Assembly: GCA_016794525.1 (NCBI GenBank)
Contig: JAEUJY010000077.1
Location: 45,091 to 109,090 of the forward strand
Reading direction: 5' to 3'
DNA: 64,000 bases
Origin: Myxococcales bacterium
GTDB taxonomy: Bacteria; Myxococcota_A; Polyangia; Haliangiales; Haliangiaceae
Of this stretch, positions 1-64,000 are shown piece after piece. Positions within the stretch are counted from its first letter, which is position 1. Each line of letters begins with the position of its first letter. The notes under the pieces were generated by a model that saw only the letters and a list, made by a program, of their open reading frames with translations, had not been told where the DNA came from and did no database searches. Made by a program: the position numbers and the translations under genes.

Positions 1-402
1 GGCGTCCACCTCGGCCAGGACGACCTGCCGCTGGCCGCGGCGATCCACGCGCTGGGCGCGGCGCGCGCCCGCATGTTGATCGGCATCTCGACCCACGATC
101 TCGCGCAGGTCGCGGCCGCGGTCGCCGGCGGCGCGGACTACCTCGGCTTCGGGCCGGTGTTCCCGACCGCGACCAAGGCCAACCCCGATCCGGTGGTCGG
201 GGTCGACGGCCTGCGCGACGCGTGCGCGCGGGCGGGCCAGGTCCCGGTGGTCGCGATCGGCGGCGTCGGGGTCGCCGCAGCCGCCGCGCTCCACGCGGCC
301 GGCGCGGCCGCCGCCTGCGCCATCAGCGCGGTCAACGCCGCCCCCGACCCGGCGAGCGCCGCCCGCGCCCTGTCGCTACCCTGGCGCACCCCGCCGGAAT
401 GA
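1..402 (+). CDS. thiE: Thiamine-phosphate synthase ThiE, C-terminal part (5' end lies outside the window).
   Basis: Frame 1 is open from nt 1. Translation contains VHLGQDDLP ... GADYLGFGPVFPTATK, the ThiE substrate-binding signature. The ORF-track M at 73 is internal. Confidence 0.75.
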   Translation, partial: GVHLGQDDLPLAAAIHALGAARARMLIGISTHDLAQVAAAVAGGADYLGFGPVFPTATKANPDPVVGVDGLRDACARAGQVPVVAIGGVGVAAAAALHAAGAAAACAISAVNAAPDPASAARALSLPWRTPPE

Positions 403-495
403 CCGGGAATTCCGGGGCGCGTGGTACGGTTACCCGCGCATCCGACCTTGAATACCCCGGGTCGGCTGTCCGTCTTCCGCTGCAGAGGTTCCCCC

Positions 496-810
496 ATGGT
501 CAAGCTCGGTCTCGCCGCTCTCGTCGCCACCTTCCTCGCCACGCTGACCTTCGCCACGGTCGCGGGCCCCGGCACCGCCGACGCCGCCGCGCCGTGCAAG
601 GCCAAGAAGATCGAGACCAAGTTCCTGGCCGACGCGTGCAAGGCGGGCGGCCAGAAGGCGGCCAAGGACGTGATGAAGAAGGCGATGAAGGACTGGAAGA
701 AGAAGGACGCAAGCGTGTCGTGCGCGTCGTGCCACTCCAAGGTCGGCGGCGACTACCCGAAGAAGCCGAACGCCATGAAGGACCTGACCGAGAAGTTCGG
801 CGTGAAGTGA
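496..810 (+). CDS. Small secreted Lys-rich protein with a single CXXCH motif (CASCH); putative mono-haem c-type cytochrome-like protein.
   Basis: ATG at 496 preceded by AGAGG. Signal peptide MVKLGLAALVATFLATLTFATVAG; CXXCH motif present. ORF track starts further upstream at 421. Confidence 0.5.
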   Translation: MVKLGLAALVATFLATLTFATVAGPGTADAAAPCKAKKIETKFLADACKAGGQKAAKDVMKKAMKDWKKKDASVSCASCHSKVGGDYPKKPNAMKDLTEKFGVK

Positions 811-829
811 TCCGGCGGGGCTGAGCAGC

Positions 830-1726
830 CTACCAGCGCGGCGGGGCGCCGGTGCGACACGCGACCGCCAGCTGCTGCCAGCCGTGGTCCGAGCGCCCGA
901 CCGAGTACATCGAGAACTCGACCAGCAGCTTGCCGTGCAGGCGCTCGCAGCGCTCGGCCGCGGCGATCCGCAGCGGCGCGTGCTCGCCTGGCGTCTGCGC
1001 GATCAGGTCGGCGAGCGTGCCCGCCGCGGTGATCGCCTCGAGGTCGTGATCGGCCAGCGCCTGCAGCGCCTGGTCCAGCGTCGGCGCCGGCCGCGCGGCC
1101 AGGACGTCACGCCACGCCGGGCCGTGTTGCCGGGCCAGGATGGCCAGCACGGTGGCGTCGTCGCGCTCGCCGCGCTGCGACGCCCGGCGCAACGCCACGA
1201 CGTGGTCGGGCGTGAGCGCCGCGATCAGCGGCGGGTGATCGAGCAGGTACAGCGCCGCGTCGAACCGCAGCGTCGCGACGGCGCCGTCGATCGCCGCGAC
1301 CAGCACGCCGGCGCGGTCGGCGTCGGTGGCGGCGTCGCGCCACGCGGCCAGCGTCGCCAGCAGCGCCGCGCTCGGCCGCTCGATGTAGCCCTCGTAGTCG
1401 CCGGCCGGCCAGCGGTCGGCGCCGATGAACACCAGCGCCGTGCGCCCGCGGCGGAAGCCGACGTGGCAGGAGGTGTTGGTCTCGCGCGCCACCAGGCGGC
1501 GGGCGGCGCCCTTCAGGCGCTGCTTGACCGACAACCCGACCAGCCCCGCGGCGCGCGGGCCGGGCACCGCGCCGACCTTGACGACCGCGACGTCGCGGGC
1601 GAGCTCGAACAGCTCGAACACCGGCTGGTGGCGCTTGGAGCAGGCCGCGGCCGGGCGGGCGGCGGCGGCGAGCGCGAGGCAGACCCCGGCCGCGGCGACG
1701 AGGAGGCGCATGCGCCTAGGACGCAC
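830..1726 (-). CDS. Secreted hypothetical protein.
   Basis: N-terminal signal peptide MRLLVAAAGVCLALAAAA. No recognisable catalytic motif. Convergent with the preceding gene. Confidence 0.45.
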   Translation of the reverse strand: MRPRRMRLLVAAAGVCLALAAAARPAAACSKRHQPVFELFELARDVAVVKVGAVPGPRAAGLVGLSVKQRLKGAARRLVARETNTSCHVGFRRGRTALVFIGADRWPAGDYEGYIERPSAALLATLAAWRDAATDADRAGVLVAAIDGAVATLRFDAALYLLDHPPLIAALTPDHVVALRRASQRGERDDATVLAILARQHGPAWRDVLAARPAPTLDQALQALADHDLEAITAAGTLADLIAQTPGEHAPLRIAAAERCERLHGKLLVEFSMYSVGRSDHGWQQLAVACRTGAPPRW

Positions 1727-1744
1727 GACCTCGCCGCGGCGATC

Positions 1745-2611
1745 TCACGACGTGCACTTCGCCTTGTTCTTGGCGGACGCCTTGAGGTCCTTGTCCATCG
1801 CGTCGGCCTTCTTGACCAGGCTCGACGAGCCGTACTTCTGCTTGAGCAGCGACAGGTAGGCGCGCCCCTCGCTGCAGTTCTTGAGCTTGGCGGCGGCCTC
1901 GGCGGCGCGGAACAGCGCGTCGTCGGCGAGGTCGCTGGTGGCGAACTTGTCGTAGACCTTCTGGAACTCGCGGATCGCCGAGTCCCAGTCCTGCTGCTGG
2001 AAGTACGACTCGCCGCGGAAGTACTGGGCGTCGTCGGCGCGGCTGTGGGTCGCGAACCCGACCGCCAGCTTCTTGTAGGCCTCGCGCGCCTCGTCCCACT
2101 TGCCGGCCTTGAAGGCGTCGGTGCCCTGGGTCCACAGGTCGTCGGGGTTGAGGCCGGCCACCGGGTTGGTGCCGGTGGTGCCGCCGGTGCCGGCCGGCTT
2201 GCCGCCGCCCTCGAGCGTCGCCAGCCGGGCCTCGATCGCCCCGAGCCGCTCGTCGTTGGCGGCCTTGTACTTCTCCACCTGCGCGGCGAGGTCGTCCATC
2301 ATGTTCTTGGCCGCCGACACCAGCCCGGTCGACACCCGGATGTCGTTGCGGAGCGCGTCGACGTCGGCGCCCAGGTCGGCGCTGTTGCGCTTGAGCACCT
2401 TGGTGGCCTCGTCGAGGATCTTCTGCAGCTCACCGACCTGCTTGTCGATGTCCTGCTCCTTGATCGTGAGCCGCTCGTCGATCTGCTTGACGTCCTTGCG
2501 CAGGGACGCCCCTTCGCTCTTGGTGGTGACCCAGAAGCATCCGGTGCTGCCGAGGGTGGCGGCGAGGACGAGCAGGGTAGCGTGTGCCCGAGTGTGTGAC
2601 GTCATGGACAT
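1745..2611 (-). CDS. cpoB: Tol-Pal system protein CpoB/YbgF-like: N-terminal coiled coil plus C-terminal TPR.
   Basis: Internal ATG at 2611 preceded by GGAGG. The ORF-track N-terminus (to 3235) is an Arg-rich artefact overlapping pal. Has signal/lipo-box LLVLAATLGSTGC, a coiled-coil region and a C-terminal TPR. Sits directly downstream of pal. Confidence 0.6.
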   Translation of the reverse strand: MSMTSHTRAHATLLVLAATLGSTGCFWVTTKSEGASLRKDVKQIDERLTIKEQDIDKQVGELQKILDEATKVLKRNSADLGADVDALRNDIRVSTGLVSAAKNMMDDLAAQVEKYKAANDERLGAIEARLATLEGGGKPAGTGGTTGTNPVAGLNPDDLWTQGTDAFKAGKWDEAREAYKKLAVGFATHSRADDAQYFRGESYFQQQDWDSAIREFQKVYDKFATSDLADDALFRAAEAAAKLKNCSEGRAYLSLLKQKYGSSSLVKKADAMDKDLKASAKNKAKCTS

Positions 2612-2625
2612 GCCTCCGGAGCGGC

Positions 2626-3393
2626 TCAGCGCCACTGGAACTCGACGCGGCGATCCTTCTCGTCGCCCTGGCCGGTGGGCTCGGTCTCGCCCTTGGGCAC
2701 GACCTGCAGCTTGGCCGGGTCGACGCCGAGGCGCGCCAGGTAGTCGGCGACGGTCTGGGCCCGGCGCTCCGACAGCGCGATGTTGTACTCGTCGGTGCCC
2801 GAGCCGTCGGTGTGGCCCATGACGTAGACCGACTTCTGCGGGGTCTTGCTGATGCACGCGCTGTTGGCGTCGAGGCGGTCGCGCTCGCTGGGCGCGATCG
2901 ACGAGTCGTCGTAGCCGAAGTAGACGGTGGCCAGCGTGCACGCGGCGTCGCCGCCGCCGGCCCACGGCTTCTGGCAGAAGCCGTCGACGCAGTCCTCGTC
3001 GTCGGCGCAGTCCTCGTCGACCTTGCACGCCGTCGGGCGCTGGCAGGCGCCGGCCATGCACTTGCCGCCGGGGCCGCACTCGTTGTCCTTGGCGCAGGCG
3101 CGGCAGGTGCCGGCCTGGCACACCTTGCCGTCCGGGCAGTCGGTGTCCTTGGCGCACTCGGGCTTGGCCACGCAGGCGCCGGCGTCGCAGCGCTGGCCGT
3201 CGGCGCAGTCGCTGTCCTGGGCGCAGGCCACGCACTGCTTCTCGACGCAGACGAGGCCGTTCTTGCAGTCCTCGTTGCCGTCGCAGGCCGGGGTCTTGGG
3301 CTTCTTCTTGGTGCAGGCCGCCACCAGCCCAACCACCAGCACCGAGACGGCCAGGATCGACAACGTGAACCGGAAGCCACCGACGGGACGCAT
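2626..3393 (-). CDS. pal: Peptidoglycan-associated lipoprotein Pal (OmpA-family C-terminal domain) with an N-terminal Cys-rich repeat insert.
   Basis: Lipo-box LVAAC. About seven repeats of DCxxGxxCxxGxC. C-terminal OmpA signature TVYFGYDDSSI ... GHTDGSGTDEYNIALSERRAQTVADYL. Confidence 0.7.
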   Translation of the reverse strand: MRPVGGFRFTLSILAVSVLVVGLVAACTKKKPKTPACDGNEDCKNGLVCVEKQCVACAQDSDCADGQRCDAGACVAKPECAKDTDCPDGKVCQAGTCRACAKDNECGPGGKCMAGACQRPTACKVDEDCADDEDCVDGFCQKPWAGGGDAACTLATVYFGYDDSSIAPSERDRLDANSACISKTPQKSVYVMGHTDGSGTDEYNIALSERRAQTVADYLARLGVDPAKLQVVPKGETEPTGQGDEKDRRVEFQWR

Positions 3394-3488
3394 GGCTGGA
3401 ACCTACGGGCCCGGGCCGGCCGAGTCAAATCTCCGGCGGCGGCGGTCGAACCAGCCTCACGGGGCGGCGTGATAGCCTGACGGCGGCC

Positions 3489-4837
<1,349 letters not shown>

Positions 4838-4862
<25 letters not shown>

Positions 4863-6001
4863 CGCCGGCGGCGGGCGAGCGCCGCCCCGATCACCAGCGC
4901 CAGCGCCGCGCCCGCGCGATCACCGCCGACGGCGCAGCCGGCGGCGGCGGTCGGCACGCACGCCTCGACGTCGGGGCGATCGGTGGGCCGGCAGGCATCG
5001 CCCGCGGCGGTGCACGCGGCGCCGCCGCCGACGCAGGTAGGCCAGCACTGCCGGGCGTCCTCGCCGTCGACCAGCAGGCACGCGGCGTCGACGCAGTCGA
5101 GATCGTCGCCGCAGGTGGCGCCGACGGCGCCGGGCAGCGGGCCCGGCGGCTGGCAGGCGCGCGCCCCGGCCGTCGTGGTCGCGCAGCGCCAGCCGTCGGG
5201 GCAGCCCGCGTCGCACGCCGGCGCGCACACGCCGTGGCTGGCGGCGTCGAACCACGCGCACGCGCCCGCCGCACAGCCCGCGTCCGACCAGCACGCGTCG
5301 CCGGCGCGTCCGGCGGCGTGGGCCCGCGCGAGCACGTCGGCGATCAGCGCGGCGTGGACGTCGACGCGGGTGAGCTGCGCGGTCGTGCACGCGGCGTCGC
5401 CGCTCGACACCACGCCGATCAGCTGCTCGCCCGCGCCGAGGTCCGCGAGCACGGGTCCGCCGGAGTCGCCGTGGCACGGCGTCGCCGGCGCCGGCGCGAG
5501 GGTCAGCTCGTCGGCCGCGACCGCGGCGATCCGCGCCCAGCCTTCGTGCTTGCGGCCGCCGGTGCCGTCGGCGGTGGTCGCGCCGAAGCCGACCAGGCGG
5601 ACCATCGCGTCGACCGCCGGCGGCGTCGCCCCCCGCGCGACCGGCGGCAGCGTGAGGTCGTCGGCCAGGATCAGCAGGCCGAGATCGTTCACCAGGCCGG
5701 CGTAGCCGAAATCGGGGTGGGTCAACGCGGTGGCGACCGCGACCTCCTGGCCAGTCGCGCGATCGGCGCCGACCACGACGGCGGTCGGCGCGAGGATCGT
5801 GCAGTGCGCCGCGGTCACGACCACCCGCGGATCGATCAGCGTGCCGGTGCACGCGACCTCGCCGCCGATCACCAGCCCGACCACGGCGGGATCGCCGGTG
5901 GTCGGCGTGCCACCGATGATCGCGGCCACGGCGGTGTCGCCGCTCGGGGCGTCACACCCGAGCACGCACGCCAGCAACGCACCGTACGCGACCCGACCCA
6001 C
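4838..6001 (-). CDS. Trypsin-like (S1) serine protease lipoprotein with a Cys-rich C-terminal region and a MYXO-CTERM-like tail.
   Basis: Catalytic His motif TAAHC and Ser motif GDSGGP. Proposed GTG start at 6001 gives signal/lipo-box GRVAYGALLACVLGC (the ORF-track start at 6298 would overlap the upstream gene). C-terminus is GC-(hydrophobic stretch)-RRRR. Confidence 0.65.
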
Positions 6002-6012
6002 GCGGCCCGGCG

Positions 6013-6619
6013 TCAGATCTCGATCGCGCCGGAGATCGCGTCGCAGTCGCAGAAGAAGCCGAGGATGCATCCCGACGCCTTCTGATAGTACAGGAGGTAG
6101 GTGGTGTCGCCGCACACGTCGACGTAGCCGCCCTGCGTGCATCCGCCCGACTGCCACGTGCCGAGGCTGGTGCGGGTGCAGCCCGCGGCGTATGGCGTCT
6201 GCAGCGCGTCGGGCAACACCGCGTCGGGCGCCTCGACCGGTTGCGGCAGCGGTTGATCGAGGCCGAGCGCCTGGTAGCCGACGACCGGATCCGACCACAG
6301 CTCGAGCTTGCCGAGCAGGCGATCGGCGGCGGTGCCGGTGGTGACGTTGTGCCCGGCGACGATCTCGCCGGTCTCGCTCTCGACCGCGCGCAGGCCGCGG
6401 TCGTCGTAGCGCAGGTACCGGGTGTCGCCGGCGCTGGTCACGACCTCGTAGCGGACCTCGGCGCCTTCGTCGACGGTGTCGGTCACCATGTAGCTGAACG
6501 TGTCGGCCGGGACCGACGCCGGCATCGCCAGCTCGATCCGCCGCGTGGGGCCGGCGTCCTGGCAGGCGACGAGGCCGAGGCCGGCGACCGCGGCGAGCAG
6601 CAGGTTGGCGCGGCTCACT
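6013..6619 (-). CDS. Hypothetical lipoprotein.
   Basis: GTG start preceded by GGAGG. Signal/lipo-box SRANLLLAAVAGLGLVAC. GTGA overlap with the upstream gene's stop. Confidence 0.5.
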
Positions 6620-7160
6620 GGAGCGCCTCCGCCGCGAGGCAGTACACGACCGCGTTGTTGCAGCGACCGCAGGCGGTGATCGACCACACCAGACCGGTGG
6701 TCAGCCAGCTCCACGCCGAGCAGTCGTTGGCCGCGTAGCAGGCGTCGTGGCGCGCGCAGCAGATGCTGTTGCCGCCGATGCCGTCGCAGCCGGCCGCGTC
6801 GAGGGCGACCTCCTGGTTGACGAGCGACATCAGGTTGCGGCTGGCGATGAGCGCGAACTCGGCGGTGTACGCGAGGTCGCAGCCCGCCGCCTCGGTGGGC
6901 AGGTCGTACGCGCCCATCGCCGTCGGATCGACCGGCGAGCTGAGCGTGATGCGGCGCAGCGCCGGATCGCACGCGACCGCCGCGATCGGTTCGCCATCGA
7001 GCGTGGCGACGTCGACGACGGCGCCGCCGGCCTCGGTCGCGTAGCCGCTGACGCGCAGCGCGCCGCGGGTCTCGTCGATGGTGGGCGGTGTGTCGGTGGC
7101 GCAGCCGGTGGCGGCGAGACCAAGCGCGAACAGGACGCAGGTCGAGGACAGGAGCTTCAT
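6615..7160 (-). CDS. Lipoprotein with a prokaryotic phospholipase-A2-like active-site motif.
   Basis: Lipo-box LFALGLAATGC. Motif ICCARHDACY matches the PLA2 His-Asp site pattern C-C-x-x-H-D-x-C and resembles the secreted bacterial PLA2 'CARHDFGY' region. Confidence 0.5.
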   Translation of the reverse strand: MKLLSSTCVLFALGLAATGCATDTPPTIDETRGALRVSGYATEAGGAVVDVATLDGEPIAAVACDPALRRITLSSPVDPTAMGAYDLPTEAAGCDLAYTAEFALIASRNLMSLVNQEVALDAAGCDGIGGNSICCARHDACYAANDCSAWSWLTTGLVWSITACGRCNNAVVYCLAAEALQ

Positions 7161-7449
7161 CGGGAGCTACCTCGGGCCGACGCAGGTTGGTGCTGAGCCA
7201 TCCCGGTCACGCGTCGGTGCGACCAGGTGGAGTCACTTCGCGCCGCAATCCCCCGCGACGCGCGTGATGTTGCACTCACCCTGCACAATCGAAGTGCGAT
7301 CGGTCAAGCACGAAAACACCGTGAGCGATCGTACCGATCATTTTGTGGCGGTGATGTACGGCGAAGTCGATCGCATGTGCGTGCGTCGCGGTGCGAGATG
7401 CTCCGAGTCGACGCGAGATCGCTGTCTTCTCGACGACGACGCGCCGCGA

Positions 7450-8778
7450 TCAGCGCGGCGCGGGCACGACGTCGGTGGCGCGGTGGCAGATCGGCGTGGC
7501 GATCGGCGGGCGCGTGATGCACAGGCGATCGCCGCGCGCGGTGGCGTCGCTGGCCGGGAACGCGAACGTGCCGTCGGCGGTGCCGGCGGCGCTGCCGTCG
7601 GGCCAGGTGACCTGGGCGCCGGCGCGCGCGACCAGCCACGGCGCGGTGGTAGGACCCGCGCCGGTCGCGCCGGCGGGGCCGCGCGGCTCGACGTCGGCCG
7701 GGGTCGTGCGCGCGCGCAGCTCGCCGCAGCGATCGCCGGCCCAGACCAGGTATCCGCCGTCGACGGCGACCACGTCGTGGCGCCCGCGCGCGAGCGCGGC
7801 CGCGTCGAGCGCCGGCCGACCGCCGATCGTCGGCGCCGCGGCGTCGTCGCGCAGCTGGCAGCGCTCCTCGGCGGCGCGCAGCAGGTCGGTCGGCGTCACG
7901 TCGACGAGGGTGTAGTTGCTGGCGCTCAGCGGGCCGTCGCAGCTGGTCAGCGCCAGCGCGGCGAGGTCCGGCGCGGTGGCGTCGGTGCGGCGCCGGCCGC
8001 GCTGACGGGCGGCGCGCTCGGCGGCCTCGGCGGCCTCGGCCTGCGCGGCTTCGCAGCGGGCGCGCTCCTCGGCGGCGCGGGCGGCGGCGGCGGCCTCGGC
8101 GGCCTCGCGCTCCGCGGCCGCGCGGGCGGTGACGGCGGGGTCGGGGCAGCGCGCGGGGCTGCCGTCGATCGGCGGCAACGCGGCCGGCGTCGCCGCCGGC
8201 GCGATCGCCAGCGCCAGCCCGTCGGCCGGCACGCTCGCGACCAGGCCGACGGGGCCGGCGATCGCGGCGCGGCTGCCGTCGGAGAAGACCTGGACCGGCG
8301 CGCCGGCCTGCAAGAGCCAGCCGGTGCCGTCGACGTGGGCGTCGGACAGCGCGCGCGCGACCCGGGCCACCAGCGCGGCGCGCGGCGCGTGGACCCGCAG
8401 CCGGTAGCCGAGCGCGTGGCCGTCGAGGCAGTCGGCGGCGGCGGCCGTCGTCTCGAGCTCGACGGTGTCGCCGTGGACCGCGACGAACTGCGCCGAGACC
8501 AGCGCCACGGCGGCGACGGGCGACGGCGCGGCGGCCGCGGCCTCGGCCGCGGTGGCGTACAGCGGCGCGCCGCTCGGCAGCGCGACCCGACCGGGGATGG
8601 CCAGCGGCAGCGGCGGGGTCAGCGTCGCCGCCGCGATCGCGACGCGCGGCGGTGGCGCCGCGGCGATCGCGGCCGGGCGGGGCGCGCCGGCGGCGGGCGG
8701 GGCCGGTGCTGGCGGCGCGGCGGCGTGCGGCGCCGACCGCGAACACGCGACGAGCAGGATCAGCGCCGCGCGTCGCAT
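7450..8778 (-). CDS. Secreted Ala/Pro-rich hypothetical protein with an Ala/Glu/Arg coiled-coil segment.
   Basis: ATG at 8778; signal peptide MRRAALILLVACS. No stop across a long GC-rich frame. Confidence 0.4.
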   Translation of the reverse strand: MRRAALILLVACSRSAPHAAAPPAPAPPAAGAPRPAAIAAAPPPRVAIAAATLTPPLPLAIPGRVALPSGAPLYATAAEAAAAAPSPVAAVALVSAQFVAVHGDTVELETTAAAADCLDGHALGYRLRVHAPRAALVARVARALSDAHVDGTGWLLQAGAPVQVFSDGSRAAIAGPVGLVASVPADGLALAIAPAATPAALPPIDGSPARCPDPAVTARAAAEREAAEAAAAARAAEERARCEAAQAEAAEAAERAARQRGRRRTDATAPDLAALALTSCDGPLSASNYTLVDVTPTDLLRAAEERCQLRDDAAAPTIGGRPALDAAALARGRHDVVAVDGGYLVWAGDRCGELRARTTPADVEPRGPAGATGAGPTTAPWLVARAGAQVTWPDGSAAGTADGTFAFPASDATARGDRLCITRPPIATPICHRATDVVPAPR

Positions 8779-9033
8779 GGCCACAGCGTGCCACACCGCC
8801 GCGCCGCGGGGCAGGTCACGGCGCGGGCGCGCGGCCCTGCCGCCACCAGCGGGTCAGCGTGGCCAGCGCCGCGGCGAGCACGCCGAGGTTGAAGTCGAGC
8901 CGCGTGGTCGTGGGCCAGATCAGCGACGCGCCGACCGCGAGCTGGCGAACAGCCGCCGGCGCGCCCCGAAGACCACCAGCCCCATCACGGCGTCGCGTCG
9001 GAGTCGTGGGCCCCGCCACCGCCACACCATACC

Positions 9034-10783
9034 TCAGCGCTCGGTCGCCGCGCGGCCCCACGGGTGGCGGGCCAGGAGCGCGGCGGCGCGCTCGACCACC
9101 GGCAGCGGCGCGGCGCCGTGCAGCGCGGCGGCCAGCGCCTCGGCGAACTCGGTGGCGTGCTCGAACCGATCGGCGGCGCGCTTGGCCAGCGCCACCGCCA
9201 GCACGGCGTCGACGGCGCGCGGCACGTCGGGCACCAGCGCGCTGGGCGCCTTGGGGTGCTGGTAGACGACCGCGAACAGGAGCTGCGGCGTGTCGACGCC
9301 GGTGAACGCCGGCCGGCCGGTCAGCGCGCGGTAGGTCACCGCGCCCAGCGCGAAGACGTCGGCGCGCGCGTCGACGCCGTGGCCGCGCGCCTGCTCGGGC
9401 GCCATGTAGCCAGGCGTGCCGACCACCGCGGCCTGGGTCAGCGTGCCGCTCGAGCCGGCCAGGCTGGCCACGCCGAAGTCGAGGATCTTCCACGCGCCCA
9501 GGTCGCGCGACCAGAACAGGTTGTGCGGCTTGAGATCGCGGTGCACGACGCCCGCGGCGTGGGCGACGTCGAGGCCGCGCGCGACCTCGCGCACCAGCGT
9601 GATCAGCGCGGCCCGATCGAGCCGCGGCTCGCGGCGCAGCCGACGCGCCAGGTCCTCGCCGTGCAGCCGCTCCATCGCCAGGTACGGCATGTCGCGGATC
9701 AGCCCGGCGTCGAACACCCGGACGATGTGCGGCGACTGCAACGTCGCGATCACCGCGCCCTCGCGCTCGAACCGCTCGCGCAGCCGCGCCTCGTCGGGGC
9801 CGAGCTCGCGCAGGATCTTGACCGCCGCCGCGCGCTGGTCGGTCGCGTGGGTCGCGGCGTAGACCTCGCCCATCGCGCCGCGGCCGATCACCTCGGCCAG
9901 CTGCCACGGCCCGGCGGCGGCGCCGGTGAGCCGGCCCTTGCTGTTGGCGCCGCCGTCGAGGACGTGGTCGAGGTCGCGCTTGACCTCGACCAGCTGCGCC
10001 TCGCGCTGGTTGGCCAGGAGCGCGGCCTCGTGGGCGCGGGTCAGCGCGTGCTCGAGCGTGCGCCGGGACAGCCGCGCCATCCACAGCGCCACCAGCAACA
10101 CCACCGGCACCATCGTCGTGAACATCACGCGGCCCGCGGTCGACGCCGCGCTCGGCGCGATCGCGCCGCGGTCGTCGAGCACGCCGGCCAGCGTCGCCAC
10201 CGCCAGCACCAGGTAGCCGGCGATCGCGACCAGCGGCGCGACCAGCGCGCCGATCCGATCGCGGCCGAGGCCGACGAAGCTGATGCCCAGCGTGACCACC
10301 AGCGACGTCGGCGAGAACACGCCGAGGAACGCGATGATCTCCAGCGACGACGCCGCGATCGCGAACGCGAACGTGCGGAACACCGCCGGCGTGTACCGCG
10401 CGGGGTGGCGACAGCGCCGCACCAGCCAGGCGCCCAGCGCGATCAGCGCCACCAGCGTCGCGACGAACGGCGCCTTGCGGCTGGCGTCGCCGGGCAGCGC
10501 CGGGACGAAGCCCAGCATCGCCAGCGCCATGACGATCATCATCGTCGACCAGCCGCGGGCGCGGTCGACCTCCTCGGCGTGCAGCGCCGCCGCCAGGCCG
10601 TCCTGGGCGTCGCTCGAGGCCGCCGACGGCGGCGTGGTCGGGCGGGGCGGCGCGCGGCGCGGTCGCGCGTCGACGGTCTCGAGGCTCACGCGGTCGAGGT
10701 CGGCGTCGGCGCGCGCCTGCTCGGCCAGCGTGTCGACGTCGTCGCGCACCACCGGCGGCGCCGTGGGGGGCCGCGCGCTCATG
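9034..10783 (-). CDS. Ser/Thr protein kinase with an N-terminal multi-pass membrane domain and C-terminal kinase domain.
   Basis: Kinase motifs GRGAMGEVY, AVK, HRDLKPHNL, DFG, GTPGYMAPE all in the C-terminal half. About six hydrophobic helices in the N-terminal half. Confidence 0.75.
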
Positions 10784-11231
10784 GGGCGATCAGCGCCCGG
10801 CGGTGGCGCCCCGTCAAGCACGGCGCCTTACTTCAGGTAGCGGCCGACCTGGTCGGCCAGCTGGCCGGCGCGCGCGCCGACGTACGAGCCCACCGCCGCC
10901 GGCAGCGCCGGGGCCGCGCGCAGGTGGGCCATGATCGTGCTCGAGCCGCTGGCCAGGTAGCGATCGACCAGCGCGTCGTGGCGCGCGCAGGAGGGCGTCC
11001 GCACGTCGCCGAGGTACGGCATGTCGGCACCCGGGCCGCACCGCCCGAAGCTGGGATCGGGCTCCCCGCCACCCACGACCTAGGTCAGATCGACGAGGGC
11101 GACGGGCTGGAACATCGCCGCCGGCTACTGCATCGCGCGTACCAGCCGCCGGACGCGCCCGGGCGGGCTGCGGTGCCGTCGCGCCGGGGCTGGCCGCGCC
11201 AGGTTGAGGAGGCGGGGCCGCAGGGGGGGGG

Positions 11232-11861
11232 TCAGCTGAACTCGGTCACCGGCACGAGCGGCAGCCCCTCGGCGCAGCCGGCGCAGGTCGCGGCGCCGGG
11301 CGTCAGCTCGCCCCAGCGCGCGACCGTCAGGTGGTGGCCCATCAGGTTGCGGCGGTTGCACCACGCCGCGAAGGTGTCGGCGCCGACCACGGCGAACAGC
11401 AGCACGCCGATCGCCTGCGCGCCGCGCTGCGCGATCAGGTCGAGCATCGGCTCGAGCCCGGCGCCGGTCGAGCCGACGTCGTTGACCAGCACGACCCGAT
11501 CGCCGGCGGCCAGCTCGCCGGTGGCCAGCGTCGCGGTCGGCAGCCGGCGCACGTCGGTCTCGACGACGGCGTGGGCCAGCCCGTGCAGCCGCGCGACGGC
11601 GGCGCCGAGGAAGAACCCGGCCGACTCCGGCGACAGCACCCGCGCGCCCGGCCACCGCCACGTCGCCAGCCCGGCCAGCTGCGCCGCGATCACGGCGAGC
11701 GCGTCGGGGTCGCGGCCGATCGCGCGGAACCGCACCGCGGTGTCGATGTGCAGCTCGCGGCGCAGCGCGAAGTGGCCGTGGAGGATCGCGCCGGTGCGCG
11801 CGATCGCGGCGGCCACCGCGGCGGGGTCGGCGACCGCCGGGTTGATCGCCAGCGCGCTCAT
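11232..11861 (-). CDS. Stand-alone phosphoribosyltransferase (type I PRTase fold, orotate/purine PRTase-like).
   Basis: PRPP-binding motif VVLVNDVGSTGAGL. Its ATG overlaps the stop of the upstream gene (ATGA). Confidence 0.55.
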   Translation of the reverse strand: MSALAINPAVADPAAVAAAIARTGAILHGHFALRRELHIDTAVRFRAIGRDPDALAVIAAQLAGLATWRWPGARVLSPESAGFFLGAAVARLHGLAHAVVETDVRRLPTATLATGELAAGDRVVLVNDVGSTGAGLEPMLDLIAQRGAQAIGVLLFAVVGADTFAAWCNRRNLMGHHLTVARWGELTPGAATCAGCAEGLPLVPVTEFS

Positions 11862-12946
11862 GCGTCGGCCGCGAACAGCGCGTGGATGTCGATCGACTCG
11901 AAGCCGGCCGGCGGGTCGCGATCGGGGCCGGGCGTCACTACCCAGCGCCGGCTCGCGCCCTCGAGCACCGGCCGCTGCTGCCGCACGTCGTCGACCGCGA
12001 GCAGCGGCGACTCGTACAGCACCTGGTACGCGGCGGGCAGCGCGGTGTGCGCGAGGTCGTCGTTGCGCACGACGTGGACGTTGGGCCACGCGCGGCGATC
12101 GACGAGCAGGTCCCACTCGTCGCGGGTGGCGCGCACCAGCAGCGGCAGCTCGCCCGCCAGCGCGGCCAGCCGCGGCAGCGCGAGGTCGTCGCGCAGCGCG
12201 CCGTGCAACGCCGCCTCGAGCTGACGCTGCAGCTCGAGGCCGGTGGCCACGACCGCGTCGTCGGGATCGAGCTGACCCAGCGCGCAGTCGGCGAGCGCGT
12301 CGAGCAGCGCCGCCAGCGCGGTCGGCGCCAGCGCCGGCCCCAGCGTGCGGGCCAGCCGCTGCTCGAGCGCGTGGCGGCTGTCGCGGTGGCGATCGGCGAG
12401 CGTCGCCATGCAGTCGACGACCGCGGCGACGACGCTGCGCACCGGCGCGGTGGCCTCGGGCTCGGCGTGGCGCAGCGCCAGCCGGGCGCGCAGCGTCAAC
12501 CGCCGCGGCCGGCCCCGCCGATCGGCGGCGGTGTCGGCCCGCTCGATGAACCCGGCCTCCTCGAGCGCCTCGAGCACCTTCGACACCGACGACTCGGGAG
12601 CGCCGAGCCGCTGCGCGATCGCGCGCGGCCGCACGACCTCCTGATCGATCGCCTCCAGCGTCTCGAGCCAGTGGCGGCGCGACCGCACCAGGTCGAGATC
12701 GGCGGCGACCTGATCGGTGCGCTCGCGCTCGCGCGCGAACCCGGTGACGACCATCTCGCACGCCGCGGTGAAGCCGCGGTGGAACTCGTCGGTCGCGGCG
12801 CGGCTGACCTGATCGATCTCGCGGCGCAGGGCGGGCAGGGCGGCCGGCGCCTGGGTCGCCAGGAGCCCGCCGATCTCGCGGCCCCCCGCGGCCACGCGGG
12901 CGCGGTCGGTGGAGAGAAGCAGCTTGCGAGCGGTGTCGTACGTCAT
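11858..12946 (-). CDS. Winged-helix (MarR/ArsR-like) domain protein with a large C-terminal domain of unknown function.
   Basis: ATG at 12946 with a GGAG upstream. wHTH segment IAQRLGAPESSVSKVLEALEEAGFIERADTAADRRGRPRRLTL. Coupled to the PRTase gene. Confidence 0.5.
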   Translation of the reverse strand: MTYDTARKLLLSTDRARVAAGGREIGGLLATQAPAALPALRREIDQVSRAATDEFHRGFTAACEMVVTGFARERERTDQVAADLDLVRSRRHWLETLEAIDQEVVRPRAIAQRLGAPESSVSKVLEALEEAGFIERADTAADRRGRPRRLTLRARLALRHAEPEATAPVRSVVAAVVDCMATLADRHRDSRHALEQRLARTLGPALAPTALAALLDALADCALGQLDPDDAVVATGLELQRQLEAALHGALRDDLALPRLAALAGELPLLVRATRDEWDLLVDRRAWPNVHVVRNDDLAHTALPAAYQVLYESPLLAVDDVRQQRPVLEGASRRWVVTPGPDRDPPAGFESIDIHALFAADA

Positions 12947-13007
12947 GGCCAACTCCAGGGACATGAACAGCTTGGGCCCTGGTGTAGCAAAGTGCAAGTA
13001 AAATGCT

Positions 13008-14375
13008 TCAGTCCACCTCGCCCCCTCCGAGATCGAATACAAACACCTTTGGTTCCGAGCATGTACGCTTGGTGACGGGCGGCGCGTCGGGGCGCCGGCT
13101 GCCCGGCCGGCCGAAGATCGCCGCGTGCTCGTCGGTCACCGCCGCGACCAGCGTGAACGCCTGCGGCACGTCGGCCAGGCGCTCGGCCAGCGTCTCGAAC
13201 GGGCGCGTCTTGGGGCTCATCGCCGGCACCAGCACGACGGTCGGCGCCAGCTCCTGCACCAGCGCCGCCACCCGCGCGTCGAGCGCGTCCTTGCAGATCA
13301 GCACCACCACCGCGTTGGCCGCGCTGATCAGCAGGTCGAAGCCCGCGGTCGCGTCGTCGGCGATCAGGTGCTCGTGGCGGCGCACCGCCGGTTCGCCGGG
13401 CGCGTCGCCGGCGTCCTCGAGGTGGAAGTCGGAGAACTTGTCGTGGGTGATCAGCTCGACGCCGCGGGCCAGCACGCGGCAGCGGTTGCGGCCCGGCGTC
13501 GCCGGCGCGGTGGCCTCGTGGAAGCTGCCGAGCGCGACCAGCGGCAGCGGCGCCAGGCGGCCGCTCGTCGTCAGCTCGTCGGCGAGCGCCTGGGTCGCGC
13601 ACAGCTCGGGCAAGACCAGCACGGTGGCCTGGCGCCGCACCGCCTCGTCGATGGCGTCGTGCAGCCGCGCGCGCTGGGCGGCCACGTCGCGCGGCGCGAC
13701 CTCGTAGAACAGCGGGCGGCCGCCGTGGTGGTAGCGCTGCCAGCAGAACTCGTCCTCGACGACGCGGTTGGTGACGGCGGCGGCGAAGCGCCACGCGGGC
13801 GCGACCGGGTCGAGGTGCGGCTCGGCCCAGCGCAGGCCGATGCGGAACCGCGCCACCTCGGGCGGCGCCAGCCGGAGCCGCGGCGTGCGATCGTCGAGCG
13901 GCGTCAGGTTGCCGGGCCGGCTGGTCGGCTGGCCGAGCGCGCGCAGCACCGCCTTCTGGGCCGGCGGCGGCAGCGTCGCGCTGGGGAACGCGATCACCGG
14001 CAGTGGATCGCCGACCTGCACGCGCGGCCGGCCGTCGCGGAAGAAGTCGATGAAGCGATGGCCGGCCCATGCGTCGAGGACGTGGGCGCCGATCAGCGCC
14101 GTCAGCCCCGGGCGCAGCCGGCTGATCGCCAGCGCCGCGGCCAGCCCGCTCAGCGCCTCGGCGTCGACGAACTCGGCGGGCGCCGGCAGCCGGTCCAGCA
14201 CCGCGGCGCGCACGCGATCGCTCTCGGGCGCGAGCGCCGCGTCGCGGAAGTCGGCGCTGGTCGCCGCCGGCGTGGCGTTGGCGACCCGCAGCAGCGCCGC
14301 GGTGACGTCGACGACGTGGGCCAGCTCGTCGAGCACGCACGGCATCAACGCAGCCCACCACCCGGCTTCGTCCAT
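13008..14375 (-). CDS. Protein with a C-terminal carbon-nitrogen-hydrolase (nitrilase superfamily)-like domain; N-terminal ~190 aa unknown.
   Basis: Internal ATG at about 14375 (MDEAGWW); the ORF-track N-terminus is an Arg-rich artefact. Candidate Glu/Lys/Cys motifs LVLPEL, HDKFSDF, VVLICKD. Confidence 0.4.
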   Translation of the reverse strand: MDEAGWWAALMPCVLDELAHVVDVTAALLRVANATPAATSADFRDAALAPESDRVRAAVLDRLPAPAEFVDAEALSGLAAALAISRLRPGLTALIGAHVLDAWAGHRFIDFFRDGRPRVQVGDPLPVIAFPSATLPPPAQKAVLRALGQPTSRPGNLTPLDDRTPRLRLAPPEVARFRIGLRWAEPHLDPVAPAWRFAAAVTNRVVEDEFCWQRYHHGGRPLFYEVAPRDVAAQRARLHDAIDEAVRRQATVLVLPELCATQALADELTTSGRLAPLPLVALGSFHEATAPATPGRNRCRVLARGVELITHDKFSDFHLEDAGDAPGEPAVRRHEHLIADDATAGFDLLISAANAVVVLICKDALDARVAALVQELAPTVVLVPAMSPKTRPFETLAERLADVPQAFTLVAAVTDEHAAIFGRPGSRRPDAPPVTKRTCSEPKVFVFDLGGGEVD

Positions 14376-14431
14376 CGCGCGATTGTACGATCGTCGCCGC
14401 GCCGGCGCGGTCACCCCGCCGGGGTGGGCGC

Positions 14432-15526
14432 TCAGAACAGCCGGGCCAGCACGTCGCCGGCGCGGGTGGCCTGGCCGCGCACCGCGCCCAGCGCGTCGAG
14501 CGCGCCGCGCACGTCGGACGCGCCGGCCAGCGCCCGGTCGAGCGCCTCGCGGCGCGGCTGCGAGATCGCGATCAGCTCGCAGCGCGCGTGGCCCTGCGCG
14601 GTGCAGCGCACCTCGCGCATCGCCAGCGGGCGGCCGGCGGCGTGGGCCAGGAGCGCGCGCACCACGCCGCCCAGCAGCTGGCAGCGCGGCTCGCTGCTGG
14701 CGCCCGACGCCTCGGCCAGCGCCGAGCGCTCGATCGTGATCAGCGCGACGCCGCGCGCGACCGCGGCCGGGCTGGTGACGTCGATGCGCACCTGGCCCCA
14801 GCCGTCCTGCTCGAGGTACTGGTGGATGAGGCCGATCGCCTCGTCGATCGGCAAGTCGGGCAGGCGCGTGTCGCGGGTCTCGAGCAGCTCGGCGTCGATG
14901 TCGATCGCCGCCAGCCGCCCCCAGCGCAGGCCCCACTCGCTCGCGAACAGGCTCCAGCCTTGGGGCGCGATCTTGTCCCAGGTCAGCCGCAGCGCGCGCA
15001 GCGCGGCGACCGGCAGCACGACGACGCGCTGCTCGCCGTCGTCGCGGCGGATGCCCAGCGCCTCCTCGCCCGGCACCAGCTCGGCCTGACGCGGCGCCGC
15101 GACGTCGGCGAACGCCGGCCGCGGCGGCCGGAACTTGAGGCGGTTGATGCAGACGTAGAACCGGCGCGGATCGGTGGAGCGCACCAGCTCGACCTCGACC
15201 TCCTGCGCGCCGAACTTGAAGTCGAACACGTAGGGGAAGCTGACCCGCGGTACGGCGCTGGTCGTGAACTGCAGGAACCGCCCCTTGAACTCAGGCGTCG
15301 CCGTGCACGGCGCGATGTCGCGGAAGAACGCGCGGCCCAGCACCTTGCTGCGATCGAGCCGCGCCAGCCGCGCCTCGGCCAGGTTGTAGCGGAGGATCGT
15401 GCCGCTCGCGTCCAGGCAGATCACCCCGAACGGCAGCTCGTCCAGCGCCGCGTCGTCGTAGCGATCGAGGGTGGCGAGATCGACGTTGCCGTCGTTCAGC
15501 GCCAGGGGCGGAGGCTCGGTCAGCAC
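14432..15526 (-). CDS. Photoactive yellow protein (PYP) domain fused to a C-terminal V4R domain; candidate blue-light photoreceptor.
   Basis: Residues ~25-130 align to PYP: LDELPFGVICLDASGTILRYNLAEA ... GRAFFRDIAPCTATPEFKGRF, with Tyr42, Glu46 and the chromophore-binding Cys69 (APC) conserved. C-terminus carries V4R signature SEPRCQLLGGVVRALL ... MREVRCTAQGHARCELIAI. Confidence 0.8.
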   Translation of the reverse strand: MLTEPPPLALNDGNVDLATLDRYDDAALDELPFGVICLDASGTILRYNLAEARLARLDRSKVLGRAFFRDIAPCTATPEFKGRFLQFTTSAVPRVSFPYVFDFKFGAQEVEVELVRSTDPRRFYVCINRLKFRPPRPAFADVAAPRQAELVPGEEALGIRRDDGEQRVVVLPVAALRALRLTWDKIAPQGWSLFASEWGLRWGRLAAIDIDAELLETRDTRLPDLPIDEAIGLIHQYLEQDGWGQVRIDVTSPAAVARGVALITIERSALAEASGASSEPRCQLLGGVVRALLAHAAGRPLAMREVRCTAQGHARCELIAISQPRREALDRALAGASDVRGALDALGAVRGQATRAGDVLARLF

Positions 15527-15557
15527 GCCGGCTTCGACGCTCGCGAGGCGAGGCGGG

Positions 15558-18329
<2,772 letters not shown>

Positions 18330-18501
18330 GGTAGCCCGCGGGCCGCACGCGCGTGTGTCACCCGTGCGGTGACAGTTGACACCGGATTGGCGACACCACG
18401 CGCGCGCCGGGTAAGCTCGCCGCGCCGACTGGTGGCCGCAGCCTTGCAGTGTCCAGGACCGAGTGAAGATCGCACGCCGACTCGCACAGGGAGCACCTCG
18501 C

Positions 18502-19674
18502 ATGCCAGCACGTCTCATTACGCGGGGAGCCGCGCTCAGCGCAGCCCTCGCGTCCACCGTTCTCGGGCTTCGCAGCGTCGAGGCCGCATGCAACAACTAC
18601 CGCTGCGGTAGCAACACGCCGATCCTCTGGGGGACCTTCGTTCGCGGGCTCAGCACTACCGGCGAGGCCAACGCCGAGCGGGTCGTGCTGCGGCCGGAGC
18701 TGATCCCGTCGGGCACCGGCACCTGCACCGGCACCGACATCAAGCTCACCTCGGTCGATGGGCGACTCATGGGCGTGCGCGACAAGGTCGAGGTGTGCGC
18801 CGACGCGGCGCTGGTCGGGTCCGCGTTCGACATGGACGTGCCGTACAAGGCGCTGACCATGCGCGTGCGCGTGCGCATCTCGGAGATCAAGACGGTGTCG
18901 ACCTGGGAGGTCGAGGGCGCGGTGGTGTTGCCGACGTATCGCTTCGAGGTCATCGCCAACGGCGCGATCGCGGCGCCGGGCGAGCCGCCACCCGACGGCG
19001 CGCGGCCGTTCGGGCCGGTGACGCCGTCGCCGCTGTGCCAGGAGACGCCGGGCTGGATGGAGGAGTGGCAGACCGACGGGCTGGTGCCGGTGCCGGTCGG
19101 CCCCACCGTCGGGTTCCTGCGCTACGAGAACCCCGAGGGCACCGTCGGCCAGCAGTGGCAGGTCGGCACCGACCACGCGCTGATCGTCAGCGGCGAGACG
19201 TACACCGAGACCGGCTCGTCGGCGGCGATCGGGCCGCAGTGGTTCCAGATCGCGTGCGCTGGCTCGGCGATCGCCAAGATGCGGCTGCTCGGCATCGATC
19301 CCTGGGAGTCGCGCGCCGTCGCGGGCGGGCTCACGACCGCGACGCTGAAGATGCTGGGCGCCCGCTACGGCGGCGACGTCGCGTTCACCAGGCCCGGCAT
19401 GGCGGTGCGCTGGGAGCGCTGGGACGCGCGGCGCTTCTACGGCGGGCCCGCGCGCGACCTCGCGCCCGGGCCGTCGGAGGCGACGTGGACCCGCAGCGGC
19501 GCGGCGTGCGTCGATCACCTGCGGCTGATGCGGGCGAGCCTCGGCGGCCGCTGGCTGACCTGGGTCGAGGGCATCGCGCTGGTGTCGCTGGCACGCGAGT
19601 ACCGCCTACGCCCGTGCCCCACTACCGCCCGCGCGGTGTGGACGACCACGACGGTCGATCACGTCGCGCACTGA
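18502..19674 (+). CDS. Secreted hypothetical protein.
   Basis: ATG at 18502 with AGGGAG upstream. Signal peptide MPARLITRGAALSAALASTVLGLRSVEAA. Confidence 0.5.
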   Translation: MPARLITRGAALSAALASTVLGLRSVEAACNNYRCGSNTPILWGTFVRGLSTTGEANAERVVLRPELIPSGTGTCTGTDIKLTSVDGRLMGVRDKVEVCADAALVGSAFDMDVPYKALTMRVRVRISEIKTVSTWEVEGAVVLPTYRFEVIANGAIAAPGEPPPDGARPFGPVTPSPLCQETPGWMEEWQTDGLVPVPVGPTVGFLRYENPEGTVGQQWQVGTDHALIVSGETYTETGSSAAIGPQWFQIACAGSAIAKMRLLGIDPWESRAVAGGLTTATLKMLGARYGGDVAFTRPGMAVRWERWDARRFYGGPARDLAPGPSEATWTRSGAACVDHLRLMRASLGGRWLTWVEGIALVSLAREYRLRPCPTTARAVWTTTTVDHVAH

Positions 19675-19739
19675 GCGCAGACCGATCGGCGCCGCGTTGA
19701 CGGCGATGACCCGCCGGCGCTACAGATGCCCGAGCCGAG

Positions 19740-20438
19740 ATGCCGCCGCCGACACCAGCCATGCACGCGCGGCGGCCGACCGGCCACGGCGGCTGGCGGC
19801 CGGGCGCGGGGCGGAAGAAGCGGCCGGGGTCGGATCCGCACCTGCCGCGCGCGCGGTTCGCGGGGGCGACGCCGGTGTACGTCACGGTGAAGCTGGCGGC
19901 CGACGCGCCGACGCTGCGCACGGCGGCGGTCGCGCGGGCGGTGTGGGCCGCGATCGAGGCCGGGCACTGCGCCGACTTCCGCGTCGTGCACTACGGCGTG
20001 TTCGGCGATCAGCTGCGCTTCGTCGTCGAGGCGTCCGGCACGCAGGCGCTCACGCGCGGCATGCAGGGGCTGAGCATCCGGCTCGCGCGAGCCATCAACG
20101 CGCAGCTGGGGCGCCGCGGCAAGCTGTTCGCGCAGCGCTACCAGGCGCGGCCGCTGCGCACGGCGGCGGCGGTGCGCGACGCGATCCGCGATGTCTTGCT
20201 CGGCGCCCGGCGCCCCATCAGCGCCGGCGGCGCCCGGCTCAAGCCCGGCGCGATCGATCCTCACTCGAGCGGGCTGTGGTTCGATGGCTGGAAGGCCGCG
20301 GCCCGCACCGACGTCGCGTGGCTGCGCGCCCTGGCCAAGGCCGGTCGCCCGACGGCGGCGCCGCGCACGGCGTTGCTCGCGCGCGGCTGGCGCACCGCGG
20401 GCGGGCCGCTCGACGTCGACGACGCGCCGCGGTCGTGA
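19740..20438 (+). CDS. IS200/IS605-like (Y1 HUH) transposase-like / REP-associated tyrosine transposase-like protein, probably degenerate.
   Basis: N-terminal GGWRPGAGRKKRPG. Beta-strand FRVVHYGVF. C-terminal LFAQRYQARPL...VRDAIRDV resembles the catalytic-Tyr helix of IS200/RAYT. No canonical HUH pair, and no flanking inverted repeats were seen. Confidence 0.3.
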   Translation: MPPPTPAMHARRPTGHGGWRPGAGRKKRPGSDPHLPRARFAGATPVYVTVKLAADAPTLRTAAVARAVWAAIEAGHCADFRVVHYGVFGDQLRFVVEASGTQALTRGMQGLSIRLARAINAQLGRRGKLFAQRYQARPLRTAAAVRDAIRDVLLGARRPISAGGARLKPGAIDPHSSGLWFDGWKAAARTDVAWLRALAKAGRPTAAPRTALLARGWRTAGGPLDVDDAPRS

Positions 20439-20442
20439 TCGC

Positions 20443-21996
20443 CTACGGCGCGGCCGGGTAGATGATCCGCGCGCGGACCGCGGTCATGTCGCGGTCGGGA
20501 TCGGTGGCGCTGCCGTCGCTCCAGGTGACGGCGACCGAGCGATCGGGGAGCCAGCCGATCGACGGGTCTTCCTGATCGCCGGCGGTGGTGGAGTTGACGG
20601 GCTGGGCGTCGCCGACGGGGGCGAGGTCGCCGTCGTAGCGGCGGAAGCGGATGCCGCAGCCGGCGCCGTCGCTGCCCTCGTTGCACGCCGACCAGGCGAC
20701 GCCGACGTCGGTGCCGTCGATGGCGAGGGCGGCGGGGCCGGACTCGGAGTCGTTGGTGACGATCACCGCGGCGCCGACGCCGGCGCCGGCGGCGGTGTAG
20801 CGGCGCAAGATCAGCTCGCCGTGATCGGCGGCGCCGCTGATGGTCTGGTGGCGGTAGAGCATGACCAGGTCGTTGCCGAGCCGGGCCAGCTGCGGCGGGC
20901 CGAGGCCGTCGCCGGGGTGGCTGGCGGCCAGCAGATCGGTCGGGCTCAGGGCGGCGCCGGTGGTGCCGTACAGCCGGCCACGGATGTCGCTGCCGACCCG
21001 CCACGCGAACGCCAGCGCCGAGCCGTTGCCGAGGGCCACGACCGCGGGCGTCTCGTCGTCGGTGCGCGTCGTCGTCGAGACGGTGAACGGATCGGGGGTG
21101 TTGGTGATCGGGTTGTTGATCGGCTGGCCGGTGGCCGACAGGAACCGCGCCTTGACCACGGTCTGGCCGGGCATCGCGCCGGTGTCGGTCCAGGCCACGA
21201 CGAAGCGGCCGTCAGGGAACACCGCGACCGCCGGCGTGCCCGGCGAGGTCGCCGTCGTCACCTGGGTCTCGATCGGCGTGACGTGGTTGCCGGCGGCGTC
21301 GATCACCACCGCGAACAGGTCGCCGAAGGTGGTCCACGCCGCCAGCGTGGTGCCGTTGCGATCGGTCACCATCGACGGCTCGTACCCGGTCTCGCCGTCG
21401 GTCTGGTTGATGTTGAACTGCCCGGTGCCGGCGGCGATGCCGGTGGTCACCGCGGTGCCGGTGGCGTCGTAGCGGCGGCCGAACACGTCGCAGCGCCCGA
21501 CCATCTGGCAGGTATCCGACCAGCCGATCGTGAACACGCCGTCGCTGCCGACCGCGAGCTGCCGGCCGCCGCCGTCGATCCGGAACGCCAGGTCCTGGCT
21601 GCCGACGTAGGTGGTGTTGACGACGAAGTCGTTGGGCTCGAGCAAGAGGTCGGCGTCGACGCGGCTGTCGGTGATCGGCACGACCAGCTGGCCGACGCCG
21701 CGGGCCAGGCCGCCGCCGTCCTTGGCCACCACGTCGATCGACAGGTCGCCGGTGCGGCCCGGGGTCTGGACGCTGAACGACATCGGGAACGACCGCCCCG
21801 ACACCGCGAAGGTCTCGCTCTGCGTCGAGCTATCGTTGGCCAGCACGACCGCCAGCTCGGTCACGTTGGTGACCGCCGGCCGCGCCTGCAGGTGCACGAC
21901 GATCACCGGCTCGTCGTTGCCGCACGCGCCCGCCAGCGCCCCGGCCACGACGGCGGCGGGACCCCAGAGCCAGGGGAGCGAACGAGGCGAGCGCAC
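20443..21996 (-). CDS. Lipoprotein with repeated beta-rich segments (hypothetical).
   Basis: Internal GTG start gives MRSPRSLPWLWGPAAVVAGALAGAC lipo-box. The ORF-track N-terminus (to 22626) is an artefact overlapping the next gene. Confidence 0.5.
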   Translation of the reverse strand: MRSPRSLPWLWGPAAVVAGALAGACGNDEPVIVVHLQARPAVTNVTELAVVLANDSSTQSETFAVSGRSFPMSFSVQTPGRTGDLSIDVVAKDGGGLARGVGQLVVPITDSRVDADLLLEPNDFVVNTTYVGSQDLAFRIDGGGRQLAVGSDGVFTIGWSDTCQMVGRCDVFGRRYDATGTAVTTGIAAGTGQFNINQTDGETGYEPSMVTDRNGTTLAAWTTFGDLFAVVIDAAGNHVTPIETQVTTATSPGTPAVAVFPDGRFVVAWTDTGAMPGQTVVKARFLSATGQPINNPITNTPDPFTVSTTTRTDDETPAVVALGNGSALAFAWRVGSDIRGRLYGTTGAALSPTDLLAASHPGDGLGPPQLARLGNDLVMLYRHQTISGAADHGELILRRYTAAGAGVGAAVIVTNDSESGPAALAIDGTDVGVAWSACNEGSDGAGCGIRFRRYDGDLAPVGDAQPVNSTTAGDQEDPSIGWLPDRSVAVTWSDGSATDPDRDMTAVRARIIYPAAP

Positions 21997-22061
21997 GATA
22001 ACCAGGCGAGCTAGGAGACTGTAACCGCTTGGACCCAGAGAGTAGCCGCGCTGTCGCTCGG

Positions 22062-22652
22062 CTAGTCGAAGACGACGTTGCCGAGATCGGTGGACGGGAG
22101 GCCGTCGTCGCGCAGGAGGAAGTAGCCACCTGCGCCAGCGCCGGCGACGGCGGCGATGCCGCCCCAGAACCACCAGCGAGTGTAGATCGGTTTGTCGCTG
22201 CCGCGCGCCGCGCGCTGGCGGGCCAGCTCGCGCTCGCGCTCGCGGTCGAGCTCGGCCTGGCGCTCGCGCTCGCGCTCCTCGGCCGCGGCCTGCCGCGCCT
22301 CGAGGTCGTCGATCAGCTTCTCGACGGCCTCGCGGTTGTCGGCGTCGGGCACCTCGCGCAGGTACTTGCGGAAGGCGAAGATCGCCTGGTCGTAGTGGTC
22401 GAGGTTGCGGTGCGCCTGGCCGATGTTGAACAAGAGCTTGGGCAGGGGCTTGGCCTCGTAGGCGGCCTCGAACTCGGCCAGCGCCTGATCGAACTTGCCC
22501 AGCGCGAACAGCTTGTCGCCCTTCGCGTAGTGCTTCTTGGCGTCGCGCGTGGCGGCGTCGTCGGCGCGCGCGGAGCCGATGCCCACGCCCACGCTCACCC
22601 CGAGCACCAGCGCGATCAGGGCGCACACCCCGACGGCGACCCGTCGGCTCAT
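22062..22652 (-). CDS. Small TPR-like membrane-anchored protein.
   Basis: ATG at 22652 overlaps the kinase stop (ATGA). Signal/TM MSRRVAVGVCALIALVLGV. TPR-like AKKHYAKGDKLFALGKFDQALAEFEAAYE. A charged ERERER linker precedes a C-terminal TM. Confidence 0.55.
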   Translation of the reverse strand: MSRRVAVGVCALIALVLGVSVGVGIGSARADDAATRDAKKHYAKGDKLFALGKFDQALAEFEAAYEAKPLPKLLFNIGQAHRNLDHYDQAIFAFRKYLREVPDADNREAVEKLIDDLEARQAAAEERERERQAELDRERERELARQRAARGSDKPIYTRWWFWGGIAAVAGAGAGGYFLLRDDGLPSTDLGNVVFD

Positions 22653-24601
22653 CCGCCCCCCGCGAACGGGTCGATCGTCACGGTCGGATCGACCTTGGTG
22701 TCCTTGGGCTTCTTGGCCGAGCCCGAGCCAGCGCCCGAGCCGCCGGTCGGCGCCGCGCTGCCCGGGCCGGGATCGACCGGTGGTGGCGGCGGCGGCGGCG
22801 TGACCTTGGCCGGCTCGCGGCCGGTCTCGCGCGGCCGATCGCGGCGGCCGTCCCGACGACCGCTGGTCGCCTCGCCGGGCGGGTCGACCTCGATCGGCGT
22901 CGGGTCGGGCATGATGATCTGCTCGAGCGAGATCTCGACCGACGGCGGCGGCTTGCCCAGGTCGATCGTGAACGGCGCGTCGACGAAGCCGTCCTGGCGC
23001 ACGACGAAGTCGCGGCGCACGGTCGAGCCGCCGTCGGCGGGATCGATCTCCAGCACGCACGGCGTGTCGCACAGCGCGACCGCGGCGCCGGCCGCCTCGA
23101 CGTGGGCGCCGGCGGGGGCGTCGACCCGCACCCGCACCCGCGTCGTGGGCGCCTGGCCGGTCATCGGGGTGACCGCGGGGGCGCTGGCGACCGGCGCCGG
23201 CGCGGGCGCGGCGGGCGGCGGCGTGGACGACGAGCGCGACGCGGCGATCAGCCCGCCCGCGACGATCGCGCCCAGCGCGGCGGCGGCGCCGGCGGCCCAC
23301 AGCCAGCGCGAGCGGCGCGGCGGCGGCGGCTGGGTCCACGCGCCGGGGCCGGGGTACGGCGTGGCCTGCCCCGGCGCCAGGCCGCCGCCCATCGCCATCA
23401 TCGTCGCGTAGCCGGCGACCGGCATGATGTTGGAGCTGCGGCCCGACTCGCGCGCGCTGTCCGCCAGGCCGATCAGGTCGTGGGGCCGGGTCTCGATCGC
23501 GGCCAGCAGGTGCATCAGGTCGTCGCGCAGCGCCTGCGCCGTCGGGTAGCGCAGGCCGGGATCCTTCTGCAGGCAGCGCAGCAGCACGCCCTCGAGCCGC
23601 GGGTCGAGCGTGGCCCCGCCCGGCGTCTCGCGCGGCGGCGTGGGCTGCTCGTTGAGGTGCTTGCGCACGTACTCGCCGAACGAGCGGCCGCGGAACAGCG
23701 GCTGGCCGCAGAACAGCTCGTACATGATCGCGCCCAGCGAGTAGATGTCGGCGCGGTGATCGACGGCGAGCCCGCCCGCCTGCTCGGGCGACATGTAGGC
23801 CGGAGTGCCGATCACCGAGCCGGCCGCGGTCTCGAGGCCGATGTCCTCGTCGTCGCGGTTGAGCAGCTTGGCGACACCGAAGTCCAGCAGCTTGACCAGC
23901 TCGGCGCCGTCGGGCGTCGGCACCAGCACGATGTTGTCGGGCTTGAGGTCGCGGTGGATCACCCCGACCGCGTGGGCGGCGGCCAGGCCGTCACAGATCT
24001 GGATCAGCGCGGCCAGCGCGCGCGGCAGCTCGAAGCCGTTGCGCGACCAGGCGCCCAGGCTCTTGCCGCGCAAGAGCTCCATGATGATGAAGGTCGTGCC
24101 GTCCTCGAGCTCGATGAAGTCGGTGACGTCGACGATGTTGCGGTGGCGCACGCGGTTGACGGTGCGCGCCTCCTGGAAGAACCGGCTCACCGCGTCACGC
24201 CGCTTGGCGTAGTCGGTGCGCAGGAGCTTGAGCGCGACCTCGCGGCCCAGGCGCACGTGCTCGGCCCGGTAGACGAAGCCCATGCCGCCCTTGCCGATCA
24301 GCTCGAGCAGCCGGTAGACGCCCAGCGTCTGGCCGACCCGCTCGTCGGAGCGATCGGCGGCGCGCGGCACCGGCGGCGGCCGGGTGGCGGGGGTGCGCAC
24401 CTTGGCGGCAGGGCTGTCGATGCGGGTGTTGATCGACCGCGGGCGCTCGTCGCGGGTGCCCATCGGCAGCTCGGGCGGCGCGCCGTCCCAGTCGTCGTCG
24501 CCCGGGGCCAGCGACTCGGTCGGCTCCGGGCCGGATCGCGACCGCCCGCCGACGGTGGACGACGACGGAGCGCGAGGCGGAGGCTGACGCGATGCCGACA
24601 T
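22649..24601 (-). CDS. Ser/Thr protein kinase with a TM segment and a C-terminal extracytoplasmic domain.
   Basis: Kinase motifs GKGGMGFVY, HRDLKPDNIV, DFG, GTPAYMSPE. TM helix WLWAAGAAAALGAIVAGGLIAA. Confidence 0.8.
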   Translation of the reverse strand: MSASRQPPPRAPSSSTVGGRSRSGPEPTESLAPGDDDWDGAPPELPMGTRDERPRSINTRIDSPAAKVRTPATRPPPVPRAADRSDERVGQTLGVYRLLELIGKGGMGFVYRAEHVRLGREVALKLLRTDYAKRRDAVSRFFQEARTVNRVRHRNIVDVTDFIELEDGTTFIIMELLRGKSLGAWSRNGFELPRALAALIQICDGLAAAHAVGVIHRDLKPDNIVLVPTPDGAELVKLLDFGVAKLLNRDDEDIGLETAAGSVIGTPAYMSPEQAGGLAVDHRADIYSLGAIMYELFCGQPLFRGRSFGEYVRKHLNEQPTPPRETPGGATLDPRLEGVLLRCLQKDPGLRYPTAQALRDDLMHLLAAIETRPHDLIGLADSARESGRSSNIMPVAGYATMMAMGGGLAPGQATPYPGPGAWTQPPPPRRSRWLWAAGAAAALGAIVAGGLIAASRSSSTPPPAAPAPAPVASAPAVTPMTGQAPTTRVRVRVDAPAGAHVEAAGAAVALCDTPCVLEIDPADGGSTVRRDFVVRQDGFVDAPFTIDLGKPPPSVEISLEQIIMPDPTPIEVDPPGEATSGRRDGRRDRPRETGREPAKVTPPPPPPPVDPGPGSAAPTGGSGAGSGSAKKPKDTKVDPTVTIDPFAGGG

Positions 24602-24720
24602 GCAAGGTCGGGTGCGACGGGCGCACCCGGACCACCTTGTATTCTACGGTCGCCTACGGACGGGGGCAATGGCTATCGCCGCCTGGCGGTAGGGGCGGGG
24701 GGCGACGAGCCCCCTGGAAC

Positions 24721-25301
24721 TCAGCGGCCGCCGGTCAGGCACAGCGGGTCGATGCGGTCCAGGGCGGTCTGCAGCGCCGCCTTCACCTGCGGGTTGGTCT
24801 CGCGGGTGTTCTGGACCCGCAGCGGCGAGCAGGCCGCCGGCGACGAGGTCGCGGCCAGGGCCAGCGCCGCCGCGGCGCGTACGTCGCGCAGCTCGCTGGT
24901 GAGGTTGGCCGCCAGCGCCGGCACGGCGTCGGTGCCGCCGTTCTCGCCGAGCCCCTCGATCGCCGCCATCAGGTAGATGCGCTCGAGGCGGTCGTCGCTG
25001 TCGCGGAACGCCACCACCGCCGAGGTGAGCGCGGCGCGGGCGATGTTGTCGGGGAACTGGCCGAGGGCGCGGTAGGCCCGGGCGCGCATGCCGACCGTCA
25101 CCGCGGGGTCGCTCGAGTTGACCACCACCAGCAGCTGCGACAGGTCGCCGGCGAGGGCCTGCTCGAGGGCGGCGCGGCTGGGCAGGTAGTCGAACCCCGA
25201 CAGGATCTGCTCGAGCCGCGTGCGCGCCAGGACGTTGCCGTCGGCGGCGGGCGCCGTCGCGAGCAGCGCGGTCAGCGCCAGGAGCGCGCGGTCGATCCTC
25301 A
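24721..25301 (-). CDS. Secreted HEAT/PBS-lyase-repeat protein.
   Basis: GTG start overlaps the upstream stop (GTGA). Signal peptide RIDRALLALTALLATAPAADG. Repeated AxxALxxLxDxDxxVRxxA units. Confidence 0.45.
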
Positions 25302-26851
25302 CCGCAGCACCGGGCTGGCGCGCAGGATCTGGCGCTGTTCGGTCGACAGCGAGGTGCCGCCGTCCTCGCCCCAGTACATCAGGTTGTCGTCGGAGGTCGG
25401 GCTGTCGAGCAGCGGGTCGTCGGCGCCCTCGGGCTCGGGCTCGCGGTTGCGGTACAGCCCGAGGTGCCGGGCGATGGCGTGGGCGGTCGTGCGCGCCAGC
25501 CGGTCCCACGCCGGATCGTCGCGGTGGGCCGGGTCGGTGTTGTTGCACAGCGCGGTGGCGGCGATCGCGACGCCCGAGGCGCCGGTCCGCGGCAGCGGCG
25601 CGCCCGGCGTGCCGCCGACGATGGTCTCGAGCCCGGCCGGCATGATCGTGCGGACGAAGAACACCGAGACGCCGCGCTCGTCGTCGGCGGTCGCGAACAG
25701 CTCGCCGGCGCGCTCGCTGGCCAGCCCCTCGAGCTCGACCGGCGCGGTGGTGGCCTCGTAGGTCACCGTGCCGATCGCGATGTTGGCGGCGGCGAAGATG
25801 TCGCGCAGGCGCTGCAGGAACACGGTCTGGAACTGTGGATCGACCGGCGCCGTCGTCGGGCTCAGCGCCGGGGCGCCGGGCAGGCACGGGTGATCGGTCA
25901 GGTCGGCGAAGTGGAAGTGCAGGTCGAGGGTGGCCCCGGGGCCGAGCTTCTCGACCACCCGCACCCGGCGCCCCTCGAGCGTGACCTGCGGCCGATCGGC
26001 GGAGCTGGTGATCGTCATCGAGTAGACGCCGGCCCGCAGCGCCACCGCCGACGTCGACGGGATCTGCAGCACGGCGACGCCGGCCAGCGGCTTGTGGCGC
26101 AGCGCGCCGGCGAAGTACTCGGCGAGCGTCGTCGGCGCGGTGAAGATCGACGTGTTCTCGGGATCGGTGACCGCGGTGACGCCGATGCGCTCGTCGGCCT
26201 GCGCCGCCTCGGCGACCAGCACCAGCGACGTCGCGTTGTTGACCACCGGGATGATCAGCGGCTGGCTGAGCTGGGGCCGCAGCGGCACCTCGAAGGTGAG
26301 CGTGGCGCGCGTGGGCAGGCAGCCGTAGTAGCCGCCGAGGAACGAGCTGGCGTCCGACGACACCCGCGGGATGCCGACGCACTGGAAGCCGCGCAGGCAC
26401 TCGCTGTCGACCTCGCACAGCTCGGTGCACCGCCCCAGCGCGCACGCTCCGACGCGGCAGTCGGTGTCGACCTGGCAGGTCGCGCCGACGACGCCGCCGG
26501 CGGCGCCCTCGGGCTGGCAGGTCCCGTCGCCGGCGACGAACGCGTCGATCGGCAGCCGGCACGACTGGCCGGGGCCGCAGTCCGCCTCGGCGTTGCAGCT
26601 GTCGCCGATGTTGGTCTCGACCAGCCTGCAGGTGTGGGACTCACACACCCGGCCGTCGCCGCAGTCGATGTTGGCCAGGCAGCCGGGGCGACAGATGTGA
26701 TCCAGGCACTGTAGGCCGCTGGCGCAATCGGCTACCGTCGCGCAGCTCTCGCCGACGTCGGCCCCGCCGCCGCCGCAGCCGAGCGCACCGATGGCCATGA
26801 CGACCCCAGCGATCCACCGAGGCGGACCTATGGGCGGCCGGTTGGATGCGG
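25299..26851 (-). CDS. Cys-rich (EGF-like repeat) lipoprotein.
   Basis: ATG at 26851. Lipo-box VMAIGALGC followed by a Gly run. Multiple CxxxxC repeats. Confidence 0.5.
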
Positions 26852-26932
26852 ATCGGGCCATGTTTGGGCGGCCGCGCGCTGCGCGGGCGTGCTGGACCTC
26901 TATATAATGCCACGCGCTTGCCGGAGGAAGAC

Positions 26933-27673
26933 ATGCGACTCGACCTAGCTTGCCGACGTACCGTGACCATCGCCGCAACCCTCCTGGCGGTCTGCGCCGG
27001 CGCCGCCACCGCGCAGGCCCAGGCGGCCCTCGATGACGACTCGAGCTCGCCGACCCCGACGGCCACCGCCGCGACGGTCGGCGCCGAGAAGACCAACATC
27101 GGCCTCGGCTTCCGGCTGCGCAACGTGCGCGTGCCGCAGAGCCTGATCGAGATCTTCGTCAAGCAGGCTCCGGCCGGCGCCTCGAACGTGGGCTTCGGCC
27201 TCGAGGTGGCGCGCCGCAAGGGGCAGTTCGAGGTCCAGCTGGGCCTCGAGTACGAGAAGATCTCGATCGAGAAGGGCATCTGGATCGAGAACGGCGACAC
27301 GATCCCCACCGACGAGGTCGACTACGTCGAGTTCGACGGCTTCGGCTGGGTCACCGCCGAGCTGTCGTTCCTCTATCACACCGAGATCATCCCGCAGCTG
27401 TCGGTCCGCTACGGCGGCGGCGCCGGCATCGGCGTGCTCACCGGCGACATCCTGCGCACCGACTACCGCTGCATGACCGCGGCGCAGGACACGTGCATGG
27501 AGAGCCCGACCGCGACCAACCGCTCGACGCCGTACGACCTGCCGCCGGTGATGCTGGTCGTGAACGCGATCGTCGGCCTGCAGATCAAGCCGACCGACGA
27601 GATCTTCATCAACATCGAGGGCGGGCTCCGCACGATCCCGTTCTTCGGGACGACGGCGGGCTACTACTTCTGA
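26933..27673 (+). CDS. Outer-membrane beta-barrel-like protein.
   Basis: ATG at 26933 with GGAGG upstream. Signal peptide; alternating amphipathic strands; C-terminal aromatic residue ...GYYF. Confidence 0.5.
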   Translation: MRLDLACRRTVTIAATLLAVCAGAATAQAQAALDDDSSSPTPTATAATVGAEKTNIGLGFRLRNVRVPQSLIEIFVKQAPAGASNVGFGLEVARRKGQFEVQLGLEYEKISIEKGIWIENGDTIPTDEVDYVEFDGFGWVTAELSFLYHTEIIPQLSVRYGGGAGIGVLTGDILRTDYRCMTAAQDTCMESPTATNRSTPYDLPPVMLVVNAIVGLQIKPTDEIFINIEGGLRTIPFFGTTAGYYF

Positions 27674-27682
27674 GACGCCCGT

Positions 27683-28363
27683 TCACGGGCAGCGCGCGTC
27701 GACGCGGCCCAGCTCCTCGTCGAAGGAGTCGGCGATCGCCGTCGGCGGCGGGGTGGCGTCGAGCAGCGTGACGCCGACGAGGCGCAGGCCGAGCGTGGCG
27801 TCGGGGACGAACAGCAGGTCGAAGCCGAGCGCGCCGTCGGCGTCGGCGTCGATCGCGCAGGTCGCGACGGGGATGCCGGCCGCCGGCGCGAGGCCGCTGT
27901 TGTCGCAGACGAGCTGGTAGCCGAGCGCGGCGTCGGCCAGCGCCGTCGAGGCGACCTTGCCCAGGCGGGCCAGCGCCGGATCGAGGGTGGCGCCGCACTG
28001 CCGGCCCATCACCGCCGGCACCGGCTTGCCGGCGTCGTCGAGGGTGCGCAGCTCGACCACGCCGAACTTGCGGTCGATGACGCGGGTCCACGGCTGGGTC
28101 CCGGCCAGCAGCGCGGTCACGAACTCCTCGGTGGCGACCTCGGGCAGCTCGGTCGGGCTGGCCAGCCCGGTGCGCTTGCCCGCGCGCAGCGTCGGCTCGT
28201 CGGCGCCGCTGGTCGGCTCGGGCACGTCGGCGTCGACGGCGGGCGGCGTGGCCGCGGCGTCGAGGGCCTGGGGCGGCGGTGGTGCGGGCGGCGCGGCGGA
28301 CTTCGACTTGCACGCGGCGGTGGCGGCGACGGCGGCGAGCGCGAGGGGCAGGGCGCGGAGCAT
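27683..28363 (-). CDS. Hypothetical lipoprotein.
   Basis: Signal/lipo-box MLRALPLALAAVAATAAC. Confidence 0.45.
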   Translation of the reverse strand: MLRALPLALAAVAATAACKSKSAAPPAPPPPQALDAAATPPAVDADVPEPTSGADEPTLRAGKRTGLASPTELPEVATEEFVTALLAGTQPWTRVIDRKFGVVELRTLDDAGKPVPAVMGRQCGATLDPALARLGKVASTALADAALGYQLVCDNSGLAPAAGIPVATCAIDADADGALGFDLLFVPDATLGLRLVGVTLLDATPPPTAIADSFDEELGRVDARCP

Positions 28364-28391
28364 CGCCACACAGTAACGCACGAGTCCGCGG

Positions 28392-30289
<1,898 letters not shown>

Positions 30290-30293
<4 letters not shown>

Positions 30294-31948
30294 AGCGGGC
30301 GATCGCGCAGCTCGCGCTTGAGGATCTTGCCGGTCGGGTTGCGGGGCAGCTCGTCGAGGAACACCACCTGCCGCGGCCGCTTGTAGTCGGCCAGCTCGCG
30401 CCGGCAGTAGTCGGCGACCTCGTCGGCGGTGATCGCCTGGCCCGGGCGCACGACGACGTAGGCGCGCAGCGTCTCGCCCCACTCGGGATCCGGCACGCCA
30501 ACCACCGCGACGTCGAGGATCGCCGGGTGGGTGTGCAGGTGGTCCTCGATCTCGCGCGGGTAGATGTTCACGCCGCCCGAGATCACCATGTCGTGCTTGC
30601 GCGACTCCATGTACAGGTAGCCGTCGGCGTCGAGCCGGCCGAGGTCGCCGACCGAGAAGAAGCCGTCCTTGATCGACTTGTCGGTGGCGTCGCGGTTCTT
30701 GTGGTAGCCGCCGATCAGCATCGAGTTGCGCACGTAGACCTCGCCGACCTGGCCCAGCGGCACCTCGGCGCCGGCGTCGTCGAGCAGGCGGATCTGGTTG
30801 CCACGCATCGCGCGCCCGACGGTGCCGGGCCGCGCGGTGTGCTCGCCGGGGCCGGCCAGCGTCACCAGCCCGGTCTCGGTGGCCCCGTAGAAGTTCCACA
30901 GGACCGGCCCGAACTGCGCCTCGACCTGGCGCGCGGTCTCGGTGGCCAGCGGCGCGGCCCCGCTCATGATCCAGCGCAAGGACGAGGTGTCGTAGCGGCG
31001 CCGCACCGCCGCCGGCAGCGCGGTGATGCGCACCAGCATCGTCGGCACCATCAGCGTCGAGGTCACCCGCTCGCGCTCGATCAGCGCCAGGCACGCCTCG
31101 GGATCGAAGTGGTTCATCAGCACCGACGTCGCGCCCAGCGACATCGTGATCGCGACGAACGCCGGCGCCGCCGAGTGGTACAGCGGGCACACGACCAGGT
31201 GGCGGTCGTCGTGGTTCATGCCGACCCGCGCGATCATGTCGGCGACCGCGTCGAAGCCGGTCTGCTTCCAGCTTCGGGTCGCGCCCTTGGGCTTGCCGGT
31301 CGTGCCCGAGGTGTAGACGATCACGCCGCCGCCGTCGCCGCCGCGCGCGGTCGGCGGCAGGTCGCCGGGCTGCCCGGCGATCGCGTCGTCCCAGGGCTCG
31401 CCCACCGGCGGCGCGGCGGTGGCGCCGGCGACGATCACCTGGCAGCGGCTGCCGGCCAGGCGCATCGCCTCGGCGAAGGTCTCGGCGTACGGCGCGCCGA
31501 CGATCGCCGCCGCCGGCTCGGCGTTGCCGAGGATGTACGCCACCTCGGCCGGCTTCGAGCGGTAGCCGATCTGCACGACCACCGCGCCGACCCGGGCCAG
31601 CGCCTGCTGCGCGATCAGGTAGTCGGCGCCGTTGCCCAGCATGCACGCCACCGGCGCCGCCGCGCCGCCGCGCGCGGCGATCGCGTGGGCCAGCTGGTTC
31701 ACCGCCTGATCGAACGTCCGCCACGTGTAGCGGCGGTCGCCGTCGATGACGCACTCCTTGTCGGGGTGCATCCGCGCGTGCAGCAAGGTCGCCAGGTGCG
31801 GCCCGGGCTTGGTCAGGCGCGCGGCGGCGGCGAAGCCGGGCAGCGCGGTGGGCCGGAACGCCCGCACCATCCCCGACTTGCGCAGGACGTCGAGGGCGAA
31901 GCGCGCGTCGCTGGCGCGGGCGCGCAGGCGGTCGAGGATGGGCGGCAC
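30290..31948 (-). CDS. AMP-dependent synthetase/ligase (acyl-CoA synthetase family).
   Basis: AMP-binding motifs [19 protein letters not shown], and a C-terminal GKILKRELR-type motif. Confidence 0.8.
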
Positions 31949-31961
31949 GCCCGCGAGGGTA

Positions 31962-34900
31962 CTACCGACCGCGGGCCGTGAGGTAGCGACGCACCTCCTC
32001 GGCCTGGGCCTGGTTCTTCGGGTTGCGGGCCAGGTACGCCTCCCACGCGCGGATCGTGGCGCCGTCGTTGTGCATCACCTGCTGGACGGTGCCGAGCAGC
32101 CACAGCGCGTCGGTCAGCCACGGCACGGTCACGCCGTCCTTGCGCTCGTCGGTGGTCGCCAGCGCGGTGGCGCGCTCGAGGGCGCTGGCGGCCTGCGCGG
32201 CGCGATCGCCCTCGTAGTACAGCTCGCCGAGCTTGTAGTAGGCGTCGGCGCGCGGCTGGGCGGCGACCGCCTTGGTCAGCCACGCGACCGCGTTGGCGCG
32301 GTCCTCGAGCTCGACGTAGGCCATGCCCAGGCCGTACGGCAGGTCGGGGTTGCCGGGATCCTTCTCGAGCGCCTTCTTGAAGGCGGTGATCGCCTTGTCG
32401 TACTCGCCGCGGGCCAGCCGGATCCGGCCGGCGCCGGCCCAGGCGTTGACGATCGACTCGTCGAGCGACGCGGCCTGGTCGTAGGCGCGCAGCGCCTCGT
32501 CGCGGACCGCGGTGTCGCCGGTCTGGCCCGAGAACTTCTCGCTGACGCGGCCGAGGCCGTCGAGGAACTGGGCGTCGGGGTTGCGGCTGGTGGCCTCCTG
32601 CATCATCCGCCGCGCCTCGCTGAAGCGCTTGTCGAGGAGCAGGCCCTCGCCCTTGAGGAACAGGCCGGTGGGGTCGTCGGGCGTGACCGCGAGCAGCTCG
32701 TCGCCGAGCGCGCGGGCGGCGGCGATGTCGCCGGTGCGCGCGAAGAACCGGCCGGCGCGGATCTTGGTCTCGACGGTGACGTCGGCCAGCCGCAGCAGCT
32801 TGCGGTACAGCTCGGCGGCGTCGGCGTCGCGGTGGGCGGCCTCGAACCCGCGGGCCAGCTCGACGCCGAGGTCGATGCGGCTCGGGTCGAGCTCGAACGC
32901 CTTCACCAGCGTCGCCACCGCCTCGTCCTGCTTGCCCTGGCGGCGCAGCGCCTCGGCCAGCTGGTAGTGGGCCTCGACCTCGGCGGGCCGCTGCTCGATC
33001 GCGCTGCGCAGCCAGCGCTCGGCCTGGGGCGCCGCGCCGGCCGACAGATACGCGACACCGAGCGCGATCGCGACGCCGGCGTCGCTGGTCGCCGCGGCGG
33101 CGATCGTCGTCAGCTTGGCGTCGGCCCGCGCGCGCAGCGCGGCCGCCTCCTCGGGAGTCTTGGCCGCGTCGGCCATGTGGCCGAGGATCGTCGCCGCGGC
33201 GATCGTCGGGGCGATGTCGCCGGCGCCCAGCGCGGTGGCGGCGCGCTCGTACGCGGCCAGCGCCGCGGCGGGGTTCTTCTCGGCCTCCAGCCGGTGGCCG
33301 TCGATCATGTCGAGGCGGCCCAGCATCGCCGGCGCGGTGATCGGCGGCTTGCGCGCGCGCAGCGCCGCCAGCCGGGCCGCGGCCTCGGCGATCTTGTTGC
33401 GGCGCAGGTCGATCTCGGCGGCGGTCAGGCCGGCGTCGACGTCGTCGGGCGCCAGCGCCAGCGCCTTGTCGGCGGCCTCGGCGGCGGCGTCGATCTTGCC
33501 GTCGGCCAGCTCGGTCGCGGCCAGCGACACCAGCACGCCGCGATCGCCGGGGAGGATCGCCAGCGCCTTGCGGTAGCGATCGCGGGCCGCGTCGAGGCGA
33601 CCGCCGCGGCGCGCCTCGTCGCCGGCCTTGGTCCACGCGAGCACGACCGCGCGCGGGTCGGCCTTGTCGATGCCGGTGCGCTGCAGGATCGCCAGGAGCG
33701 CCGTCTCGCGCTTGCCCAGATCGGTGGTGGGCGCGGTCAGCGCCTCGCCGACCAGCGCGCCGACGTGCTCGGGCGCCAGCTCGATCACCTTCAGGTAGCT
33801 GGCGTGGGCCGCGGCGACGTCGCCGGCGGCCTGCTGCGCCTGCGCCAACCCGTAGGTCGCGGGCACCGGCCGCGCGGTCAGCGCGGCGGTGAACGCCTGC
33901 TGCGCGGCGGCCCACTCCTGGGCGCCGGCCTGGGCCCAGCCCAGGTACAGCTGCGCGTCGGCGTCGCCGCGCGCGGCCAGCGGGGTCAGCGCGGCGATCG
34001 CGCCGGTGTAGTCGCCCTCGATGACGTCGCGCACCGCGGCGGCCTTGTCGACCGCCGGGTGGTGGGCGCCGTTGGTCGTCGCGGTCTCGATCAGCCGCCG
34101 GCCGTTGGCGAGCCGGGACTCGGCCTGGGTGCCCTCCTCGACGTACCCGACCAGCGCGGCCTGGGCCGCGATGCCCAGCGCCTCGGCGTGGCGCTTGTCG
34201 AGCGCCAGCACGTCGTTCGCCGCGCGGGCGGCGCGCCGCCAGTGGCTGTCGTCGTTCGCGAGCAGCGCCTTGCGCGCGGCCTTCAGGTTGCGATCGAGAT
34301 CGGCGGCGCGGGTCTTCTGCGCGTCCCACCGCTTGTACATGAAGAAGCCGCCGGCGCCGACCGCGCCGACGCCGAGCACCGCCGCGAGCACCAGCTTGGC
34401 GGCGCGCGGCGACAACCCGCGCTTGGCCGGCCCCTCCTTGGGCGCGGCGCGCGCCTTGGGCTGCGCGGGCGCGTCGCGGCGCGGCACCGCGAGGTCGATG
34501 TCGCCGGTGTTCGCGGCCGGCCCGCGGCTGTCCGCGCTGCCCGGCGAGGTGGCGGCGCCGGCCTTGAACGAGACGACCCCGCGCCCGGCCGCGGCGGCGG
34601 CGGCCGGCGAGCTGGGCAGGTCGAGGCCGAGCGGATCGCCGTCGCCGAGCTCGAGCGCGGGCGGCGGCTCCGACGGCGCGTGCGCGCGCGGCGTCGCCGG
34701 CACGCTGCGGGCGCTGGCGTTGGTCGGCTCGAGCTCGATCATCCCCGAGCCGCCCGAGGCCGGCGGCAGGTCGATCCCCTCGAGGGCGGCCCCCGGCGCG
34801 ACGCTCGGCGGCGGCGCCGGGAAGCGATCGGCGCGCGGCACGCTGGGCGGCGGCAGGTCGTCGAACAGGCCGATCGCCGGCGCCGGGCTCTTGGCCGGCG

Positions 34901-35996
34901 GCAGATCGTCGAACATGCCGCCGGGGGATGGCGGCTCGACGCGCGCGGCCGGCGGGTTGGTCGCCGGGCCGGGGAGGTCGTCGAAGAAGCCCTTGGGCGC
35001 GGGCAGATCGACGCCGCCCTTGCCGGTGGCCGGGCCGGGGAGGTCGTCGAAGAAGCCCTTGGGCGCGGGCAGGTCGGGGCCCCGCGGGGTCGCCGGGCCG
35101 GGGAGGTCGTCGAAGAAGCCCTTGGGCGCGGGCAGATCGACGCCGCCCTTGCCGGTGGCCGGGCCGGGGAGGTCGTCGAAGAAGCCCTTGGGCGCGGGCA
35201 GCGGCGCGTCGTTCGCGTGCGGGCGCGCCGGCGGGATCGTCGGTGGCATGCCGCCGACGGTGCGCTTGGGATCGGGCGGCGGTGGCGCGGCGGCGGGGCG
35301 CTTCGGCGCCGGCAGGTCACCGATCGTCGGCCCCTTGGGCGCCGGCAGGTCGGCGAACAGGTCGTTGCCGCTCGCGCGCTTCGGCGTCGGCAGATCGCTG
35401 ATCGCCGGCGGCCCCTTGGGCATCGGCAGGTCGCTGATCGCCGGCGGCCCCTTGGGCATCGGCAGGTCGCTGATCGGCGGCGGCCCCTTGGGCGCGGGTA
35501 GGTCGACGATGCCGGCCGATGGGCCCTTGGGCGCGGGCAGGTCGACGATCGCCGACGGCGACGGGCCCTTGGGCGCGGGCAGGTCGGTGAACGGCCCCGG
35601 CGCGGTGGCCTTGGCGGCCGGGGGTGGCGCGCCGCGCGGCGAGGGGCCGACCGGCGCGACCAGGTCGACGCCGTCGAGCGTGAACGGCTCGGGCTCCCGC
35701 GGCTTGGGCACCGCCTTGGGCGCGGGCAGGTCGACGATCGCCGACGGCGACGGGCCCTTGGGCGCGGGCAGATCGACGGCCTCGACGCGGCCGCCGGGCA
35801 CGCCGGCCGGCGACGGGCGGCGCGGCGCGGGCAGATCCGCGAGGTCGATGACGTCGCCGGTGCCACCCGCGACGTCGCCGGGGACCACGATGCGCGCCTT
35901 GCACTTCGCACACGACACCGTCTTGCCCGCCGGCGGAATGTCAGCCGCGGGGAAGCGGTACATCGCGCCGCACACGGCGCATGCCACTTCCTTCAT
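31962..35996 (-). CDS. 1344-aa protein: N-terminal MJ0042-type zinc ribbon, Pro-rich tandem repeats (DLPAPKGP / FFDDLPGPATGKGGVDLPAPKG), one TM helix, then about 800 aa of TPR repeats. Architecture is GltJ/AgmX-like.
   Basis: Zinc ribbon CAVCGAMYRF...SCAKCKARIVVP. TM VLAAVLGVGAVGAGGFFMY. Many TPR units. Single long frame with strong codon bias. Confidence 0.7.
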   Translation of the reverse strand: MKEVACAVCGAMYRFPAADIPPAGKTVSCAKCKARIVVPGDVAGGTGDVIDLADLPAPRRPSPAGVPGGRVEAVDLPAPKGPSPSAIVDLPAPKAVPKPREPEPFTLDGVDLVAPVGPSPRGAPPPAAKATAPGPFTDLPAPKGPSPSAIVDLPAPKGPSAGIVDLPAPKGPPPISDLPMPKGPPAISDLPMPKGPPAISDLPTPKRASGNDLFADLPAPKGPTIGDLPAPKRPAAAPPPPDPKRTVGGMPPTIPPARPHANDAPLPAPKGFFDDLPGPATGKGGVDLPAPKGFFDDLPGPATPRGPDLPAPKGFFDDLPGPATGKGGVDLPAPKGFFDDLPGPATNPPAARVEPPSPGGMFDDLPPAKSPAPAIGLFDDLPPPSVPRADRFPAPPPSVAPGAALEGIDLPPASGGSGMIELEPTNASARSVPATPRAHAPSEPPPALELGDGDPLGLDLPSSPAAAAAAGRGVVSFKAGAATSPGSADSRGPAANTGDIDLAVPRRDAPAQPKARAAPKEGPAKRGLSPRAAKLVLAAVLGVGAVGAGGFFMYKRWDAQKTRAADLDRNLKAARKALLANDDSHWRRAARAANDVLALDKRHAEALGIAAQAALVGYVEEGTQAESRLANGRRLIETATTNGAHHPAVDKAAAVRDVIEGDYTGAIAALTPLAARGDADAQLYLGWAQAGAQEWAAAQQAFTAALTARPVPATYGLAQAQQAAGDVAAAHASYLKVIELAPEHVGALVGEALTAPTTDLGKRETALLAILQRTGIDKADPRAVVLAWTKAGDEARRGGRLDAARDRYRKALAILPGDRGVLVSLAATELADGKIDAAAEAADKALALAPDDVDAGLTAAEIDLRRNKIAEAAARLAALRARKPPITAPAMLGRLDMIDGHRLEAEKNPAAALAAYERAATALGAGDIAPTIAAATILGHMADAAKTPEEAAALRARADAKLTTIAAAATSDAGVAIALGVAYLSAGAAPQAERWLRSAIEQRPAEVEAHYQLAEALRRQGKQDEAVATLVKAFELDPSRIDLGVELARGFEAAHRDADAAELYRKLLRLADVTVETKIRAGRFFARTGDIAAARALGDELLAVTPDDPTGLFLKGEGLLLDKRFSEARRMMQEATSRNPDAQFLDGLGRVSEKFSGQTGDTAVRDEALRAYDQAASLDESIVNAWAGAGRIRLARGEYDKAITAFKKALEKDPGNPDLPYGLGMAYVELEDRANAVAWLTKAVAAQPRADAYYKLGELYYEGDRAAQAASALERATALATTDERKDGVTVPWLTDALWLLGTVQQVMHNDGATIRAWEAYLARNPKNQAQAEEVRRYLTARGR
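34930..35560. repeat. Near-perfect DNA tandem repeats (units of about 60/120 nt and 42 nt) encoding the Pro-rich repeats of the ZnR-TPR protein.
   Basis: Repeated unit gggccggggaggtcgtcgaagaagcccttgggcgcgggcagatcgacgccgcccttgccggtggcc, and ggcaggtcgctgatcgccggcggccccttgggcatc x3. Confidence 0.7.
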
Positions 35997-36044
35997 CTGA
36001 TCGAAATTGTACCCCGCCGGCGCGGGCGATGCGCGGCCGGGTGA

Positions 36045-36644
36045 CTACTTGCGGGTATCGAACGGGTTGCCGCCCAGCTCGCCGCCCGCGCCGCCACCGC
36101 CGCGCCCGCGCCGCCGGCCCCGGGGCGCCGCCTCATCCGGAGCGTCGAGCCGCGCGCCGCGCAGGCCGCGCAAGATCTTGCGGTCGACCTCGGGCAGCAG
36201 GTCGAGCAGCGTCGCGGCCTGCTCGGGCGTCAGCACCGCGCGCAGGTCGGCGAAGCGCTGCTCCTCGGCGGTCCACCGCGCGCGCTGGTTGGCGACCAGC
36301 TGGTCGAGCGCCGCGGTGATGTCGGCCGCCTTGTGGGCGGTGCGCGCGGTCGCCAGCTTGTCGCGCAGCGCCGCGCGCTCGGCCAGCAGCTTGGCCAGCA
36401 CCTCGTCGTACTTGTCGAGCACCGGGAACAGCTTGCCGGCGGTGGCCTCGTCGAGATCGAGCTGCTCGGTCAGCACCATCGCGCGCATGATCCGGATGCG
36501 CTGCTTGACCTTGTCGCGCTTGCCGCCGTTGCCGGGGCCCTTCTGCGCGACCTGCGGCCCGCCGCGGTCGGGCCGCGCCTCCGCCGGCGCCACCAGGCCG
36601 GCCACCACCAGCACCCCCACGAGCATGGTTCGCAGCGTCGTCAT
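36045..36644 (-). CDS. Periplasmic LTXXQ-motif protein (Spy/CpxP-like family).
   Basis: ATG at 36644 after AGGAGG. Signal peptide. Motifs MVLTEQL and VLTPEQ. ATGA overlap with the anti-sigma stop. Confidence 0.55.
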   Translation of the reverse strand: MTTLRTMLVGVLVVAGLVAPAEARPDRGGPQVAQKGPGNGGKRDKVKQRIRIMRAMVLTEQLDLDEATAGKLFPVLDKYDEVLAKLLAERAALRDKLATARTAHKAADITAALDQLVANQRARWTAEEQRFADLRAVLTPEQAATLLDLLPEVDRKILRGLRGARLDAPDEAAPRGRRRGRGGGGAGGELGGNPFDTRK

Positions 36645-37236
36645 CCTGCCTCCTGCGCGTCGAGCCACGCCAGCGCGCGGTCGAGCTCGTCATCGGAGAA
36701 GTCGTCGATCCAGCCGGTCCAGGTCGCGCCCAGCGCCGGCAGCTCGTCGTCCCCGTCGTCCTCGTCGTCGAACGCGATCACCTCGTCGATGAGCGCGTCG
36801 TCGATCGGGCCCAGCCCGTCGAGGTCGCTGGCGGGATCGTCGTCCATCGCCAGCGCGGGATCGTCGTCGTCGACCGGCGTCGGCGCGGGCGTCGGCGCCA
36901 CCGCGATGCTCGGCAGCGGCACCACCGGCCACGACCAGCGCCCGGCGTGCGGCCGCACCGCCAGCGCCACCGCCGCGGCCGCCGCCAGCACGACGCCGGC
37001 GTACAGCCACGGCCGCCGCCGCGCCGGGGCCCGGGTGGTCGCCGCGAAGATGCGCTCCTCGAGGGCGCGCCAGTCGGGCGCCGCGCCGGCGGTCGGCAGC
37101 GCCCGCACCGCGGCCACGGTGCCGCCGTCGTCCTCGGCCAGCGCCGCCTCGACCCGCGCGCGCTGGGCGGCGGTCAACGCCTCCGGCGCGTCGGCGTAGG
37201 TCGCCAGCAGCTCGTCGAGGGTAGCGTCGTCGTTCA
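36641..37236 (-). CDS. Putative anti-sigma factor (single TM; acidic periplasmic tail).
   Basis: ATG overlaps the ECF sigma stop (ATGA). TM helix [18 protein letters not shown]. Position between an ECF sigma factor and a periplasmic LTXXQ protein. Confidence 0.5.
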
Positions 37237-37836
37237 TGGCTCGATCCCCTCGCTGCCGAGGAGGCTGCGCAGCCGCTTGACCGCGAAGTGGAAGCTTACC
37301 TTGGCCGCGTTCTCGGTGCAGTCGGCCAGCACCGCCACCTCGCGGAACGACAGCTCGTCGAAGACGCGCAGCTCGAGCACCAGCTTCTGCTTGGGCGGCA
37401 GCTCGGCGATCGCCGCCCGCAGCGCCGCCGCGCGCTGGCTGCCCTCGAGCCGGTCGGCGCCGGTGGCGGCGATCGTCAGCGCGTCGTCGGCCAGCTCGCT
37501 GGGCTGCTCGCGGCCGCGGTCGCGCACGGTGTTGAGCGACAGGTTGATCGCGATCCGGTACAGCCAGCTGCGGACGCTGGCGTCGCCGCGGAAGTTGGCC
37601 AGCGCCTGGTAGGCGCGCACGAAGGCCTGCTGGGTCACGTCGGCGGCGTCGGCGTCCGACCGCACGTAGCGCCGGGCCAGGTGCCACAGGCCGCGCTGGT
37701 GGCGGCGCACGATCTGCTCGAACGCCGCCCGGTCGCCGCGCTGGGCCTTGGCCACCAGCGCCCGGTCGATGTCGACCGGCTCCTCGGTCACCGCGTCCTC
37801 GGTGCGCAGCCACGCGGCGGGCAGGGCCAGGTCCAT
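37234..37836 (-). CDS. ECF (sigma-70 family, group 4) RNA polymerase sigma factor.
   Basis: Sigma-70 region 2 ([20 protein letters not shown] ... [11 protein letters not shown]) and region 4 HTH ([28 protein letters not shown]). Confidence 0.8.
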
Positions 37837-37935
37837 GACGGTTGGACCCGGCGCTTGCGCCCAGGGTTAAGCGGCAGTAGGGTCACCGCCCAAGTACCCT
37901 CGATCGCTCGCGTTTCGGGGGCAGAAAGCCGCACC

Positions 37936-39225
<1,290 letters not shown>

Positions 39226-39260
39226 CGGCCCGCGCGACCGATCTCGACTACGCTGCGCGC

Positions 39261-40199
<939 letters not shown>

Positions 40200-40217
40200 T
40201 CGAGACGAGGCCTCCCC

Positions 40218-40973
40218 ATGCTGCGCGACGCGATGATCATCTTCCGCTACCAGCTGCGCCTGCTCCTGCGCGAGCCGGTGTGGATCATCATCACGATGAT
40301 CCAGCCGCTCCTGTACCTGGCGCTGTTCGCGCCGCTGCTCGAGCCGATCGCCAAGACCCAGGGCTTCCCGCCCGGCGACGCCTGGCAGGTGTTCGTGCCG
40401 GGCCTGTTGATCCAGCTCGGCATCTTCGGCTCGATGTTCGTCGGCTTCGGCATCATCGCCGAGGTGCGGTGGGGCACGATCGAGCGCATGCGGGTCACGC
40501 CGGCCAGCCGGCTCGGCCTGCTCCTGGGACGGGTGTTGCGCGACACGCTGGTGCTGCTGCTCCAGGCGGCGCTGCTGACGGTGATCGCGGTGGCGTTCGG
40601 GCTGCGCGTGCCGCTGGCCGGCGCGCTGGTCGCGGTCGCGATCGTCGGCCTGCTCGGCGTCGCGCTGTCGTCGCTGTCGTACGCCGCCGGCCTGTGGCTC
40701 AAGAGCGAGGACGCGCTGGCGCCGCTGCTCAACATGGTGTCGGTGCCGGTGCTGCTGCTGTCCGGCATCCTGTTGCCGATGGAGTTCGCGCCGCCGTGGC
40801 TGCGCCACCTGGCCAGCGCCAACCCGTTCTCCCACGTCGTCGACGGCTCGCGCGCGGCGTTCCGCGGCGACTACGGCGCCAGCTCGCTGACGATCGGGCT
40901 GTGCGCCGCCGCCGGCCTGGCGGTGGTCGGCCTGCTGATCGCCAAGCGCACGTTCGAGCGCGAGTCGGCGTAG
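40218..40973 (+). CDS. ABC-2 type transporter permease.
   Basis: Six predicted TM helices; immediately downstream of the ATPase gene. Confidence 0.75.
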   Translation: MLRDAMIIFRYQLRLLLREPVWIIITMIQPLLYLALFAPLLEPIAKTQGFPPGDAWQVFVPGLLIQLGIFGSMFVGFGIIAEVRWGTIERMRVTPASRLGLLLGRVLRDTLVLLLQAALLTVIAVAFGLRVPLAGALVAVAIVGLLGVALSSLSYAAGLWLKSEDALAPLLNMVSVPVLLLSGILLPMEFAPPWLRHLASANPFSHVVDGSRAAFRGDYGASSLTIGLCAAAGLAVVGLLIAKRTFERESA

Positions 40974-40987
40974 CCCAGCAGCTCCCC

Positions 40988-42214
40988 TCAGAACTGGCCC
41001 GACAGCGGCGAGGTGTCGGCGCGGCCGGGGCTGTCGAGCACCCAGGTGCCGAGCGCGAACAGCCCGACGCCGAAGCCCAGCGTGAAGCCCGACATCGTGC
41101 ACATCACGTCGCGGTCGTCGTCGCTGTTGGTCAGGCAGGGGATCGCGAAGCCGGCGCCGATGACGCCGTAGAACACCCCGCCCATCCGCGACAGCCCCGC
41201 GAGGTTCCAGCGCGACGTCGTGTGGGCCTTCACCTGGACGCCGCCGACCCCGGCCCAGTCGCGGAGGTTGGGCACCTGCACGCGGGTCGTGCGCGCGAAC
41301 AGGCTGGAGCGCTCGCGCATCAGCAGCGTGCGCGACGGCTCGAGGTGCTGGACGCACGGCGTGGTGCACAGCTTGCGACCGTCGACGACGACGTCCCACG
41401 ACGTCTCGGGCTCGGCCGACATGAGCTGCACCTCGATCGGCCCGCCCGCCGGCGGCGGCCGCCCCGTCGCCACCTGCCCCGGCCCGCCGGTCGCCTGCAC
41501 CGACAGCAGGAACATCTGGATCGGCGACGCGCAGCTGGCGTCGGGCGACGCGTCGGTCGAGTTCGCGCACGCCGCGGCCTCGCCGGAGCGGCGGATGATC
41601 GACTTGCTCGCGGTGCTGGTGGCGTTGGCCGAGCCGATCGTGTGGACGCTCGCCTCGAGGCTGGCCGACGCCGTCCCGCCGGCGTCGAGCTGGTAGGCGC
41701 CGATCGCGAGCCCGCCGACGACGTGGGTCGCGCCTCGGCAGTCGCCCTCGATCATCGGCGTCGCGCCGGGCGGGATCGCCAGCCGGAACTGGCCGGAGAT
41801 CGTGGTCTGCATCGTCAGGCTGCCCGAGCCCTGCAGCTCGCCCGCCAGCGACGCGGCGCCGAGCGGCAGCTTCGCGTACAGCTCGTCCTGGTTGCGGATC
41901 TCGATCCAGTCCGACGACGGCGTCGTGCGCACCCAGTAATACGGATCGCGGGTCCGGCACTGCGTGAGCACCGTCATCGTGCACCCGGTGAACGAGACGA
42001 CGACGCCGGTGCCCAGCCGGACCTGCGTCTCGAGGTGCGCCTTCTCGGCGGCCGGCCACTCGGTCACCAGCGGCTGGTCGAGCCCGGCGGCGTTCCGGCA
42101 CCGCGTGCCTTCACCCGCCAGGGTCGGCAGGGTCGGCTGCGCCACGATCGAGACCGGACGGCAACCGGCCGCCGCGAGCGCGCCGACGACGAACGCACGA
42201 ATGGCCACCCCCAT
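40988..42214 (-). CDS. Hypothetical lipoprotein with a C-terminal hydrophobic segment.
   Basis: Lipo-box FVVGALAAAGC. Confidence 0.45.
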   Translation of the reverse strand: MGVAIRAFVVGALAAAGCRPVSIVAQPTLPTLAGEGTRCRNAAGLDQPLVTEWPAAEKAHLETQVRLGTGVVVSFTGCTMTVLTQCRTRDPYYWVRTTPSSDWIEIRNQDELYAKLPLGAASLAGELQGSGSLTMQTTISGQFRLAIPPGATPMIEGDCRGATHVVGGLAIGAYQLDAGGTASASLEASVHTIGSANATSTASKSIIRRSGEAAACANSTDASPDASCASPIQMFLLSVQATGGPGQVATGRPPPAGGPIEVQLMSAEPETSWDVVVDGRKLCTTPCVQHLEPSRTLLMRERSSLFARTTRVQVPNLRDWAGVGGVQVKAHTTSRWNLAGLSRMGGVFYGVIGAGFAIPCLTNSDDDRDVMCTMSGFTLGFGVGLFALGTWVLDSPGRADTSPLSGQF

Positions 42215-42439
42215 CGGCCCAGCGTACCATCGCCCGTCGCGGCGGCGGCGGTTCTGTCGAGCGGCGCTTCCCGTCCCGCGCGCGTGATTCCGGAGCGCCG
42301 CCGCCCGCGAGCCGCCGAAACGGGAGTCCTGGCCATGATGGCGGCAGGTTGGGAGGGCACCGAGGGCCTAAAATCCCGCCACTAGATCCTTTACAAGCGA
42401 AGGGCCCTCCATATACTGCGCGTCACCTCTGGGCTCTCT

Positions 42440-42525
<86 letters not shown>

Positions 42526-42605
42526 GGCTGACAACCGAATAGCTCGATCGTCGTTTTCTTTCTCGCTCGCCCATGGCGGTCCACCAGGTCCGCTAGATGG
42601 TCGAA

Positions 42606-42698
<93 letters not shown>

Positions 42699-42764
42699 GA
42701 CTTGGCCGCTGCGAGCGCTCCGTATCGCTCGCGTCCGCTTCTCTATGTCCTAGCTTTTGTGTTT

Positions 42765-42840
<76 letters not shown>

Positions 42841-43326
42841 ATGAGCATCGACCCCGTCACCGATGACGACCTGATGCTGCTCGCCCTCGAAGAGGCGCGG
42901 GCAGCCGGGGCCCATGGTGACGTCCCGGTCGGCGCGATCATCGCGGTGCCCGCCGACGGCCGCTTCGCGGTCATCGGGCGTGGCCACAACCGCCGCGAAC
43001 AACGTGGCGATCCCACCGCGCACGCCGAGATCGAGGCGCTGCGCGACGCCGCCGCCCACCTGGGTCACTGGCGGGTCGAGGCCACGCTGGTCGTCACCCA
43101 GGAGCCGTGCCCGATGTGCGCCGGCGCGCTGGTCAACGCCCGCGTCCGCCGCCTCGTCTACGGCTGCGACAACCCCAAGGCCGGGGCCGTCGCCAGCCTG
43201 TTCACCATCTGCACCGACCCGCGCCTCAACCATCGGCTCGAGGTCGTCGCCGGCGTCCGCGCCAGCGAGTGTGCCGCCGAGCTCAAGCGCTTCTTCGAGG
43301 CGCTGCGGGCCCAGGGGCAACGCTAG
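42841..43326 (+). CDS. tadA: tRNA-specific adenosine deaminase TadA.
   Basis: CDA zinc motifs HAEIEA and PCPMCAGA. Starts directly after tRNA-Arg(ACG). Confidence 0.85.
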   Translation: MSIDPVTDDDLMLLALEEARAAGAHGDVPVGAIIAVPADGRFAVIGRGHNRREQRGDPTAHAEIEALRDAAAHLGHWRVEATLVVTQEPCPMCAGALVNARVRRLVYGCDNPKAGAVASLFTICTDPRLNHRLEVVAGVRASECAAELKRFFEALRAQGQR

Positions 43327-43362
43327 TCTCTGTACCCGGTGCGGAATGCGCCGGGACGTCGA

Positions 43363-43457
<95 letters not shown>

Positions 43458-43598
43458 TGATCCGTGCACCCGGTGCGCGGCGCGTGAGCCCGGGACGTTT
43501 TCCCGGGCGGGTTTCGAGAGCTCGTGACGTGAACCAAGCCATCGCGAGGTGGCGAGGGGCGCTGCGTGGGGCCTCGTGACGGTTTCTGTGAAGTGTCT

Positions 43599-43685
<87 letters not shown>

Positions 43686-43721
43686 ACGGTCACGACCGCC
43701 GACGATCGAGCTACACCCGAT

Positions 43722-43812
43722 TTATGGTCCCGGGTGACACGACGTCTGTGAACCCCGCCAGGTCCGGAAGGAAGCAACGGTAGCGGAACTAGTGGGTGCC
43801 TGGGGCCACTTT
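43722..43812 (+). ncRNA. ffs: Signal recognition particle RNA (4.5S / ffs, small bacterial type).
   Basis: Contains the conserved domain-IV sequence CCAGGTCCGGAAGGAAGCA. The 5' GGTCCCGGG can pair with the 3' CCTGGGGCC to close the helix. Not protein-coding. Confidence 0.55.
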
Positions 43813-43815
43813 TCT

Positions 43816-43856
43816 TCGAGGGCGACTCTCACGAGTCGCCCTCGAGCCTTTTTCGG
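43816..43856 (+). terminator. Rho-independent terminator.
   Basis: 12-bp perfect stem CGAGGGCGACTC / GAGTCGCCCTCG with TCAC loop, followed by a TTTTT run (agcctttttcgg). Confidence 0.55.
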
Positions 43857-43982
43857 CGCCCGTACGCCGTGAGGCTGGCCGGTGCTCGAGTCGCCGTCCA
43901 CGGGTGAACTATTGCCGCTCGCTAGAACGTGAAATGTGGCTGATGTGATAGCGTCGGGCTCGGACAACAGAGAGGACGGGCC

Positions 43983-45878
43983 ATGAATCGCACAGGGTTT
44001 GCCCCGAAGATGGGGTCTCGCACACTGTTCTTGGCGTCGCTGATCATCGCAGCGGTAAGCTGCAAGGTAACTTCGAGTGGTCTGCCGCCATTCGGTGGCG
44101 GTGGTGGCGGGGGCGGGGGCACGAGCGGCGGCTCAGGCGCTGTCTCGAGCGAAGAGGTTCAGCCGATCGCGAGCAGCTGCGCAGAGGACGGCCGGCGCAC
44201 TCCAGAGGAGATCGCCGACGGCGTTCCCCCGTGGCCGTGCGAATACTCCGAGGCGGGCGAGCGTGAATTCAACGCCCGCAACTTCATCCGCCCCAAGGTC
44301 GCGGCCAGCGCTGGGCGTCCGACGGTCGGACGCTTCCGCGCGCCGTGGTGCAACGCCACCAACGCGGACGGCTCCGGGGGGGCGCGCGTGCTCGTCGACT
44401 TCGTCAAGGCTGGCGTCGATGGCGAGTCACGGTTCTTCGACTCGGCCTCCTCGGCCGCCGTCGCGATGTGCGCCGACCCGGACTACCCGCGGGCCCAGGA
44501 CGTCGCTGGCGCGTACGTCCAGGTCTGGGTGAACTCGACGGGGGCCTCGCCGCAGGCCGTCAGCGACTGGTTGGCCACGATGGCCGACCACAACAAGCAC
44601 GACGACGAGATCCGTGCGACGTGCGAACGCTGGGCCGATCGCGGCAACGCGTCGGAGCGTGACAAGGATCTGCAGGGCCTCGTCGCGAGCCTCTTCGAGT
44701 GCACCGGGCCGAGCGTGAGCGCGCCCGTGTGGCACCTCGATCGCGAGAACGATCCACCGGTGTTGATGACGCTGGCGCGGCTCCGCCAGTGCGCGCGCTG
44801 GGACGACATCAACAACATCCAGTTCCTCACCTCGTGGGCGGCGTGCCGTCCCGAGGCGGCGCTGTTGAGCGCGGCGAAGCTCGACGCGGAGCTGAAGAGC
44901 GGCAACTTCAACGCGTCGGCCCGCGCGAGCCTCAAGCTGGACTTCGAGACGCTCCAGGCGCGCGTCGTCGAGCTCGACGCCGCTCTCGAGAAGCAGGCGG
45001 CGAGTGATCCGGCCCTCCGTGCGGTCTTGCTCGACGCGCCGGCGAAGGCGTGGGCCGAGTGGCAGGCCGGTTACCAGGCGCACCGGGCGGAGGTCGACGC
45101 GGCGCGGGCCTACGAAGAGGTGTGGTTCGGCAACAGCAAGAGCGCCAAGCGTGGGTGCCTGGCGAAGGCCCAGGCGAGCTTCGCGAGCTACGTTCGTTCC
45201 AAGCCCTGGCAGTCTGTGGACGAGATGGCGGCGATCGCGACCGATCCGATCGGCGGCATCCTCGCCGAGTACCTGCGGCAGTGCCTGGTCGCGGAGGGCG
45301 ACGCCCAGGGTGAGGCGATGATCACCGCGCTCATCGGCAGCGGCTTGCCCCGTCGTGGTCCGCGCTTCGCGGTCGCCATCGGCATGCGCGCCGCCCTGGC
45401 CGACGTCATGAGCGATCGCGAGCGGTTTGCGATCCAGCCGGACTTCATCGACATCCCCATGGGCGGCGACGTGGTCGGTAGCGGCTTCTCCTACCGCATG
45501 CGCGCCGACTACTCCGGCGTGGTCTCGAAGGTCGAGCCCAAGGGCGAGCGGCTCGTCGTCTCGTTCAAGGCCGAGCGATGGTCCGAGGACGAGCGCGAGT
45601 GCATCGAGACCAACCGGATCATCGGCTGGCGCCCCGACGGCACGCCGATGTACCGCCAGAACTGCCGCTACACGGGAAAGAAGGTGCAGCGCGAGTCTCA
45701 GGCCTACGCGTTCCACCTGCCCAAGGAACTCGCGGCAGGCATCAAGCCCGGTGTGTTCGTCGAGTACTCGACCGGCTCCGAGTACACCGACAAGATCTTC
45801 AACGGCGCGGCGGTCCACGTCTGGGCCGACAACCAGAAGAAGAAGCTGGTCGCGGCCTACGGCGTGCTGGCGCCCTAA
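43983..45878 (+). CDS. Large hypothetical lipoprotein with a poly-Gly linker; lower GC than surrounding DNA.
   Basis: Lipo-box LFLASLIIAAVSC. Run of about nine Gly, then an about 560-aa domain. AT-richer codon usage than neighbours. Confidence 0.5.
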   Translation: MNRTGFAPKMGSRTLFLASLIIAAVSCKVTSSGLPPFGGGGGGGGGTSGGSGAVSSEEVQPIASSCAEDGRRTPEEIADGVPPWPCEYSEAGEREFNARNFIRPKVAASAGRPTVGRFRAPWCNATNADGSGGARVLVDFVKAGVDGESRFFDSASSAAVAMCADPDYPRAQDVAGAYVQVWVNSTGASPQAVSDWLATMADHNKHDDEIRATCERWADRGNASERDKDLQGLVASLFECTGPSVSAPVWHLDRENDPPVLMTLARLRQCARWDDINNIQFLTSWAACRPEAALLSAAKLDAELKSGNFNASARASLKLDFETLQARVVELDAALEKQAASDPALRAVLLDAPAKAWAEWQAGYQAHRAEVDAARAYEEVWFGNSKSAKRGCLAKAQASFASYVRSKPWQSVDEMAAIATDPIGGILAEYLRQCLVAEGDAQGEAMITALIGSGLPRRGPRFAVAIGMRAALADVMSDRERFAIQPDFIDIPMGGDVVGSGFSYRMRADYSGVVSKVEPKGERLVVSFKAERWSEDERECIETNRIIGWRPDGTPMYRQNCRYTGKKVQRESQAYAFHLPKELAAGIKPGVFVEYSTGSEYTDKIFNGAAVHVWADNQKKKLVAAYGVLAP

Positions 45879-45944
45879 GCGCTGGCGGGCGCGTAGCTGC
45901 GGCGACCTGACCGCCCCTCAGGCGGCGGGCGGCGCTAGGCTGGG

Positions 45945-46946
45945 GTGATGTCGATGGCCACTGCGTTCACCCGCCACGCCGGGGTCGAGGTGCCGCTGAT
46001 CTGCGGCGCGATGTACCCGTGCAGCAACCCCGAGCTGATCGCCGCGGTGTCGGCGGCCGGCGGGCTGGGCATCATCCAGCCGATCTCGATGACGTTCGTG
46101 CACAAGCACGACCTGCGCGCCGGCATCCGCTGGATCCGCGCGCAGACGGACAAGCCGATCGGCTTCAACGCGATCGTCGAGAAGTCGTCGAAGGTCTACG
46201 AGGATCGGATGCGCAAGTGGATCGACGTCGCGCTCGAGGAGGGCGTGCGGTTCTTCGTGACCGCGCTGGGTGACCCGCGCTGGGTCGTCGAGCGGGTCCA
46301 CGCCGTCGGCGGCGTCGTCTACCACGACGTCACCGAGCGCAAGTTCGCCGAGAAGGCGCTGGCCGGCGGCGTCGACGGGCTGATCTGCGTCAACAAGGAC
46401 GCCGGTGGCCACGCCGGCTCGCGCTCGCCCGAGCAGCTCATGGCCGAGCTGGGCGATCTGGGCGCGCCGCTGGTGTGCGCCGGCGGCGTCGGCGACGCGG
46501 CCGCGTTCGTGCGCGCGCTCGACCTGGGGTTCGCCGGTGTGCAGCTCGGCACGCGGTTCATCGCCACCGCCGAGTGCAAGGCCCACGACGACTACAAGCA
46601 GGCGATCCTCAAGGCGCGCCCCGCCGACATCGTGCTCAGCGAGCGGATCTCGGGCGTGCCGGTGGCGGTCATCCGCACGCCGTACGTCGACAAGGTCGGC
46701 ACCCAGGCGAGCTTCTTGATGAAGCGCGCGCTGCGCCACCCCAAGCTCAAGCACTACGCGCGCATGTACTACAGCGTGAAGAGCGTGTTCGAGCTGCGCA
46801 AGGCGTCCTTGCAGGGCGTCAGCTACAAGGACTTCTTCCAGGCCGGCAAGAGCGTCGGCGGCATCGACGCGATCGAGCCCGCCGGCGAGATCGTCCGTCG
46901 CTTCGCCGCCGCCGCCGCGGCCGCCGCCGCCCGCCGCGCGGGCTGA
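45945..46946 (+). CDS. Nitronate monooxygenase / 2-nitropropane dioxygenase (NMO) family FMN-dependent oxidoreductase.
   Basis: TIM-barrel NMO motifs PLICGAMY ... GGLGII ... VCAGGVGD. Confidence 0.7.
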   Translation: MMSMATAFTRHAGVEVPLICGAMYPCSNPELIAAVSAAGGLGIIQPISMTFVHKHDLRAGIRWIRAQTDKPIGFNAIVEKSSKVYEDRMRKWIDVALEEGVRFFVTALGDPRWVVERVHAVGGVVYHDVTERKFAEKALAGGVDGLICVNKDAGGHAGSRSPEQLMAELGDLGAPLVCAGGVGDAAAFVRALDLGFAGVQLGTRFIATAECKAHDDYKQAILKARPADIVLSERISGVPVAVIRTPYVDKVGTQASFLMKRALRHPKLKHYARMYYSVKSVFELRKASLQGVSYKDFFQAGKSVGGIDAIEPAGEIVRRFAAAAAAAAARRAG

Positions 46947-46973
46947 CGGCCCGACGGGGCTGGGGCCGCGGCC

Positions 46974-48467
46974 TCACAGCGCGCGGCTGATCGCGGCGTG
47001 CAACGTCTCGAGCGCCTGGATGCGGGCGAAGCGCTTGTCGTTGGTCGCGACCAGGGTCCACGGCGCGTGCTCGGTCGAGGTGCGCTCGACCATGTCGTTG
47101 ACCGCCTGCTCGTAGGCGTCCCAGCGCTCGCGGTTGCGCCAGTCGTCGTCGGTGATCTTGAACCGCTTGAAGTTGGTGGCGGCGCGGTCCTCGAACCGGC
47201 GCAGCTGTTCGTCCTTGCCGATCTGCAGCCAGAACTTCACCAGCACGACGCCGTGGCCGACCAGCTGCTCCTCGAAGTCGTTGATCTCCGAGTAGGCGCG
47301 CATCCAGTCGGCGGGCTTGCAGAAGCCCTCGACCCGCTCGACCAGGACGCGCCCGTACCACGAGCGATCGAAGATCGTGACGTTGCCGCCGCGCGGCAGG
47401 TGGCGCCAGAACCGCCACAGGTACGGGTGCTGGCGCTCCTCCTCGGTGGGCGCGGCGATCGGCACGATGCGGTACATGCGCGCGTCGAGCGCGCCGGTCA
47501 CGCGGCGGATGTTGCCGCCCTTGCCGGCGGCGTCGACGCCCTCGTAGACGACGACCGTCGAGAGGCCGGCCTTGGCCGCCTTGCGCGCCGCCAGGTTGAG
47601 CGCCCCCTGGCACTCCTCGAGCTTGTGCTCGTAGGTCTCGTCGTCGAGGCGCTGGCTGAGGTCGAGCGTCGAGACGATCGTGCGCGGCTCGGCCGGCGGC
47701 GGCGGCGGCTGCGCGGCGGTGATCGTCGGCGCGACCGGCGCGGCGGCGCCGGGGGCCCGCGCCGCCAGCTGCGCGCGCAGGCACGCCAGCAGGTGGCGGC
47801 CGACGGTCAGCGTCTGGTAGCGGCGGTCGTCGCCCTCGACGATCGTCCACGGCGCGGCGCCGGTCGAGGTCCGCCGCAGCGCGTGCGCCGAGATCTTGGC
47901 GAACCGGTCGTACATCTCGAAGTGCTCCCAGTCCATGTCGGTCACGCGCCACCGGGTGCGCGGATCCTTGGCCAGGCTCTTGAGCCGCTTGCGCTGCCGC
48001 TCCTTGGACAGGTGCATCCAGAACTTCACCAGCAGCGCGCCGTCGTCGACCAGCAGCCGCTCGAACGCCACCACCTCGGCGAGCTGGCGCTCCATCTCGG
48101 CTTGCTTGATGTTGCGGTAGGCGCGGTCGACGATCGGCGCCGAGTGCCAGCCGCCGAAGAAGATGCCGATCTTGCCCCGCGGCGGCAGCGCTCGCCAGAA
48201 CCGCCAGTAGCGCGGCCGGCCGCGCTCCTCGTCCGTGGGCGCGCCGAGCGCGAAGGTCTCGATGTAGCGCGGGTCCATCCATTCGAGCAGCGTGTTGACC
48301 GTCTCGCCCTTGCCGGCGCCATCGACGCCGCCGATCACCACGATCACCGGGAAGTCTGCCTTGCGCAGCTCTTGCTGCGCCGCCAGGAGTTCCTCGCGCA
48401 GCGTCGCCACCTCGCGCGCGTAGGTCTCCTTGTCGACCGACTGGCCCAGCTCGGCGGCTTCGAACAT
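46974..48467 (-). CDS. Two-domain polyphosphate kinase 2 (PPK2; polyphosphate:nucleotide phosphotransferase type).
   Basis: Two PPK2 units, each with a Walker-A-like DGAGKG / DAAGKGG and a lid motif. Internal ATG at 48467. Confidence 0.75.
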   Translation of the reverse strand: MFEAAELGQSVDKETYAREVATLREELLAAQQELRKADFPVIVVIGGVDGAGKGETVNTLLEWMDPRYIETFALGAPTDEERGRPRYWRFWRALPPRGKIGIFFGGWHSAPIVDRAYRNIKQAEMERQLAEVVAFERLLVDDGALLVKFWMHLSKERQRKRLKSLAKDPRTRWRVTDMDWEHFEMYDRFAKISAHALRRTSTGAAPWTIVEGDDRRYQTLTVGRHLLACLRAQLAARAPGAAAPVAPTITAAQPPPPPAEPRTIVSTLDLSQRLDDETYEHKLEECQGALNLAARKAAKAGLSTVVVYEGVDAAGKGGNIRRVTGALDARMYRIVPIAAPTEEERQHPYLWRFWRHLPRGGNVTIFDRSWYGRVLVERVEGFCKPADWMRAYSEINDFEEQLVGHGVVLVKFWLQIGKDEQLRRFEDRAATNFKRFKITDDDWRNRERWDAYEQAVNDMVERTSTEHAPWTLVATNDKRFARIQALETLHAAISRAL

Positions 48468-48573
48468 GCCCCGATCGTAAGCCCGGCCGGCGGCGCCGCG
48501 CCGCTCCAAGTTGTCGCGGGTGGACGGCGATCGCGGCGGGCGCCGTCGCGGCCGCCGGGTGTACGATCCAGCG

Positions 48574-49368
48574 ATGCGCACCACCGGCTGGGCCGTGGCG
48601 ATCGCCGTGACGGTGGCGTGGAGCGCCGGCGCGGCCGCGGACGACCCGGCCGGCACCTGCGTCGAGCTGCACTGCTACTGCGACGGTCCCGATCACCCGG
48701 ACACGGTCGCGTCGTGCAACACGACGTGCGAGGCGGTGTGCGGCGACGGCTCGTCGAGCGGCAGCGGCGGTGGCGCCGGTCCGGCGCACCTGGCGCGTTG
48801 GGGGCTGACCACGATGGTGGGGCGGAGCTACGCGTCGCGCGACGCCACCGGGGCGCAGGCGACCCCGGCCGGCGGCACCTTCGGCGTCGCGCTCGACGGA
48901 CACTTCGGGCGGCCGTCGGTCGGGATCCTCGCGCGCCTGGCGCTGGCCTCGACGCCGATCGCCGGGGCGGGTGTCGGGCTGGCGCGCGAGCGCGCCTGGG
49001 TGCTCGACTGGTTCGACGTCGGGCTCGAGGTCTGTCCCTACGTCGTCGTCGGCCACCGCTGGGAGGTCCGCGTCGATGGCGCCGTGTGGATCGCCTCCAC
49101 CGCGCTGCTCGGCTGCGACGGCTGCGCCGACGCCGCGGCGCGCGGCGCCTACCAGGAGCCGGGCGGCGGCTGGAGCTGGGGCGCGCGCGTCGGCCTCGAC
49201 GTCTACCTCGGCGCGCGACGGCGCCGCGGCCTCAGCGTGGCGGTGATCTACGAGCCCAGCGTGCTCGGCGCCATCGGCGATCCCGACCCGCAGACCGGCA
49301 CCGCGACCGAGCACACCGCACCCACCTACCTCGTCCAGCTCGGCTTCACCAGCATGCCCGATCGCTGA
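48574..49368 (+). CDS. Secreted hypothetical protein (possibly a beta-barrel).
   Basis: Signal peptide MRTTGWAVAIAVTVAWSAGAAA. Confidence 0.4.
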   Translation: MRTTGWAVAIAVTVAWSAGAAADDPAGTCVELHCYCDGPDHPDTVASCNTTCEAVCGDGSSSGSGGGAGPAHLARWGLTTMVGRSYASRDATGAQATPAGGTFGVALDGHFGRPSVGILARLALASTPIAGAGVGLARERAWVLDWFDVGLEVCPYVVVGHRWEVRVDGAVWIASTALLGCDGCADAAARGAYQEPGGGWSWGARVGLDVYLGARRRRGLSVAVIYEPSVLGAIGDPDPQTGTATEHTAPTYLVQLGFTSMPDR

Positions 49369-49447
49369 GCGGTCGCGCCGAAAACGCCCCGGGAGCGCGC
49401 CCGGGGCGCCGCGTTGTCGCGCCTCGGGGCTATAGTCCGCCGGCCCC

Positions 49448-51302
<1,855 letters not shown>

Positions 51303-51310
<8 letters not shown>

Positions 51311-51635
51311 CAAGATGCCCGACATGCAGGCGCTGATGCGCCAGGCCCAGCAGATGCAAGCCAAGGTGGCCAAGGCGCAGGAGGAGGTCCTGTCGATGAC
51401 CGCCGACGGCGCCGCCGGCGGTGGCATGGTCACCGTGACCGTCAACGGCGCGTTCGACGTCACCAAGATCAAGATCGAGAAGGACGTCGTCGATCCCAGC
51501 GACATCGGCATGCTCGAAGACCTGGTGATGTCGGCGGTCAACGCCGCCAACGCGCGCATGCGCGAGGTCACCAAGCAGCACATGAGCAAGGTCATGGGCG
51601 GCATGAACATCCCCGGCATGCCGGGCATGTTCTGA
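51303..51635 (+). CDS. ybaB: Nucleoid-associated protein YbaB/EbfC.
   Basis: 110 aa with MQALMRQAQQMQ...VTVNG...KIEKD. Overlaps the dnaX stop by 8 nt. Confidence 0.85.
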
Positions 51636-51643
51636 GACAAAGA

Positions 51644-51735
51644 GAGGGTCTTTCGCAAAGACCCTCGCGTGTTGTGAGGAGGGTCTTTCGCAAGGACCCT
51701 CGCGTGGTTGAGGAGGGTCTTTCGCAAAGACCCTC
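51644..51735. repeat. Three tandem REP-like palindromic units.
   Basis: gagggtctttcgcaaagaccctc repeated three times at about 34-nt spacing. Each has a 7-bp stem and 9-nt loop. No T-tract follows. Confidence 0.65.
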
Positions 51736-51886
51736 CCCCGGCATTCGCCGGGGCCCCCACCCGAAACGGCCCGGAGCGTTCAGCGGAGCGCGGGGGCGAC
51801 CGCCGACGAGACGCGCGCAGGGCCGTGGCGAGCGGCTGTCAGCGCCGGCGCCCGATCGATCGCGCGGGTCGCGCGTGGAGGTCGGC

Positions 51887-52609
51887 ATGCTCTCTCTCGC
51901 GCGCGCGCTCCTCGTCCTCGTCCTCGGCGCGTGCGCCACGCACGACGCGCGGCACGCGCGATCGCTGGCCGCGCGCGCGGCGTGCGGCGACGACGGCCTG
52001 GCGGTGTTCGGCTTCCCGCGCCACGAGACGCAGTGCACCGACGACGTCGCCGCGCTCGGCGACGGCTGCTACGCGGTCGTGACCCCGTCCGCGACCGCGC
52101 TGGTCGAGTGCGTGGCCGCCGCGCCCGATGGCCACGTCATGTGCCTGCAGGATCCGCGGCCGCGCCCGGCGCTGTTCGCCGGCGACCCGGTCCGGATCGA
52201 GACCTGGGTGTGGCAGCGCGGCCAGCCCGCCATCGCGAAGGTCGCGATGGGCCGCTGCCGGCCGCGGTTCGCGGCGTGGACCGCGCGGCACGAGGCGCCG
52301 GTGCCGGCGCCCGAGCTGGCGATCAGCGACTGGTACTCGCCCACGGGGTGGGCGCTGCCCCCGGCGCCCGCGATCCGCTTCACGCCGCCGATCGACCGCG
52401 GCGCCTTGCAGGCGCTGATGCCCGCCGGCGCGCTCGAGATCGAGGTGTGCCCGGTGGCCGCGCCGCCGGGCATCGCGGTGACCCGGGTGCCGGTGCCGCT
52501 GGCGGCGGGGCTGGCGCCGGCGGTGGTCGACGCGCTGGTGCGCTGGGGCCGGCCGCTGCAGAGCTGCCGGTCGATCGTCGTCGGGTTCGTCGGCGCGCAC
52601 CTGACGTGA
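51887..52609 (+). CDS. Hypothetical lipoprotein inserted between ybaB and recR.
   Basis: ATG at 51887 with GGAGG upstream. Lipo-box LLVLVLGAC. Confidence 0.5.
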   Translation: MLSLARALLVLVLGACATHDARHARSLAARAACGDDGLAVFGFPRHETQCTDDVAALGDGCYAVVTPSATALVECVAAAPDGHVMCLQDPRPRPALFAGDPVRIETWVWQRGQPAIAKVAMGRCRPRFAAWTARHEAPVPAPELAISDWYSPTGWALPPAPAIRFTPPIDRGALQALMPAGALEIEVCPVAAPPGIAVTRVPVPLAAGLAPAVVDALVRWGRPLQSCRSIVVGFVGAHLT

Positions 52610-52648
52610 TCCGCGCCGGCGGCGGTTCGTGCTACGCAAGGAGGCGCG

Positions 52649-53251
52649 ATGGCGGCCGATCCGATCCAGCGACTGGTCCGCGAGCTGGCCCGCCTGCCGG
52701 GCATCGGCGAGAAGTCGGCGACCCGCCTGGCGATGCACCTGGTGCGCTCGCCCAAGCCGCAGGTGCGCGAGCTGGCACAGGCGCTGATCGACGCCACCGA
52801 GCAGATCGGCCTGTGCTCGACCTGCATGACGCTGACCGCCGAGGATCCCTGCCGGCTGTGCGCCGACACCCGCCGCGACAACGACGTCGTGTGCGTGGTC
52901 GCGCAGCCGTCCGACGTGATCGCGATCGAGCGCGGCGGTCACTACCGCGGCCGCTACCACGTGCTGCACGGCGTGCTGGCGCCGCTCGACGGCATCGGCC
53001 CCGACGATCTGCGCATCGCCGAGCTGGTGCGGCGGCTGGCGCCGGTCGGCGGCCCCCCGGTGCACGAGGTCATCGTCGCCACCGCGCCGACCGTCGAGGG
53101 CGAGGCCACGGCGATGTACCTGGCGCGGCTGATCAAGCCGCTGGGCGTGCGGGTCACCCGGATCGCGACGGGCCTGCCGGTCGGCGGAGATCTCGAGTAC
53201 AGCGATCAGGCCACCATCGGTCGGGCCCTTGCCGGCCGCACCTCGCTGTAG
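52649..53251 (+). CDS. recR: Recombination protein RecR.
   Basis: HhH motif LPGIGEKSA; C4 zinc finger CSTCMTLTAEDPCRLC; Toprim domain. Confidence 0.9.
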   Translation: MAADPIQRLVRELARLPGIGEKSATRLAMHLVRSPKPQVRELAQALIDATEQIGLCSTCMTLTAEDPCRLCADTRRDNDVVCVVAQPSDVIAIERGGHYRGRYHVLHGVLAPLDGIGPDDLRIAELVRRLAPVGGPPVHEVIVATAPTVEGEATAMYLARLIKPLGVRVTRIATGLPVGGDLEYSDQATIGRALAGRTSL

Positions 53252-53327
53252 CCGAGCGCCAGCGATTCTCTGGGCGACGCGTACAGCCTCCTGGCTGCGA
53301 CCCGGGCGGCTCGGCTACCCTGGCGTC

Positions 53328-53795
53328 ATGCGCCCCTGGCTCGGTGCCTTCTCTCTGGCGATCGCCGCCGCGTGCAGCGGCGGCGGCGGCGACCCCCCAC
53401 CGGCGATCGACGCGCCGCCCAACACCGACGGTGGCGGCGGTGATGACGCGGCCTCAGTCGACGCCGCAGCCGTGGACGGAGCGGGCGTGGTCGACGCCAC
53501 CGCCGTCGACACGATCGGCCCGCCCGACGGCTTCACGCTCCCCGACGGCCTGATCGGCGTCGACTGCGTGATCGGCGCCGAGGTGATCGGGCCGGGGCAC
53601 ATCGCGTCCAACCCGGCCGGCATCAACTGCGCGCCCGACTGCCGCGAGACGGTGGCGTGCGGCTCGACGATGGTGCTGACCGCGATCCCCAACGCGGGCG
53701 CGGTCTTCGTCGGCTGGTCGGGCGCCTGCAGCGGCGGCACCTGCACGGTCACCGCCAATGGGCCGCTGACCCTGGCCTTCGCGCGGTTCCAGTGA
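53328..53795 (+). CDS. Hypothetical lipoprotein.
   Basis: Lipo-box LAIAAACSGGGG. Confidence 0.45.
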   Translation: MRPWLGAFSLAIAAACSGGGGDPPPAIDAPPNTDGGGGDDAASVDAAAVDGAGVVDATAVDTIGPPDGFTLPDGLIGVDCVIGAEVIGPGHIASNPAGINCAPDCRETVACGSTMVLTAIPNAGAVFVGWSGACSGGTCTVTANGPLTLAFARFQ

Positions 53796-53948
53796 ATCGC
53801 CGAGGGATCCGGACCGGGCGATAATTGCCCGGAATAGTAGAAAGAATCTCGGGCCGTCTGGTACGTTGGCCAGTGGCTGGGGCCAGGCGTCCGCCTCCCG
53901 GTCACGTTCGACTGTACTCGACCAAAGGCCGGTAGGAGCCCAGGCGCG

Positions 53949-54428
53949 ATGTCCAACCAACTGGTGATGTACGAAGAGGAGCTAGCGCAGATCAGCAACA
54001 TCTGCGACGTGCTCCAGCGCGACTCCAACGCGAAGGCGGTCCTCGTCATCGACAAGAACGGCCAGGCGATCGCGCAGTCGGGCGAGGTCGAGCAGCTCGA
54101 CGTCACGTCGCTGTCGTCGCTCACCGCCGGCAACGTGGCGGCCACGGGTGGCATCGCGCAGCTCCTCGCCGAGAAGGAGTTCGCGGGGCAGTTCCACGAG
54201 GGCGAGAAGACCAACGTCCACATCTCGATCGTCGGCGCCCGCGTCATCCTGCTGGTCCTGTTCGACGAGCGCAGCTCGCTGGGGCTGGTGCGCCTGCGCG
54301 TGCGCAAGGCCGCCGTCGAGCTGACCCACGTCCTCGAGGTCCTCGTGAAGAAGAGCGAGTCGGGCAACCAGCCGTCGGTCTTCGCCGAGATCACCGACGA
54401 CGACATCGACAACCTGTTCAACGACTAG
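53949..54428 (+). CDS. mglB: Roadblock/LC7 GTPase-activating protein MglB.
   Basis: 159 aa, near-colinear with Myxococcus MglB: QLVMYEEE ... LTAGNVAA ... LGLVRLR ... DDDIDNLF. Confidence 0.85.
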   Translation: MSNQLVMYEEELAQISNICDVLQRDSNAKAVLVIDKNGQAIAQSGEVEQLDVTSLSSLTAGNVAATGGIAQLLAEKEFAGQFHEGEKTNVHISIVGARVILLVLFDERSSLGLVRLRVRKAAVELTHVLEVLVKKSESGNQPSVFAEITDDDIDNLFND

Positions 54429-54440
54429 GCGCGGGGACGT

Positions 54441-55028
54441 ATGAGCTTCATCAACTACTCGTCGCGCGAGATCAACTGCAAGATCGTCTACTACGGGCCG
54501 GGTCTCTGCGGGAAGACCACCAACCTGCAGTACATCTACAACAAGACCAACCCCGAGGCGAAAGGGAAGATGATCTCCCTCGCCACGGAGACCGATCGCA
54601 CGCTGTTCTTCGACTTCCTGCCGCTGTCGCTCGGCGAGATCCGCGGCTTCAAGACCCGCTTCCACCTGTACACGGTGCCGGGTCAGGTGTTCTACGACGC
54701 CAGCCGCAAGCTGATCTTGAAGGGCGTCGACGGCGTCGTCTTCGTCGGTGACTCGCAGCTCGAGCGCATGGAAGCCAACATCGAGTCGCTCGACAACCTG
54801 CGCACCAACCTGCAGGAGCAGGGCTACGACCTCGACAAGCTCCCCTACGTCGTGCAGTTCAACAAGCGCGACCTGCCGAACTCGGCGCCGATGGAGGAGC
54901 TGCTCGAGGTGCTGAACCCGACCAAGGTCCCGCACTACGAGGCGGTGGCGACCAAGGGCGTCGGCGTGTTCGACACGCTCAAGGCGGTGGCCAAGCTGGT
55001 GCTGACCGAGCTGCGCAAGGCCGGCTGA
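54441..55028 (+). CDS. mglA: Ras-like gliding-motility GTPase MglA.
   Basis: 195 aa. [15 protein letters not shown]-loop, TVPGQ switch II, NKRD. Confidence 0.9.
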
Positions 55029-57013
55029 TGGCCGGGATCGATTTCGGAGGAGCCATGACCGCGATCGCGCATCCGCGTTTCCGTACGGATCTGGTGGCCG
55101 AGCCCATCGACGACGGCGGCAAGCGCTTCATCGACGTCGTCGATCCGGACAGCGGCAACGGCTTCCGCTTCTTCGAGATCGAGTATTCGCTGGCGTGCGC
55201 CATGGACGGCGCGCGCGACATCGCCGGCATCCAGCGCTGGGCCCGCGAGGAGCTCGGCCTCGAGCCGTCCGCCGCCGAGGTGGCGACGGTGATCTCGACG
55301 CTGGGCGACCTCGGCTACCTCGAGGGCACCGCGCCGACCAGCGTCGCCGCCGACGAGCCCGAGCTGGCCCCCGGCGTGGTGGCCGCGCGCCCGACCGCGG
55401 CGCCGGCGAGCTTCGCCGACGTCGAGCTGGGCACCGCTGGCGCCGCGCCGCCGCGCGCGGTCGAGGACCTGCCCGCGGTCGACGACTTCGAGCTGGGCAC
55501 CGCCGGTGGCGTCGCCCACCACGCGAGCGCGCCGCCGATCACCGACGGCCCCGAGCTGGGCCCGTCGGGCGACGCGCGCATGATGGAGTTCGACGCCCCG
55601 ACCCCGCCGCCGGCGGCGATGCCGACCGCGACGATGCGGCCGAGCTCGCGCCCCGACGCCGAGGACGACGGGCCGACCAACCTGCCCAAGCCGCAGTCGA
55701 TCGCCGACGAGGACGAGGTGTCGGTCGACCTGGCCGATCACCTCGCGGTGTCGGCCTCCGACGTCAAGGAGGCGGTGCGCGCCTCCAAGGTCATGTCCGC
55801 GGTCGACGTCCCCAAGGACGTGCTCGACCAGCTCGAGGCCAGCGAGACCGCGGCCCGCGAGACCGCCGAACGCGAGGCTGCGGCCCGCGAGCAGGCGGCG
55901 CGTGAGGCGGCCGCCCGTGAGGTCGCGGCGCGCGAGGCCGAGGCCCGCGAGGCCGCGGCGCGTGACGCCGCCGCCCGTGACGCGGCGGCCCGTGAGGCTG
56001 CGGCGCGCGAGGCTGCGGCCCGCGAGGCCGCCAGCCAGGCGGCGCGCGAGCAGGCCGGTCGGCCGGTGGCGGATCTGCCCCAGATCCCCGTCGGCGTGTC
56101 GAAGAAGAAGCCCGGCGTCGACGCGCCCAAGGACGGCGACAAGGCCGTCGCGGCCACGCCGGTCGAGCCGCCCAAGGCCGGCACCAGCAAGGCGCTGGTG
56201 TTCGTGCTGGTGCTGGTGCTGCTCCTGGCCGGCGCCTTCGTCGTCTGGACCAAGGTCCTGAAGAAGCCGCTGCCGTGGGAGAAGTCGGACGACGGCCAGG
56301 CCGCGACGCCGACCAAGCCGACCCAGCCCACGCCGCCCACGCCGCCCCCGCCGCCCCCGCCACCGCCGGCGCCCACCGCCGCGCTGACCGAGAAGCCGGG
56401 CGACGTGTCCAACGTCGTCGCCGGCCAGATCGGCGTCGTCGCGTTCGTGGCCGCCGACGGCGCGCAGGTCGCGGTCGGCGACGAGCTCCTGCGCTTCAGC
56501 GCCAGCCCGGCCGACGAGAAGAAGCTGACCGGCCTCGACAACGATCTGAACGTCCGCTACCCGAAGCAGCTCAAGGACGCGACCGCCGCGCGCGACAAGG
56601 CGCAGGCGGCCGGCAACGCGGGCGCGCAGAAGGCGGCCGAGGCCAAGATGGCCGAGGTGCAGAAGAAGATCGACGCCCGCACCGCCGAGCGCGACGCGCT
56701 GCGCGCCAAGCTCGACGGCCTGACCATCAAGGCGCCCATCGCCGGCGTGGTCAAGCTCGAGGGCAACATCGCCAAGGGCGCGCGCACCACCGCCGACCAG
56801 GCGGTCGCCACCGTCACCGGCCCGGCGTCGCTGATCGCGACCTTCACGATCCCGACCGGCGGCAAGACCTACAGCCAGGACGCGTCGGTGATGGTGTCGG
56901 CCAAGGACCAGAAGGCCAACTGCACCGCGACCTCGGTCGATGGACCGACGGTCATCGTGACCTGCCCCGCCGATGCCGGCATCGCCGCCGGCACGATGCT
57001 GACGCTCGAGTAG
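55028..57013 (+). CDS. MglA-coupled membrane protein: PqqD/RRE-like N-terminal domain, (EAAAR)n repeat tract, TM helix, Pro-rich segment, HlyD-like (biotin-lipoyl/coiled-coil) C-terminal domain.
   Basis: ATG overlaps the mglA stop (TGATGG). TM helix ALVFVLVLVLLLAGAFVVW. Run of PPTPPPPPPPPPAP. HlyD-like region ...VVAGQIGVVAF...LTIKAPIAGVVKL. Confidence 0.55.
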   Translation: MAGIDFGGAMTAIAHPRFRTDLVAEPIDDGGKRFIDVVDPDSGNGFRFFEIEYSLACAMDGARDIAGIQRWAREELGLEPSAAEVATVISTLGDLGYLEGTAPTSVAADEPELAPGVVAARPTAAPASFADVELGTAGAAPPRAVEDLPAVDDFELGTAGGVAHHASAPPITDGPELGPSGDARMMEFDAPTPPPAAMPTATMRPSSRPDAEDDGPTNLPKPQSIADEDEVSVDLADHLAVSASDVKEAVRASKVMSAVDVPKDVLDQLEASETAARETAEREAAAREQAAREAAAREVAAREAEAREAAARDAAARDAAAREAAAREAAAREAASQAAREQAGRPVADLPQIPVGVSKKKPGVDAPKDGDKAVAATPVEPPKAGTSKALVFVLVLVLLLAGAFVVWTKVLKKPLPWEKSDDGQAATPTKPTQPTPPTPPPPPPPPPAPTAALTEKPGDVSNVVAGQIGVVAFVAADGAQVAVGDELLRFSASPADEKKLTGLDNDLNVRYPKQLKDATAARDKAQAAGNAGAQKAAEAKMAEVQKKIDARTAERDALRAKLDGLTIKAPIAGVVKLEGNIAKGARTTADQAVATVTGPASLIATFTIPTGGKTYSQDASVMVSAKDQKANCTATSVDGPTVIVTCPADAGIAAGTMLTLE

Positions 57014-57082
57014 CGTCGCCGCGGAGCGTGTCGGCGGAAGGGGTGGGCTGCCGCGCCGCGACTTTCGCGGTAGCCTCAGCGC

Positions 57083-57298
57083 ATGGCGAAGCTGACCGGT
57101 ACGATCCAGAAGAGCGACCTCGAGGGAGGCCACTGGTTGCTCGTGACCGCCAAGGGCGAGCAGTACCAGCTCGTCGGCGCCAAGGGCGTCAAGGCCGGCC
57201 AGGAGGTCGTCGTCGAGGGCTCGGTCGACCGCGGCGCGATGGGCATCGGCATGACCGGCCCCACGTTCACGGTGAAGAAGATCTCGCCGAAGAAGTGA
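57083..57298 (+). CDS. Small hypothetical protein (71 aa).
   Basis: AT-richer Lys codons than the antisense frames; sits in an intergenic-size gap. Confidence 0.35.
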   Translation: MAKLTGTIQKSDLEGGHWLLVTAKGEQYQLVGAKGVKAGQEVVVEGSVDRGAMGIGMTGPTFTVKKISPKK

Positions 57299-57300
57299 CG

Positions 57301-57642
57301 CTACGGCCGCGCGGCGCCCGGCGGGTGCGCCTTGCAGCGATCGGCCCACGGCATCTCGAGCAGCGACGCCGCGCCGAGATCGACGCCGCACTCGTCACAC
57401 CGGCCGTAGCGATCGTCGTCGGCGTCGAGCCAGCGGCGGCGCTGCTCGACCTGATCGAGCGCGGCGCGCAGGATCTCCTCGGGCCGCGCGCCCGGCTTGG
57501 CGTCGAGGCCGAGCGCGCGCACCAGGCGATCGCCGTCGGCGCCGGCCAGCAGCGCGGCCAGCTTGGTGGCCAGCTCCTGGCCGCGGCGCATCAGGCCGCG
57601 GCGGAGGGTGACGCGGGTCTCGGGATCGAAGCGGTTGGTCAT
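57301..57642 (-). CDS. DksA/TraR-family C4-type zinc-finger protein.
   Basis: C-terminal motif CDECGVDLGAASLLEMPWADRC. ATG overlaps the upstream lipoprotein stop (ATGA). Confidence 0.5.
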   Translation of the reverse strand: MTNRFDPETRVTLRRGLMRRGQELATKLAALLAGADGDRLVRALGLDAKPGARPEEILRAALDQVEQRRRWLDADDDRYGRCDECGVDLGAASLLEMPWADRCKAHPPGAARP

Positions 57643-58682
57643 CGGGCCTTGGGCAGGGTGGACAGCAGCGCCTCGGCGGCGCGGGTGACGTCCGCCTGGC
57701 TGCCGCCCGAGGCCGGGAAGCGCTGCGCGACATGCCACAGCACGTGGCCGTCGCGATTGTCGACCATCGTCATCTCCAGGTACAGCGCCGAGCGACCGCG
57801 TCGCGGCGCGTCCGGGCGCTGTGCCCACTCGATCGTCGGGCCCGCCTGCCAGTCGGCCGGGCCGTAGGGGTCGCGCGGCCCGACGTAGAGCTCGATGCGC
57901 GGGTCGAGCATGCGCGGCACGACCCGGCCGGGGAACGTGCGCAGCAGGTGATCGGCGAGGTGCGCGCTGGTGCGGCCGACCTCGAACGCGACGTTGCCCG
58001 CGCGCGCGAGGCCATGCACCGCGACCCGCCCGGTCGCGACCGCCGCGTCGGCCACCGCGTCGGCGGCGCGGGCCAGGCTGCCGCCGCCCTTGTGCTTGCT
58101 CTTGGCCAGCGCCACCGCGACCACGACCGCCACCACGACGACCGCGGCGATCACCAGCACCTTGACCGCGGCGTTGTCGCCGTCGGGATCCTCGCCGACG
58201 TAGGCCCAGCCGCCGACGTACAGCGTCGCCTCGGCGCCCGACGCGCCCAGCCGCGCCGGCAGCGGTGGCTGCGGCAGGCCGCCCAGCCGCGCCGCGGCGT
58301 CGTGATAGCCGGCCAGCACCGCCTGCGTCGCCAGCAGCTGCTCGGGCGCCATCGCCGCGTGGGGCGCGCCGTCGTCGCCGACGAACGTGCCGTCCCAGCG
58401 CAGCTGCGCGCCCGGCAGGTAGCCGCGCTGGTACAGCGCCGTCGTGGCGGCGCCGGTCAGCGCGCTCTCGGCGGCCAGCCGCAGCGCCTCGGGATCGCCG
58501 CGGCGACCGTCGGTCCACACCGCCAGATCGATCGGCAGCACGTCGACCCGGGCGACGCCAGCGGCGTGGCCGCTGAGCCGCTGGTCGACCGTCGCCACCG
58601 GCCGCGGCCACGAGGGGGAACACGCCGCCACGAAGCAGGCGGCCGCCGTCAGGGCGACCACGCGTTGGCGCAGGCCGGTCAT
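57639..58682 (-). CDS. Hypothetical lipoprotein with an internal TM segment.
   Basis: Lipo-box VVALTAAACFVAACS. TM VLVIAAVVVVAVVVAVALA. Confidence 0.45.
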   Translation of the reverse strand: MTGLRQRVVALTAAACFVAACSPSWPRPVATVDQRLSGHAAGVARVDVLPIDLAVWTDGRRGDPEALRLAAESALTGAATTALYQRGYLPGAQLRWDGTFVGDDGAPHAAMAPEQLLATQAVLAGYHDAAARLGGLPQPPLPARLGASGAEATLYVGGWAYVGEDPDGDNAAVKVLVIAAVVVVAVVVAVALAKSKHKGGGSLARAADAVADAAVATGRVAVHGLARAGNVAFEVGRTSAHLADHLLRTFPGRVVPRMLDPRIELYVGPRDPYGPADWQAGPTIEWAQRPDAPRRGRSALYLEMTMVDNRDGHVLWHVAQRFPASGGSQADVTRAAEALLSTLPKAR

Positions 58683-58798
58683 GCCTGGAAGCGTAGCAAG
58701 CGACGTTCCGCCACCGATGTGGCCGATCCGCGCACGGCGCGCGCGTGCCCGGCCGACACCGTGGCGCCGCCGCCACACCGTGCGTATCATCGCGGCCC

Positions 58799-59077
58799 AT
58801 GCGCTCCGCTCTGGTCCCCGTGCTGGCCGCGCTCGCGCTGGCCGCCTGCACCTCGCCCAAGAGCAAGACCTGCCGCGCGATCTGCGCCCGCGAGGCCGAG
58901 TGCAACGGCGCCAAGCCGTCGGAGGCGTCGAGCTTCGACGAGGGCGAGTGCATCGCCGCCTGCGCCGCGCTCGAGGTCGACAAGAACCCGTTCATCGCCG
59001 GCCAGGTGACCAAGCGCGCCGAGTGCCTGCGCTCGACGACCAGCTGCGGCGACTACCAGAGCTGCGCCGGCAAGTAG
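58799..59077 (+). CDS. Small Cys-rich lipoprotein.
   Basis: Lipo-box VLAALALAAC; about eight Cys in 75 aa. Confidence 0.4.
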   Translation: MRSALVPVLAALALAACTSPKSKTCRAICAREAECNGAKPSEASSFDEGECIAACAALEVDKNPFIAGQVTKRAECLRSTTSCGDYQSCAGK

Positions 59078-59084
59078 CGGCGCC

Positions 59085-59945
59085 TCACCGCGTCTGCGGA
59101 TCGATCGCGTCCCGCAGGCCGTCGCCCAGGAAGTTGAGCGCGAAGATCGTCAGGCCCATCGCCAGGCCGGGGCCAGCCAGCACCCACGGCGACACCGCCA
59201 CCTGGGTCGATCCCTCGGTGACCAGCGTGCCCCACGACGCCAGCGGCGCCTGGACGCCCAGCCCGATGAACGACAGGAACGTCTCGAACAGCATCGCCTC
59301 GGGCACCAGCACGGTGGCGTAGACGACGACCGTGCCCAGCGTGTTGGGGATGACGTGGCGGAACACGATCCGGAGCCGGCCGGCGCCGATCGCGCGCGCC
59401 GCCTCGATGAACTCGCGCTGCCGCAGCGACAGCACCTGGCCGCGGACGATGCGCGCCATCGTCAGCCACGACATCACGCCGATCAGCGCGATCAGCGACA
59501 CCAGGCTGCGGGTGTCGAACACGGCGCGGACGACGACGACGAGGACGATCGTCGGGAACCCGTACATCACGTCGACGATCCGCATCATCACCGCGTCGAC
59601 CCGGCCGCCGGCGTAGCCCGCGATCGCGCCCCACGCCACGCCGATCACCAGCGCCACCGCGGTGGCGGTCAGGCCGACGACCAGCGCGATCCGCCCGCCG
59701 ATCAGCACCCGCACCAGCAGATCGCGACCGAGGTTGTCGGTGCCCAGCGGGTGCGCGGCCGACGGCGGCGCCGCCAGCAGGTCGAGGTCGAGCGTCGTCG
59801 CGTCGAGCCCGAACCAGCCGCACACCACCGGGCCGACGACGCACGTCAGCGTGATGACCGCGAAGCCGATCAGGCACGCGAAGGCCATGCGGTTCTTGCG
59901 CAGCCGCTGCCACGCCTCGCGGCCGAGCGAACGCGGCGCGCTCAC
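59085..59945 (-). CDS. ABC peptide-transporter permease (OppC/DppC-like).
   Basis: GTG start overlaps the oppB-like stop (GTGA). Binding-protein-dependent transport signature EAARAIGAG. Confidence 0.75.
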   Translation of the reverse strand: MSAPRSLGREAWQRLRKNRMAFACLIGFAVITLTCVVGPVVCGWFGLDATTLDLDLLAAPPSAAHPLGTDNLGRDLLVRVLIGGRIALVVGLTATAVALVIGVAWGAIAGYAGGRVDAVMMRIVDVMYGFPTIVLVVVVRAVFDTRSLVSLIALIGVMSWLTMARIVRGQVLSLRQREFIEAARAIGAGRLRIVFRHVIPNTLGTVVVYATVLVPEAMLFETFLSFIGLGVQAPLASWGTLVTEGSTQVAVSPWVLAGPGLAMGLTIFALNFLGDGLRDAIDPQTR

Positions 59946-60868
59946 GCCGCGGGCTCGCTGTGGCGGATGCGCGGGTCGAGCCAGCCGTAGGCCAGGTCGA
60001 CCAGCAGGTTGGCCACCACCAGGAAGCCGACGTAGAAGACCAGGAGGCCGGTCAGGACCGGGTAGTCGCGGCTGGTGACGCTGTCGACGAAGTAGAAGCC
60101 CAGCCCCGGGATCTGGAAGATCTTCTCGACGACGAACGACCCGCTGATCAGCCCGGCGGTGGCCGGCCCCAGGTAGCTCACCACCGGCAGCAGGCCGAGC
60201 CGGAGCCCGTGCCGCCACACCACGCCGCGCTCGCTGACGCCCTTGGCCCGCGCGGTGCGGATGTAGTCGGCGCCCAGCGTCTCGATCATGCTGGCCCGGG
60301 CCAGCCGCGCGATCGTGCCGGCGTAGATCAGGCCCAGCACCGCCGCTGGCGCCAGGTAGCCGACGACGCCGTCGGCGCGCGCCGCCGGCACCCAGCCTAG
60401 CTCGAGCGCCAGGTAGCGGATCGCGATCGGCCCCAGCACCAGGGACGGGATCGAGATGCCGATCAGCGCGACGCTCATCGCCGCGTAGTCGACCCAGGTG
60501 TTCTTGCGCGCCGCCGCCAGCACCCCGAGCAGCGTGCCGAACACCGCCGCGAAGCCGATCGCCATCAGCCCCAGGGTCAGGCTGTACGGGAAGTGGCGCT
60601 TGATGATCGCGCCGACGGTCTCGGGGCGCTTCATCGAGTGGCCGAGATCGCCGCGGGCCAGCCCGCCCATGTAGCGCGTGTACTGCTGCCACAGCGGATC
60701 GTGCAGGTGGTAGCGGTCCTCGATGTTGCGCTGCACCGCCGGCTGCAGCCGCCGCTCGCGCGAGAACGGCCCGCCCGGCGCCGCGTGCAAGAGCAGGAAC
60801 GTGATCGTCGCGACCGCCGCCAGCACGGCGACGCCGCCGGCCAGGCGACTCACGATCAGGCGCAGCAC
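59942..60868 (-). CDS. ABC peptide-transporter permease (OppB/DppB-like).
   Basis: Six TM helices; N-terminus MLRLIVSRLAGGVAVL; transport signature region. Confidence 0.75.
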   Translation of the reverse strand: MLRLIVSRLAGGVAVLAAVATITFLLLHAAPGGPFSRERRLQPAVQRNIEDRYHLHDPLWQQYTRYMGGLARGDLGHSMKRPETVGAIIKRHFPYSLTLGLMAIGFAAVFGTLLGVLAAARKNTWVDYAAMSVALIGISIPSLVLGPIAIRYLALELGWVPAARADGVVGYLAPAAVLGLIYAGTIARLARASMIETLGADYIRTARAKGVSERGVVWRHGLRLGLLPVVSYLGPATAGLISGSFVVEKIFQIPGLGFYFVDSVTSRDYPVLTGLLVFYVGFLVVANLLVDLAYGWLDPRIRHSEPAA

Positions 60869-60923
60869 GCGCGGCGATCATCGATCCGCGCGCCGCCGAT
60901 GTCCACCGACGGCGGCGCGGCGA

Positions 60924-61484
60924 TCAGAACGTGCCGACGACGGCGACGCCGGCGCGGTCGGGCGCCACCGACGGCGCGATCGCGACGCTGCGCCGGGCCC
61001 GCGCGTTCAGCCGGGCGGCGCGCCGCGGCGCGGTGATGATGTCGTCGACGGTGCCGGTCAGGTAGGCCAGCGCGCCGACCGCCAGCAGCGCGGTCCCGAC
61101 GTTGACCTCGTCGCACGGCTCGTCCGAGAACAGCGGGCACTCCTCGAGCGCCACCGCGAAGCCGACCGCCGCCACCGCGGCGCCGGCGGTGCGCACGCCG
61201 AGCCCGCGCGTGAACACCTCGCCCGTGTAGAGGTGGCCAGCGGACGGCCCCACGAACGTCACCACCGCGCCGGCGGTCATCATCGGCGAGTTGACGCGGT
61301 CGATGCCCACGGCGTAGAGCCCGATCCCCGCGGCGGTCGCGCCGGCCGACAGCGCGAGCGCGCCGGCCTCGCTGTACGTGTCGCCGGTGCTACGGGGCGG
61401 CTCGGCGGCGGCACCGGACTGGGCGTGCGCGAGCGCGGGGACGGCGAGGACGGCGAGGGCGGCGACGACAGCGAGGCGAGTCAT
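60924..61484 (-). CDS. Secreted/membrane hypothetical protein.
   Basis: Signal peptide MTRLAVVAALAVLAVPALAHA. Confidence 0.4.
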   Translation of the reverse strand: MTRLAVVAALAVLAVPALAHAQSGAAAEPPRSTGDTYSEAGALALSAGATAAGIGLYAVGIDRVNSPMMTAGAVVTFVGPSAGHLYTGEVFTRGLGVRTAGAAVAAVGFAVALEECPLFSDEPCDEVNVGTALLAVGALAYLTGTVDDIITAPRRAARLNARARRSVAIAPSVAPDRAGVAVVGTF

Positions 61485-61611
61485 GCCCCCGCGGTTTGCA
61501 GCCCCCGGGCCAGATCGGCAGTCGCCAGTGATTTCAGCTGGTTGGCGGGCGGTTTCTGTTAGCCGATCGCCACCCCGCGGTGATCCTTCGACGCCGAGCC
61601 GCGCTCAACCG

Positions 61612-63802
61612 TCAGCGCCGCTGCCGCCAGTCGGGATCGCGCCAGGCCCGCCACAGCGACGGCTGGGCGAACAGGTTCTCGGGCAGGCCGCGCACGTAGG
61701 GGCGCTGCAGGTTCTTCTGCGTGTAGACGAACATCGGGATGATCGGCGCCTCCTCGACCAGGATCGCCTCGGCGGCCCGGACCTTGGCCAACCGCGCGGC
61801 CGGGTCGGTCATCTGCGCGGCCTCGTCGAGCAGCGCGTCGAACGCCGGGTTGCACCACGCCGGGCGGTTGTTGGGGCTGCCGCAGCGCCAGATGCGCACG
61901 AACTCGACCTCGGGGTCGGCGGCCGAGCCGATCCAGCCCAGGCGGGCCACCTGGTACTCGAGCTGGCGGGTGTCGTTCAGGAACACCTGCCACTCCTGCT
62001 GCTCGAGCCGCACGCCGATGTGCAGCACGTCCTGCCACTGCGCCTGGATGTACTCGCTGACCAGCTTGTGGGCCTCGAAGCCGATGTTGAACTTGTAGAC
62101 GATCTCCTTCGGGAAGCGGTCGCCCATCTCGGCCTTGGCCTGGGCCAGCTCGGCGCGCGCGCGATCGGGATCGAACTCGAGGCCGGGCGGCGGCACGTAG
62201 CAGAGCTTGCCCCGCTCGATCACCAGCGCGACGCCGGGCGTCGTCCGCGTGACGCCGCAGGTGCGCAGATCCTCGTCGGTCAGGTCGGCGATCGGCGTGC
62301 CCGGCGTGTAGCTGGCGACGCCGATCTCGCCGCCGCGCAGGAAGCCGGCGATGCGCGAGCGATCGAGCGCCAAGGTCAGCGCCCGACGCAGGTGGACGTT
62401 GTCGAAGCGCTTGGTGTTGACCACCGCGAAGTACGTGCCGAGGTACGGCGCGACGGTGTAGTCGCGGTACGGCTTGCCGTGGTTGCCGGTCGACAGCGCC
62501 GCCAGGTACGACTGCGGGATGTTGTTGGCGGCCACCGCGTCGCACACGCCGGTGAAGTACAGGTTGGCGCTCGCGGCCTGCTCGTCGATCGACAGCACGG
62601 TCAGCCGGTCGAGCTTCACCTCGGCGGGATCGCGGTAGGTCGCCGAGCGCACCAGCGTCAGGTGATCGCGCGGCGCGTGCTCGGCCAGCCGCATCGGCCC
62701 CGAGGTGACGATCGTCGCCGGCGCGGTCCAGGTGCGCGGGTGGCGCGACACTGCCGCGCGCGGCGTCGGCCGCATCGCCCGCGACGCGCCGGTCGCGACG
62801 ATCGACGGCGTCGGATCGCTGGCCTCGACCACCAGCGTCTGCGCGTCGACGACGCGGATCCCGAGGACCTCCGGCAGCATCAGCAGGTCGGCGTTGGTGA
62901 CCTCGACCTCGGCGCGCGGCCGCGCGGCGTCGGCCTGCAGGTCGGCCCACGCGCCGTCCTTGCCGGGCACGTGCTTGGCGGCCACCGGCACGACGCGCAC
63001 GCGGTGATCGGCGGTCGGCGCGCCGTCGAGCTCGTCGGCCGGCACCCAGCCGTAGACGCCGAGGCCGTGATCCCAGTGGACGTAGGCCCAGGTCCGGGCG
63101 TCGGGGCTGGGCAGCGTCGCGGGGCGCCCCGAGAGCTCGACGATCGTGACCGCGGCGCGCGGCGGCACGGTGGCGTACGCGGCGGTCGCGTCGGCGCCGA
63201 GGTCGCGGAGCGCGAGCGCGCGGCTGGCGGTGCGCTGGTTGGGATCGGGCGGCGCGGTGTCGCCCCAGTCGGCGAGCGGCTTGCCGTCGACGGCGGTGAC
63301 CTCGACGATCGTGCCGGCCGGCAGGCCGCCGGCGTCGCGCACCAGCACCCGCGCGCGGTTCTCGAGGTACGCGAGGTTGTTCTTCAGCCAGTCGAGCGAA
63401 TCGGCGTTGACCGACGCGGTCAGCGGGTGCAGCACGCGCACCAGCTGGTAGGCGACGTCGTACGCGGTGAGCGGGCGGCCGTCGCTCCACCGCGCCTCGG
63501 GCCGCAGGTGGAACGTCACCCGGCGCTGATCGGGCGCGACGTCCCAGCGGCTGGCCAGGCCGGCGACCGGCAGGCCGTCGTCGCCGAACACCAGCAGGCC
63601 GTCGAACAGCGCGTACATGATCGGCGTGACCGTCGTCGACTGGCCCTCGGCCGGGTCGAGGCTGTCGGGCTCGCCGCTGTTGCACCAGGTCAGCGTGTGC
63701 GGATCGTCGACCGCGGGCACCTTGCCGAAGTACTCGCTGTCGGGCAGGCCGCAGCCGACGGCGGCGAGCGCGGCGAGCGTGGTAAGGTGGCGGCGCGTCA
63801 TG
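61612..63802 (-). CDS. ABC transporter substrate-binding lipoprotein (family 5, OppA-like), unusually long (~730 aa).
   Basis: Lipo-box LAALAAVGC. SBP_bac_5-like motifs. ATG at 63802. Confidence 0.7.
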
Positions 63803-64000
63803 GACGAGTTTCGTTGTCCCCGCTGCGGGAGCTTCGCGGCCGATCGTACGGAGTCGCGGTTCGCGGCCTTCACCATGGTCGAGATGAACTGCCGCGGATG
63901 CAAGCTCTACGAGGAGCGACGCAGCGACGCCGCCGACTTCGCCGCGTTCAAGGACCGCTGGCGCGGCCGACCGCAGATCCCGATCTACGACTACTACGAC
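63801..64000 (+). CDS. Zinc-ribbon small protein, 3' end outside the window.
   Basis: Begins MDEFRCPRCGS ... CRGCK. Not in the ORF track because it is truncated by the window end. Its ATG overlaps the divergent SBP start. Confidence 0.3.

Follow-up and report, generated by a model that had tools for sequence, protein, structure and literature searches.

Three neighbouring genes in a 64,000-nucleotide stretch of DNA from a Myxococcales bacterium (the window) travel together: they encode a nitrilase-superfamily enzyme (g1), a MarR-type winged-helix (wHTH) protein (g2) and a phosphoribosyltransferase (PRTase)-like protein (g3), and at all loci whose flanks are long enough, which represent about 17 distinct lineages with 26-96% identity, the order g1-g2-g3 is retained. 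The mutual linkage implied in an earlier note on this DNA is thus conserved, and the gene order supports a functional link among the three. Our best reading, which is a tentative one, is a lineage-specific module in which an amidase and a PRTase, linked to nucleotides or PRPP, are accompanied by a coupled DNA-binding protein. As part of this explanation, the cassette would be self-contained, vertically inherited and confined to Polyangia, and would be neither the output of the PYP photoreceptor encoded next to it nor coregulated with it.

Organization of the locus

All three genes lie on the minus strand, g1 at 14375..13008 (455 aa), g2 at 12946..11858 (362 aa) and g3 at 11861..11232 (209 aa). 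Their number and coordinates are as described in the earlier note, and they are coding as judged by third-position GC (0.95-0.99, like that of flanking real genes) and by conserved homologues for each of them; codon usage across the three is native. The assignment of CN-hydrolase, wHTH and PRTase domains was likewise correct, that of g1 by fold and catalytic residues and not by Pfam. The ATGA overlap had been ascribed to the last two gene pairs; the sole overlapping pair is in fact g2/g3 (11861..11858), where the g2 stop and the g3 start share the ATGA at 11858..11861 on the minus strand. Read directly from the sequence, this overlap would couple the translation of the two genes. An overlap (ATGA, GTGA or TGATG) recurs in nearly all distinct loci, the exceptions being L019-21, with a 9-nt gap, and L040, with a 26-nt gap.

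The view of the locus as a tightly coupled three-gene operon stands for g2 and g3, whose coupling is conserved, but not for g1, which has a conserved -10 element and is separated from g2 by a promoter- or operator-like spacer. The -10-like hexamer TACAAT (14382..14387, minus strand) lies 6 nt before the g1 ATG. A TAnnnT hexamer is found 6-13 nt ahead of the g1 start codon in all 14 distinct loci (exactly 6 nt in nine of them), where the background of 0.0006 per nt leads to an expectation of about 0.6% per locus, and it is retained whichever gene stands upstream. A generic sigma-70 scan is empty at g1 because there is no -35 match. TACAAT is a candidate promoter from which a g1 mRNA with no leader, or almost none, would be read.

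The g1-g2 spacer (12947..13007, minus strand; 61 nt) has 52-54% GC within a region of 75% GC. It contains an AT-rich element of putative function, ATTTTACTTGCAC (13004..12992, minus strand), conserved in L022, L019 and L001, as well as a possible promoter, TTGCAC-N17-CAAGCT (12997..12969, minus strand), and a GGAG ribosome-binding site (12956..12953, minus strand). In the nine loci of a second clade (group B), the same spacer holds a different, equally conserved element, GGAATTAnnTTGTTGACGGTAACGTAAAC...CCACACTG, and their alignment shows a conserved imperfect palindrome, GTTGACGGTAACGTAAAC, that resembles an operator. We infer that the spacer element is promoter- or operator-like, with GTTGACGGTAACGTAAAC as a candidate g2 site. 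The candidate g1 promoter and the spacer element have no motif in common. Taken together, the g1 -10 element and the spacer element indicate a 1+2 anatomy and not one unit hanging from the PYP gene.

Relationship with the PYP gene

The gene directly upstream of g1 (15526..14432, minus strand) encodes a PYP-V4R fusion (TIGR02373, 2.8e-30; V4R, 7.4e-11) and serves only as context, outside the cassette. Its position had led to the proposal of a light-regulated output module, functionally tied to PYP and cotranscribed with it. A codirectional PYP-V4R gene indeed ends 56 nt ahead of g1 in the window and in its nearest relative, L022 (g3 94% identical), and three related lineages have PYP-V4R no more than about 7 kb from the trio. 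However, the window and L022 are the only loci with direct adjacency. In L019-21 (85%-identical relatives) PYP-V4R is 5.4 kb downstream of g3, in L001/L002 it is 4.7 kb downstream of g3 and 6.5 kb beyond g1, with three to eight genes separating it from the trio in these loci, and no PYP was found within the flanks fetched at more distant loci. Among the relatives that retain PYP nearby, the STK-TPR, ADYC and PYP genes and the trio are reshuffled while the trio shifts as a block, and g1 keeps its own -10 element independently of the gene upstream. The neighbourhood analysis thus contradicts a conserved linkage to PYP and largely refutes the light-regulated reading, which we consider very improbable; as judged by gene order, the adjacency in this genome is incidental.

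Properties of the encoded proteins

The fold of g1 is the four-layer alpha-beta-beta-alpha sandwich of the nitrilase (C-N hydrolase) superfamily. Its catalytic residues are Glu257 (13607..13605), Lys313 (13439..13437) and Cys361 (13295..13293), all on the minus strand, with Glu335 as the second Glu; the four are invariant among 15 g1 sequences, and Glu257, Lys313 and Cys361 remain so when the Sandaracinaceae and actinobacterial relatives are added. The window protein scores 12.9 bits against PF00795, under the gathering threshold of 23.2, which a Rhodococcus relative passes with 25.0 bits. Outside Pfam, a CARF-nitrilase model (5.9e-4) gives the sole match above noise. An N-terminal extension of about 215 aa, helical over residues ~1-115 and extended over ~115-215, is confined to the g1 family and its actinobacterial NUDIX-fused relatives, and no known relatives of it were found outside that family. 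On fold and conserved residues, g1 is predicted to be a nitrilase-superfamily amidase/hydrolase with an intact active site. In Rhodococcus, Mycolicibacterium and Streptomyces, full-length relatives have a CoA-pyrophosphatase-type NUDIX domain as fusion partner (NF007980, 7.9e-26), which favours a nucleotide- or cofactor-linked substrate for g1. It counts against such a reading that the PRTase partner in Polyangia and the CoA-type NUDIX partner in Actinobacteria indicate no single obvious substrate in common.

The g2 protein has an N-terminal helical region (residues ~1-90), a MarR-type winged helix (residues ~90-150; 12679..12497, minus strand) and a private C-terminal domain (residues 160-362; 12469..11861, minus strand). 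The winged helix matches MarR_2 (1.2e-08, 35.4 bits, cut-off 27), as it does in 10 of 10 family members, its basic wing is highly conserved, and a PDB profile search returned MarR-family regulators exclusively, over positions 73-210. Exhaustive phmmer with the 200-aa C-terminal domain among 1.84e9 proteins recovered 18 representatives, all from this family, and no known relatives outside it; 14 are full-length (362-382 aa) with the same architecture and the other four are shorter fragments. The AF2 model of g2 is poor (pLDDT 53). A compact MarR regulator (about 140-180 aa, with a terminal-helix dimer interface) was considered and rejected for g2, given its 362 aa, extra N-terminal region and private C-terminal domain. 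Matches to defence-related models are weak: 16.7 bits vs a cut-off of 27 for the PRTase-associated wHTH (PF24409; best of 10 members, 6e-4), contact of the PADLOC PRTase_III-A model with the g2 wHTH alone (7e-4) and weak DprA_WH cross-matches in two of 10 family members.

The closest models for g3 are those of orotate PRTases (OPRTs). It matches the Thermus-type OPRT model TIGR01367 (3.8e-07) with 29.9 bits, far under the cut-off of 150.25, and OPRTs rank first in a PDB profile search (4paw, 7e-10; 2yzk, 1.2e-08). The PRPP loop VVLVNDVGSTG (residues 123-133; 11495..11463, minus strand) is invariant in the family as VVLVNDV(G/A/V)(S/T)TG, the first of the two acidic residues expected between the hydrophobic strand and xxTG, ahead of the Asp, being replaced by Asn in 87 of 99 sequences. 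Ninety of the 99 have a C-terminal CxxC, here Cys193/Cys196 (11285..11274, minus strand). In alignments, the OPRT Lys/Ser-Gly substrate motif and catalytic-loop Lys are replaced, and assignment of g3 as a PyrE equivalog (TIGR01367/TIGR00336) was rejected on these replacements and the low score. From its sequence, we describe g3 as a type I PRTase of orotate-PRTase-like character, with VNDV as an unusual PRPP loop.

The replaced OPRT motifs and the Asn in the PRPP loop mean that g3 could be a ligand sensor and not an enzyme. Bacillus subtilis PurR is a regulator composed of a wHTH and a PRTase domain. Since PurR binds PRPP and ppGpp (PMC9304144), there is a precedent for a purely regulatory pair, in which g2 and g3 would be a split PurR-like transcription factor, g3 merely sensing PRPP, a nucleotide or (p)ppGpp, and g1 a neighbouring regulated target. 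The strongly conserved basic wing of g2 and the group-B palindrome in the spacer would fit such a pair. On the other hand, g1 lies upstream of the conserved spacer element, its separate promoter shares no motif with that element, and the PurR model TIGR01743 gives g3 a score of only 0.07. A non-acidic first loop residue is also compatible with PRPP consumption, as the PRTase of Retron-Eco11 shows (PMC12746101). Moreover, this alternative leaves the constant company of g1 with g2-g3 unexplained, and we find it quite unlikely.

Inheritance and the possibility of a defence role

Phage-defence systems repeatedly use nitrilase, PRTase and wHTH modules (PMC7736814, PMC9226505, PMC12746101). In type III-A retrons a PRTase is accompanied by a wHTH protein, either separate or fused to it (PMC7736814), the Eco11 PRTase depletes PRPP (PMC12746101), RT-nitrilase fusions are known (PMC8632793, PMC9226505), and PRTase toxins are part of ShosTA/PsyrTA and Ophion (10.1101/2025.09.30.679545). 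By analogy with the retron pair, with ShosTA and with the nitrilase domains of DRT1/UG5, the cassette might be an RT-less anti-phage or toxin-antitoxin-like module, with g3 as a PRPP-depleting or nucleotide-poisoning effector, g2 as a DNA-binding sensor or antitoxin whose gene lies upstream and overlaps, with autoregulation as in type II systems, and g1 as a second, nitrilase effector. We judge this combination unlikely, and a defence role in general possible but less favoured than a nucleotide-linked module. In addition to the domain repertoire, it is in line with the antitoxin-toxin-like arrangement of g2-g3, the CARF-nitrilase match of g1, the variation of the wider flanks among major lineages and the Eco11 PRPP loop, which likewise lacks the first acidic residue (VVILTDTIGSG vs VVLVNDVGSTG). 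It could also draw on L039, where a PRTase of the g3 clade and a BilD-like E1 form a pair next to a serine recombinase.

Several observations argue against defence. As stated in the earlier note, there is no reverse transcriptase, no RVT family being present among the called genes of loci with gene tables, and Rfam gave no match in window positions 9000-17000. None of the PADLOC models matches g3, nor g1 in other family members, and the retron motif Gx14PNNxP is missing in 99 of 99 g3-family sequences. The trio occurs only in Polyangia-class Myxococcota (Kofleriaceae, Haliangiaceae UBA2376, Polyangiales and Sandaracinaceae), with conserved synteny, and not in the patchy, horizontally spread and fast-evolving manner of a defence system. 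In group B, whose nine loci represent seven distinct lineages and share a PilT-like ATPase gene 0-3 kb upstream, the identity of the trio runs parallel to that of this neighbour (93-96% vs 89%, 70-80% vs 74% and 58-63% vs 71%). No homologues of g1 or g3 were found in phage contigs and none of g3 on plasmids, and most genes around the trio encode kinases, regulators or metabolic functions and do not form defence islands. Stable synteny, neighbour-like divergence and native codons make a stable role in the cell more likely than a mobile one. The actinobacterial g1 relatives, which are NUDIX-fused, encoded singly and located in regions of stress or metal resistance, also speak against defence.

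A more specific form of the defence idea, which we hold to be improbable to the same degree, invokes an RT-independent stress- or phage-response system of Polyangia, so far unrecognised, built from the PRTase, the wHTH protein and the nitrilase. In such a system the g2 wHTH would hold the OPRT-like PRTase inactive until a trigger, and the PRTase and nitrilase would then make or destroy a nucleotide-like metabolite, via PRPP depletion or a modified nucleotide signal. It would be a free-standing ancestor or analogue of the type III-A retron effector pair, related in logic to the PRTase and E1-like pair of L039.

Proposed function and significance

Nitrilase-superfamily enzymes convert amides and nitriles to carboxylates, and the substrate of OPRT is a carboxylated base. 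In the nucleotide- or PRPP-linked module that we tentatively prefer, there would be two expression units, g1 from its own -10 element and g2-g3 behind the AT-rich spacer element. The g1 enzyme would hydrolyse an amide or nitrile group of a small molecule, heterocyclic or nucleotide-linked, to a carboxylate and ammonia, and g3 would couple the base from this reaction to PRPP. The g2 protein, made in fixed ratio with g3, would bind the spacer element and tie expression to the PRPP or nucleotide state, much like the wHTH and PRTase of Bacillus PurR in one polypeptide. Translational coupling suggests that g2 and g3 may form a complex. The earlier view that this is not a known housekeeping pathway is upheld.

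Should the cassette make or salvage a nucleotide-like compound, it would represent a new amidase-plus-PRTase route and a new wiring between a PRTase and a DNA-binding protein, in myxobacteria that are poorly studied and mostly uncultured. If it is defensive or toxin-antitoxin-like, the PRTase/wHTH effector pair of retrons would work without a reverse transcriptase. Either reading provides an entry point to two protein domains without relatives elsewhere, ties them to an uncharacterised nitrilase-NUDIX fusion family of Rhodococcus, Mycolicibacterium and Streptomyces, and disposes of the tempting but mistaken idea that these genes serve as output for the PYP photoreceptor.

Comparison with known systems

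Type III-A retrons such as Retron-Eco11 resemble the cassette in the type I PRTase-like protein adjoining or fused to a winged-helix DNA-binding protein, the non-acidic residue before the PRPP-loop Asp and the two adjacent, tightly coupled genes. Unlike them, the cassette has neither a reverse transcriptase nor msr/msd RNA, its g3 lacks both Gx14PNNxP (PNN in 0 of 99) and a PRTase_III-A match, its wHTH gene is upstream and encodes a protein with two additional private regions, it has a nitrilase gene as obligate third member, and its distribution is vertical and confined to Polyangia. ShosTA/PsyrTA, a PRTase toxin with a DprA-like antitoxin, also has a PRTase beside a winged-helix protein in a coupled two-gene layout, but g3 has no PADLOC match, g2 has no DprA domain, and gene order and the third gene differ.

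B. subtilis PurR shares with the cassette the winged helix, the type I PRTase fold and a plausible link between DNA binding and PRPP or nucleotides. In the cassette, however, the domains are on separate polypeptides, g3 is OPRT-like and not PurR- or XPRT-like, g2 has the 200-aa private C-terminal domain, and there is a nitrilase partner. The Thermus-type OPRT (TIGR01367; 4paw, 2yzk) is the best match for g3, over about 140 residues including the hood and PRPP loop; g3 differs from it in score (29.9 vs 150 bits), in the replaced substrate motif and catalytic-loop Lys, in the loop (VNDV vs V[DE]D), in the extra C-terminal CxxC tail and in being encoded in the cassette and not among pyr genes.

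With Nit2, NitFhit, the Nesterenkonia amidase, D-carbamoylase, the NAD-synthetase glutaminase domain and vanin, g1 shares just 10-20% identity, and its score under the Pfam threshold and its ~215-aa N-terminal extension set it apart from nitrilase-superfamily amidases. The actinobacterial NUDIX proteins differ from g1 in their C-terminal CoA-pyrophosphatase-type domain and are encoded by single genes, without g2 or g3 nearby, in metal or stress regions of large plasmids and chromosomes. Nevertheless, they keep the N-terminal extension and the catalytic residues, and WP_342338994.1 (Rhodococcus sp. DK17, pDK1) is a full-length homologue of g1 with 27-32% identity.

Gene layout and conservation

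Four consecutive minus-strand ORFs in the window, whose GC content is ~74%, have a third-position GC of 0.95-0.99 and a second-position GC near 0.5, and in such a genome these values identify them as real genes. They are the PYP-V4R gene (15526..14432, 364 aa), the nitrilase-superfamily gene g1 (14375..13008, 455 aa), the winged-helix gene g2 (12946..11858, 362 aa) and the PRTase gene g3 (11861..11232, 209 aa). The products of g1-g2-g3 are deposited in GenBank as MBL8623121/20/19, from a 'Myxococcales bacterium' MAG, and annotated as hypothetical protein, MarR family regulator and hypothetical protein. The earlier note was right that the trio is co-directional with the PYP gene. Its statement that the last two pairs overlap by ATGA holds for g2/g3, the single overlapping pair, but not for g1 and g2, which lie 61 nt apart; the gap between PYP-V4R and g1 is 56 nt. 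Just downstream of g3, the minus strand has a further ORF of 82 aa (10828..11076) with coding-like GC3 (~1.0 in its own frame) and no Pfam match; it has no counterpart at any related locus and was rejected as a cassette member.

The linkage of the three genes to one another, as the earlier note proposed, is upheld by neighbourhood comparison: the order g1-g2-g3 is kept at every locus with enough flank, in ~17 distinct lineages, including a divergent Sandaracinaceae version, and nearly all of these share the stop-start overlap of g2 and g3. Single-sequence searches retrieved 16 clusters for g1 and 5 for g2, and a g3 profile retrieved ~90, all named Kofleriaceae, Myxococcales, Polyangiales, Sandaracinaceae or 'Deltaproteobacteria' MAGs. 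A scan of a genome collection with one peptide pattern returned 5 loci, which gives no basis for a prevalence estimate.

There are exceptions to the trio. At L026, a solitary g3-like PRTase gene (1927-2574) follows a Kup-type potassium transporter; its product is 46% identical to g3 and has the VNDV loop and the CxxC, and g1 and g2 were not detectable at this locus. The gene may be a remnant of a decayed cassette, or such a PRTase may be used on its own. At two other loci (L039:4341-6582 and L038:~2800-3660), a 528-aa ThiF/E1-like protein, whose best PADLOC match is BilD (5.4e-13), is directly followed by a more distant PRTase of the g3 clade (33-39% identical) with a VVLVNDVVTTG loop and a C-terminal CxxC. 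In L039, a few kb separate the pair from an upstream serine recombinase, and the E1-like protein and its PRTase may constitute a separate, mobile two-gene system.

Relationship with the PYP gene

The earlier note considered that the cassette, lying directly downstream of the PYP gene, may be a light-regulated module. PYP-V4R stands directly upstream of g1 only there and at L022, whose trio proteins are 88-94% identical to those of the window. In four further relatives (L019-21 and L023, g1 85% identical) it is found 5.4 kb downstream of g3 with three other genes in between, in L001/L002 (61-72% identical) the gene begins 4.7 kb downstream of g3, or 6.5 kb past the g1 end, and at more distant trio loci it was not found within the flanks fetched. 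In the window clade, the trio is accompanied by two genes, one for an STK-TPR kinase and another, in the opposite orientation, for an ADYC-domain protein (window 15558-19674; L001:4042-7854). Among the relatives with a nearby PYP gene, these two genes, PYP-V4R and the trio are reshuffled and the trio moves as a block; as the STK-TPR/ADYC order is different in each genome of the window clade, local reshuffling has occurred around an intact cassette. Since PYP-V4R varies in position among relatives or is absent from the flanks fetched, its adjacency is, judged from gene neighbourhoods, residual synteny and not a functional link, and light regulation of the cassette through PYP is essentially refuted.

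The PYP-V4R protein itself, a fusion of a PYP domain and a V4R domain, is kept at 79-93% identity in relatives, but its place among the surrounding genes differs. The window protein retains the YNxAE and FFxDxAPCT motifs, the counterparts of Tyr42, Glu46 and Cys69 in the PYP of Halorhodospira.

The three proteins

Profile annotation of the 455-aa and 362-aa proteins bore out the winged helix that the earlier note had assigned to g2, of MarR type and covering residues ~90-150, whereas the hydrolase assignment of g1 is barely reached in Pfam (CN_hydrolase, 12.9 bits), with catalytic residues that are invariant among 15 homologues (Glu257, Lys313, Glu335 and Cys361). A sequence search of the PDB with g1 gave no match, and no solved structure resembles its first ~215 residues, which comprise a helical bundle and an extended segment. 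The C-terminal 200 residues of g2, searched among 1.84 billion proteins, are found in 18 cluster representatives in all; 14 are full-length (362-382 aa) with the same architecture as g2, and the other four are shorter fragments. Two cassette domains are private to the family. The AF2 model of g2, built from five eligible, closely related sequences, has a pLDDT of 53 and is too poor for a fold search, and profile-profile comparison revealed no relationship of g2 to g1 or g3.

The nearest relatives of g3, a type I PRTase, are Thermus-type and archaeal orotate PRTases. A role as housekeeping PyrE was rejected, as g3 scores far below the equivalog cut-off and is always located in the cassette. The loop VVLVNDVxSTG is invariant in the family, its first acidic residue being replaced by Asn in 87 of 99 sequences, and 90 of the 99 carry a C-terminal CxxC.

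Inheritance of the cassette

A PilT-like ATPase gene lies 0-3 kb upstream of the trio, the same gene in all group-B loci, the second clade of trio-bearing loci. The identities of the trio proteins track that of this conserved neighbour (93-96% vs 89% in L028, 70-80% vs 74% in L031, 58-63% vs 71% in L012), and codon usage of the cassette is native. Scans of viral and phage contigs with g1 and g3 profiles, and of plasmids with g3, yielded no homologues. These observations fit vertical transmission with purifying selection, and not the patchy, mobile distribution typical of defence systems.

A defence or toxin-antitoxin module is conceivable, since PRTase, winged-helix and nitrilase modules are reused in retrons III-A, ShosTA, Ophion and DRT1/UG5 (PMC7736814, PMC12746101, PMC9226505, PMC8632793, 10.1101/2025.09.30.679545), and the pairing of a g3-clade PRTase with a BilD-like E1 at L039 points the same way. 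However, every testable feature of membership failed: a retron was rejected for want of a reverse transcriptase, an ncRNA and the retron PRTase motif, g3 matched no PADLOC defence model, and g1 gave a marginal CARF-nitrilase match and nothing else. Given also its vertical and syntenic inheritance, a defensive role is unlikely. About 5 kb upstream of its trio, one lineage (L008:1-3054) has a DprA-like/LDcluster4 (SLOG-type) gene beside a ResIII/DEAD helicase gene, a pair reminiscent of DprA-helicase modules for conflict or repair; its closeness to the trio is probably coincidental.

Expression signals

A TAnnnT hexamer, with a background frequency of 0.0006 per nt in these sequences, precedes the g1 start codon by 6-13 nt in all 14 distinct loci (by exactly 6 nt in nine), whatever gene stands upstream; in the window it is TACAAT (14387..14382, minus strand). 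It looks like a -10 element from which a g1 mRNA with no leader or a short one would be made. Repeats occur upstream of g1 at two loci: a (GGGATC)n tandem repeat immediately before the g1 promoter (L019:~760-870) and, around the PilT-like ATPase gene, a GGGTTC/GGCCTC-type repeat (L016:~1900-2150).

The g1-g2 spacer (window 12947..13007) is conserved and is the sole low-GC stretch of the region. Spacers of the window clade contain ATTTTACTTGCAC and, 17 nt further on, CAAGCT or CATCCT; they also have a GGAG ribosome-binding site. Group-B spacers (nine loci: L009, L010, L012, L017, L028, L031, L033, L034 and L035) carry a different element, GGAATTAnnTTGTTGACGGTAACGTAAAC...CCACACTG, containing the imperfect 18-bp palindrome GTTGACGGTAACGTAAAC. 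This element could serve either as a promoter of ECF-sigma type (GGAAT-N17-CGTAA) or as a palindromic operator. We infer that the spacer holds an internal promoter and/or a candidate operator for the winged helix of g2. A generic promoter and terminator scan found nothing, neither the hairpin that follows the stop codon of the PYP gene nor the region after g3 folds better than shuffled sequence, and an Rfam search of window positions 9000-17000 gave no credible RNA family.

Possible function and comparison with known systems

The best-supported reading, which we hold tentatively, is a lineage-specific small-molecule module. In such a module, g1 would act on a base-like or nucleotide-linked compound and turn its amide or nitrile group into the carboxylate, and g3 would couple this product to PRPP, or at least bind PRPP; known members of its PRTase clade use a carboxylated base. 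The g2 protein, presumably stoichiometric with g3, would bind the spacer element and connect expression to g1/g3 chemistry.

Relatives of g1 occur in another setting. When plasmids were searched by tblastn with g1 as the query, 650-730-aa proteins were detected in Rhodococcus (L041:7815-9755), Streptomyces (L042:6545-8725) and Mycolicibacterium (L043:6638-8761), with chromosomal copies too. Each is homologous to the full length of g1, N-terminal extension included, preserves the catalytic Glu, Lys and Cys, and carries at its C-terminus a fused NUDIX domain whose best family match is CoA pyrophosphatase (NF007980, 7.9e-26). Two of the three fusions have LLTERAxDLRDYPGxxxFPGG, which we take to match the PROSITE CoA-Nudix signature. 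These are single genes, on large plasmids and on chromosomes, that sit in heavy-metal-resistance or stress regions with no g2 or g3 nearby. With a PRTase partner in Polyangia and a NUDIX hydrolase partner in Actinobacteria, g1-type nitrilases have been repeatedly paired with a phosphoribosyl- or nucleotide-handling enzyme. A common substrate of both forms was sought among NAD/NMN deamidation, pantetheine-type amides and 7-deazapurine nitrile/amide chemistry, and was set aside, these candidates being backed by analogy at most.

The combination is absent from Pfam, NCBIfam, PADLOC and the searchable literature. The cassette draws on familiar superfamilies, arranged recognisably as enzymes with a winged-helix partner, and is a conserved unknown with concrete experimental handles, not yet a surprise. 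A parallel for the proposed role of g2 is PurR, which unites a winged helix and a PRTase in one chain (PMC9304144). A purely regulatory role of g2 and g3, as a split PurR, is improbable. In the favoured reading the cassette would resemble PurR in linking a winged helix and a PRTase to expression, but PurR does so in a single chain, whereas g2 and g3 are separate chains.

Follow-up and report, generated by a model that had tools for sequence, protein, structure and literature searches.

The gene at 31962..35996 on the minus strand of the window (the whole stretch of DNA that was analysed, 64,000 nucleotides in length) encodes a real membrane-spanning protein with a four-part architecture, and the reading that we favour, with a little better than even confidence, is that it acts as a bitopic inner-membrane scaffold or adaptor specific to Kofleriaceae/Haliangiales that carries a multivalent cytoplasmic docking array. 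The gene comprises 1344 codons plus a stop and starts with ATG, and ORF translation together with profile searches divides the 1344-aa product into a zinc ribbon (ZnR), a disordered region holding an array of short linear motifs, a transmembrane (TM) helix and a TPR superhelix, the disordered tether between the zinc ribbon and the TM helix being about 490 aa long. The ORF and the domain searches thus agree on the order that had been proposed for this gene from the DNA letters (ZnR, Pro-rich repeats, one TM helix, TPR). The protein defines a family of at least 127 Kofleriaceae/Haliangiales MAG species and occurs only in uncultured Kofleriaceae-type myxobacteria. Its layout is identical in 120 out of the 120 top homologues, which are 1250-1500 aa long; these have 8-25 DLPxP motifs, and their N-regions measure 440-700 aa and their C-regions 790-810 aa, so that the length of the motif array varies across the family while that of the predicted periplasmic C-region stays constant. 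A HMMER search with aa 1-420 against 1.84e9 representative proteins yielded 119 matches, the true ones being members of this family or truncated gene calls, and among these 1.84 billion proteins the combination of zinc ribbon and motif array was not found in any other architecture.

The N-terminal zinc ribbon (aa 4-38; 35883..35987, minus strand), delimited from its TIGR02098 score, an AF2 model and a fold match, belongs to the MJ0042/ZitP/GltJ class. Its cysteines C6, C9, C29 and C32 follow the pattern CxxC-x19-CxxC and are all invariant across the family, and the ribbon lies at residue 6 in about 108 of the 120 top homologues. The model TIGR02098 (MJ0042_CXXC) scored 23.7 bits, above its cut-off of 20.9, and Pfam Zn_ribbon_4 (PF13717) scored 25.6 bits, under its gathering score of 30.3. 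AF2 gave four short strands (pLDDT 73-84), for which the closest fold was the zinc finger of ZitP, a bitopic polarity/pilus regulator of Caulobacter crescentus (PDB 2nb9; probability 0.99, TM 0.64, rmsd 2.5 A), with the GltJ ZnR (7zok) at rank 17 (E 1.3), and a PDB sequence search had 7zok (a weak match, E 0.28, 15 bits) and 2nb9 as its top two. ZitP has the identical CXXC-X19-CXXC signature; its ZnR, on the cytoplasmic side, binds the polar factor PopZ, and beyond the TM helix a periplasmic effector domain brings in a partner in the envelope, a logic that the present protein would share. What the two proteins have in common is the ZnR fold, whereas ZitP is 311 aa long, bears a periplasmic DUF3426 domain and lacks a repeat array; no match to DUF3426 was found in the 1344-aa protein. 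The paper describing GltJ notes that PopZ is absent from Myxococcus and calls the ZitP zinc finger similar to the GltJ ZnR. GltJ and ZitP, the two characterised bitopic proteins with this zinc ribbon, are both described as adaptors with N-in topology in which the ZnR contacts polarity factors, and by analogy with them the zinc ribbon described here may serve as a protein-protein interaction module.

The second part of the protein is a disordered array of 27 DLPxP motifs (aa 54-395; 34812..35837, minus strand), probably cytoplasmic, with disorder predicted across the motif-array region including aa 39-120. Six-frame translation of the 64-kb window found no DLPxP sites outside aa 54-395. Two kinds of unit make up the array, namely type A (hydrophobic-x-DLPAPKG), spaced 10-13 aa apart, and type B (DLPAPKGFFDDLPGPA...), in units of 21-22 aa. 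The underlying short linear motif, hydrophobic-x-D-L-P-[A/Q]-P-[K/R]-G, is present in 15-27 copies per protein together with a longer form, LPAPKGFFDDLPxP. A logo built from 1745 sites in 114 divergent homologues showed D at position -1 in 85 %, A at +2 in 61 % and K at +4 in 59 %, and in these same homologues the motif positions are kept while flanks and spacers diverge. The remaining cytoplasmic disordered region (aa 396-532; 34401..34811, minus strand), defined from the family consensus and the sequence, contains the conserved acidic-hydrophobic motifs LDLG.P and FDDLDLS.P as well as a basic juxtamembrane stretch. A literature search on the motif strings returned nothing, and the motif has no link to any known ligand-binding domain. 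In the AF2 model the first conserved DLPxP motif is not docked on the ZnR. That the motif is so strongly conserved and so numerous, and the ZnR invariant, argues for a functional cytoplasmic part as opposed to a spacer.

At the DNA level the near-identical repeats that had been noticed in this gene are real, but their periods are 63, 66 and 129 nt and 36 and 42 nt rather than 60, 120 and 42 nt. The type-B units are encoded by a perfect 114-nt direct repeat (34959..35201, minus strand) with a 129-nt period made up of 66 + 63 nt, its two copies (34959-35072 and 35088-35201) being 100 % identical; type-A units (ISDLPMPKGPPA) are encoded by a 36-nt tandem array of 3.7 copies (35379..35510, minus strand; 83-95 % identity), and a further 62-nt pair (35525-35586 and 35714-35775) is 98 % identical. 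Since every period is a multiple of three, slippage alters the length of the protein and never its reading frame. The variability of repeat number anticipated by the original prediction was found among relatives that are 73-94 % identical, which differ by whole units. Spacers are uniform inside each genome and differ between genomes (GPATGKGGV here, GPATAKGGV in P0004 and GPAQTKGAS in P0005). The number of motifs thus evolves as units of 36, 63 or 66 nt are gained or lost in frame and homogenised within each genome, and this whole-unit change makes valency evolutionarily tunable while the periplasmic domain remains fixed. It could be argued that repeats so alike arose in assembly, which would make part of the protein an artefact too, given that whole units are missing in the close relatives P0002 and P0003, which come from short-read metagenomes, as repeat collapse might produce. 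We consider this exceedingly improbable: the same arrays recur across more than 100 assemblies made independently of one another, with some of the loci on contigs of 4.9 and 6.3 Mb, the frame is intact with all unit lengths being multiples of three, and the longest perfect repeat (114 nt) is shorter than a typical read. Tandem 63-69-nt arrays are also present in distant loci, some of them on multi-megabase contigs.

The protein has one strong hydrophobic segment, a single TM helix (aa 533-553, LVLAAVLGVGAVGAGGFFMY; 34338..34400, minus strand; Kyte-Doolittle 2.15) with a conserved GxGGF motif, and a TM helix is present in nearly all homologues. Across 116 homologues, K+R was 4.2 on the N side of the helix against 2.7 on its C side, which by the positive-inside rule indicates an N-in orientation. 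This rule, the absence of a signal peptide and the Cys4 zinc site together place the N-terminus in the cytoplasm and the TPR domain in the periplasm, and we accordingly infer a bitopic N-in topology. After the TM helix comes a TPR superhelix (31965..34337, minus strand), all-alpha and 790 aa long, with about 21 helical pairs and a predicted periplasmic location. AF2 modelled these 790 aa as 44 helices (pLDDT 93.3, pTM 0.71) forming a helical-pair solenoid throughout, and many TPR families exceeded their gathering cut-offs in aa ~780-1290 (TPR_2 113 bits, TPR_16 88, TPR_1 77). The PDB matches of this domain were only generic long TPR scaffolds (Foldseek TM-scores 0.2-0.39); PrsT (TIGR02917), eukaryotic Ctr9, Ski3, IFT-A subunits and the OGT TPR share its fold class and the size of its superhelix, but the likeness is generic and they lack the module of ZnR, motif array and TM helix. 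Because the fold matches are generic, they are uninformative on the periplasmic partners.

The constant length of this solenoid could also mean that the protein works chiefly in the periplasm, as a TPR factor in the assembly of an envelope machine (for exopolysaccharide export, for secretin or pilus assembly, or for outer-membrane biogenesis), and that its cytoplasmic tail is only a spacer or regulator, on the model of PrsT, BcsC-TPR, PilW/Tgl or LapB. Among NCBIfam models the C-domain scored best with PrsT (112.9 bits), followed by MamA, LapB, PilW, YbgF, Tgl and GltE; all of these scores are, however, far under the family cut-offs (312.2 bits in the case of PrsT) and reflect generic TPR likeness. 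PrsT itself, a PEP-CTERM TPR lipoprotein, was rejected as an identity on this score, the protein having no signal peptide and a ZnR at its N-terminus. No polysaccharide, pilus or secretin genes were found nearby, and the conserved high-copy motif and the invariant ZnR speak for a functional cytoplasmic part, so we regard the assembly-factor account as rather unlikely. As a bitopic scaffold the protein resembles the polar scaffolds PodJ and FimV/HubP, which likewise span the membrane and join repeat domains to a long region of disordered or repetitive sequence. TPR-like repeats occur in the periplasmic part of PodJ and in the cytoplasmic part of FimV. PodJ of Caulobacter consists of cytoplasmic coiled coils and an intrinsically disordered region, a TM helix and a periplasmic C-terminus. 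Neither PodJ nor FimV/HubP has a sequence relationship to our protein, a ZnR or DLPxPK motifs, and FimV is oriented oppositely.

The likeness to the Myxococcus xanthus gliding focal-adhesion protein GltJ (AgmX, MXAN_4862), on which the original prediction had rested its functional reading, stood for the class of zinc ribbon and the predicted topology (bitopic, N-in) but not for the remaining architecture. The published GltJ is a 674-aa protein made of ZnR, linker, GYF domain, TM helix, disordered region and TonB-C, without a TPR domain; its ZnR binds MglB and its own linker, a linker motif binds MglA-GTP, and its gene adjoins gltI, with gltD-H, in the glt G1 cluster. Both proteins are of Myxococcota origin and have an N-terminal cytoplasmic MJ0042-type ZnR, a disordered, Pro-rich cytoplasmic region with linear binding motifs, a single N-in TM helix and a C-terminal periplasmic part, the topology of our protein being a predicted one. 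In place of the GYF and the periplasmic TonB-C, our protein carries 27 DLPxP motifs and a TPR solenoid: neither GYF_2 (PF14237) nor TonB_C (PF03544) gave a match at E <= 0.1, and the post-TM region is entirely alpha-helical solenoid. The protein is twice as long as GltJ, and the best homologues have no Glt-cluster context, an absence that had itself been named beforehand as speaking against the likeness. We therefore reject GltJ orthology, and we judge it very unlikely that the protein is either a GltJ/AgmX orthologue or a direct functional replacement in the Agl-Glt gliding machinery under the nearby MglA/MglB. Beyond the shared layout, such a role would draw on the periplasmic TPR proteins GltC, GltD and GltE of the Glt machinery and on a frameshifted ZnR-GYF gene of another myxobacterium, in which one LLDDLP before the TM helix recalls FFDDLP. 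Against it, the ZnR likeness is weak (15 bits; fold E 1.3), the neighbours are genes for an ECF sigma factor, a putative anti-sigma protein, a Spy-like protein and an acyl-CoA synthetase, selB and serS, and no Agl/Glt genes were found among the window ORFs scanned. The genes mglB (53949-54428) and mglA (54441-55028) do lie 18 kb away, as had been stated, but on the opposite strand and upstream, not downstream, of the minus-strand giant gene. They share a conserved stretch of chromosome with the giant gene and come as near to it as about 7-8 kb in some relatives, yet they are divergently oriented, and housekeeping and other genes lie in between (dnaX, ybaB, recR, serS, a tRNA cluster with a deaminase gene, and more). 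Gene order is collinear over the entire region throughout a family-level clade, which makes this synteny uninformative, and mglBA are linked to the giant gene by regional synteny alone.

The giant gene has a putative promoter of its own, a -10-like hexamer TACAAT (36006..36011, minus strand) 9 nt 5' of the ATG. Of 56 homologous loci all 56 have a TAnnnT hexamer 6-10 nt ahead of the ATG, where chance would give about 0.6, and from this conservation we read the gene as transcribed from its own sigma-70-type promoter; with the -10 box so close to the start codon, the mRNA is probably leaderless or near-leaderless. This bears on the possibility that the protein serves the upstream ECF sigma/anti-sigma/Spy-like envelope-stress module, whether as a target transcribed together with it or as a TPR sensor in the periplasm that feeds the sigma factor. 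Similar neighbours were seen in about 60 homologous loci, and the order of sigma factor, a TM protein of ~200-220 aa, Spy-like protein (PF13801) and giant gene, on one strand with gaps of 48-80 nt, is kept in ~57-61 of 83 loci down to 35 % identity, and no terminator-like site separates the Spy-like gene from the giant one. The adjacency is nevertheless weak evidence because the entire region is collinear, serS, the acyl-CoA synthetase gene and selB included. At least two loci, L076 and L082, and on tblastn evidence L077 and L079 as well, have the giant gene without the sigma module, and the -10 box, which is not of ECF type, is present in the sigma-less loci too, so that a role in this module appears unlikely. 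A zinc-binding anti-sigma factor (ZAS/zf-HC2), which would have an HxxxCxxC domain at its N-terminus, was likewise rejected as an identity, since the CxxC-x19-CxxC ribbon gave no zf-HC2 match, the gene has its own sigma-70-type promoter and the module is missing at some loci.

Returning to the bitopic scaffold or adaptor that we favour, the motif array may serve for the multivalent docking of one or several partners in the cytoplasm, the ZnR or the DLPAPKGFFDDLP peptide would bind a specific cytoplasmic partner, and the TPR solenoid may bind envelope partners. The protein would in this way couple a cytoplasmic factor, possibly of a polarity or motility circuit, to a periplasmic assembly. A bolder and quite improbable version would make it a trans-envelope hub peculiar to the Kofleriaceae, whose tunable array of 15-27 DLPxPK(GFFDDLP) motifs multivalently clusters a polarity or motility factor of the cytoplasm, for example MglA-GTP, MglB or an adaptor, with the ZnR gating access, as in GltJ, and the periplasmic 21-TPR solenoid holding an envelope machine. 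If true, this would mean a previously unrecognised motif/receptor pair and a GltJ-independent route to bacterial focal adhesions or polar hubs.

Because the G+C content of the window lies between 70 and 80 %, spurious long open reading frames (ORFs) arise on every strand, and the giant gene was picked out by its codon-position GC on the minus strand at 31962..35996, where it encodes a product of 1344 aa, translation beginning at the earliest start codon in the frame. Antisense and alternative-frame ORFs of 1251, 838 and 659 aa lie over it (31746-35501 (+) and other frames); these are artefacts of about 77 % G+C, a GC3 of 0.97 being reached in the minus-strand frame only. All the elements that the original prediction had assigned to this protein, namely a zinc ribbon (ZnR), motif repeats, a single TM helix and TPRs, were found in it. 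The ZnR is formed by C6, C9, C29 and C32 in a CxxC-x19-CxxC arrangement and matches the MJ0042 model TIGR02098 with 23.7 bits against a cut-off of 20.9, its Pfam Zn_ribbon_4 score being slightly under threshold. Residues 54-395 hold 27 DLPxP motifs, including those in the peptides IDLADLPAPRR and DLPAPKGFFDDLPGPA, and no DLPxP was found outside these residues in the six-frame translation of the whole window. One strongly hydrophobic segment spans residues ~533-553, and the C-terminal part matches numerous TPR families. Inspection of the family consensus showed that S-x3-H, the TM motif of the TonB/TolA type, is not conserved in the TM helix.

The AF2 model of residues 525-1344 (75-sequence alignment, mean pLDDT 93.3) shows the TM helix running on into a long helix that is followed by ~43 helices in an unbroken TPR-like superhelix. 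Foldseek comparison of this domain with the PDB returned generic long TPR scaffolds only, at TM-scores of 0.2-0.39 (Ctr9, Ski3, IFT-A subunits and OGT), a PDB search by sequence returned designed consensus TPRs, MamA and the like, and the NCBIfam matches to PrsT, MamA, LapB, PilW, Tgl and GltE were all far under their cut-offs. In the AF2 model of residues 1-120, a zinc ribbon of four strands (pLDDT 73-84) precedes a disordered stretch. The top fold match of this model was the zinc finger of Caulobacter crescentus ZitP (2nb9; probability 0.99, TM-score 0.64, rmsd 2.5 A), with the ZnR of the Myxococcus xanthus gliding protein GltJ (7zok) also among the matches, and these two entries were the top two, weak, PDB sequence matches (E about 0.3). 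The linker of GltJ docks on the GltJ ZnR; in our model of residues 1-120 no docking of the first invariant motif (DLADLPAPR) on the ZnR was seen, this region having low pLDDT. Across 116 homologues the N side of the TM helix carries 4.2 K+R against 2.7 on the C side, with net charges of +2.8 and +0.1, and the positive-inside rule thus favours an N-in orientation, which is consistent with a Cys4 zinc site and with the absence of any signal peptide. The TPR domain is accordingly predicted to be periplasmic.

Over 560 relatives emerged from a protein search. Apart from a few shorter or truncated calls, the best 120 measure 1250-1500 aa; they come from Kofleriaceae or Myxococcales MAGs, and those that carry a name have 'tetratricopeptide repeat protein' or 'Zn finger-like uncharacterized protein'. 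In these 120 homologues the ZnR lies at residue 6 in ~108, the DLPxP count ranges from 8 to 25 per protein, and the region before the TM helix varies from 440 to 700 aa, whereas the region after it always measures 790-810 aa, so that a variable array stands against a constant solenoid. Frequencies tabulated over 1745 LPxP sites from 114 non-redundant homologues describe the motif as a hydrophobic residue, any residue, D (85 %), L, P, A (61 %) or Q (16 %), P, K (59 %), A or R, and G, with a favoured spacing of 10-12 residues between motifs; a longer unit, LPAPKGFFDDLPxP, is likewise conserved in the family. LPxPK is not known to fit the ligand consensus motifs of SH3, WW or GYF domains. Since the motif is kept at 35-40 % overall identity while the spacers diverge, the pattern of conservation is characteristic of a functional short linear motif, not simply of low-complexity sequence.

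The family is restricted to one lineage. An exhaustive HMMER search of 1.84 billion representative proteins with residues 1-420 as query gave 119 matches and no more; those of odd length were either unrelated low-complexity proteins or members of this family whose gene calls are truncated, and the ZnR-plus-motif array did not occur in any other architecture. When a single genome of each species was scanned with the pattern, 127 genomes proved to have relatives; the best 80 of them are without exception uncultured MAGs, with labels such as Kofleriaceae, Haliangiales or Myxococcales, and the closest among the matches listed is 93 % identical. Literature searches with the motif strings, and with MJ0042, TPR and Myxococcus combined, returned nothing, and we found the family in no curated model, solved structure or paper. 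The combination of domains is new and built from known parts, and the linear motif is apparently undescribed.

The array is also repetitive at the DNA level. A perfect 114-nt duplication (34959-35072 and 35088-35201) recurs every 129 nt (66 + 63), 36-nt units stand in tandem at 35379-35510, and one 62-nt repeat pair is 98 % identical. The near-identical repeats pointed out in the original prediction are real, while the periods of 60, 120 and 42 nt proposed for them were slightly off; all the true periods are multiples of three. We aligned the N-terminal region with those of five related proteins, P0001, P0002, P0004, P0003 and P0005 (94, 92, 87, 81 and 73 % identical, respectively), and the length differences proved to be whole units throughout, which supports the suggested variability in copy number at the level of differences between strains. 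Relative to the window protein, P0002 is without one type-A and one type-B unit (the two kinds of DLPxP repeat), P0003 is without three type-A and two type-B units and P0004 has one additional type-A unit; P0005 has ~seven type-B units. Spacers are uniform inside each protein and different between proteins (GPATGKGGV in the window protein, GPATAKGGV in P0004, GPAQTKGAS in P0005), a within-protein homogenisation that points to concerted evolution through slippage or unequal recombination. The original prediction had noted that the repeats could be prone to assembly error; tandem 63-69-nt arrays recur in distant loci, some of them on contigs of 4.9 and 6.3 Mb, so the repeats are no artefact of the present assembly. 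Some of the shorter variants from short-read assemblies could be collapsed, and copy number in this repeat region may vary from one assembly to the next among related genomes.

The genes around the giant gene suggested another interpretation of its role. Upstream on the minus strand lie an ECF sigma factor (37237-37866), an acidic 199-aa single-TM protein without Pfam or NCBIfam match that is a putative anti-sigma factor (36644-37240), and a PF13801 protein of Spy/CpxP-like type that carries a signal peptide (36048-36668); after the giant gene come an acyl-CoA synthetase (30293-31948 (-)) and, packed tightly behind it, the selenocysteine-specific elongation factor SelB (28395-30320 (-)), with serS upstream and divergent. 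This gene order recurs in loci at 73, 61 and 38 % identity. The three-gene module (ECF sigma, ~200-aa TM protein and Spy-like protein; 36048-37866 (-)) lies directly upstream in most Kofleriaceae loci, and a tblastn survey of 83 loci detected the sigma factor in 57, the Spy-like protein in 61, the acyl-CoA synthetase in 74, selB in 62 and serS in 61. Such synteny raised the hypothesis of a functional operon with the ECF sigma module. In the same survey, four loci (L076, L077, L079 and L082) gave no sigma or Spy-like match; the ORF maps of L076 and L082, from which the module is missing, show no ORF from serS to the giant gene, and the module is probably missing from L077 and L079. Furthermore, 56 of 56 loci, L001, L003 and L082 among them, have a TAnnnT hexamer (TATGAT, TATCAT, TATATT, TACAAT and others) whose end lies 6-10 nt ahead of the ATG, against ~0.6 expected from background frequency in the 140 nt upstream that we examined. 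The window copy is the -10-like TACAAT at 36006-36011 (-), and many loci share a CAGGCAATC element 16-17 nt further upstream of the hexamer. The conserved position of the hexamer implies that the giant gene has an independent promoter of the sigma-70 type, with no room for a Shine-Dalgarno sequence before the ATG, and the mRNA is probably leaderless or near-leaderless. Because of the sigma-less loci and of this conserved promoter, we downgraded the operon hypothesis.

No tRNA-Sec, selA or selD accompanied selB among the tRNA genes and ORFs scanned. Downstream, the segment 14435-24643 carries several signalling genes of myxobacterial type, comprising two Ser/Thr kinases (one TPR-fused), a PAS-V4R protein and an ADYC-domain protein. 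A succession of unknown protein, HEAT_2 protein, Pkinase and small TPR protein is found again behind selB in loci L001-L003.

The original prediction had also pointed to mglBA, 18 kb away. These genes are real, mglB (Roadblock/LC7 domain, 76 bits with the NCBIfam MglB model) and an mglA-like GTPase gene lying at 53949-55028, but they are on the strand opposite to the giant gene and separated from it by recR, ybaB, dnaX, PPK2, nitronate monooxygenase, serS, an ABC transporter and a tRNA cluster that includes a deaminase gene. Some relatives have mglBA only 7-8 kb away, with the same housekeeping genes still in between, and no Agl or Glt component was found among the window ORFs scanned. The proximity is, from this comparison of gene order, regional synteny in a family-level clade, not a gene-cluster link. 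Within the region, dnaX, ybaB, recR, mglB and mglA form a collinear block conserved in the clade (49436-55028 (+); L003:836-5013), and behind mglA comes a long low-complexity ORF rich in Lys, Ala and Pro (~55.1-57.0 kb), whose one domain match is a weak HC2-like one. At 42440-43684 (+), four tRNA-Ser genes (TGA, GCT, CGA, GGA) and tRNA-Arg(ACG) surround a TadA-like cytidine/adenosine deaminase gene (42787-43323), whose 5' end abuts the tRNA-Arg(ACG) gene; tRNA-Arg(ACG) is the substrate of TadA, so the genes of enzyme and substrate appear juxtaposed.

Whether the giant protein is GltJ (AgmX, MXAN_4862) was judged on the published domain architecture and the ZnR alone. GltJ has 674 aa, with a ZnR, a linker that binds MglA-GTP and the ZnR, a GYF domain that binds a proline-rich sequence of AglZ, a TM helix (385-405), a disordered periplasmic segment and TonB-C, and its gene adjoins gltI in the G1 cluster. 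GltJ has no TPR domain, the large TPR proteins of the Glt system being GltI in the cytoplasm and GltC/D/E in the periplasm. The giant protein shares with it the ZnR and the predicted bitopic N-in layout, but the GYF domain, the TonB-C domain and the glt cluster context are all missing; it should not be classed as GltJ, which corrects an attractive but wrong annotation transfer. What the giant protein, GltJ and ZitP have in common is a design, an N-terminal cytoplasmic ZnR on a bitopic protein with a periplasmic domain; in GltJ and ZitP the ZnR is a small interaction module for polarity factors (MglB and PopZ, respectively), and the periplasmic domains of both recruit envelope partners. A frameshifted gene with ZnR, linker, GYF_2 and TM helix occurs on an ENA metagenome contig from another myxobacterium (L084:5001-6300), its ZnR being 83 % identical to that of M. 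xanthus GltJ. A query with its GYF segment matched only ZnR-GYF proteins of 170-330 aa in the database, and because its relatives are so short the gene may be a GltJ paralogue rather than GltJ. Right before its TM helix stands one 'GGLLDDLPEA', a faint echo of the G(F/L/M)FDDLP of the giant protein, and this single likeness may be due to chance.

We infer that the giant protein may be an inner-membrane scaffold. Its cytoplasmic tether would offer 15-27 equivalent docking sites, which would bind one or more partners with high avidity or cluster them, the ZnR would serve as an extra, possibly regulatory, interaction module, and the periplasmic superhelix would hold envelope components. The process served may be polarity or motility, envelope biogenesis or another one. 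Because valency changes by gain or loss of in-frame units, evolution could tune the array without touching the periplasmic interface. Taken as a whole, this scaffold proposal is one towards which the balance tilts only slightly; within it, a specific connection with MglA/MglB or gliding is improbable.

If the array is a multivalent docking platform, the protein would be the third bitopic ZnR adaptor after GltJ and ZitP and the first highly repetitive one, and its motif would be a new bacterial short linear motif with a fast-evolving copy number. It is not a surprise, rather a reasonable candidate for testing by a myxobacterial cell biologist, and, if our reading is true, it would provide a handle on how the envelope or motility machinery is organised in the uncultured Kofleriaceae, common inhabitants of soils and wastewater plants.

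What the first reader, a model, noticed from the sequence alone, without database searches (positions are those of the whole stretch)
51303..53251. Conserved dnaX-ybaB-recR cluster interrupted by REP-like hairpin triplet plus a lipoprotein gene
ybaB and recR are normally adjacent. Here a triple palindrome (gagggtctttcgcaaagaccctc x3, no T-tract) and a 240-aa lipoprotein gene lie between them. This is consistent with a REP-mediated insertion, or with the hairpins acting as an mRNA-stabilising or attenuating element.
Basis: partly seen in the sequence, partly recalled or inferred. Interest (0 to 1): 0.5.

Follow-up and report, generated by a model that had tools for sequence, protein, structure and literature searches.

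The report
Stop-codon-hugging hairpin repeat family after ybaB
The three hairpins after ybaB are a locally triplicated piece of a small repeat family, scattered through the genomes of a narrow group of myxobacteria, that sits directly behind stop codons; the lipoprotein gene next to it arrived separately.

Summary
dnaX, ybaB and recR are confirmed. Three 23-nt palindromes (two exact, one with an A>G change that gives a G-U pair) lie 8 nt after the ybaB stop. A 240-aa orphan lipoprotein gene follows.

The palindrome is not unique. It is module H1 of a modular, oriented repeat: a 12-nt leader, H1, a second hairpin H2, a C-rich tail and a variable module 3. H1 has 57 exact copies in two related Kofleriaceae-like MAGs, and further diverged copies exist. 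In 40 of 45 scorable arrays, the first H1 starts -2 to 15 nt after the stop codon of a co-oriented gene. One array starts 12 nt after a tRNA 3' end.

In relatives the repeat and the lipoprotein gene occur independently: some have the gene without the repeat, one has the repeat without the gene, and 35 more distant relatives have neither. H1 copy number at this site is 3, 1 or a half remnant. "REP-mediated insertion" is therefore not supported.

The family behaves like REP or MITE-type repeats but fails canonical REP tests: no GTAG, and direct rather than inverted arrays. A RAYT transposase could not be tested genome-wide.

The likely role is a co-transcribed 3'-UTR stem-loop stack acting as an exonuclease barrier or attenuator, possibly sensed by the terminating ribosome. 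This role is inferred, not shown.

The parts
49448..51310 (+). dnaX (DNA polymerase III tau/gamma), 620 aa
   Evidence: Pfam DNA_pol3_delta2, DNA_pol3_gamma3 and DNAX_ATPase_lid.
51303..51635 (+). ybaB (nucleoid-associated YbaB/EbfC), 110 aa. The stop codon TGA is at 51633-51635.
   Evidence: Pfam PF02575, E = 4e-30. The C-terminus ...PGMF* and the stop position are shared with relatives that lack the repeat.
51632..51643 (+). 12-nt leader of the repeat (CTGAGACAAAGA, 'type A'). It overlaps the last base of the final ybaB sense codon and the stop codon.
   Evidence: The same nTGAGAnnnnnn leader precedes H1 in L013, L026, L027, L033 and L036.
51644..51666 (+). H1 copy 1: GAGGGTCTTT-CGC-AAAGACCCTC, a 10-bp stem with a 3-nt loop.
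   Evidence: RNA folding energy -13.7 kcal/mol.
51667..51678 (+). Internal 12-nt leader/spacer GCGTGTTGTGAG ('type B', consensus CGTGTTTCCAGA).
   Evidence: The same leader lies between H1 copies, or right after stop codons, in L003, L009, L010, L014, L018 and L035.
51679..51701 (+). H1 copy 2, with an A>G change in the 3' arm. This gives a G-U pair on the + strand RNA and would give a C-A mismatch on the - strand.
   Evidence: Folding energy -13.4 kcal/mol.
51702..51712 (+). Internal 11-nt spacer GCGTGGTTGAG.
   Evidence: The tandem period is 35/34 nt.
51713..51735 (+). H1 copy 3. This copy corresponds to the single H1 in orthologous loci.
   Evidence: Covariance model hit of 86 bits over 51713-51777.
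51736..51753 (+). H2 hairpin: CCCCGGC-ATTC-GCCGGGG.
   Evidence: Folding energy -14.9 kcal/mol. Across family members the fifth pair is A-U in 30, G-C in 13 and C-G in 1.
51754..51767 (+). C-rich tail CCCCCACCCGAAAC.
   Evidence: Nearly invariant across 47 aligned copies. It occurs once in the window.
51768..51789 (+). Module 3, subfamily GGCCCGGAGCGTTCAGCGGAGC. In some other copies this is the 5' half of a longer hairpin.
   Evidence: Shared with L009, L032, L046, L050 and L060. Homology with L060, which lacks the lipoprotein gene, ends at 51789.
51790..51886 (+). Upstream leader of the lipoprotein gene. Its core, GAGCGGCTGTCAGCGCCGGCG, is conserved.
   Evidence: The core is conserved upstream of lipoprotein homologues that sit in unrelated contexts (L053, L056).
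51887..52609 (+). Orphan lipoprotein gene, 240 aa, lipobox LGAC. Function unknown.
   Evidence: 8 homologues at 63% identity or more, and no Pfam or NCBIfam match. The AF2 model has mean pLDDT 52 and finds no fold match.
52649..53251 (+). recR, 200 aa.
   Evidence: Pfam RecR_HhH, RecR_ZnF, Toprim_4 and RecR_C.

Best explanation
Shown.
- The three palindromes are three tandem copies of a 35-nt unit: a 12-nt leader plus the 23-nt hairpin H1.
- H1 is the first module of one ~150-nt copy (51632-51789) of a modular, strictly oriented, dispersed repeat: leader, H1 (1-3 copies), H2, the tail CCCCCACCCGAAAC, and a variable module 3.
- The family is confined to a narrow clade of Kofleriaceae-like Myxococcota.
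- The first H1 always lies in the sense orientation, 0-15 nt behind the stop codon of the upstream gene. In one case it lies 12 nt behind a tRNA 3' end.
- The ancestral state is ybaB directly followed by recR.

Inferred from the distribution among relatives.
- The orphan lipoprotein cassette, with its own leader, entered first.
- The repeat was then inserted immediately after the native ybaB stop codon.
- H1 was later amplified from 1 to 3 copies in this genome, probably by slippage between the direct repeats.
- In other relatives the locus changed differently: L057 kept only half an H1, and L060 probably lost the lipoprotein gene.

Inferred mechanism.
- The family is a non-autonomous, REP/MITE-like repeat that is, or recently was, copied around the genome.
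- Once in place it is transcribed as the 3' UTR of the upstream gene and folds into a stack of stable stem-loops. Here there are four, of -13.4 to -14.9 kcal/mol each.
- The stack would block 3'-to-5' exonucleases and partly attenuate read-through into the lipoprotein gene and recR.
- H1 starts 8 nt after UGA, so it lies partly inside the footprint of the terminating ribosome. It may therefore also tune translation termination of ybaB, as shown for E. coli REPs within 15 nt of a stop codon.
For: Dispersed family.
- 52 loci carry the palindrome. There are 38 exact copies in MAG JADJGV01, 19 in JAGPCY01, and one each in two other MAGs.
- A covariance model finds 77 hits in 415 kb of those loci, about 20 of them extra diverged copies. 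It finds no other site in the window and none in the ybaB loci of more distant relatives.

Modular architecture.

Position and orientation.
- 40 of 45 scorable arrays start -2 to 15 nt after a co-oriented ORF stop, with a mode of 6-8 nt. The other 5 scored hits lie 37-41 nt away: two sit behind a degenerate first copy, and three are antisense-oriented hits beside a convergent gene.
- In the antisense direction there are almost no nearby ORF ends.
- In L014 the repeat starts 12 nt after tRNA-Leu.

Structure is kept by compensatory change.
- H2 pairs switch between A-U, G-C and C-G.
- H1 variants are doubly compensated, for example GAGGACCTTT..AAAGGTCCTC.

Filled versus empty sites. In 4 of 4 comparisons the stop codon is native and the sequences diverge 0-2 nt after it.

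Locus history.
- 35 more distant loci have ybaB-recR adjacent, without repeat or lipoprotein gene.
- L062 has the lipoprotein gene without the repeat.
- L060 has the repeat without the lipoprotein gene.
- L013, L058 and L059 have one H1.
- L057 has half an H1.

H1 arms are 100% identical between genomes whose flanking genes are only 78-92% identical. This implies ongoing copying or strong sequence constraint.

Read-through is likely. In L060 the recR ATG lies about 20 nt after the repeat, with no room for a promoter.

Precedent. E. coli REPs within 15 nt of a stop codon stall ribosomes and lower translation (PMC12306157, citing Liang et al. 2015).
Against: - No transcript data exist, so every RNA-level role is inferred.
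- Stem substitutions show no clear strand asymmetry: 5 G-T type versus 3 A-C type. They therefore do not favour an RNA hairpin over an ssDNA hairpin.
- Sequence identity among copies, not just conserved structure, is not needed for a stabiliser. It points to mobility or a sequence-specific partner that was not identified.
- No transposase was found. No RAYT-like ORF occurs in about 0.8 Mb of sampled DNA.
- The genomes do use ordinary hairpin plus T-tract terminators elsewhere. The family is therefore not needed for termination.
Confidence: 0.55

Rival explanations
1. A purely selfish ssDNA-hairpin element with no host function. It would be mobilised by a Y1 (IS200/IS605-type or RAYT-type) transposase that recognises H1 on one strand and inserts 3' of a short target such as NTGA or GTRA. 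Selection would remove insertions inside genes. Together these would leave copies only right behind stop codons and only in the sense orientation.
For: - The base before the stop and the bases after it are conserved in classes: cTGAGAC..., or gTGAt..aGA with T[GA]A at -9..-7 in 19 copies.
- Insertion lies 0-2 nt after native stops in 4 of 4 filled/empty comparisons.
- H1 is identical in sequence across genomes that are 78-92% identical in flanking genes.
- Orthologous genes carry different subfamilies, which indicates turnover.
- Each module is amplified in tandem somewhere.
- IS200/IS605 elements insert 3' of a fixed tetranucleotide chosen by a guide sequence next to the hairpin (PMC8266576).
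Against: - No Y1 transposase was found in the sampled DNA.
- The tRNA-adjacent copy follows GGCA, not NTGA.
- TAA and TAG stops are also used.
- No defined right end or target duplication could be delimited.
Confidence: 0.25
2. An unconventional transcription terminator family. H1 plus H2 would stop RNA polymerase without a U-tract, or would load Rho on the C-rich tail. This would end the dnaX-ybaB transcript and uncouple the lipoprotein gene and recR.
For: - Copies always lie at gene 3' ends, and once after a tRNA.
- The GC-rich stems are stable.
- In some copies module 3 forms a long hairpin followed by a T-rich run, as in L031 and L034.
Against: - No T-tract follows H1 or H2 on the sense strand.
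- Canonical hairpin plus T-tract terminators exist in the same window.
- In L060 recR begins about 20 nt after the repeat with no room for a promoter, so read-through must occur.
- Copies are no more common between convergent genes than expected: about 31 co-directional versus 17 convergent.
Confidence: 0.1
3. Double-stranded DNA binding sites: a palindromic operator or a nucleoid-protein site for a dimeric protein. Three sites spaced about 35 bp apart would give cooperative binding between ybaB and the lipoprotein gene.
For: H1 is a perfect 10+3+10 palindrome whose sequence, not just its structure, is conserved. The period of 34-35 bp is about 3.3 helical turns.
Against: - Strict orientation relative to the upstream gene, and the fixed distance to stop codons, make no sense for a symmetric dsDNA site.
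- Compensatory arm changes preserve pairing while altering the sequence a protein would read.
- Most loci have a single H1.
Confidence: 0.05
4. One reading: the repeats mediated insertion of the lipoprotein gene between ybaB and recR.
For: - The left edge of the window-specific segment relative to L060 lies inside module 3 of the repeat, at 51789/51790.
- L060 keeps a leader-like CGTGACCTTGA and a 10/11-nt match to the lipoprotein 3' end.
Against: - L062 has the lipoprotein gene in the same place and no repeat.
- L060 has the repeat and no lipoprotein gene.
- The window has no repeat copy on the recR side of the gene.
- The short L060 match is not significant: score 15-21, against up to 32 in shuffles.
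Confidence: 0.05

Closest known systems
REP / BIME elements of Enterobacteria, Pseudomonas and Stenotrophomonas (RAYT/TnpAREP-associated)
   Same: - Short (23 nt) extragenic palindromes present in many copies.
- Located in 3' UTRs and between co-directional genes.
- Often in tandem arrays with variable copy number.
- Lineage-specific sequence.
- Group 3 REPs are likewise perfect palindromes with a 3-4 nt loop (PMC8266576).
- A subset of E. coli REPs lies within 15 nt of stop codons and affects translation (PMC12306157).
   Different: - No GTAG-type tetranucleotide lies next to the stem.
- Arrays are head-to-tail, not REP/iREP pairs.
- Each copy carries a fixed second hairpin and a C-rich tail on one side.
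- About 90% or more of arrays are within 15 nt of a stop, against 11-52% in E. coli.
- No RAYT was seen, although this was not testable genome-wide.
IS200/IS605-derived miniature elements (PATEs) and their ssDNA transposition (from the paper cited and my own knowledge)
   Same: - A strand-specific hairpin lies near one end.
- A short conserved sequence lies a few nucleotides 5' of the hairpin and could be a target or cleavage site.
- There are no terminal inverted repeats.
   Different: No cognate TnpA, no defined right-end hairpin or cleavage site, and no single target motif were established.
MIRU (mycobacterial interspersed repetitive units), from my own knowledge (Supply et al. 1997)
   Same: - Intergenic units of 35-100 nt oriented with the flanking genes.
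- They abut or overlap the upstream stop codon.
- They occur as tandem repeats whose copy number differs between close strains.
   Different: MIRUs are defined by small ORFs that overlap both the stop and the next start codon, not by strong hairpins. Here the unit is a perfect palindrome and does not reach the next start codon.
Rho-independent terminators
   Same: A GC-rich stem-loop directly after a gene.
   Different: No U-tract, and identical sequence at dozens of loci.

Membership tests
REP/BIME (RAYT-associated repetitive extragenic palindromes) | Short (20-50 nt) palindromes, extragenic, in many copies per genome. | tested here: met
   H1 is a 23-nt palindrome. There are 38 and 19 exact copies in two MAGs, all outside ORFs. 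Further diverged copies were found with the covariance model.
REP/BIME (RAYT-associated repetitive extragenic palindromes) | A conserved GTAG (GTRG) tetranucleotide directly 5' of the palindrome (PMC8266576). | tested here: not met
   Positions -4..-1 have the consensus nnGA on the sense side and GGGG on the antisense side. GT[GA][AG] does occur, but 6-12 nt upstream and as part of the stop-codon context.
REP/BIME (RAYT-associated repetitive extragenic palindromes) | REP and inverted REP paired in BIMEs or REPINs. | tested here: not met
   All arrays (window x3; L007, L008, L016, L018, L048 x2) are head-to-tail with the same loop orientation, CG[AC].
REP/BIME (RAYT-associated repetitive extragenic palindromes) | A cognate RAYT/TnpAREP gene flanked by the repeats (a REPtron). 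| tested here: inconclusive
   tblastn with E. coli RayT against the window plus 137 loci (about 0.8 Mb) gave a best E-value of 0.22. That hit falls on the opposite strand of a dnaN gene. Whole genomes could not be scanned.
Rho-independent (intrinsic) terminator | A GC-rich hairpin followed within a few nucleotides by a U-tract. | tested here: not met
   The hairpin is present, but H1 is followed by GCG or CCCC and H2 by CCCCCACCC. The consensus scan reports only a - strand site at copy 1.
IS200/IS605-type miniature element (PATE) | Subterminal hairpins at both ends, a fixed target tetra- or pentanucleotide abutting the left end, and a Y1 transposase in the genome. | tested here: inconclusive
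   The left hairpin and recurrent nTGA/GTRA contexts are present. The right end is undefined because module 3 is variable. No transposase was found in the sampled DNA.
dnaX-ybaB-recR conserved cluster | The three genes in this order on one strand, with ybaB and recR adjacent. | tested here: not met
   Order and strand are kept, but adjacency is broken by 1013 nt (51636-52648). 35 relatives keep gaps of 5-150 nt.
Bacterial lipoprotein | An N-terminal signal peptide ending in a lipobox [LVI][ASTVI][GAS]C. | tested here: met
   The protein starts MLSLARALLVLV-LGAC. The cysteine is invariant in 8 homologues. Lipidation itself is not testable here.

The most novel reading that the evidence does not exclude
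The family is a new kind of non-autonomous element whose insertion is aimed at the nucleotide just past the end of a gene product: the stop codon of ORFs and the 3' end of a tRNA. It always inserts in the sense orientation. This would imply one of two mechanisms. One is a single-strand transposase with an NTGA-like target, filtered by selection. The more radical one is insertion guided by the 3' end of a transcript or by the terminating ribosome. Each 35-55 nt module would be independently amplifiable.
Probability: 0.2. Interest if true: 0.7.

Novelty: new variant of a known kind. Interest (0 to 1): 0.45.

Why it matters
No small dispersed repeat of this kind turned up for Myxococcota in the literature I could search. 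This family is unusually disciplined. It has one orientation and one position, hard against the stop codon. Its modular build includes parts that expand and contract between near-identical genomes.

If placement reflects function, it offers a natural series for studying how a 3' stem-loop inside the ribosome footprint affects termination, mRNA decay and operon read-through in a high-GC bacterium. That series has 0.5, 1 or 3 hairpins at one site, and 0-15 nt spacings at other sites. If placement reflects targeting, it points to an unrecognised insertion specificity.

For annotation, it explains why a textbook cluster (dnaX-ybaB-recR) looks 'interrupted'. It also shows that the interruption is two unrelated events.

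Tried and rejected
- Rfam, at gathering thresholds on the whole window and at permissive thresholds on 51560-51900: no meaningful family.
- Viral contig scan for the palindrome: 0 hits.
- RAYT search by tblastn with E. coli RayT: nothing credible. The best hit lies antisense to dnaN.
- G-U versus A-C asymmetry in H1 variants, to tell RNA from DNA hairpins: too few variants (5 versus 3), so inconclusive.
- Lipoprotein function: no Pfam or NCBIfam match. The AlphaFold model has mean pLDDT 52, and Foldseek against the PDB found nothing below E = 1. The afdb50 library was unavailable.
- The idea that L060 retains a remnant of the lipoprotein 3' end: the 10/11-nt match is positionally suggestive but scores below shuffled controls, so it was dropped as evidence.
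- A selenocysteine SECIS reading (a hairpin just after UGA): rejected because TAA and TAG stops and a tRNA end are also used, and the downstream frames are closed.
- A CRISPR-like array: rejected because the spacers are 11-12 nt and conserved.
- Literature searches for REP-type repeats or terminators in Myxococcus: nothing relevant.
Full report
**What is in the window**

- Pfam confirms dnaX (49448-51310), ybaB (51303-51635) and recR (52649-53251). mglB and mglA lie further downstream, which places the window in Myxococcota.
- The 23-nt palindrome GAGGGTCTTT-CGC-AAAGACCCTC occurs at 51644-51666, 51679-51701 and 51713-51735.
- The middle copy has one A>G change. It keeps a G-U pair on the + strand and costs 0.3 kcal/mol.
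- No shuffle of the window gives a single match.
- No T-tract follows any copy on the + strand.
- The ORF at 51887-52609 encodes a 240-aa protein with a signal peptide and lipobox (LVLGAC).
- That protein has 8 homologues at 63% identity or more. One is 100% identical and comes from a MAG labelled Myxococcales bacterium (JNK64), evidently the source genome.
The repeat, however, extends beyond the third palindrome.

**The palindrome is one module of a larger, dispersed repeat**

- I scanned one genome per species for GAGGGTCTTTNNNAARGACCCTC. This returned 52 loci: 35 in MAG JADJGV01 (Myxococcales bacterium), 15 in JAGPCY01 (Kofleriaceae bacterium), and single hits in two other MAGs.
- These loci hold 38 and 19 exact copies in the two main MAGs.
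- When the copies are lined up, all show the same asymmetric architecture:
  - H1;
  - a second hairpin H2 directly after it, of the form CCCC...GGGG with a variable inner stem;
  - the tail CCCCCACCCGAAAC;
  - one of a few 'module 3' sequences.
- The window copy has exactly this continuation: H2 at 51736-51753, the tail at 51754-51767 and module 3 to about 51789.
- H1 is preceded by a 12-nt leader. The same leader serves as the spacer inside arrays, so the true unit is 35 nt, which matches the tandem period.
- Each module can be amplified in tandem somewhere:
  - H1 twice in L007, L008, L016, L018 and L048, and three times here;
  - a 55-nt tail module four times in L014;
  - module 3 twice in L060, L015 and L028.
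- A covariance model built from 47 copies gave these results:
  - no other site in the 64-kb window;
  - about 20 additional diverged copies in the 415 kb of sampled loci;
  - no hits in the ybaB loci of more distant relatives.
- The family is thus moderately abundant and clade-restricted.

**Structure is conserved**

- In H2 the fifth pair is A-U in 30 copies, G-C in 13 and C-G in 1. Whole inner stems are swapped for other self-complementary sequences.
- H1 variants are doubly compensated. Examples are GAGGACCTTT..AAAGGTCCTC at an orthologous site in L014, and AAGGGGCTTT..AAAGCCCCTT.
- This shows selection for a hairpin. It cannot say whether the hairpin forms in RNA or in ssDNA, because the G-T versus A-C mismatch counts (5 versus 3) are uninformative.

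**Position and orientation**

- I oriented each array by its own asymmetry and then asked what lies upstream.
- In 40 of 45 scorable arrays, a long, high-GC3, co-oriented ORF ends -2 to 15 nt before the first H1, with a mode of 6-8 nt.
- The other five scored hits lie 37-41 nt from an ORF end. Two sit behind a degenerate first copy, and three are antisense-oriented hits beside a convergent gene.
- Arrays that my crude ORF filter missed still show a stop triplet within 15 nt.
- In the antisense direction almost no ORF ends are nearby.
- One copy starts 12 nt after the 3' end of tRNA-Leu(CAA).
- Stop codon usage is TGA 34, TAG 6 and TAA 5.
- The next gene downstream is co-directional in about 31 cases and convergent in about 17. 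This shows no special preference for operon ends.

**Filled versus empty sites**

- Four comparisons were available:
  - L047 versus L018;
  - L032 versus L030;
  - the tRNA-Leu site in L014 versus L012;
  - the ybaB site in the window versus L062 and L063.
- In all four the stop codon (or tRNA end) is native, and the sequences diverge within 0-2 nt after it.
- The leader falls into recurrent classes that include the stop codon itself:
  - cTGAGAC....;
  - g/cGT[GA]A....GA;
  - a full CGTGTTTCCAGA leader placed straight after the stop.
- I cannot tell whether this reflects an insertion target or selection.

**History of the ybaB-recR locus**

I retrieved 80 ybaB loci from metagenomes, graded by identity.

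| Loci | YbaB identity to window | Repeat after ybaB | Lipoprotein gene |
|---|---|---|---|
| 35 loci, L064-L099 | 44-85% | none of this family (L064 has a different hairpin pair) | absent; recR starts 5-150 nt after ybaB |
| L062 | 94% | absent | present (63% identical) |
| L013, L058, L059 | 99% | one H1, H2, tail, module 3 | present |
| L057 | 98% | only the 5' arm of H1 | present |
| L060 | 97% | one H1, H2, tail, two module-3 copies | absent; the recR ATG follows about 20 nt later |
| window | - | three H1, H2, tail, module 3 | present |

- In L060, homology to the window stops at 51789 and resumes exactly at 52649.
- Lipoprotein homologues at 71-74% identity lie in unrelated neighbourhoods (L053-L056). 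They keep a conserved upstream leader of about 60 nt, so the gene moves as a cassette with its own 5' region.
- The most economical history has four steps:
  1. ybaB and recR were adjacent.
  2. The lipoprotein cassette was inserted.
  3. The repeat was inserted just after the ybaB stop.
  4. Local changes followed: H1 triplication here, decay in L057, and probable loss of the lipoprotein gene in L060.
- The repeat and the lipoprotein gene are therefore independent.

**Turnover**

- Genes flanking orthologous copies in the two MAGs are 78-92% identical, yet the H1 arms are usually 100% identical.
- The same orthologous gene can carry different H2 subfamilies and leader lengths in the two genomes. 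Examples are L006/L004, L027/L037 and L012/L014.
- This needs ongoing copying, replacement or gene conversion, or a sequence-specific partner. Structural selection alone would not explain it.

**Comparison with known kinds**

- *REP/BIME.* REPs are defined as 20-50 nt palindromes preceded by GTAG, usually paired as REP/iREP, and linked to a RAYT gene (PMC8266576).
  - This family meets the first criterion.
  - It fails GTAG and the inverted pairing.
  - No RAYT-like ORF occurs in about 0.8 Mb of sampled DNA, but whole genomes could not be searched.
- *Intrinsic terminators.* The family fails the U-tract criterion, while ordinary terminators exist in the window, for example at 43816-43845 after the SRP RNA.
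- *Rfam.* No matching family.
- *Stop-codon proximity.* In E. coli, 11-52% of REPs lie within 15 nt of a stop codon, and those stall ribosomes and lower translation (PMC12306157, citing Liang et al. 2015). Here about 90% or more of arrays are within that distance.
- *Other resemblances.* These are noted from knowledge only: IS200/IS605-derived miniature elements (strand-specific hairpin, a target motif next to the left end) and mycobacterial MIRUs (oriented, abutting the stop codon, variable tandem copy number).

**Mechanism I commit to**

- It is a non-autonomous, REP/MITE-like repeat, copied by an unidentified mechanism.
- It is transcribed as the 3' UTR of ybaB and folds into four stable stem-loops beginning 8 nt after UGA.
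- I infer that the stack acts as a 3' exonuclease barrier and a partial attenuator between ybaB and the lipoprotein-recR genes.
- It may also affect translation termination, because it lies within the ribosome footprint.
- Read-through must be possible, since L060 leaves no room for a recR promoter.
- The dispersed-repeat identity and the locus history are shown. The RNA role is inferred.

**Lipoprotein**

- It has no Pfam or NCBIfam match, and only 8 homologues, all in this clade.
- It has eight invariant cysteines.
- The AlphaFold model is poor (mean pLDDT 52) and finds no PDB fold match.
- Its function remains unknown.

**Verdict**

- This is a real and tidy feature, and a new variant of a known kind of small repeat.
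- Its one striking property is its strict position and orientation against stop codons.
- Interest is moderate (0.45).

Noticed in passing
window 53251-53308, compared with L013:5072-7357, L058, L060 and L064: Close relatives carry about 2.3 kb extra between recR and the second lipoprotein gene. It encodes four tandem InlB-B-repeat-like (Flg_new_2) domains. The window, L057 and L059 lack it.
   Followed up: partly
L014:1700-2028 (- strand): After tRNA-Leu(CAA) the repeat carries four tandem copies of a 55-nt tail module (CCCCCACCCGAAACGCGAGAGCGTTCAGCGGAGGTGGGGGCGTGGCCGCAAGCGG). Modules other than H1 therefore also behave like VNTRs.
   Followed up: partly
L064:2548-2667: In a relative with 85% YbaB identity, a different pair of hairpins (GGGAGGGCTGTTCGTCAGCTCTCCC and TCGATTCCGGAATCGA) sits right after the ybaB stop. 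This may be another repeat family in the same niche.
   Followed up: no
L060:712-787: Just upstream of the recR ATG there is a leader-like CGTGACCTTGA without H1, plus a 10/11-nt match to the last 11 nt of the lipoprotein ORF. The position is suggestive of a deletion scar, but the match is not statistically significant.
   Followed up: yes
window 51605-51632: The last codons of ybaB (NIPGMPGMF) form a 28-nt near-palindrome, GAACATCCCCGGCATGCCGGGCATGTTC, ending immediately before the stop codon. This adds another potential stem just upstream of the repeat (pair I8).
   Followed up: no
window 42440-43845: Five tRNA genes are followed by the SRP RNA (43721-43815). A canonical 13-bp hairpin plus T-tract terminator follows at 43816-43845. 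dnaX lies 5.6 kb further on rather than directly after the SRP RNA gene.
   Followed up: no
window 50726-50752 and 50813-50839: The proline-rich linker of DnaX contains an exact 27-nt direct repeat, ACCACCGAGCGCGTGCCCGAGCGGATC, which encodes TTERVPERI twice.
   Followed up: no
window 51790-51886; L053 and L056 upstream of the lipoprotein homologues: A conserved core, GAGCGG(C/G)TGTCAGCGC(C)GGCG, lies about 45-65 nt upstream of the lipoprotein start, even where the gene sits in unrelated neighbourhoods. It may be a promoter or regulatory site that travels with the gene.
   Followed up: partly
window 51887-52609, compared with L013: The lipoprotein is only 84-85% identical between genomes whose flanking YbaB, RecR and DnaX are 96-99% identical. 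It is either evolving fast or was exchanged by recombination.
   Followed up: no

Follow-up and report, generated by a model that had tools for sequence, protein, structure and literature searches.

What is known of the systems that come closest to the locus described here? MglA and MglB form the model bacterial polarity switch, which sets the front and back of the cell for movement, and to our knowledge their reach across the inner membrane to machines of the envelope is known for GltJ of Myxococcus xanthus only. Two other protein classes provide points of comparison. RRE-fold domains, which bind a peptide as an additional β-strand placed between β3 and α3, have so far come mainly from peptide natural-product pathways. 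Periplasmic adaptors (MFPs) include HlyD of type 1 secretion systems, the cytoplasmic N-terminus of which is functional, and in the MacA and AcrA literature an RLS motif (R-x3-L-x6-S) at the hairpin tip is defined as the site of docking to a TolC-type channel. For GltJ, a switch-like mechanism has been described: within the protein, a motif of the linker is bound by a cytosolic domain, and MglA-GTP competes for this motif; MglA-GTP is bound by the linker and MglB by the ZnR domain (PMC11135422).

The window analysed here, a stretch of 64,000 nucleotides from a Myxococcales bacterium of the Haliangiaceae, contains three co-directional open reading frames on the forward strand; all coordinates below are positions in the window. 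The first, mglB (53949-54428), encodes a Roadblock/LC7 protein of 159 residues, the GAP of MglA, which matches Pfam Robl_LC7 (PF03259; E = 6.6e-12, 45.4 bits against a cut-off of 23 bits) and M. xanthus MglB (6h5b_B, E = 1.4e-58). It ends 12 nt upstream of mglA, which is thus directly adjoined by its cognate mglB. The second, mglA (54441-55028), encodes a group-1 Ras-like polarity GTPase of 195 residues, aligning with M. xanthus MglA (6hjh_A, E = 2.3e-108) over its full length, residues 1-195. It carries the G1 motif GPGLCGKT, an Arg finger in TDRT next to the G2 Thr, and the G3 motif TVPGQ (YTVPGQ in the alignment), following the definitions for group-1 MglA proteins (PMC4316618). Judged by sequence, both frames are true orthologues of M. 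xanthus mglB and mglA, in agreement with an initial annotation of this DNA, which had recognized an mglBA pair.

The third frame, gene 3 (55028-57013), encodes a predicted bitopic inner-membrane protein of 661 aa if read from 55028, or of 652 aa from 55055. As the initial annotation had noted, its first ATG (55028-55030) overlaps the mglA stop codon TGA (55026-55028) in the sequence TGATG (55026-55030). An alternative in-frame ATG at 55055, corresponding to residue M10, follows a GGAGGAG site (55046-55052) after an intervening cc (together 55046-55057). Gene callers placed the start of near-identical proteins at the equivalent of this second position, and homologues start 5-9 residues upstream of a PRFR motif. 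The start is therefore ambiguous, 55055 being as good as 55028, and the spacing from mglA is -1 or +26 nt depending on which is used; no terminator-like site was found between mglB, mglA and gene 3. Across 65 related loci, the overlapping start is the sole option in 18 and one of two options in 13, with the remainder mostly starting 0-9 nt past the mglA stop, and such overlapping or near-abutting starts make tight or translational coupling typical of the gene 3 family. The translational coupling that had been proposed thus accords with a family trait of tight or translational coupling, whereas in the window itself, with its two candidate starts, it is putative.

The cytoplasmic half of the gene 3 product begins with a domain of residues 16-96 (55073-55315), which had been likened to PqqD and other RREs. 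In a model of only moderate confidence (pLDDT 72.8), the domain shows the bbb-aaa topology of the strict RRE definition (PMC12710340), and its best fold matches are the leader-peptide-binding RREs TfuB1, TbiB1, CteB, LynD and PqqD. It is on this predicted structure, and not on sequence, that we assign it an RRE-type fold. PF05402 (PqqD) matched just two of 21 members of the gene 3 family, at E = 0.16; a PDB profile search with the domain returned no RRE at E ≤ 10; hhalign against a small PqqD alignment gave an insignificant probability of 12%; and searches of Pfam, NCBIfam and the PDB with the domain sequence found no family. The earlier likeness is thus upheld in fold and topology but is undetectable by sequence. 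An exhaustive HMM search with the domain yielded 555 matches, the best 150 of which all belong to the gene 3 family. The domain is acidic, with 17 D/E versus 8 K/R, and is the most conserved region of the protein, its mean column identity being 73% versus 48% for the periplasmic domain, a difference that would be compatible with a highly conserved cytosolic binding partner.

A disordered linker follows, with three conserved motifs of the type D[VF]ELGxxG (55418-55441, 55484-55507 and 55547-55570), in which residues L134/G135, L156/G157 and L177/G181 are invariant among 25 homologues. Residues 214-262 (55667-55813) comprise a DGPTNLP motif and the block EVSVDLxDHLxxxxxDVKEAVRASKVMxAVDVP, with S232, L235, D245, V246, E248-R251, S253, M256, V259 and P262 invariant; DV[KQ]EAVR is found in 41 of 51 full-length homologues. 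The next segment is a spacer rich in Ala, Glu and Arg (55844-56062), in which TRF detects 13 copies of a 15-nt period with 77% matches (55837-56031). The initial annotation had described it as a perfect (EAAAR)n tract of about 13 repeats: 13 pentads ending in R are indeed present, but the repeat is imperfect, with six exact EAAAR, two DAAAR and five variants. Five or more pentad units are restricted to the window and two close relatives (L001 and L013). The composition of the spacer makes a single α-helix likely.

The cytoplasmic half is joined to the periplasmic half by a single predicted transmembrane helix, residues 387-411 (56186-56260). One strong hydrophobic segment is present in 50 of 51 homologues, the exception (L004) having a weak and offset maximum (1.58). 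Beyond the membrane, a Pro-rich rod of residues 426-451 (56303-56380) has a core of nine consecutive prolines, PPPPPPPPP, and most homologues likewise have a Pro-rich stretch C-terminal to the helix. The remainder (56375-57010) is modelled with high confidence (AF2 pLDDT 94.5) as a periplasmic adaptor core, in the order lipoyl half, α-hairpin (56507-56716), lipoyl half, β-barrel, with no membrane-proximal domain; the hairpin, of roughly 35 residues, is formed by model helices H49-83 and H86-118, with strands on either side. Foldseek matches this model to TMexC (1.6e-12) as well as to AcrA, MexA, MacA and EmrA (E 1e-12 to 1e-8), and a PDB profile search with the domain finds the TriAB fusion (8e-14) and HlyD (1e-4). 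Family models score gene 3 below their cut-offs, with 18.7 versus 22.2 bits for Pfam HlyD_3 and 33.6 versus 94.9 bits for NCBIfam TIGR01730 (RND_mfp). On the evidence of the model and its matches, the domain is a real adaptor core of the HlyD/EmrA class, and the transmembrane helix, poly-Pro segment and HlyD-like periplasmic domain that had been read from the letters of the sequence are all borne out. Of 51 homologues, 49 have two periplasmic cysteines, usually with a spacing of 14 residues; in the window these are Cys632 (56921-56923) and Cys646 (56963-56965), in the β-barrel. This conservation points to a disulfide. The hairpin tip has a conserved A-x-A-A-G-N, with A kept in 47 and N in 38 of 51 sequences, and even a loose R-x3-L-x6-[S/T] pattern, sought anywhere in the hairpin as a trace of the RLS motif, occurs in just one of the 51 family sequences.

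How firmly is gene 3 tied to mglA? Its loss from the vicinity of mglA had been named beforehand as the outcome that would speak against a connection. In all 79 testable Haliangiales/Kofleriaceae loci, each from a distinct species, the order mglB-mglA-gene3 is kept, as it is on two further contigs reached via the protein database (L087 and L088). The linkage persists even where the best tblastn segment of gene 3 has fallen to 29-35% identity, with MglA remaining at 81-100%. In Corallococcus and Anaeromyxobacter, unrelated genes lie downstream of mglA and gene 3 is absent there; it is therefore an order-specific addition rather than a part of the general Mgl module. The genes found at this place in Myxococcaceae and Anaeromyxobacter, encoding a secreted protein of 200-260 aa and two large TPR proteins, have no match in the window, the TPR pair of 214 and 1360 aa at 31962-36689 included. 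The conserved neighbours of gene 3 are dnaX, ybaB, recR, mglB, mglA, DUF5818 and a TPR-SLT gene. As the synteny of dnaX-ybaB-recR-mglBA is also kept, Anaeromyxobacter included, with no known functional link, gene order alone is weak evidence. The DUF5818 frame, a small ORF of 71 aa in the window (57083-57298; Pfam DUF5818 5.2e-5, below cut-off), is a close neighbour of gene 3 at 47 of 53 loci, and at 41 of 49 it is read from the opposite strand; in this window only, it is a possible fourth cistron. The 322 homologues of gene 3 are mostly unnamed or called 'hypothetical protein', and we found no description of the family in the literature; a few are named 'efflux RND transporter periplasmic adaptor subunit' or 'biotin carboxyl carrier protein' at source. 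Two transporters of the window, an ABC-2 permease at 40200 and an Opp-type importer at 59085-63906, were considered as pump partners and set aside as unrelated by position and type.

What can be discerned from this architecture about the role of gene 3? The reading we favour, to which we give a little less than an even chance, is that its product, embedded in the membrane, acts as an effector or anchor of the MglA/MglB polarity module and links it to an envelope structure. A physical or functional tie to MglA is suggested by the operon structure and by the likeness to GltJ. In Haliangiales, gene 3 would follow mglB and mglA as a third cistron of their operon. By analogy with GltJ, the RRE-like domain may bind one motif of its own linker, in which several motifs have alternating hydrophobic residues in the manner of a β-strand (DVELG, DFELG, VSVDL). 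MglA-GTP and/or MglB might then shift this interaction. The shift could control the oligomerization of the periplasmic adaptor or, with the conserved A-x-A-A-G-N at the tip of its hairpin as the contact, its docking to a partner in the outer membrane or periplasm whose gene lies elsewhere. In its most specific and speculative form, which we regard as unlikely, gene 3 would be a new kind of small-GTPase effector: an RRE fold would hold strands of its own linker, their release by MglA-GTP or MglB would gate the assembly of an adaptor ring that docks on an outer-membrane structure, and the polarity GTPase of Haliangiales would thus directly switch an envelope conduit or tether at one pole.

The C-terminal domain, as a true adaptor core that is anchored by a transmembrane helix and lacks a membrane-proximal domain as in HlyD and EmrA, also fits a rival explanation, namely that gene 3 supplies a periplasmic adaptor of the ordinary kind to a tripartite pump for efflux or type 1 secretion, with an ABC or MFS transporter and an outer-membrane factor elsewhere, co-expressed with the Mgl proteins but not interacting with them. 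HlyD, too, has a functional cytoplasmic N-terminus, and the housekeeping neighbours of mglBA are equally syntenic. However, MFP genes normally adjoin their own pump genes, and no pump or outer-membrane factor gene adjoins gene 3 in the window or is found among the conserved neighbours of 80 loci; the near-absence of the RLS tip motif for TolC docking, the scores under the Pfam and NCBIfam adaptor cut-offs and the widespread stop/start overlap with mglA also sit poorly with a pump adaptor, as does the Pro-rich rod of about 40 residues, which would hold the barrel off the membrane, where contact with a transporter is needed. We consider this explanation rather unlikely, if still a serious contender.

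Two further alternatives take their cue from the N-terminal domain. Its resemblance in fold to leader-binding RREs, with the strict bbb-aaa topology, could mean that it recognizes a RiPP or bacteriocin leader in the cytoplasm and that the protein, as a peptide-export adaptor, passes the peptide to a pump. In the conserved neighbourhood, however, biosynthetic genes of any kind are absent, including those for a precursor peptide, modifying enzymes or a peptidase-ABC exporter; the PqqD/RRE sequence models remain unmatched; and mglB and mglA are the only invariant neighbours, all of which makes peptide export quite improbable. A ToxR/CadC-like membrane-tethered transcription factor would likewise combine a cytoplasmic winged helix, a transmembrane helix and a periplasmic sensor. 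Yet the domain is too acidic for DNA binding, its topology differs from the winged helices of OmpR and Fur type and its best matches are RREs; a disordered acidic linker, moreover, keeps it some 290 residues away from the membrane. On charge and topology we rejected a DNA-binding role of this domain, and we find a transcription factor scarcely credible.

If gene 3 does encode an envelope-spanning effector of MglA/MglB, this conserved, co-translated partner that spans the membrane would provide, in a sister order, a second, independently built connection between Mgl and the envelope, with its gene named. It would also extend the peptide-binding RRE fold beyond natural-product biosynthesis, and a periplasmic adaptor with no neighbouring pump would represent a new role for the MFP module. 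Should the RRE domain act as the switch outlined above, the result would be a pole-specific conduit or tether for secretion, adhesion or force transmission. If gene 3 instead proves to be an unrelated efflux adaptor, it will serve as an example of tight operon linkage being misleading. As Haliangium ochraceum and Kofleria flava are in culture, the idea can be tested.

Gene 3 can be set against three known systems. With the RREs, exemplified by PqqD and the lasso-peptide B1 proteins TfuB1 and TbiB1, it has no significant sequence similarity, and unlike them it is not part of a RiPP cluster with precursor and modifying enzymes, its RRE-like domain being instead one part of a membrane protein whose gene lies in the operon of a GTPase. 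Like the HlyD/EmrA class, it has a cytoplasmic N-terminal segment, a single transmembrane anchor, a lipoyl domain split by a hairpin and a β-barrel, without a membrane-proximal domain (for EmrA, PMC4158417). It differs from this class in its cytoplasmic part of about 385 residues, a folded domain included, compared with about 60 in HlyD, in the Pro-rich rod between transmembrane helix and barrel, in its conserved cysteine pair with a putative disulfide, in scoring below the family cut-offs, and in having neither adjoining pump or outer-membrane factor genes nor the RLS tip motif. GltJ (AgmX), from the Agl-Glt gliding machinery of M. xanthus, has the same overall plan as gene 3: in the cytosol a small folded domain and a disordered linker that bears a conserved motif, then one transmembrane helix, and in the periplasm a stretch that is flexible or rich in Pro and a domain reaching outward. 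The two have no domain in common: none of the GltJ domains (ZnR, GYF, TonB-C) is found in gene 3 by Pfam; where GltJ has ZnR and GYF, gene 3 has an RRE-like fold, and its MFP core stands where GltJ has TonB-C. Gene 3 would thus have the build of GltJ with other components, with binding of MglA/MglB as a candidate property only, and whereas the gene of GltJ does not adjoin mglA, gene 3 comes immediately after the mglB-mglA pair.

The region 53949-57013 is occupied by three ORFs, all called in the same direction, of which the first two are by their sequences true mglB and mglA orthologues. ORF1 (53949-54428, + strand, 159 aa) carries a Roadblock/LC7 domain and matches M. xanthus MglB with E=1.4e-58; ORF2, spaced from it by 12 nt (54441-55028, + strand, 195 aa), shows full-length similarity to M. 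xanthus MglA (E=2.3e-108), and the alignment contains the group-1 signatures TVPGQ and TDRT. As stated in the initial annotation, a third gene, here gene 3 (ORF3, 55028-57013, + strand, 661 aa), follows directly, and neither a terminator-like nor a promoter-like site was found on the + strand from mglB to its end. The overlap of its ATG with the mglA stop, also claimed there, holds for the first ATG, which has one base in common with the TGA (TGATG, 55026-55030); the start codon itself is ambiguous, as a second in-frame ATG at 55055 is preceded by GGAGGAG and is the start used by gene callers for near-identical proteins. The NCBI annotation of an identical protein (639 aa, JNK64_17725) begins at V23 and is probably wrong, because it drops the invariant P16-R17 of the PRFR motif near the N-terminus (window 55028-55096).

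Linkage to mglA, on which the initial proposal depended, is conserved. When genomes were scanned, one for each species, 106 relatives were found, of which 80 loci were kept, nearly all titled as Kofleriaceae, Haliangiales or unclassified Myxococcales/Deltaproteobacteria MAGs; tblastn places mglA directly 5' of gene 3 in 79, the remaining locus ending without upstream DNA. mglB lies 5' of mglA wherever the locus DNA reaches, usually with ybaB-recR ahead of it, and two additional contigs from the protein database have the order mglB-mglA-gene 3. Across the loci, identity drops as low as 29-35% for gene 3 (best tblastn segment), against 81-100% for MglA. In 65 analysable loci the PRFR codon lies a median of 28 nt past the mglA stop; the start options are overlapping only (TGATG or ATGA) in 18 and overlapping or downstream in 13, and most of the 33 others begin 0-9 nt past the mglA stop. 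The recR-mglB distance, 0.7 kb in the window (53251-53949), where a lipoprotein-like ORF with an InlB B-repeat-like domain lies (53229-53795), is 2.9-3.4 kb in close relatives of 94-99% protein identity (L001, 5996-8922; L051, 4440-7896), making this gap an indel hotspot immediately upstream of the mgl promoter region.

Outside Haliangiales, where a comparison had been suggested, the place of gene 3 is taken by unrelated genes. In Corallococcus, Anaeromyxobacter and a third lineage (L081-L086, positions ~5690-10588), a 200-260 aa protein without Pfam match, its Corallococcus version bearing a signal-peptide-like N-terminus, begins 100-177 nt after mglA and is followed by two very large TPR proteins of ~775-800 aa and ~1110-1180 aa. 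No counterpart of this set was found in the window and no published description of it was found; group-1 mglA neighbourhoods were likewise reported to vary widely (Wuichet and Sogaard-Andersen, PMC4316618).

The anatomy of gene 3 was read from an alignment of 25 homologues, with statistics on 51 full-length members. Conservation is highest in residues 16-96 (mean column identity 73%), an acidic stretch (17 D/E versus 8 K/R) without a sequence match in the PDB and covered by no Pfam or NCBIfam model. By sequence this N-domain is not a member of PqqD; its AF2 model (pLDDT 72.8) has three strands followed by three helices, the strict order of RiPP recognition elements (RREs; PMC12710340), and therefore the domain is, with moderate confidence, RRE-like by fold. 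The PqqD/RRE likeness originally proposed stands for the fold and not for the sequence. Residues ~100-230, rich in Pro, Ala, Gly and Asp, contain three invariant LG-centred motifs (DVELGTAG, DFELGTAG, GPELGPSG), after which come DGPTNLP and a conserved block, EVSVDLxDHL...DVKEAVRASKVMxAVDVP (residues 214-262). The low-complexity spacer beyond it varies among members. In the window it comprises 13 pentads ending in R (a 15-nt DNA unit in 13 copies, 77% matches), as had been counted, but the perfect (EAAAR)n tract described earlier is imperfect: six are exact EAAAR, two DAAAR and five variants. At least five such units occur only in the window, L001 and L013, the remaining members having spacers of differing length rich in Ala, Glu, Pro and Lys; the tract, probably a single alpha-helix by its composition, is a lineage-specific spacer and no defining feature of the family. 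A single TM helix (residues 387-411) and a Pro-rich rod (residues 426-451), both noted before, lead to a C-terminal domain of ~215 residues; in 49 of the 51 members it has exactly two Cys, mostly 14 residues apart.

That this domain is HlyD-like is borne out by its model, built with 21 homologues (pLDDT 94.5), in which AF2 places beta-strands, a two-helix hairpin of 33-35 residues per arm, further beta-strands and a barrel. Foldseek matches it to TMexC (1.6e-12), Spr0693, AcrA, MexA, MacA and EmrA, and a sequence profile to the TriAB fusion (8e-14), HlyD (1e-4) and EmrA (7e-4); scores against Pfam and NCBIfam were under the cut-offs. The domain is a genuine periplasmic adaptor core. The RLS tip motif is missing from the family (found in 1 of 51 sequences), the hairpin tip carrying a conserved A-x-A-A-G-N instead. 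The adaptor fold, together with the conserved pair of Cys, leads us to infer an N-in, C-out topology. Apart from the repeat, the start codon and the RRE likeness, the initial description of gene 3 is largely correct.

Downstream, a small + strand ORF (57083-57298, 71 aa) lies 69 nt past gene 3 and resembles DUF5818 (Pfam E=5e-5, under the cut-off); 47 of 53 loci have a homologue at most ~2.7 kb past gene 3, with the strand opposite in 41 cases and shared in 8. A TPR-SLT lytic transglycosylase (~730 aa) is the convergent downstream neighbour in 42 loci (e.g. L002:5161-7341, - strand) and is absent at the corresponding position in the window; a peptidoglycan-cutting enzyme adjoining an envelope-spanning protein may be no coincidence. 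Past the operon, a block shared only with the closest relatives L001 and L013 (57301-63906, - strand) comprises an ORF with a weak DksA/TraR-like zinc-finger match (E=0.06), a membrane protein of 383 aa, an Opp-type ABC importer with its permeases and a family-5 binding protein and, on the + strand, a Cys-rich lipoprotein (58745-59077). In DnaX, the unit TTERVPERI(A/T)PP is duplicated within an insert rich in Pro (50700-50950). Three Ser/Thr protein kinases (9034-10827, 15558-18596, 22649-24643, -), a sigma-54 response-regulator activator (3369-4862, +) and a 1360-aa TPR protein (31962-36044, -) fit a myxobacterial genome, and none is linked to gene 3.

What can be said about the role of gene 3? 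It belongs to the mgl operon and encodes a bitopic protein with an adaptor fold and an RRE-like fold, and the functional link to an envelope complex or export process proposed initially is plausible. We tentatively favour an Mgl-coupled envelope adaptor, an effector or anchor of MglA/MglB: the N-domain is far more conserved than the periplasmic domain, which fits a very conserved cytosolic partner. That gene 3 is an ordinary pump adaptor, merely sharing the operon, seems less likely; no ABC, RND or MFS pump or TolC-like gene adjoins gene 3 in the window or related loci. An adaptor for peptide export, to which an RRE-like fold might point, is improbable, and a membrane-tethered transcription factor, against which both the acidic charge and the topology speak, highly so.

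No description of the family was found in the literature, and its database entries are mostly unnamed or 'hypothetical protein', with a few named 'efflux RND transporter periplasmic adaptor subunit' or 'biotin carboxyl carrier protein'. Both its folded parts are of known kinds; new are their combination, the geometry of the Pro rod, the missing pump gene and the constant position within mglBA. With the HlyD/EmrA class gene 3 shares a TM anchor and the lack of a membrane-proximal domain (PMC4158417). The closest functional precedent for an Mgl-coupled adaptor is GltJ of the M. xanthus Agl-Glt gliding machinery, whose cytosolic ZnR domain binds a motif in its own disordered linker, for which MglA-GTP competes; once freed, ZnR recruits MglB, and a TM helix and flexible periplasmic region lead to a TonB-C domain (PMC11135422). 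In gene 3, several linker motifs have alternating hydrophobics (V-E-L, F-E-L, V-S-V-D-L), as strand addition would need, and the Pro rod could keep the adaptor domain well clear of the inner membrane. Gene 3 repeats the layout of GltJ with different parts: a fold of the peptide-binding type, then a disordered linker and a TM helix.
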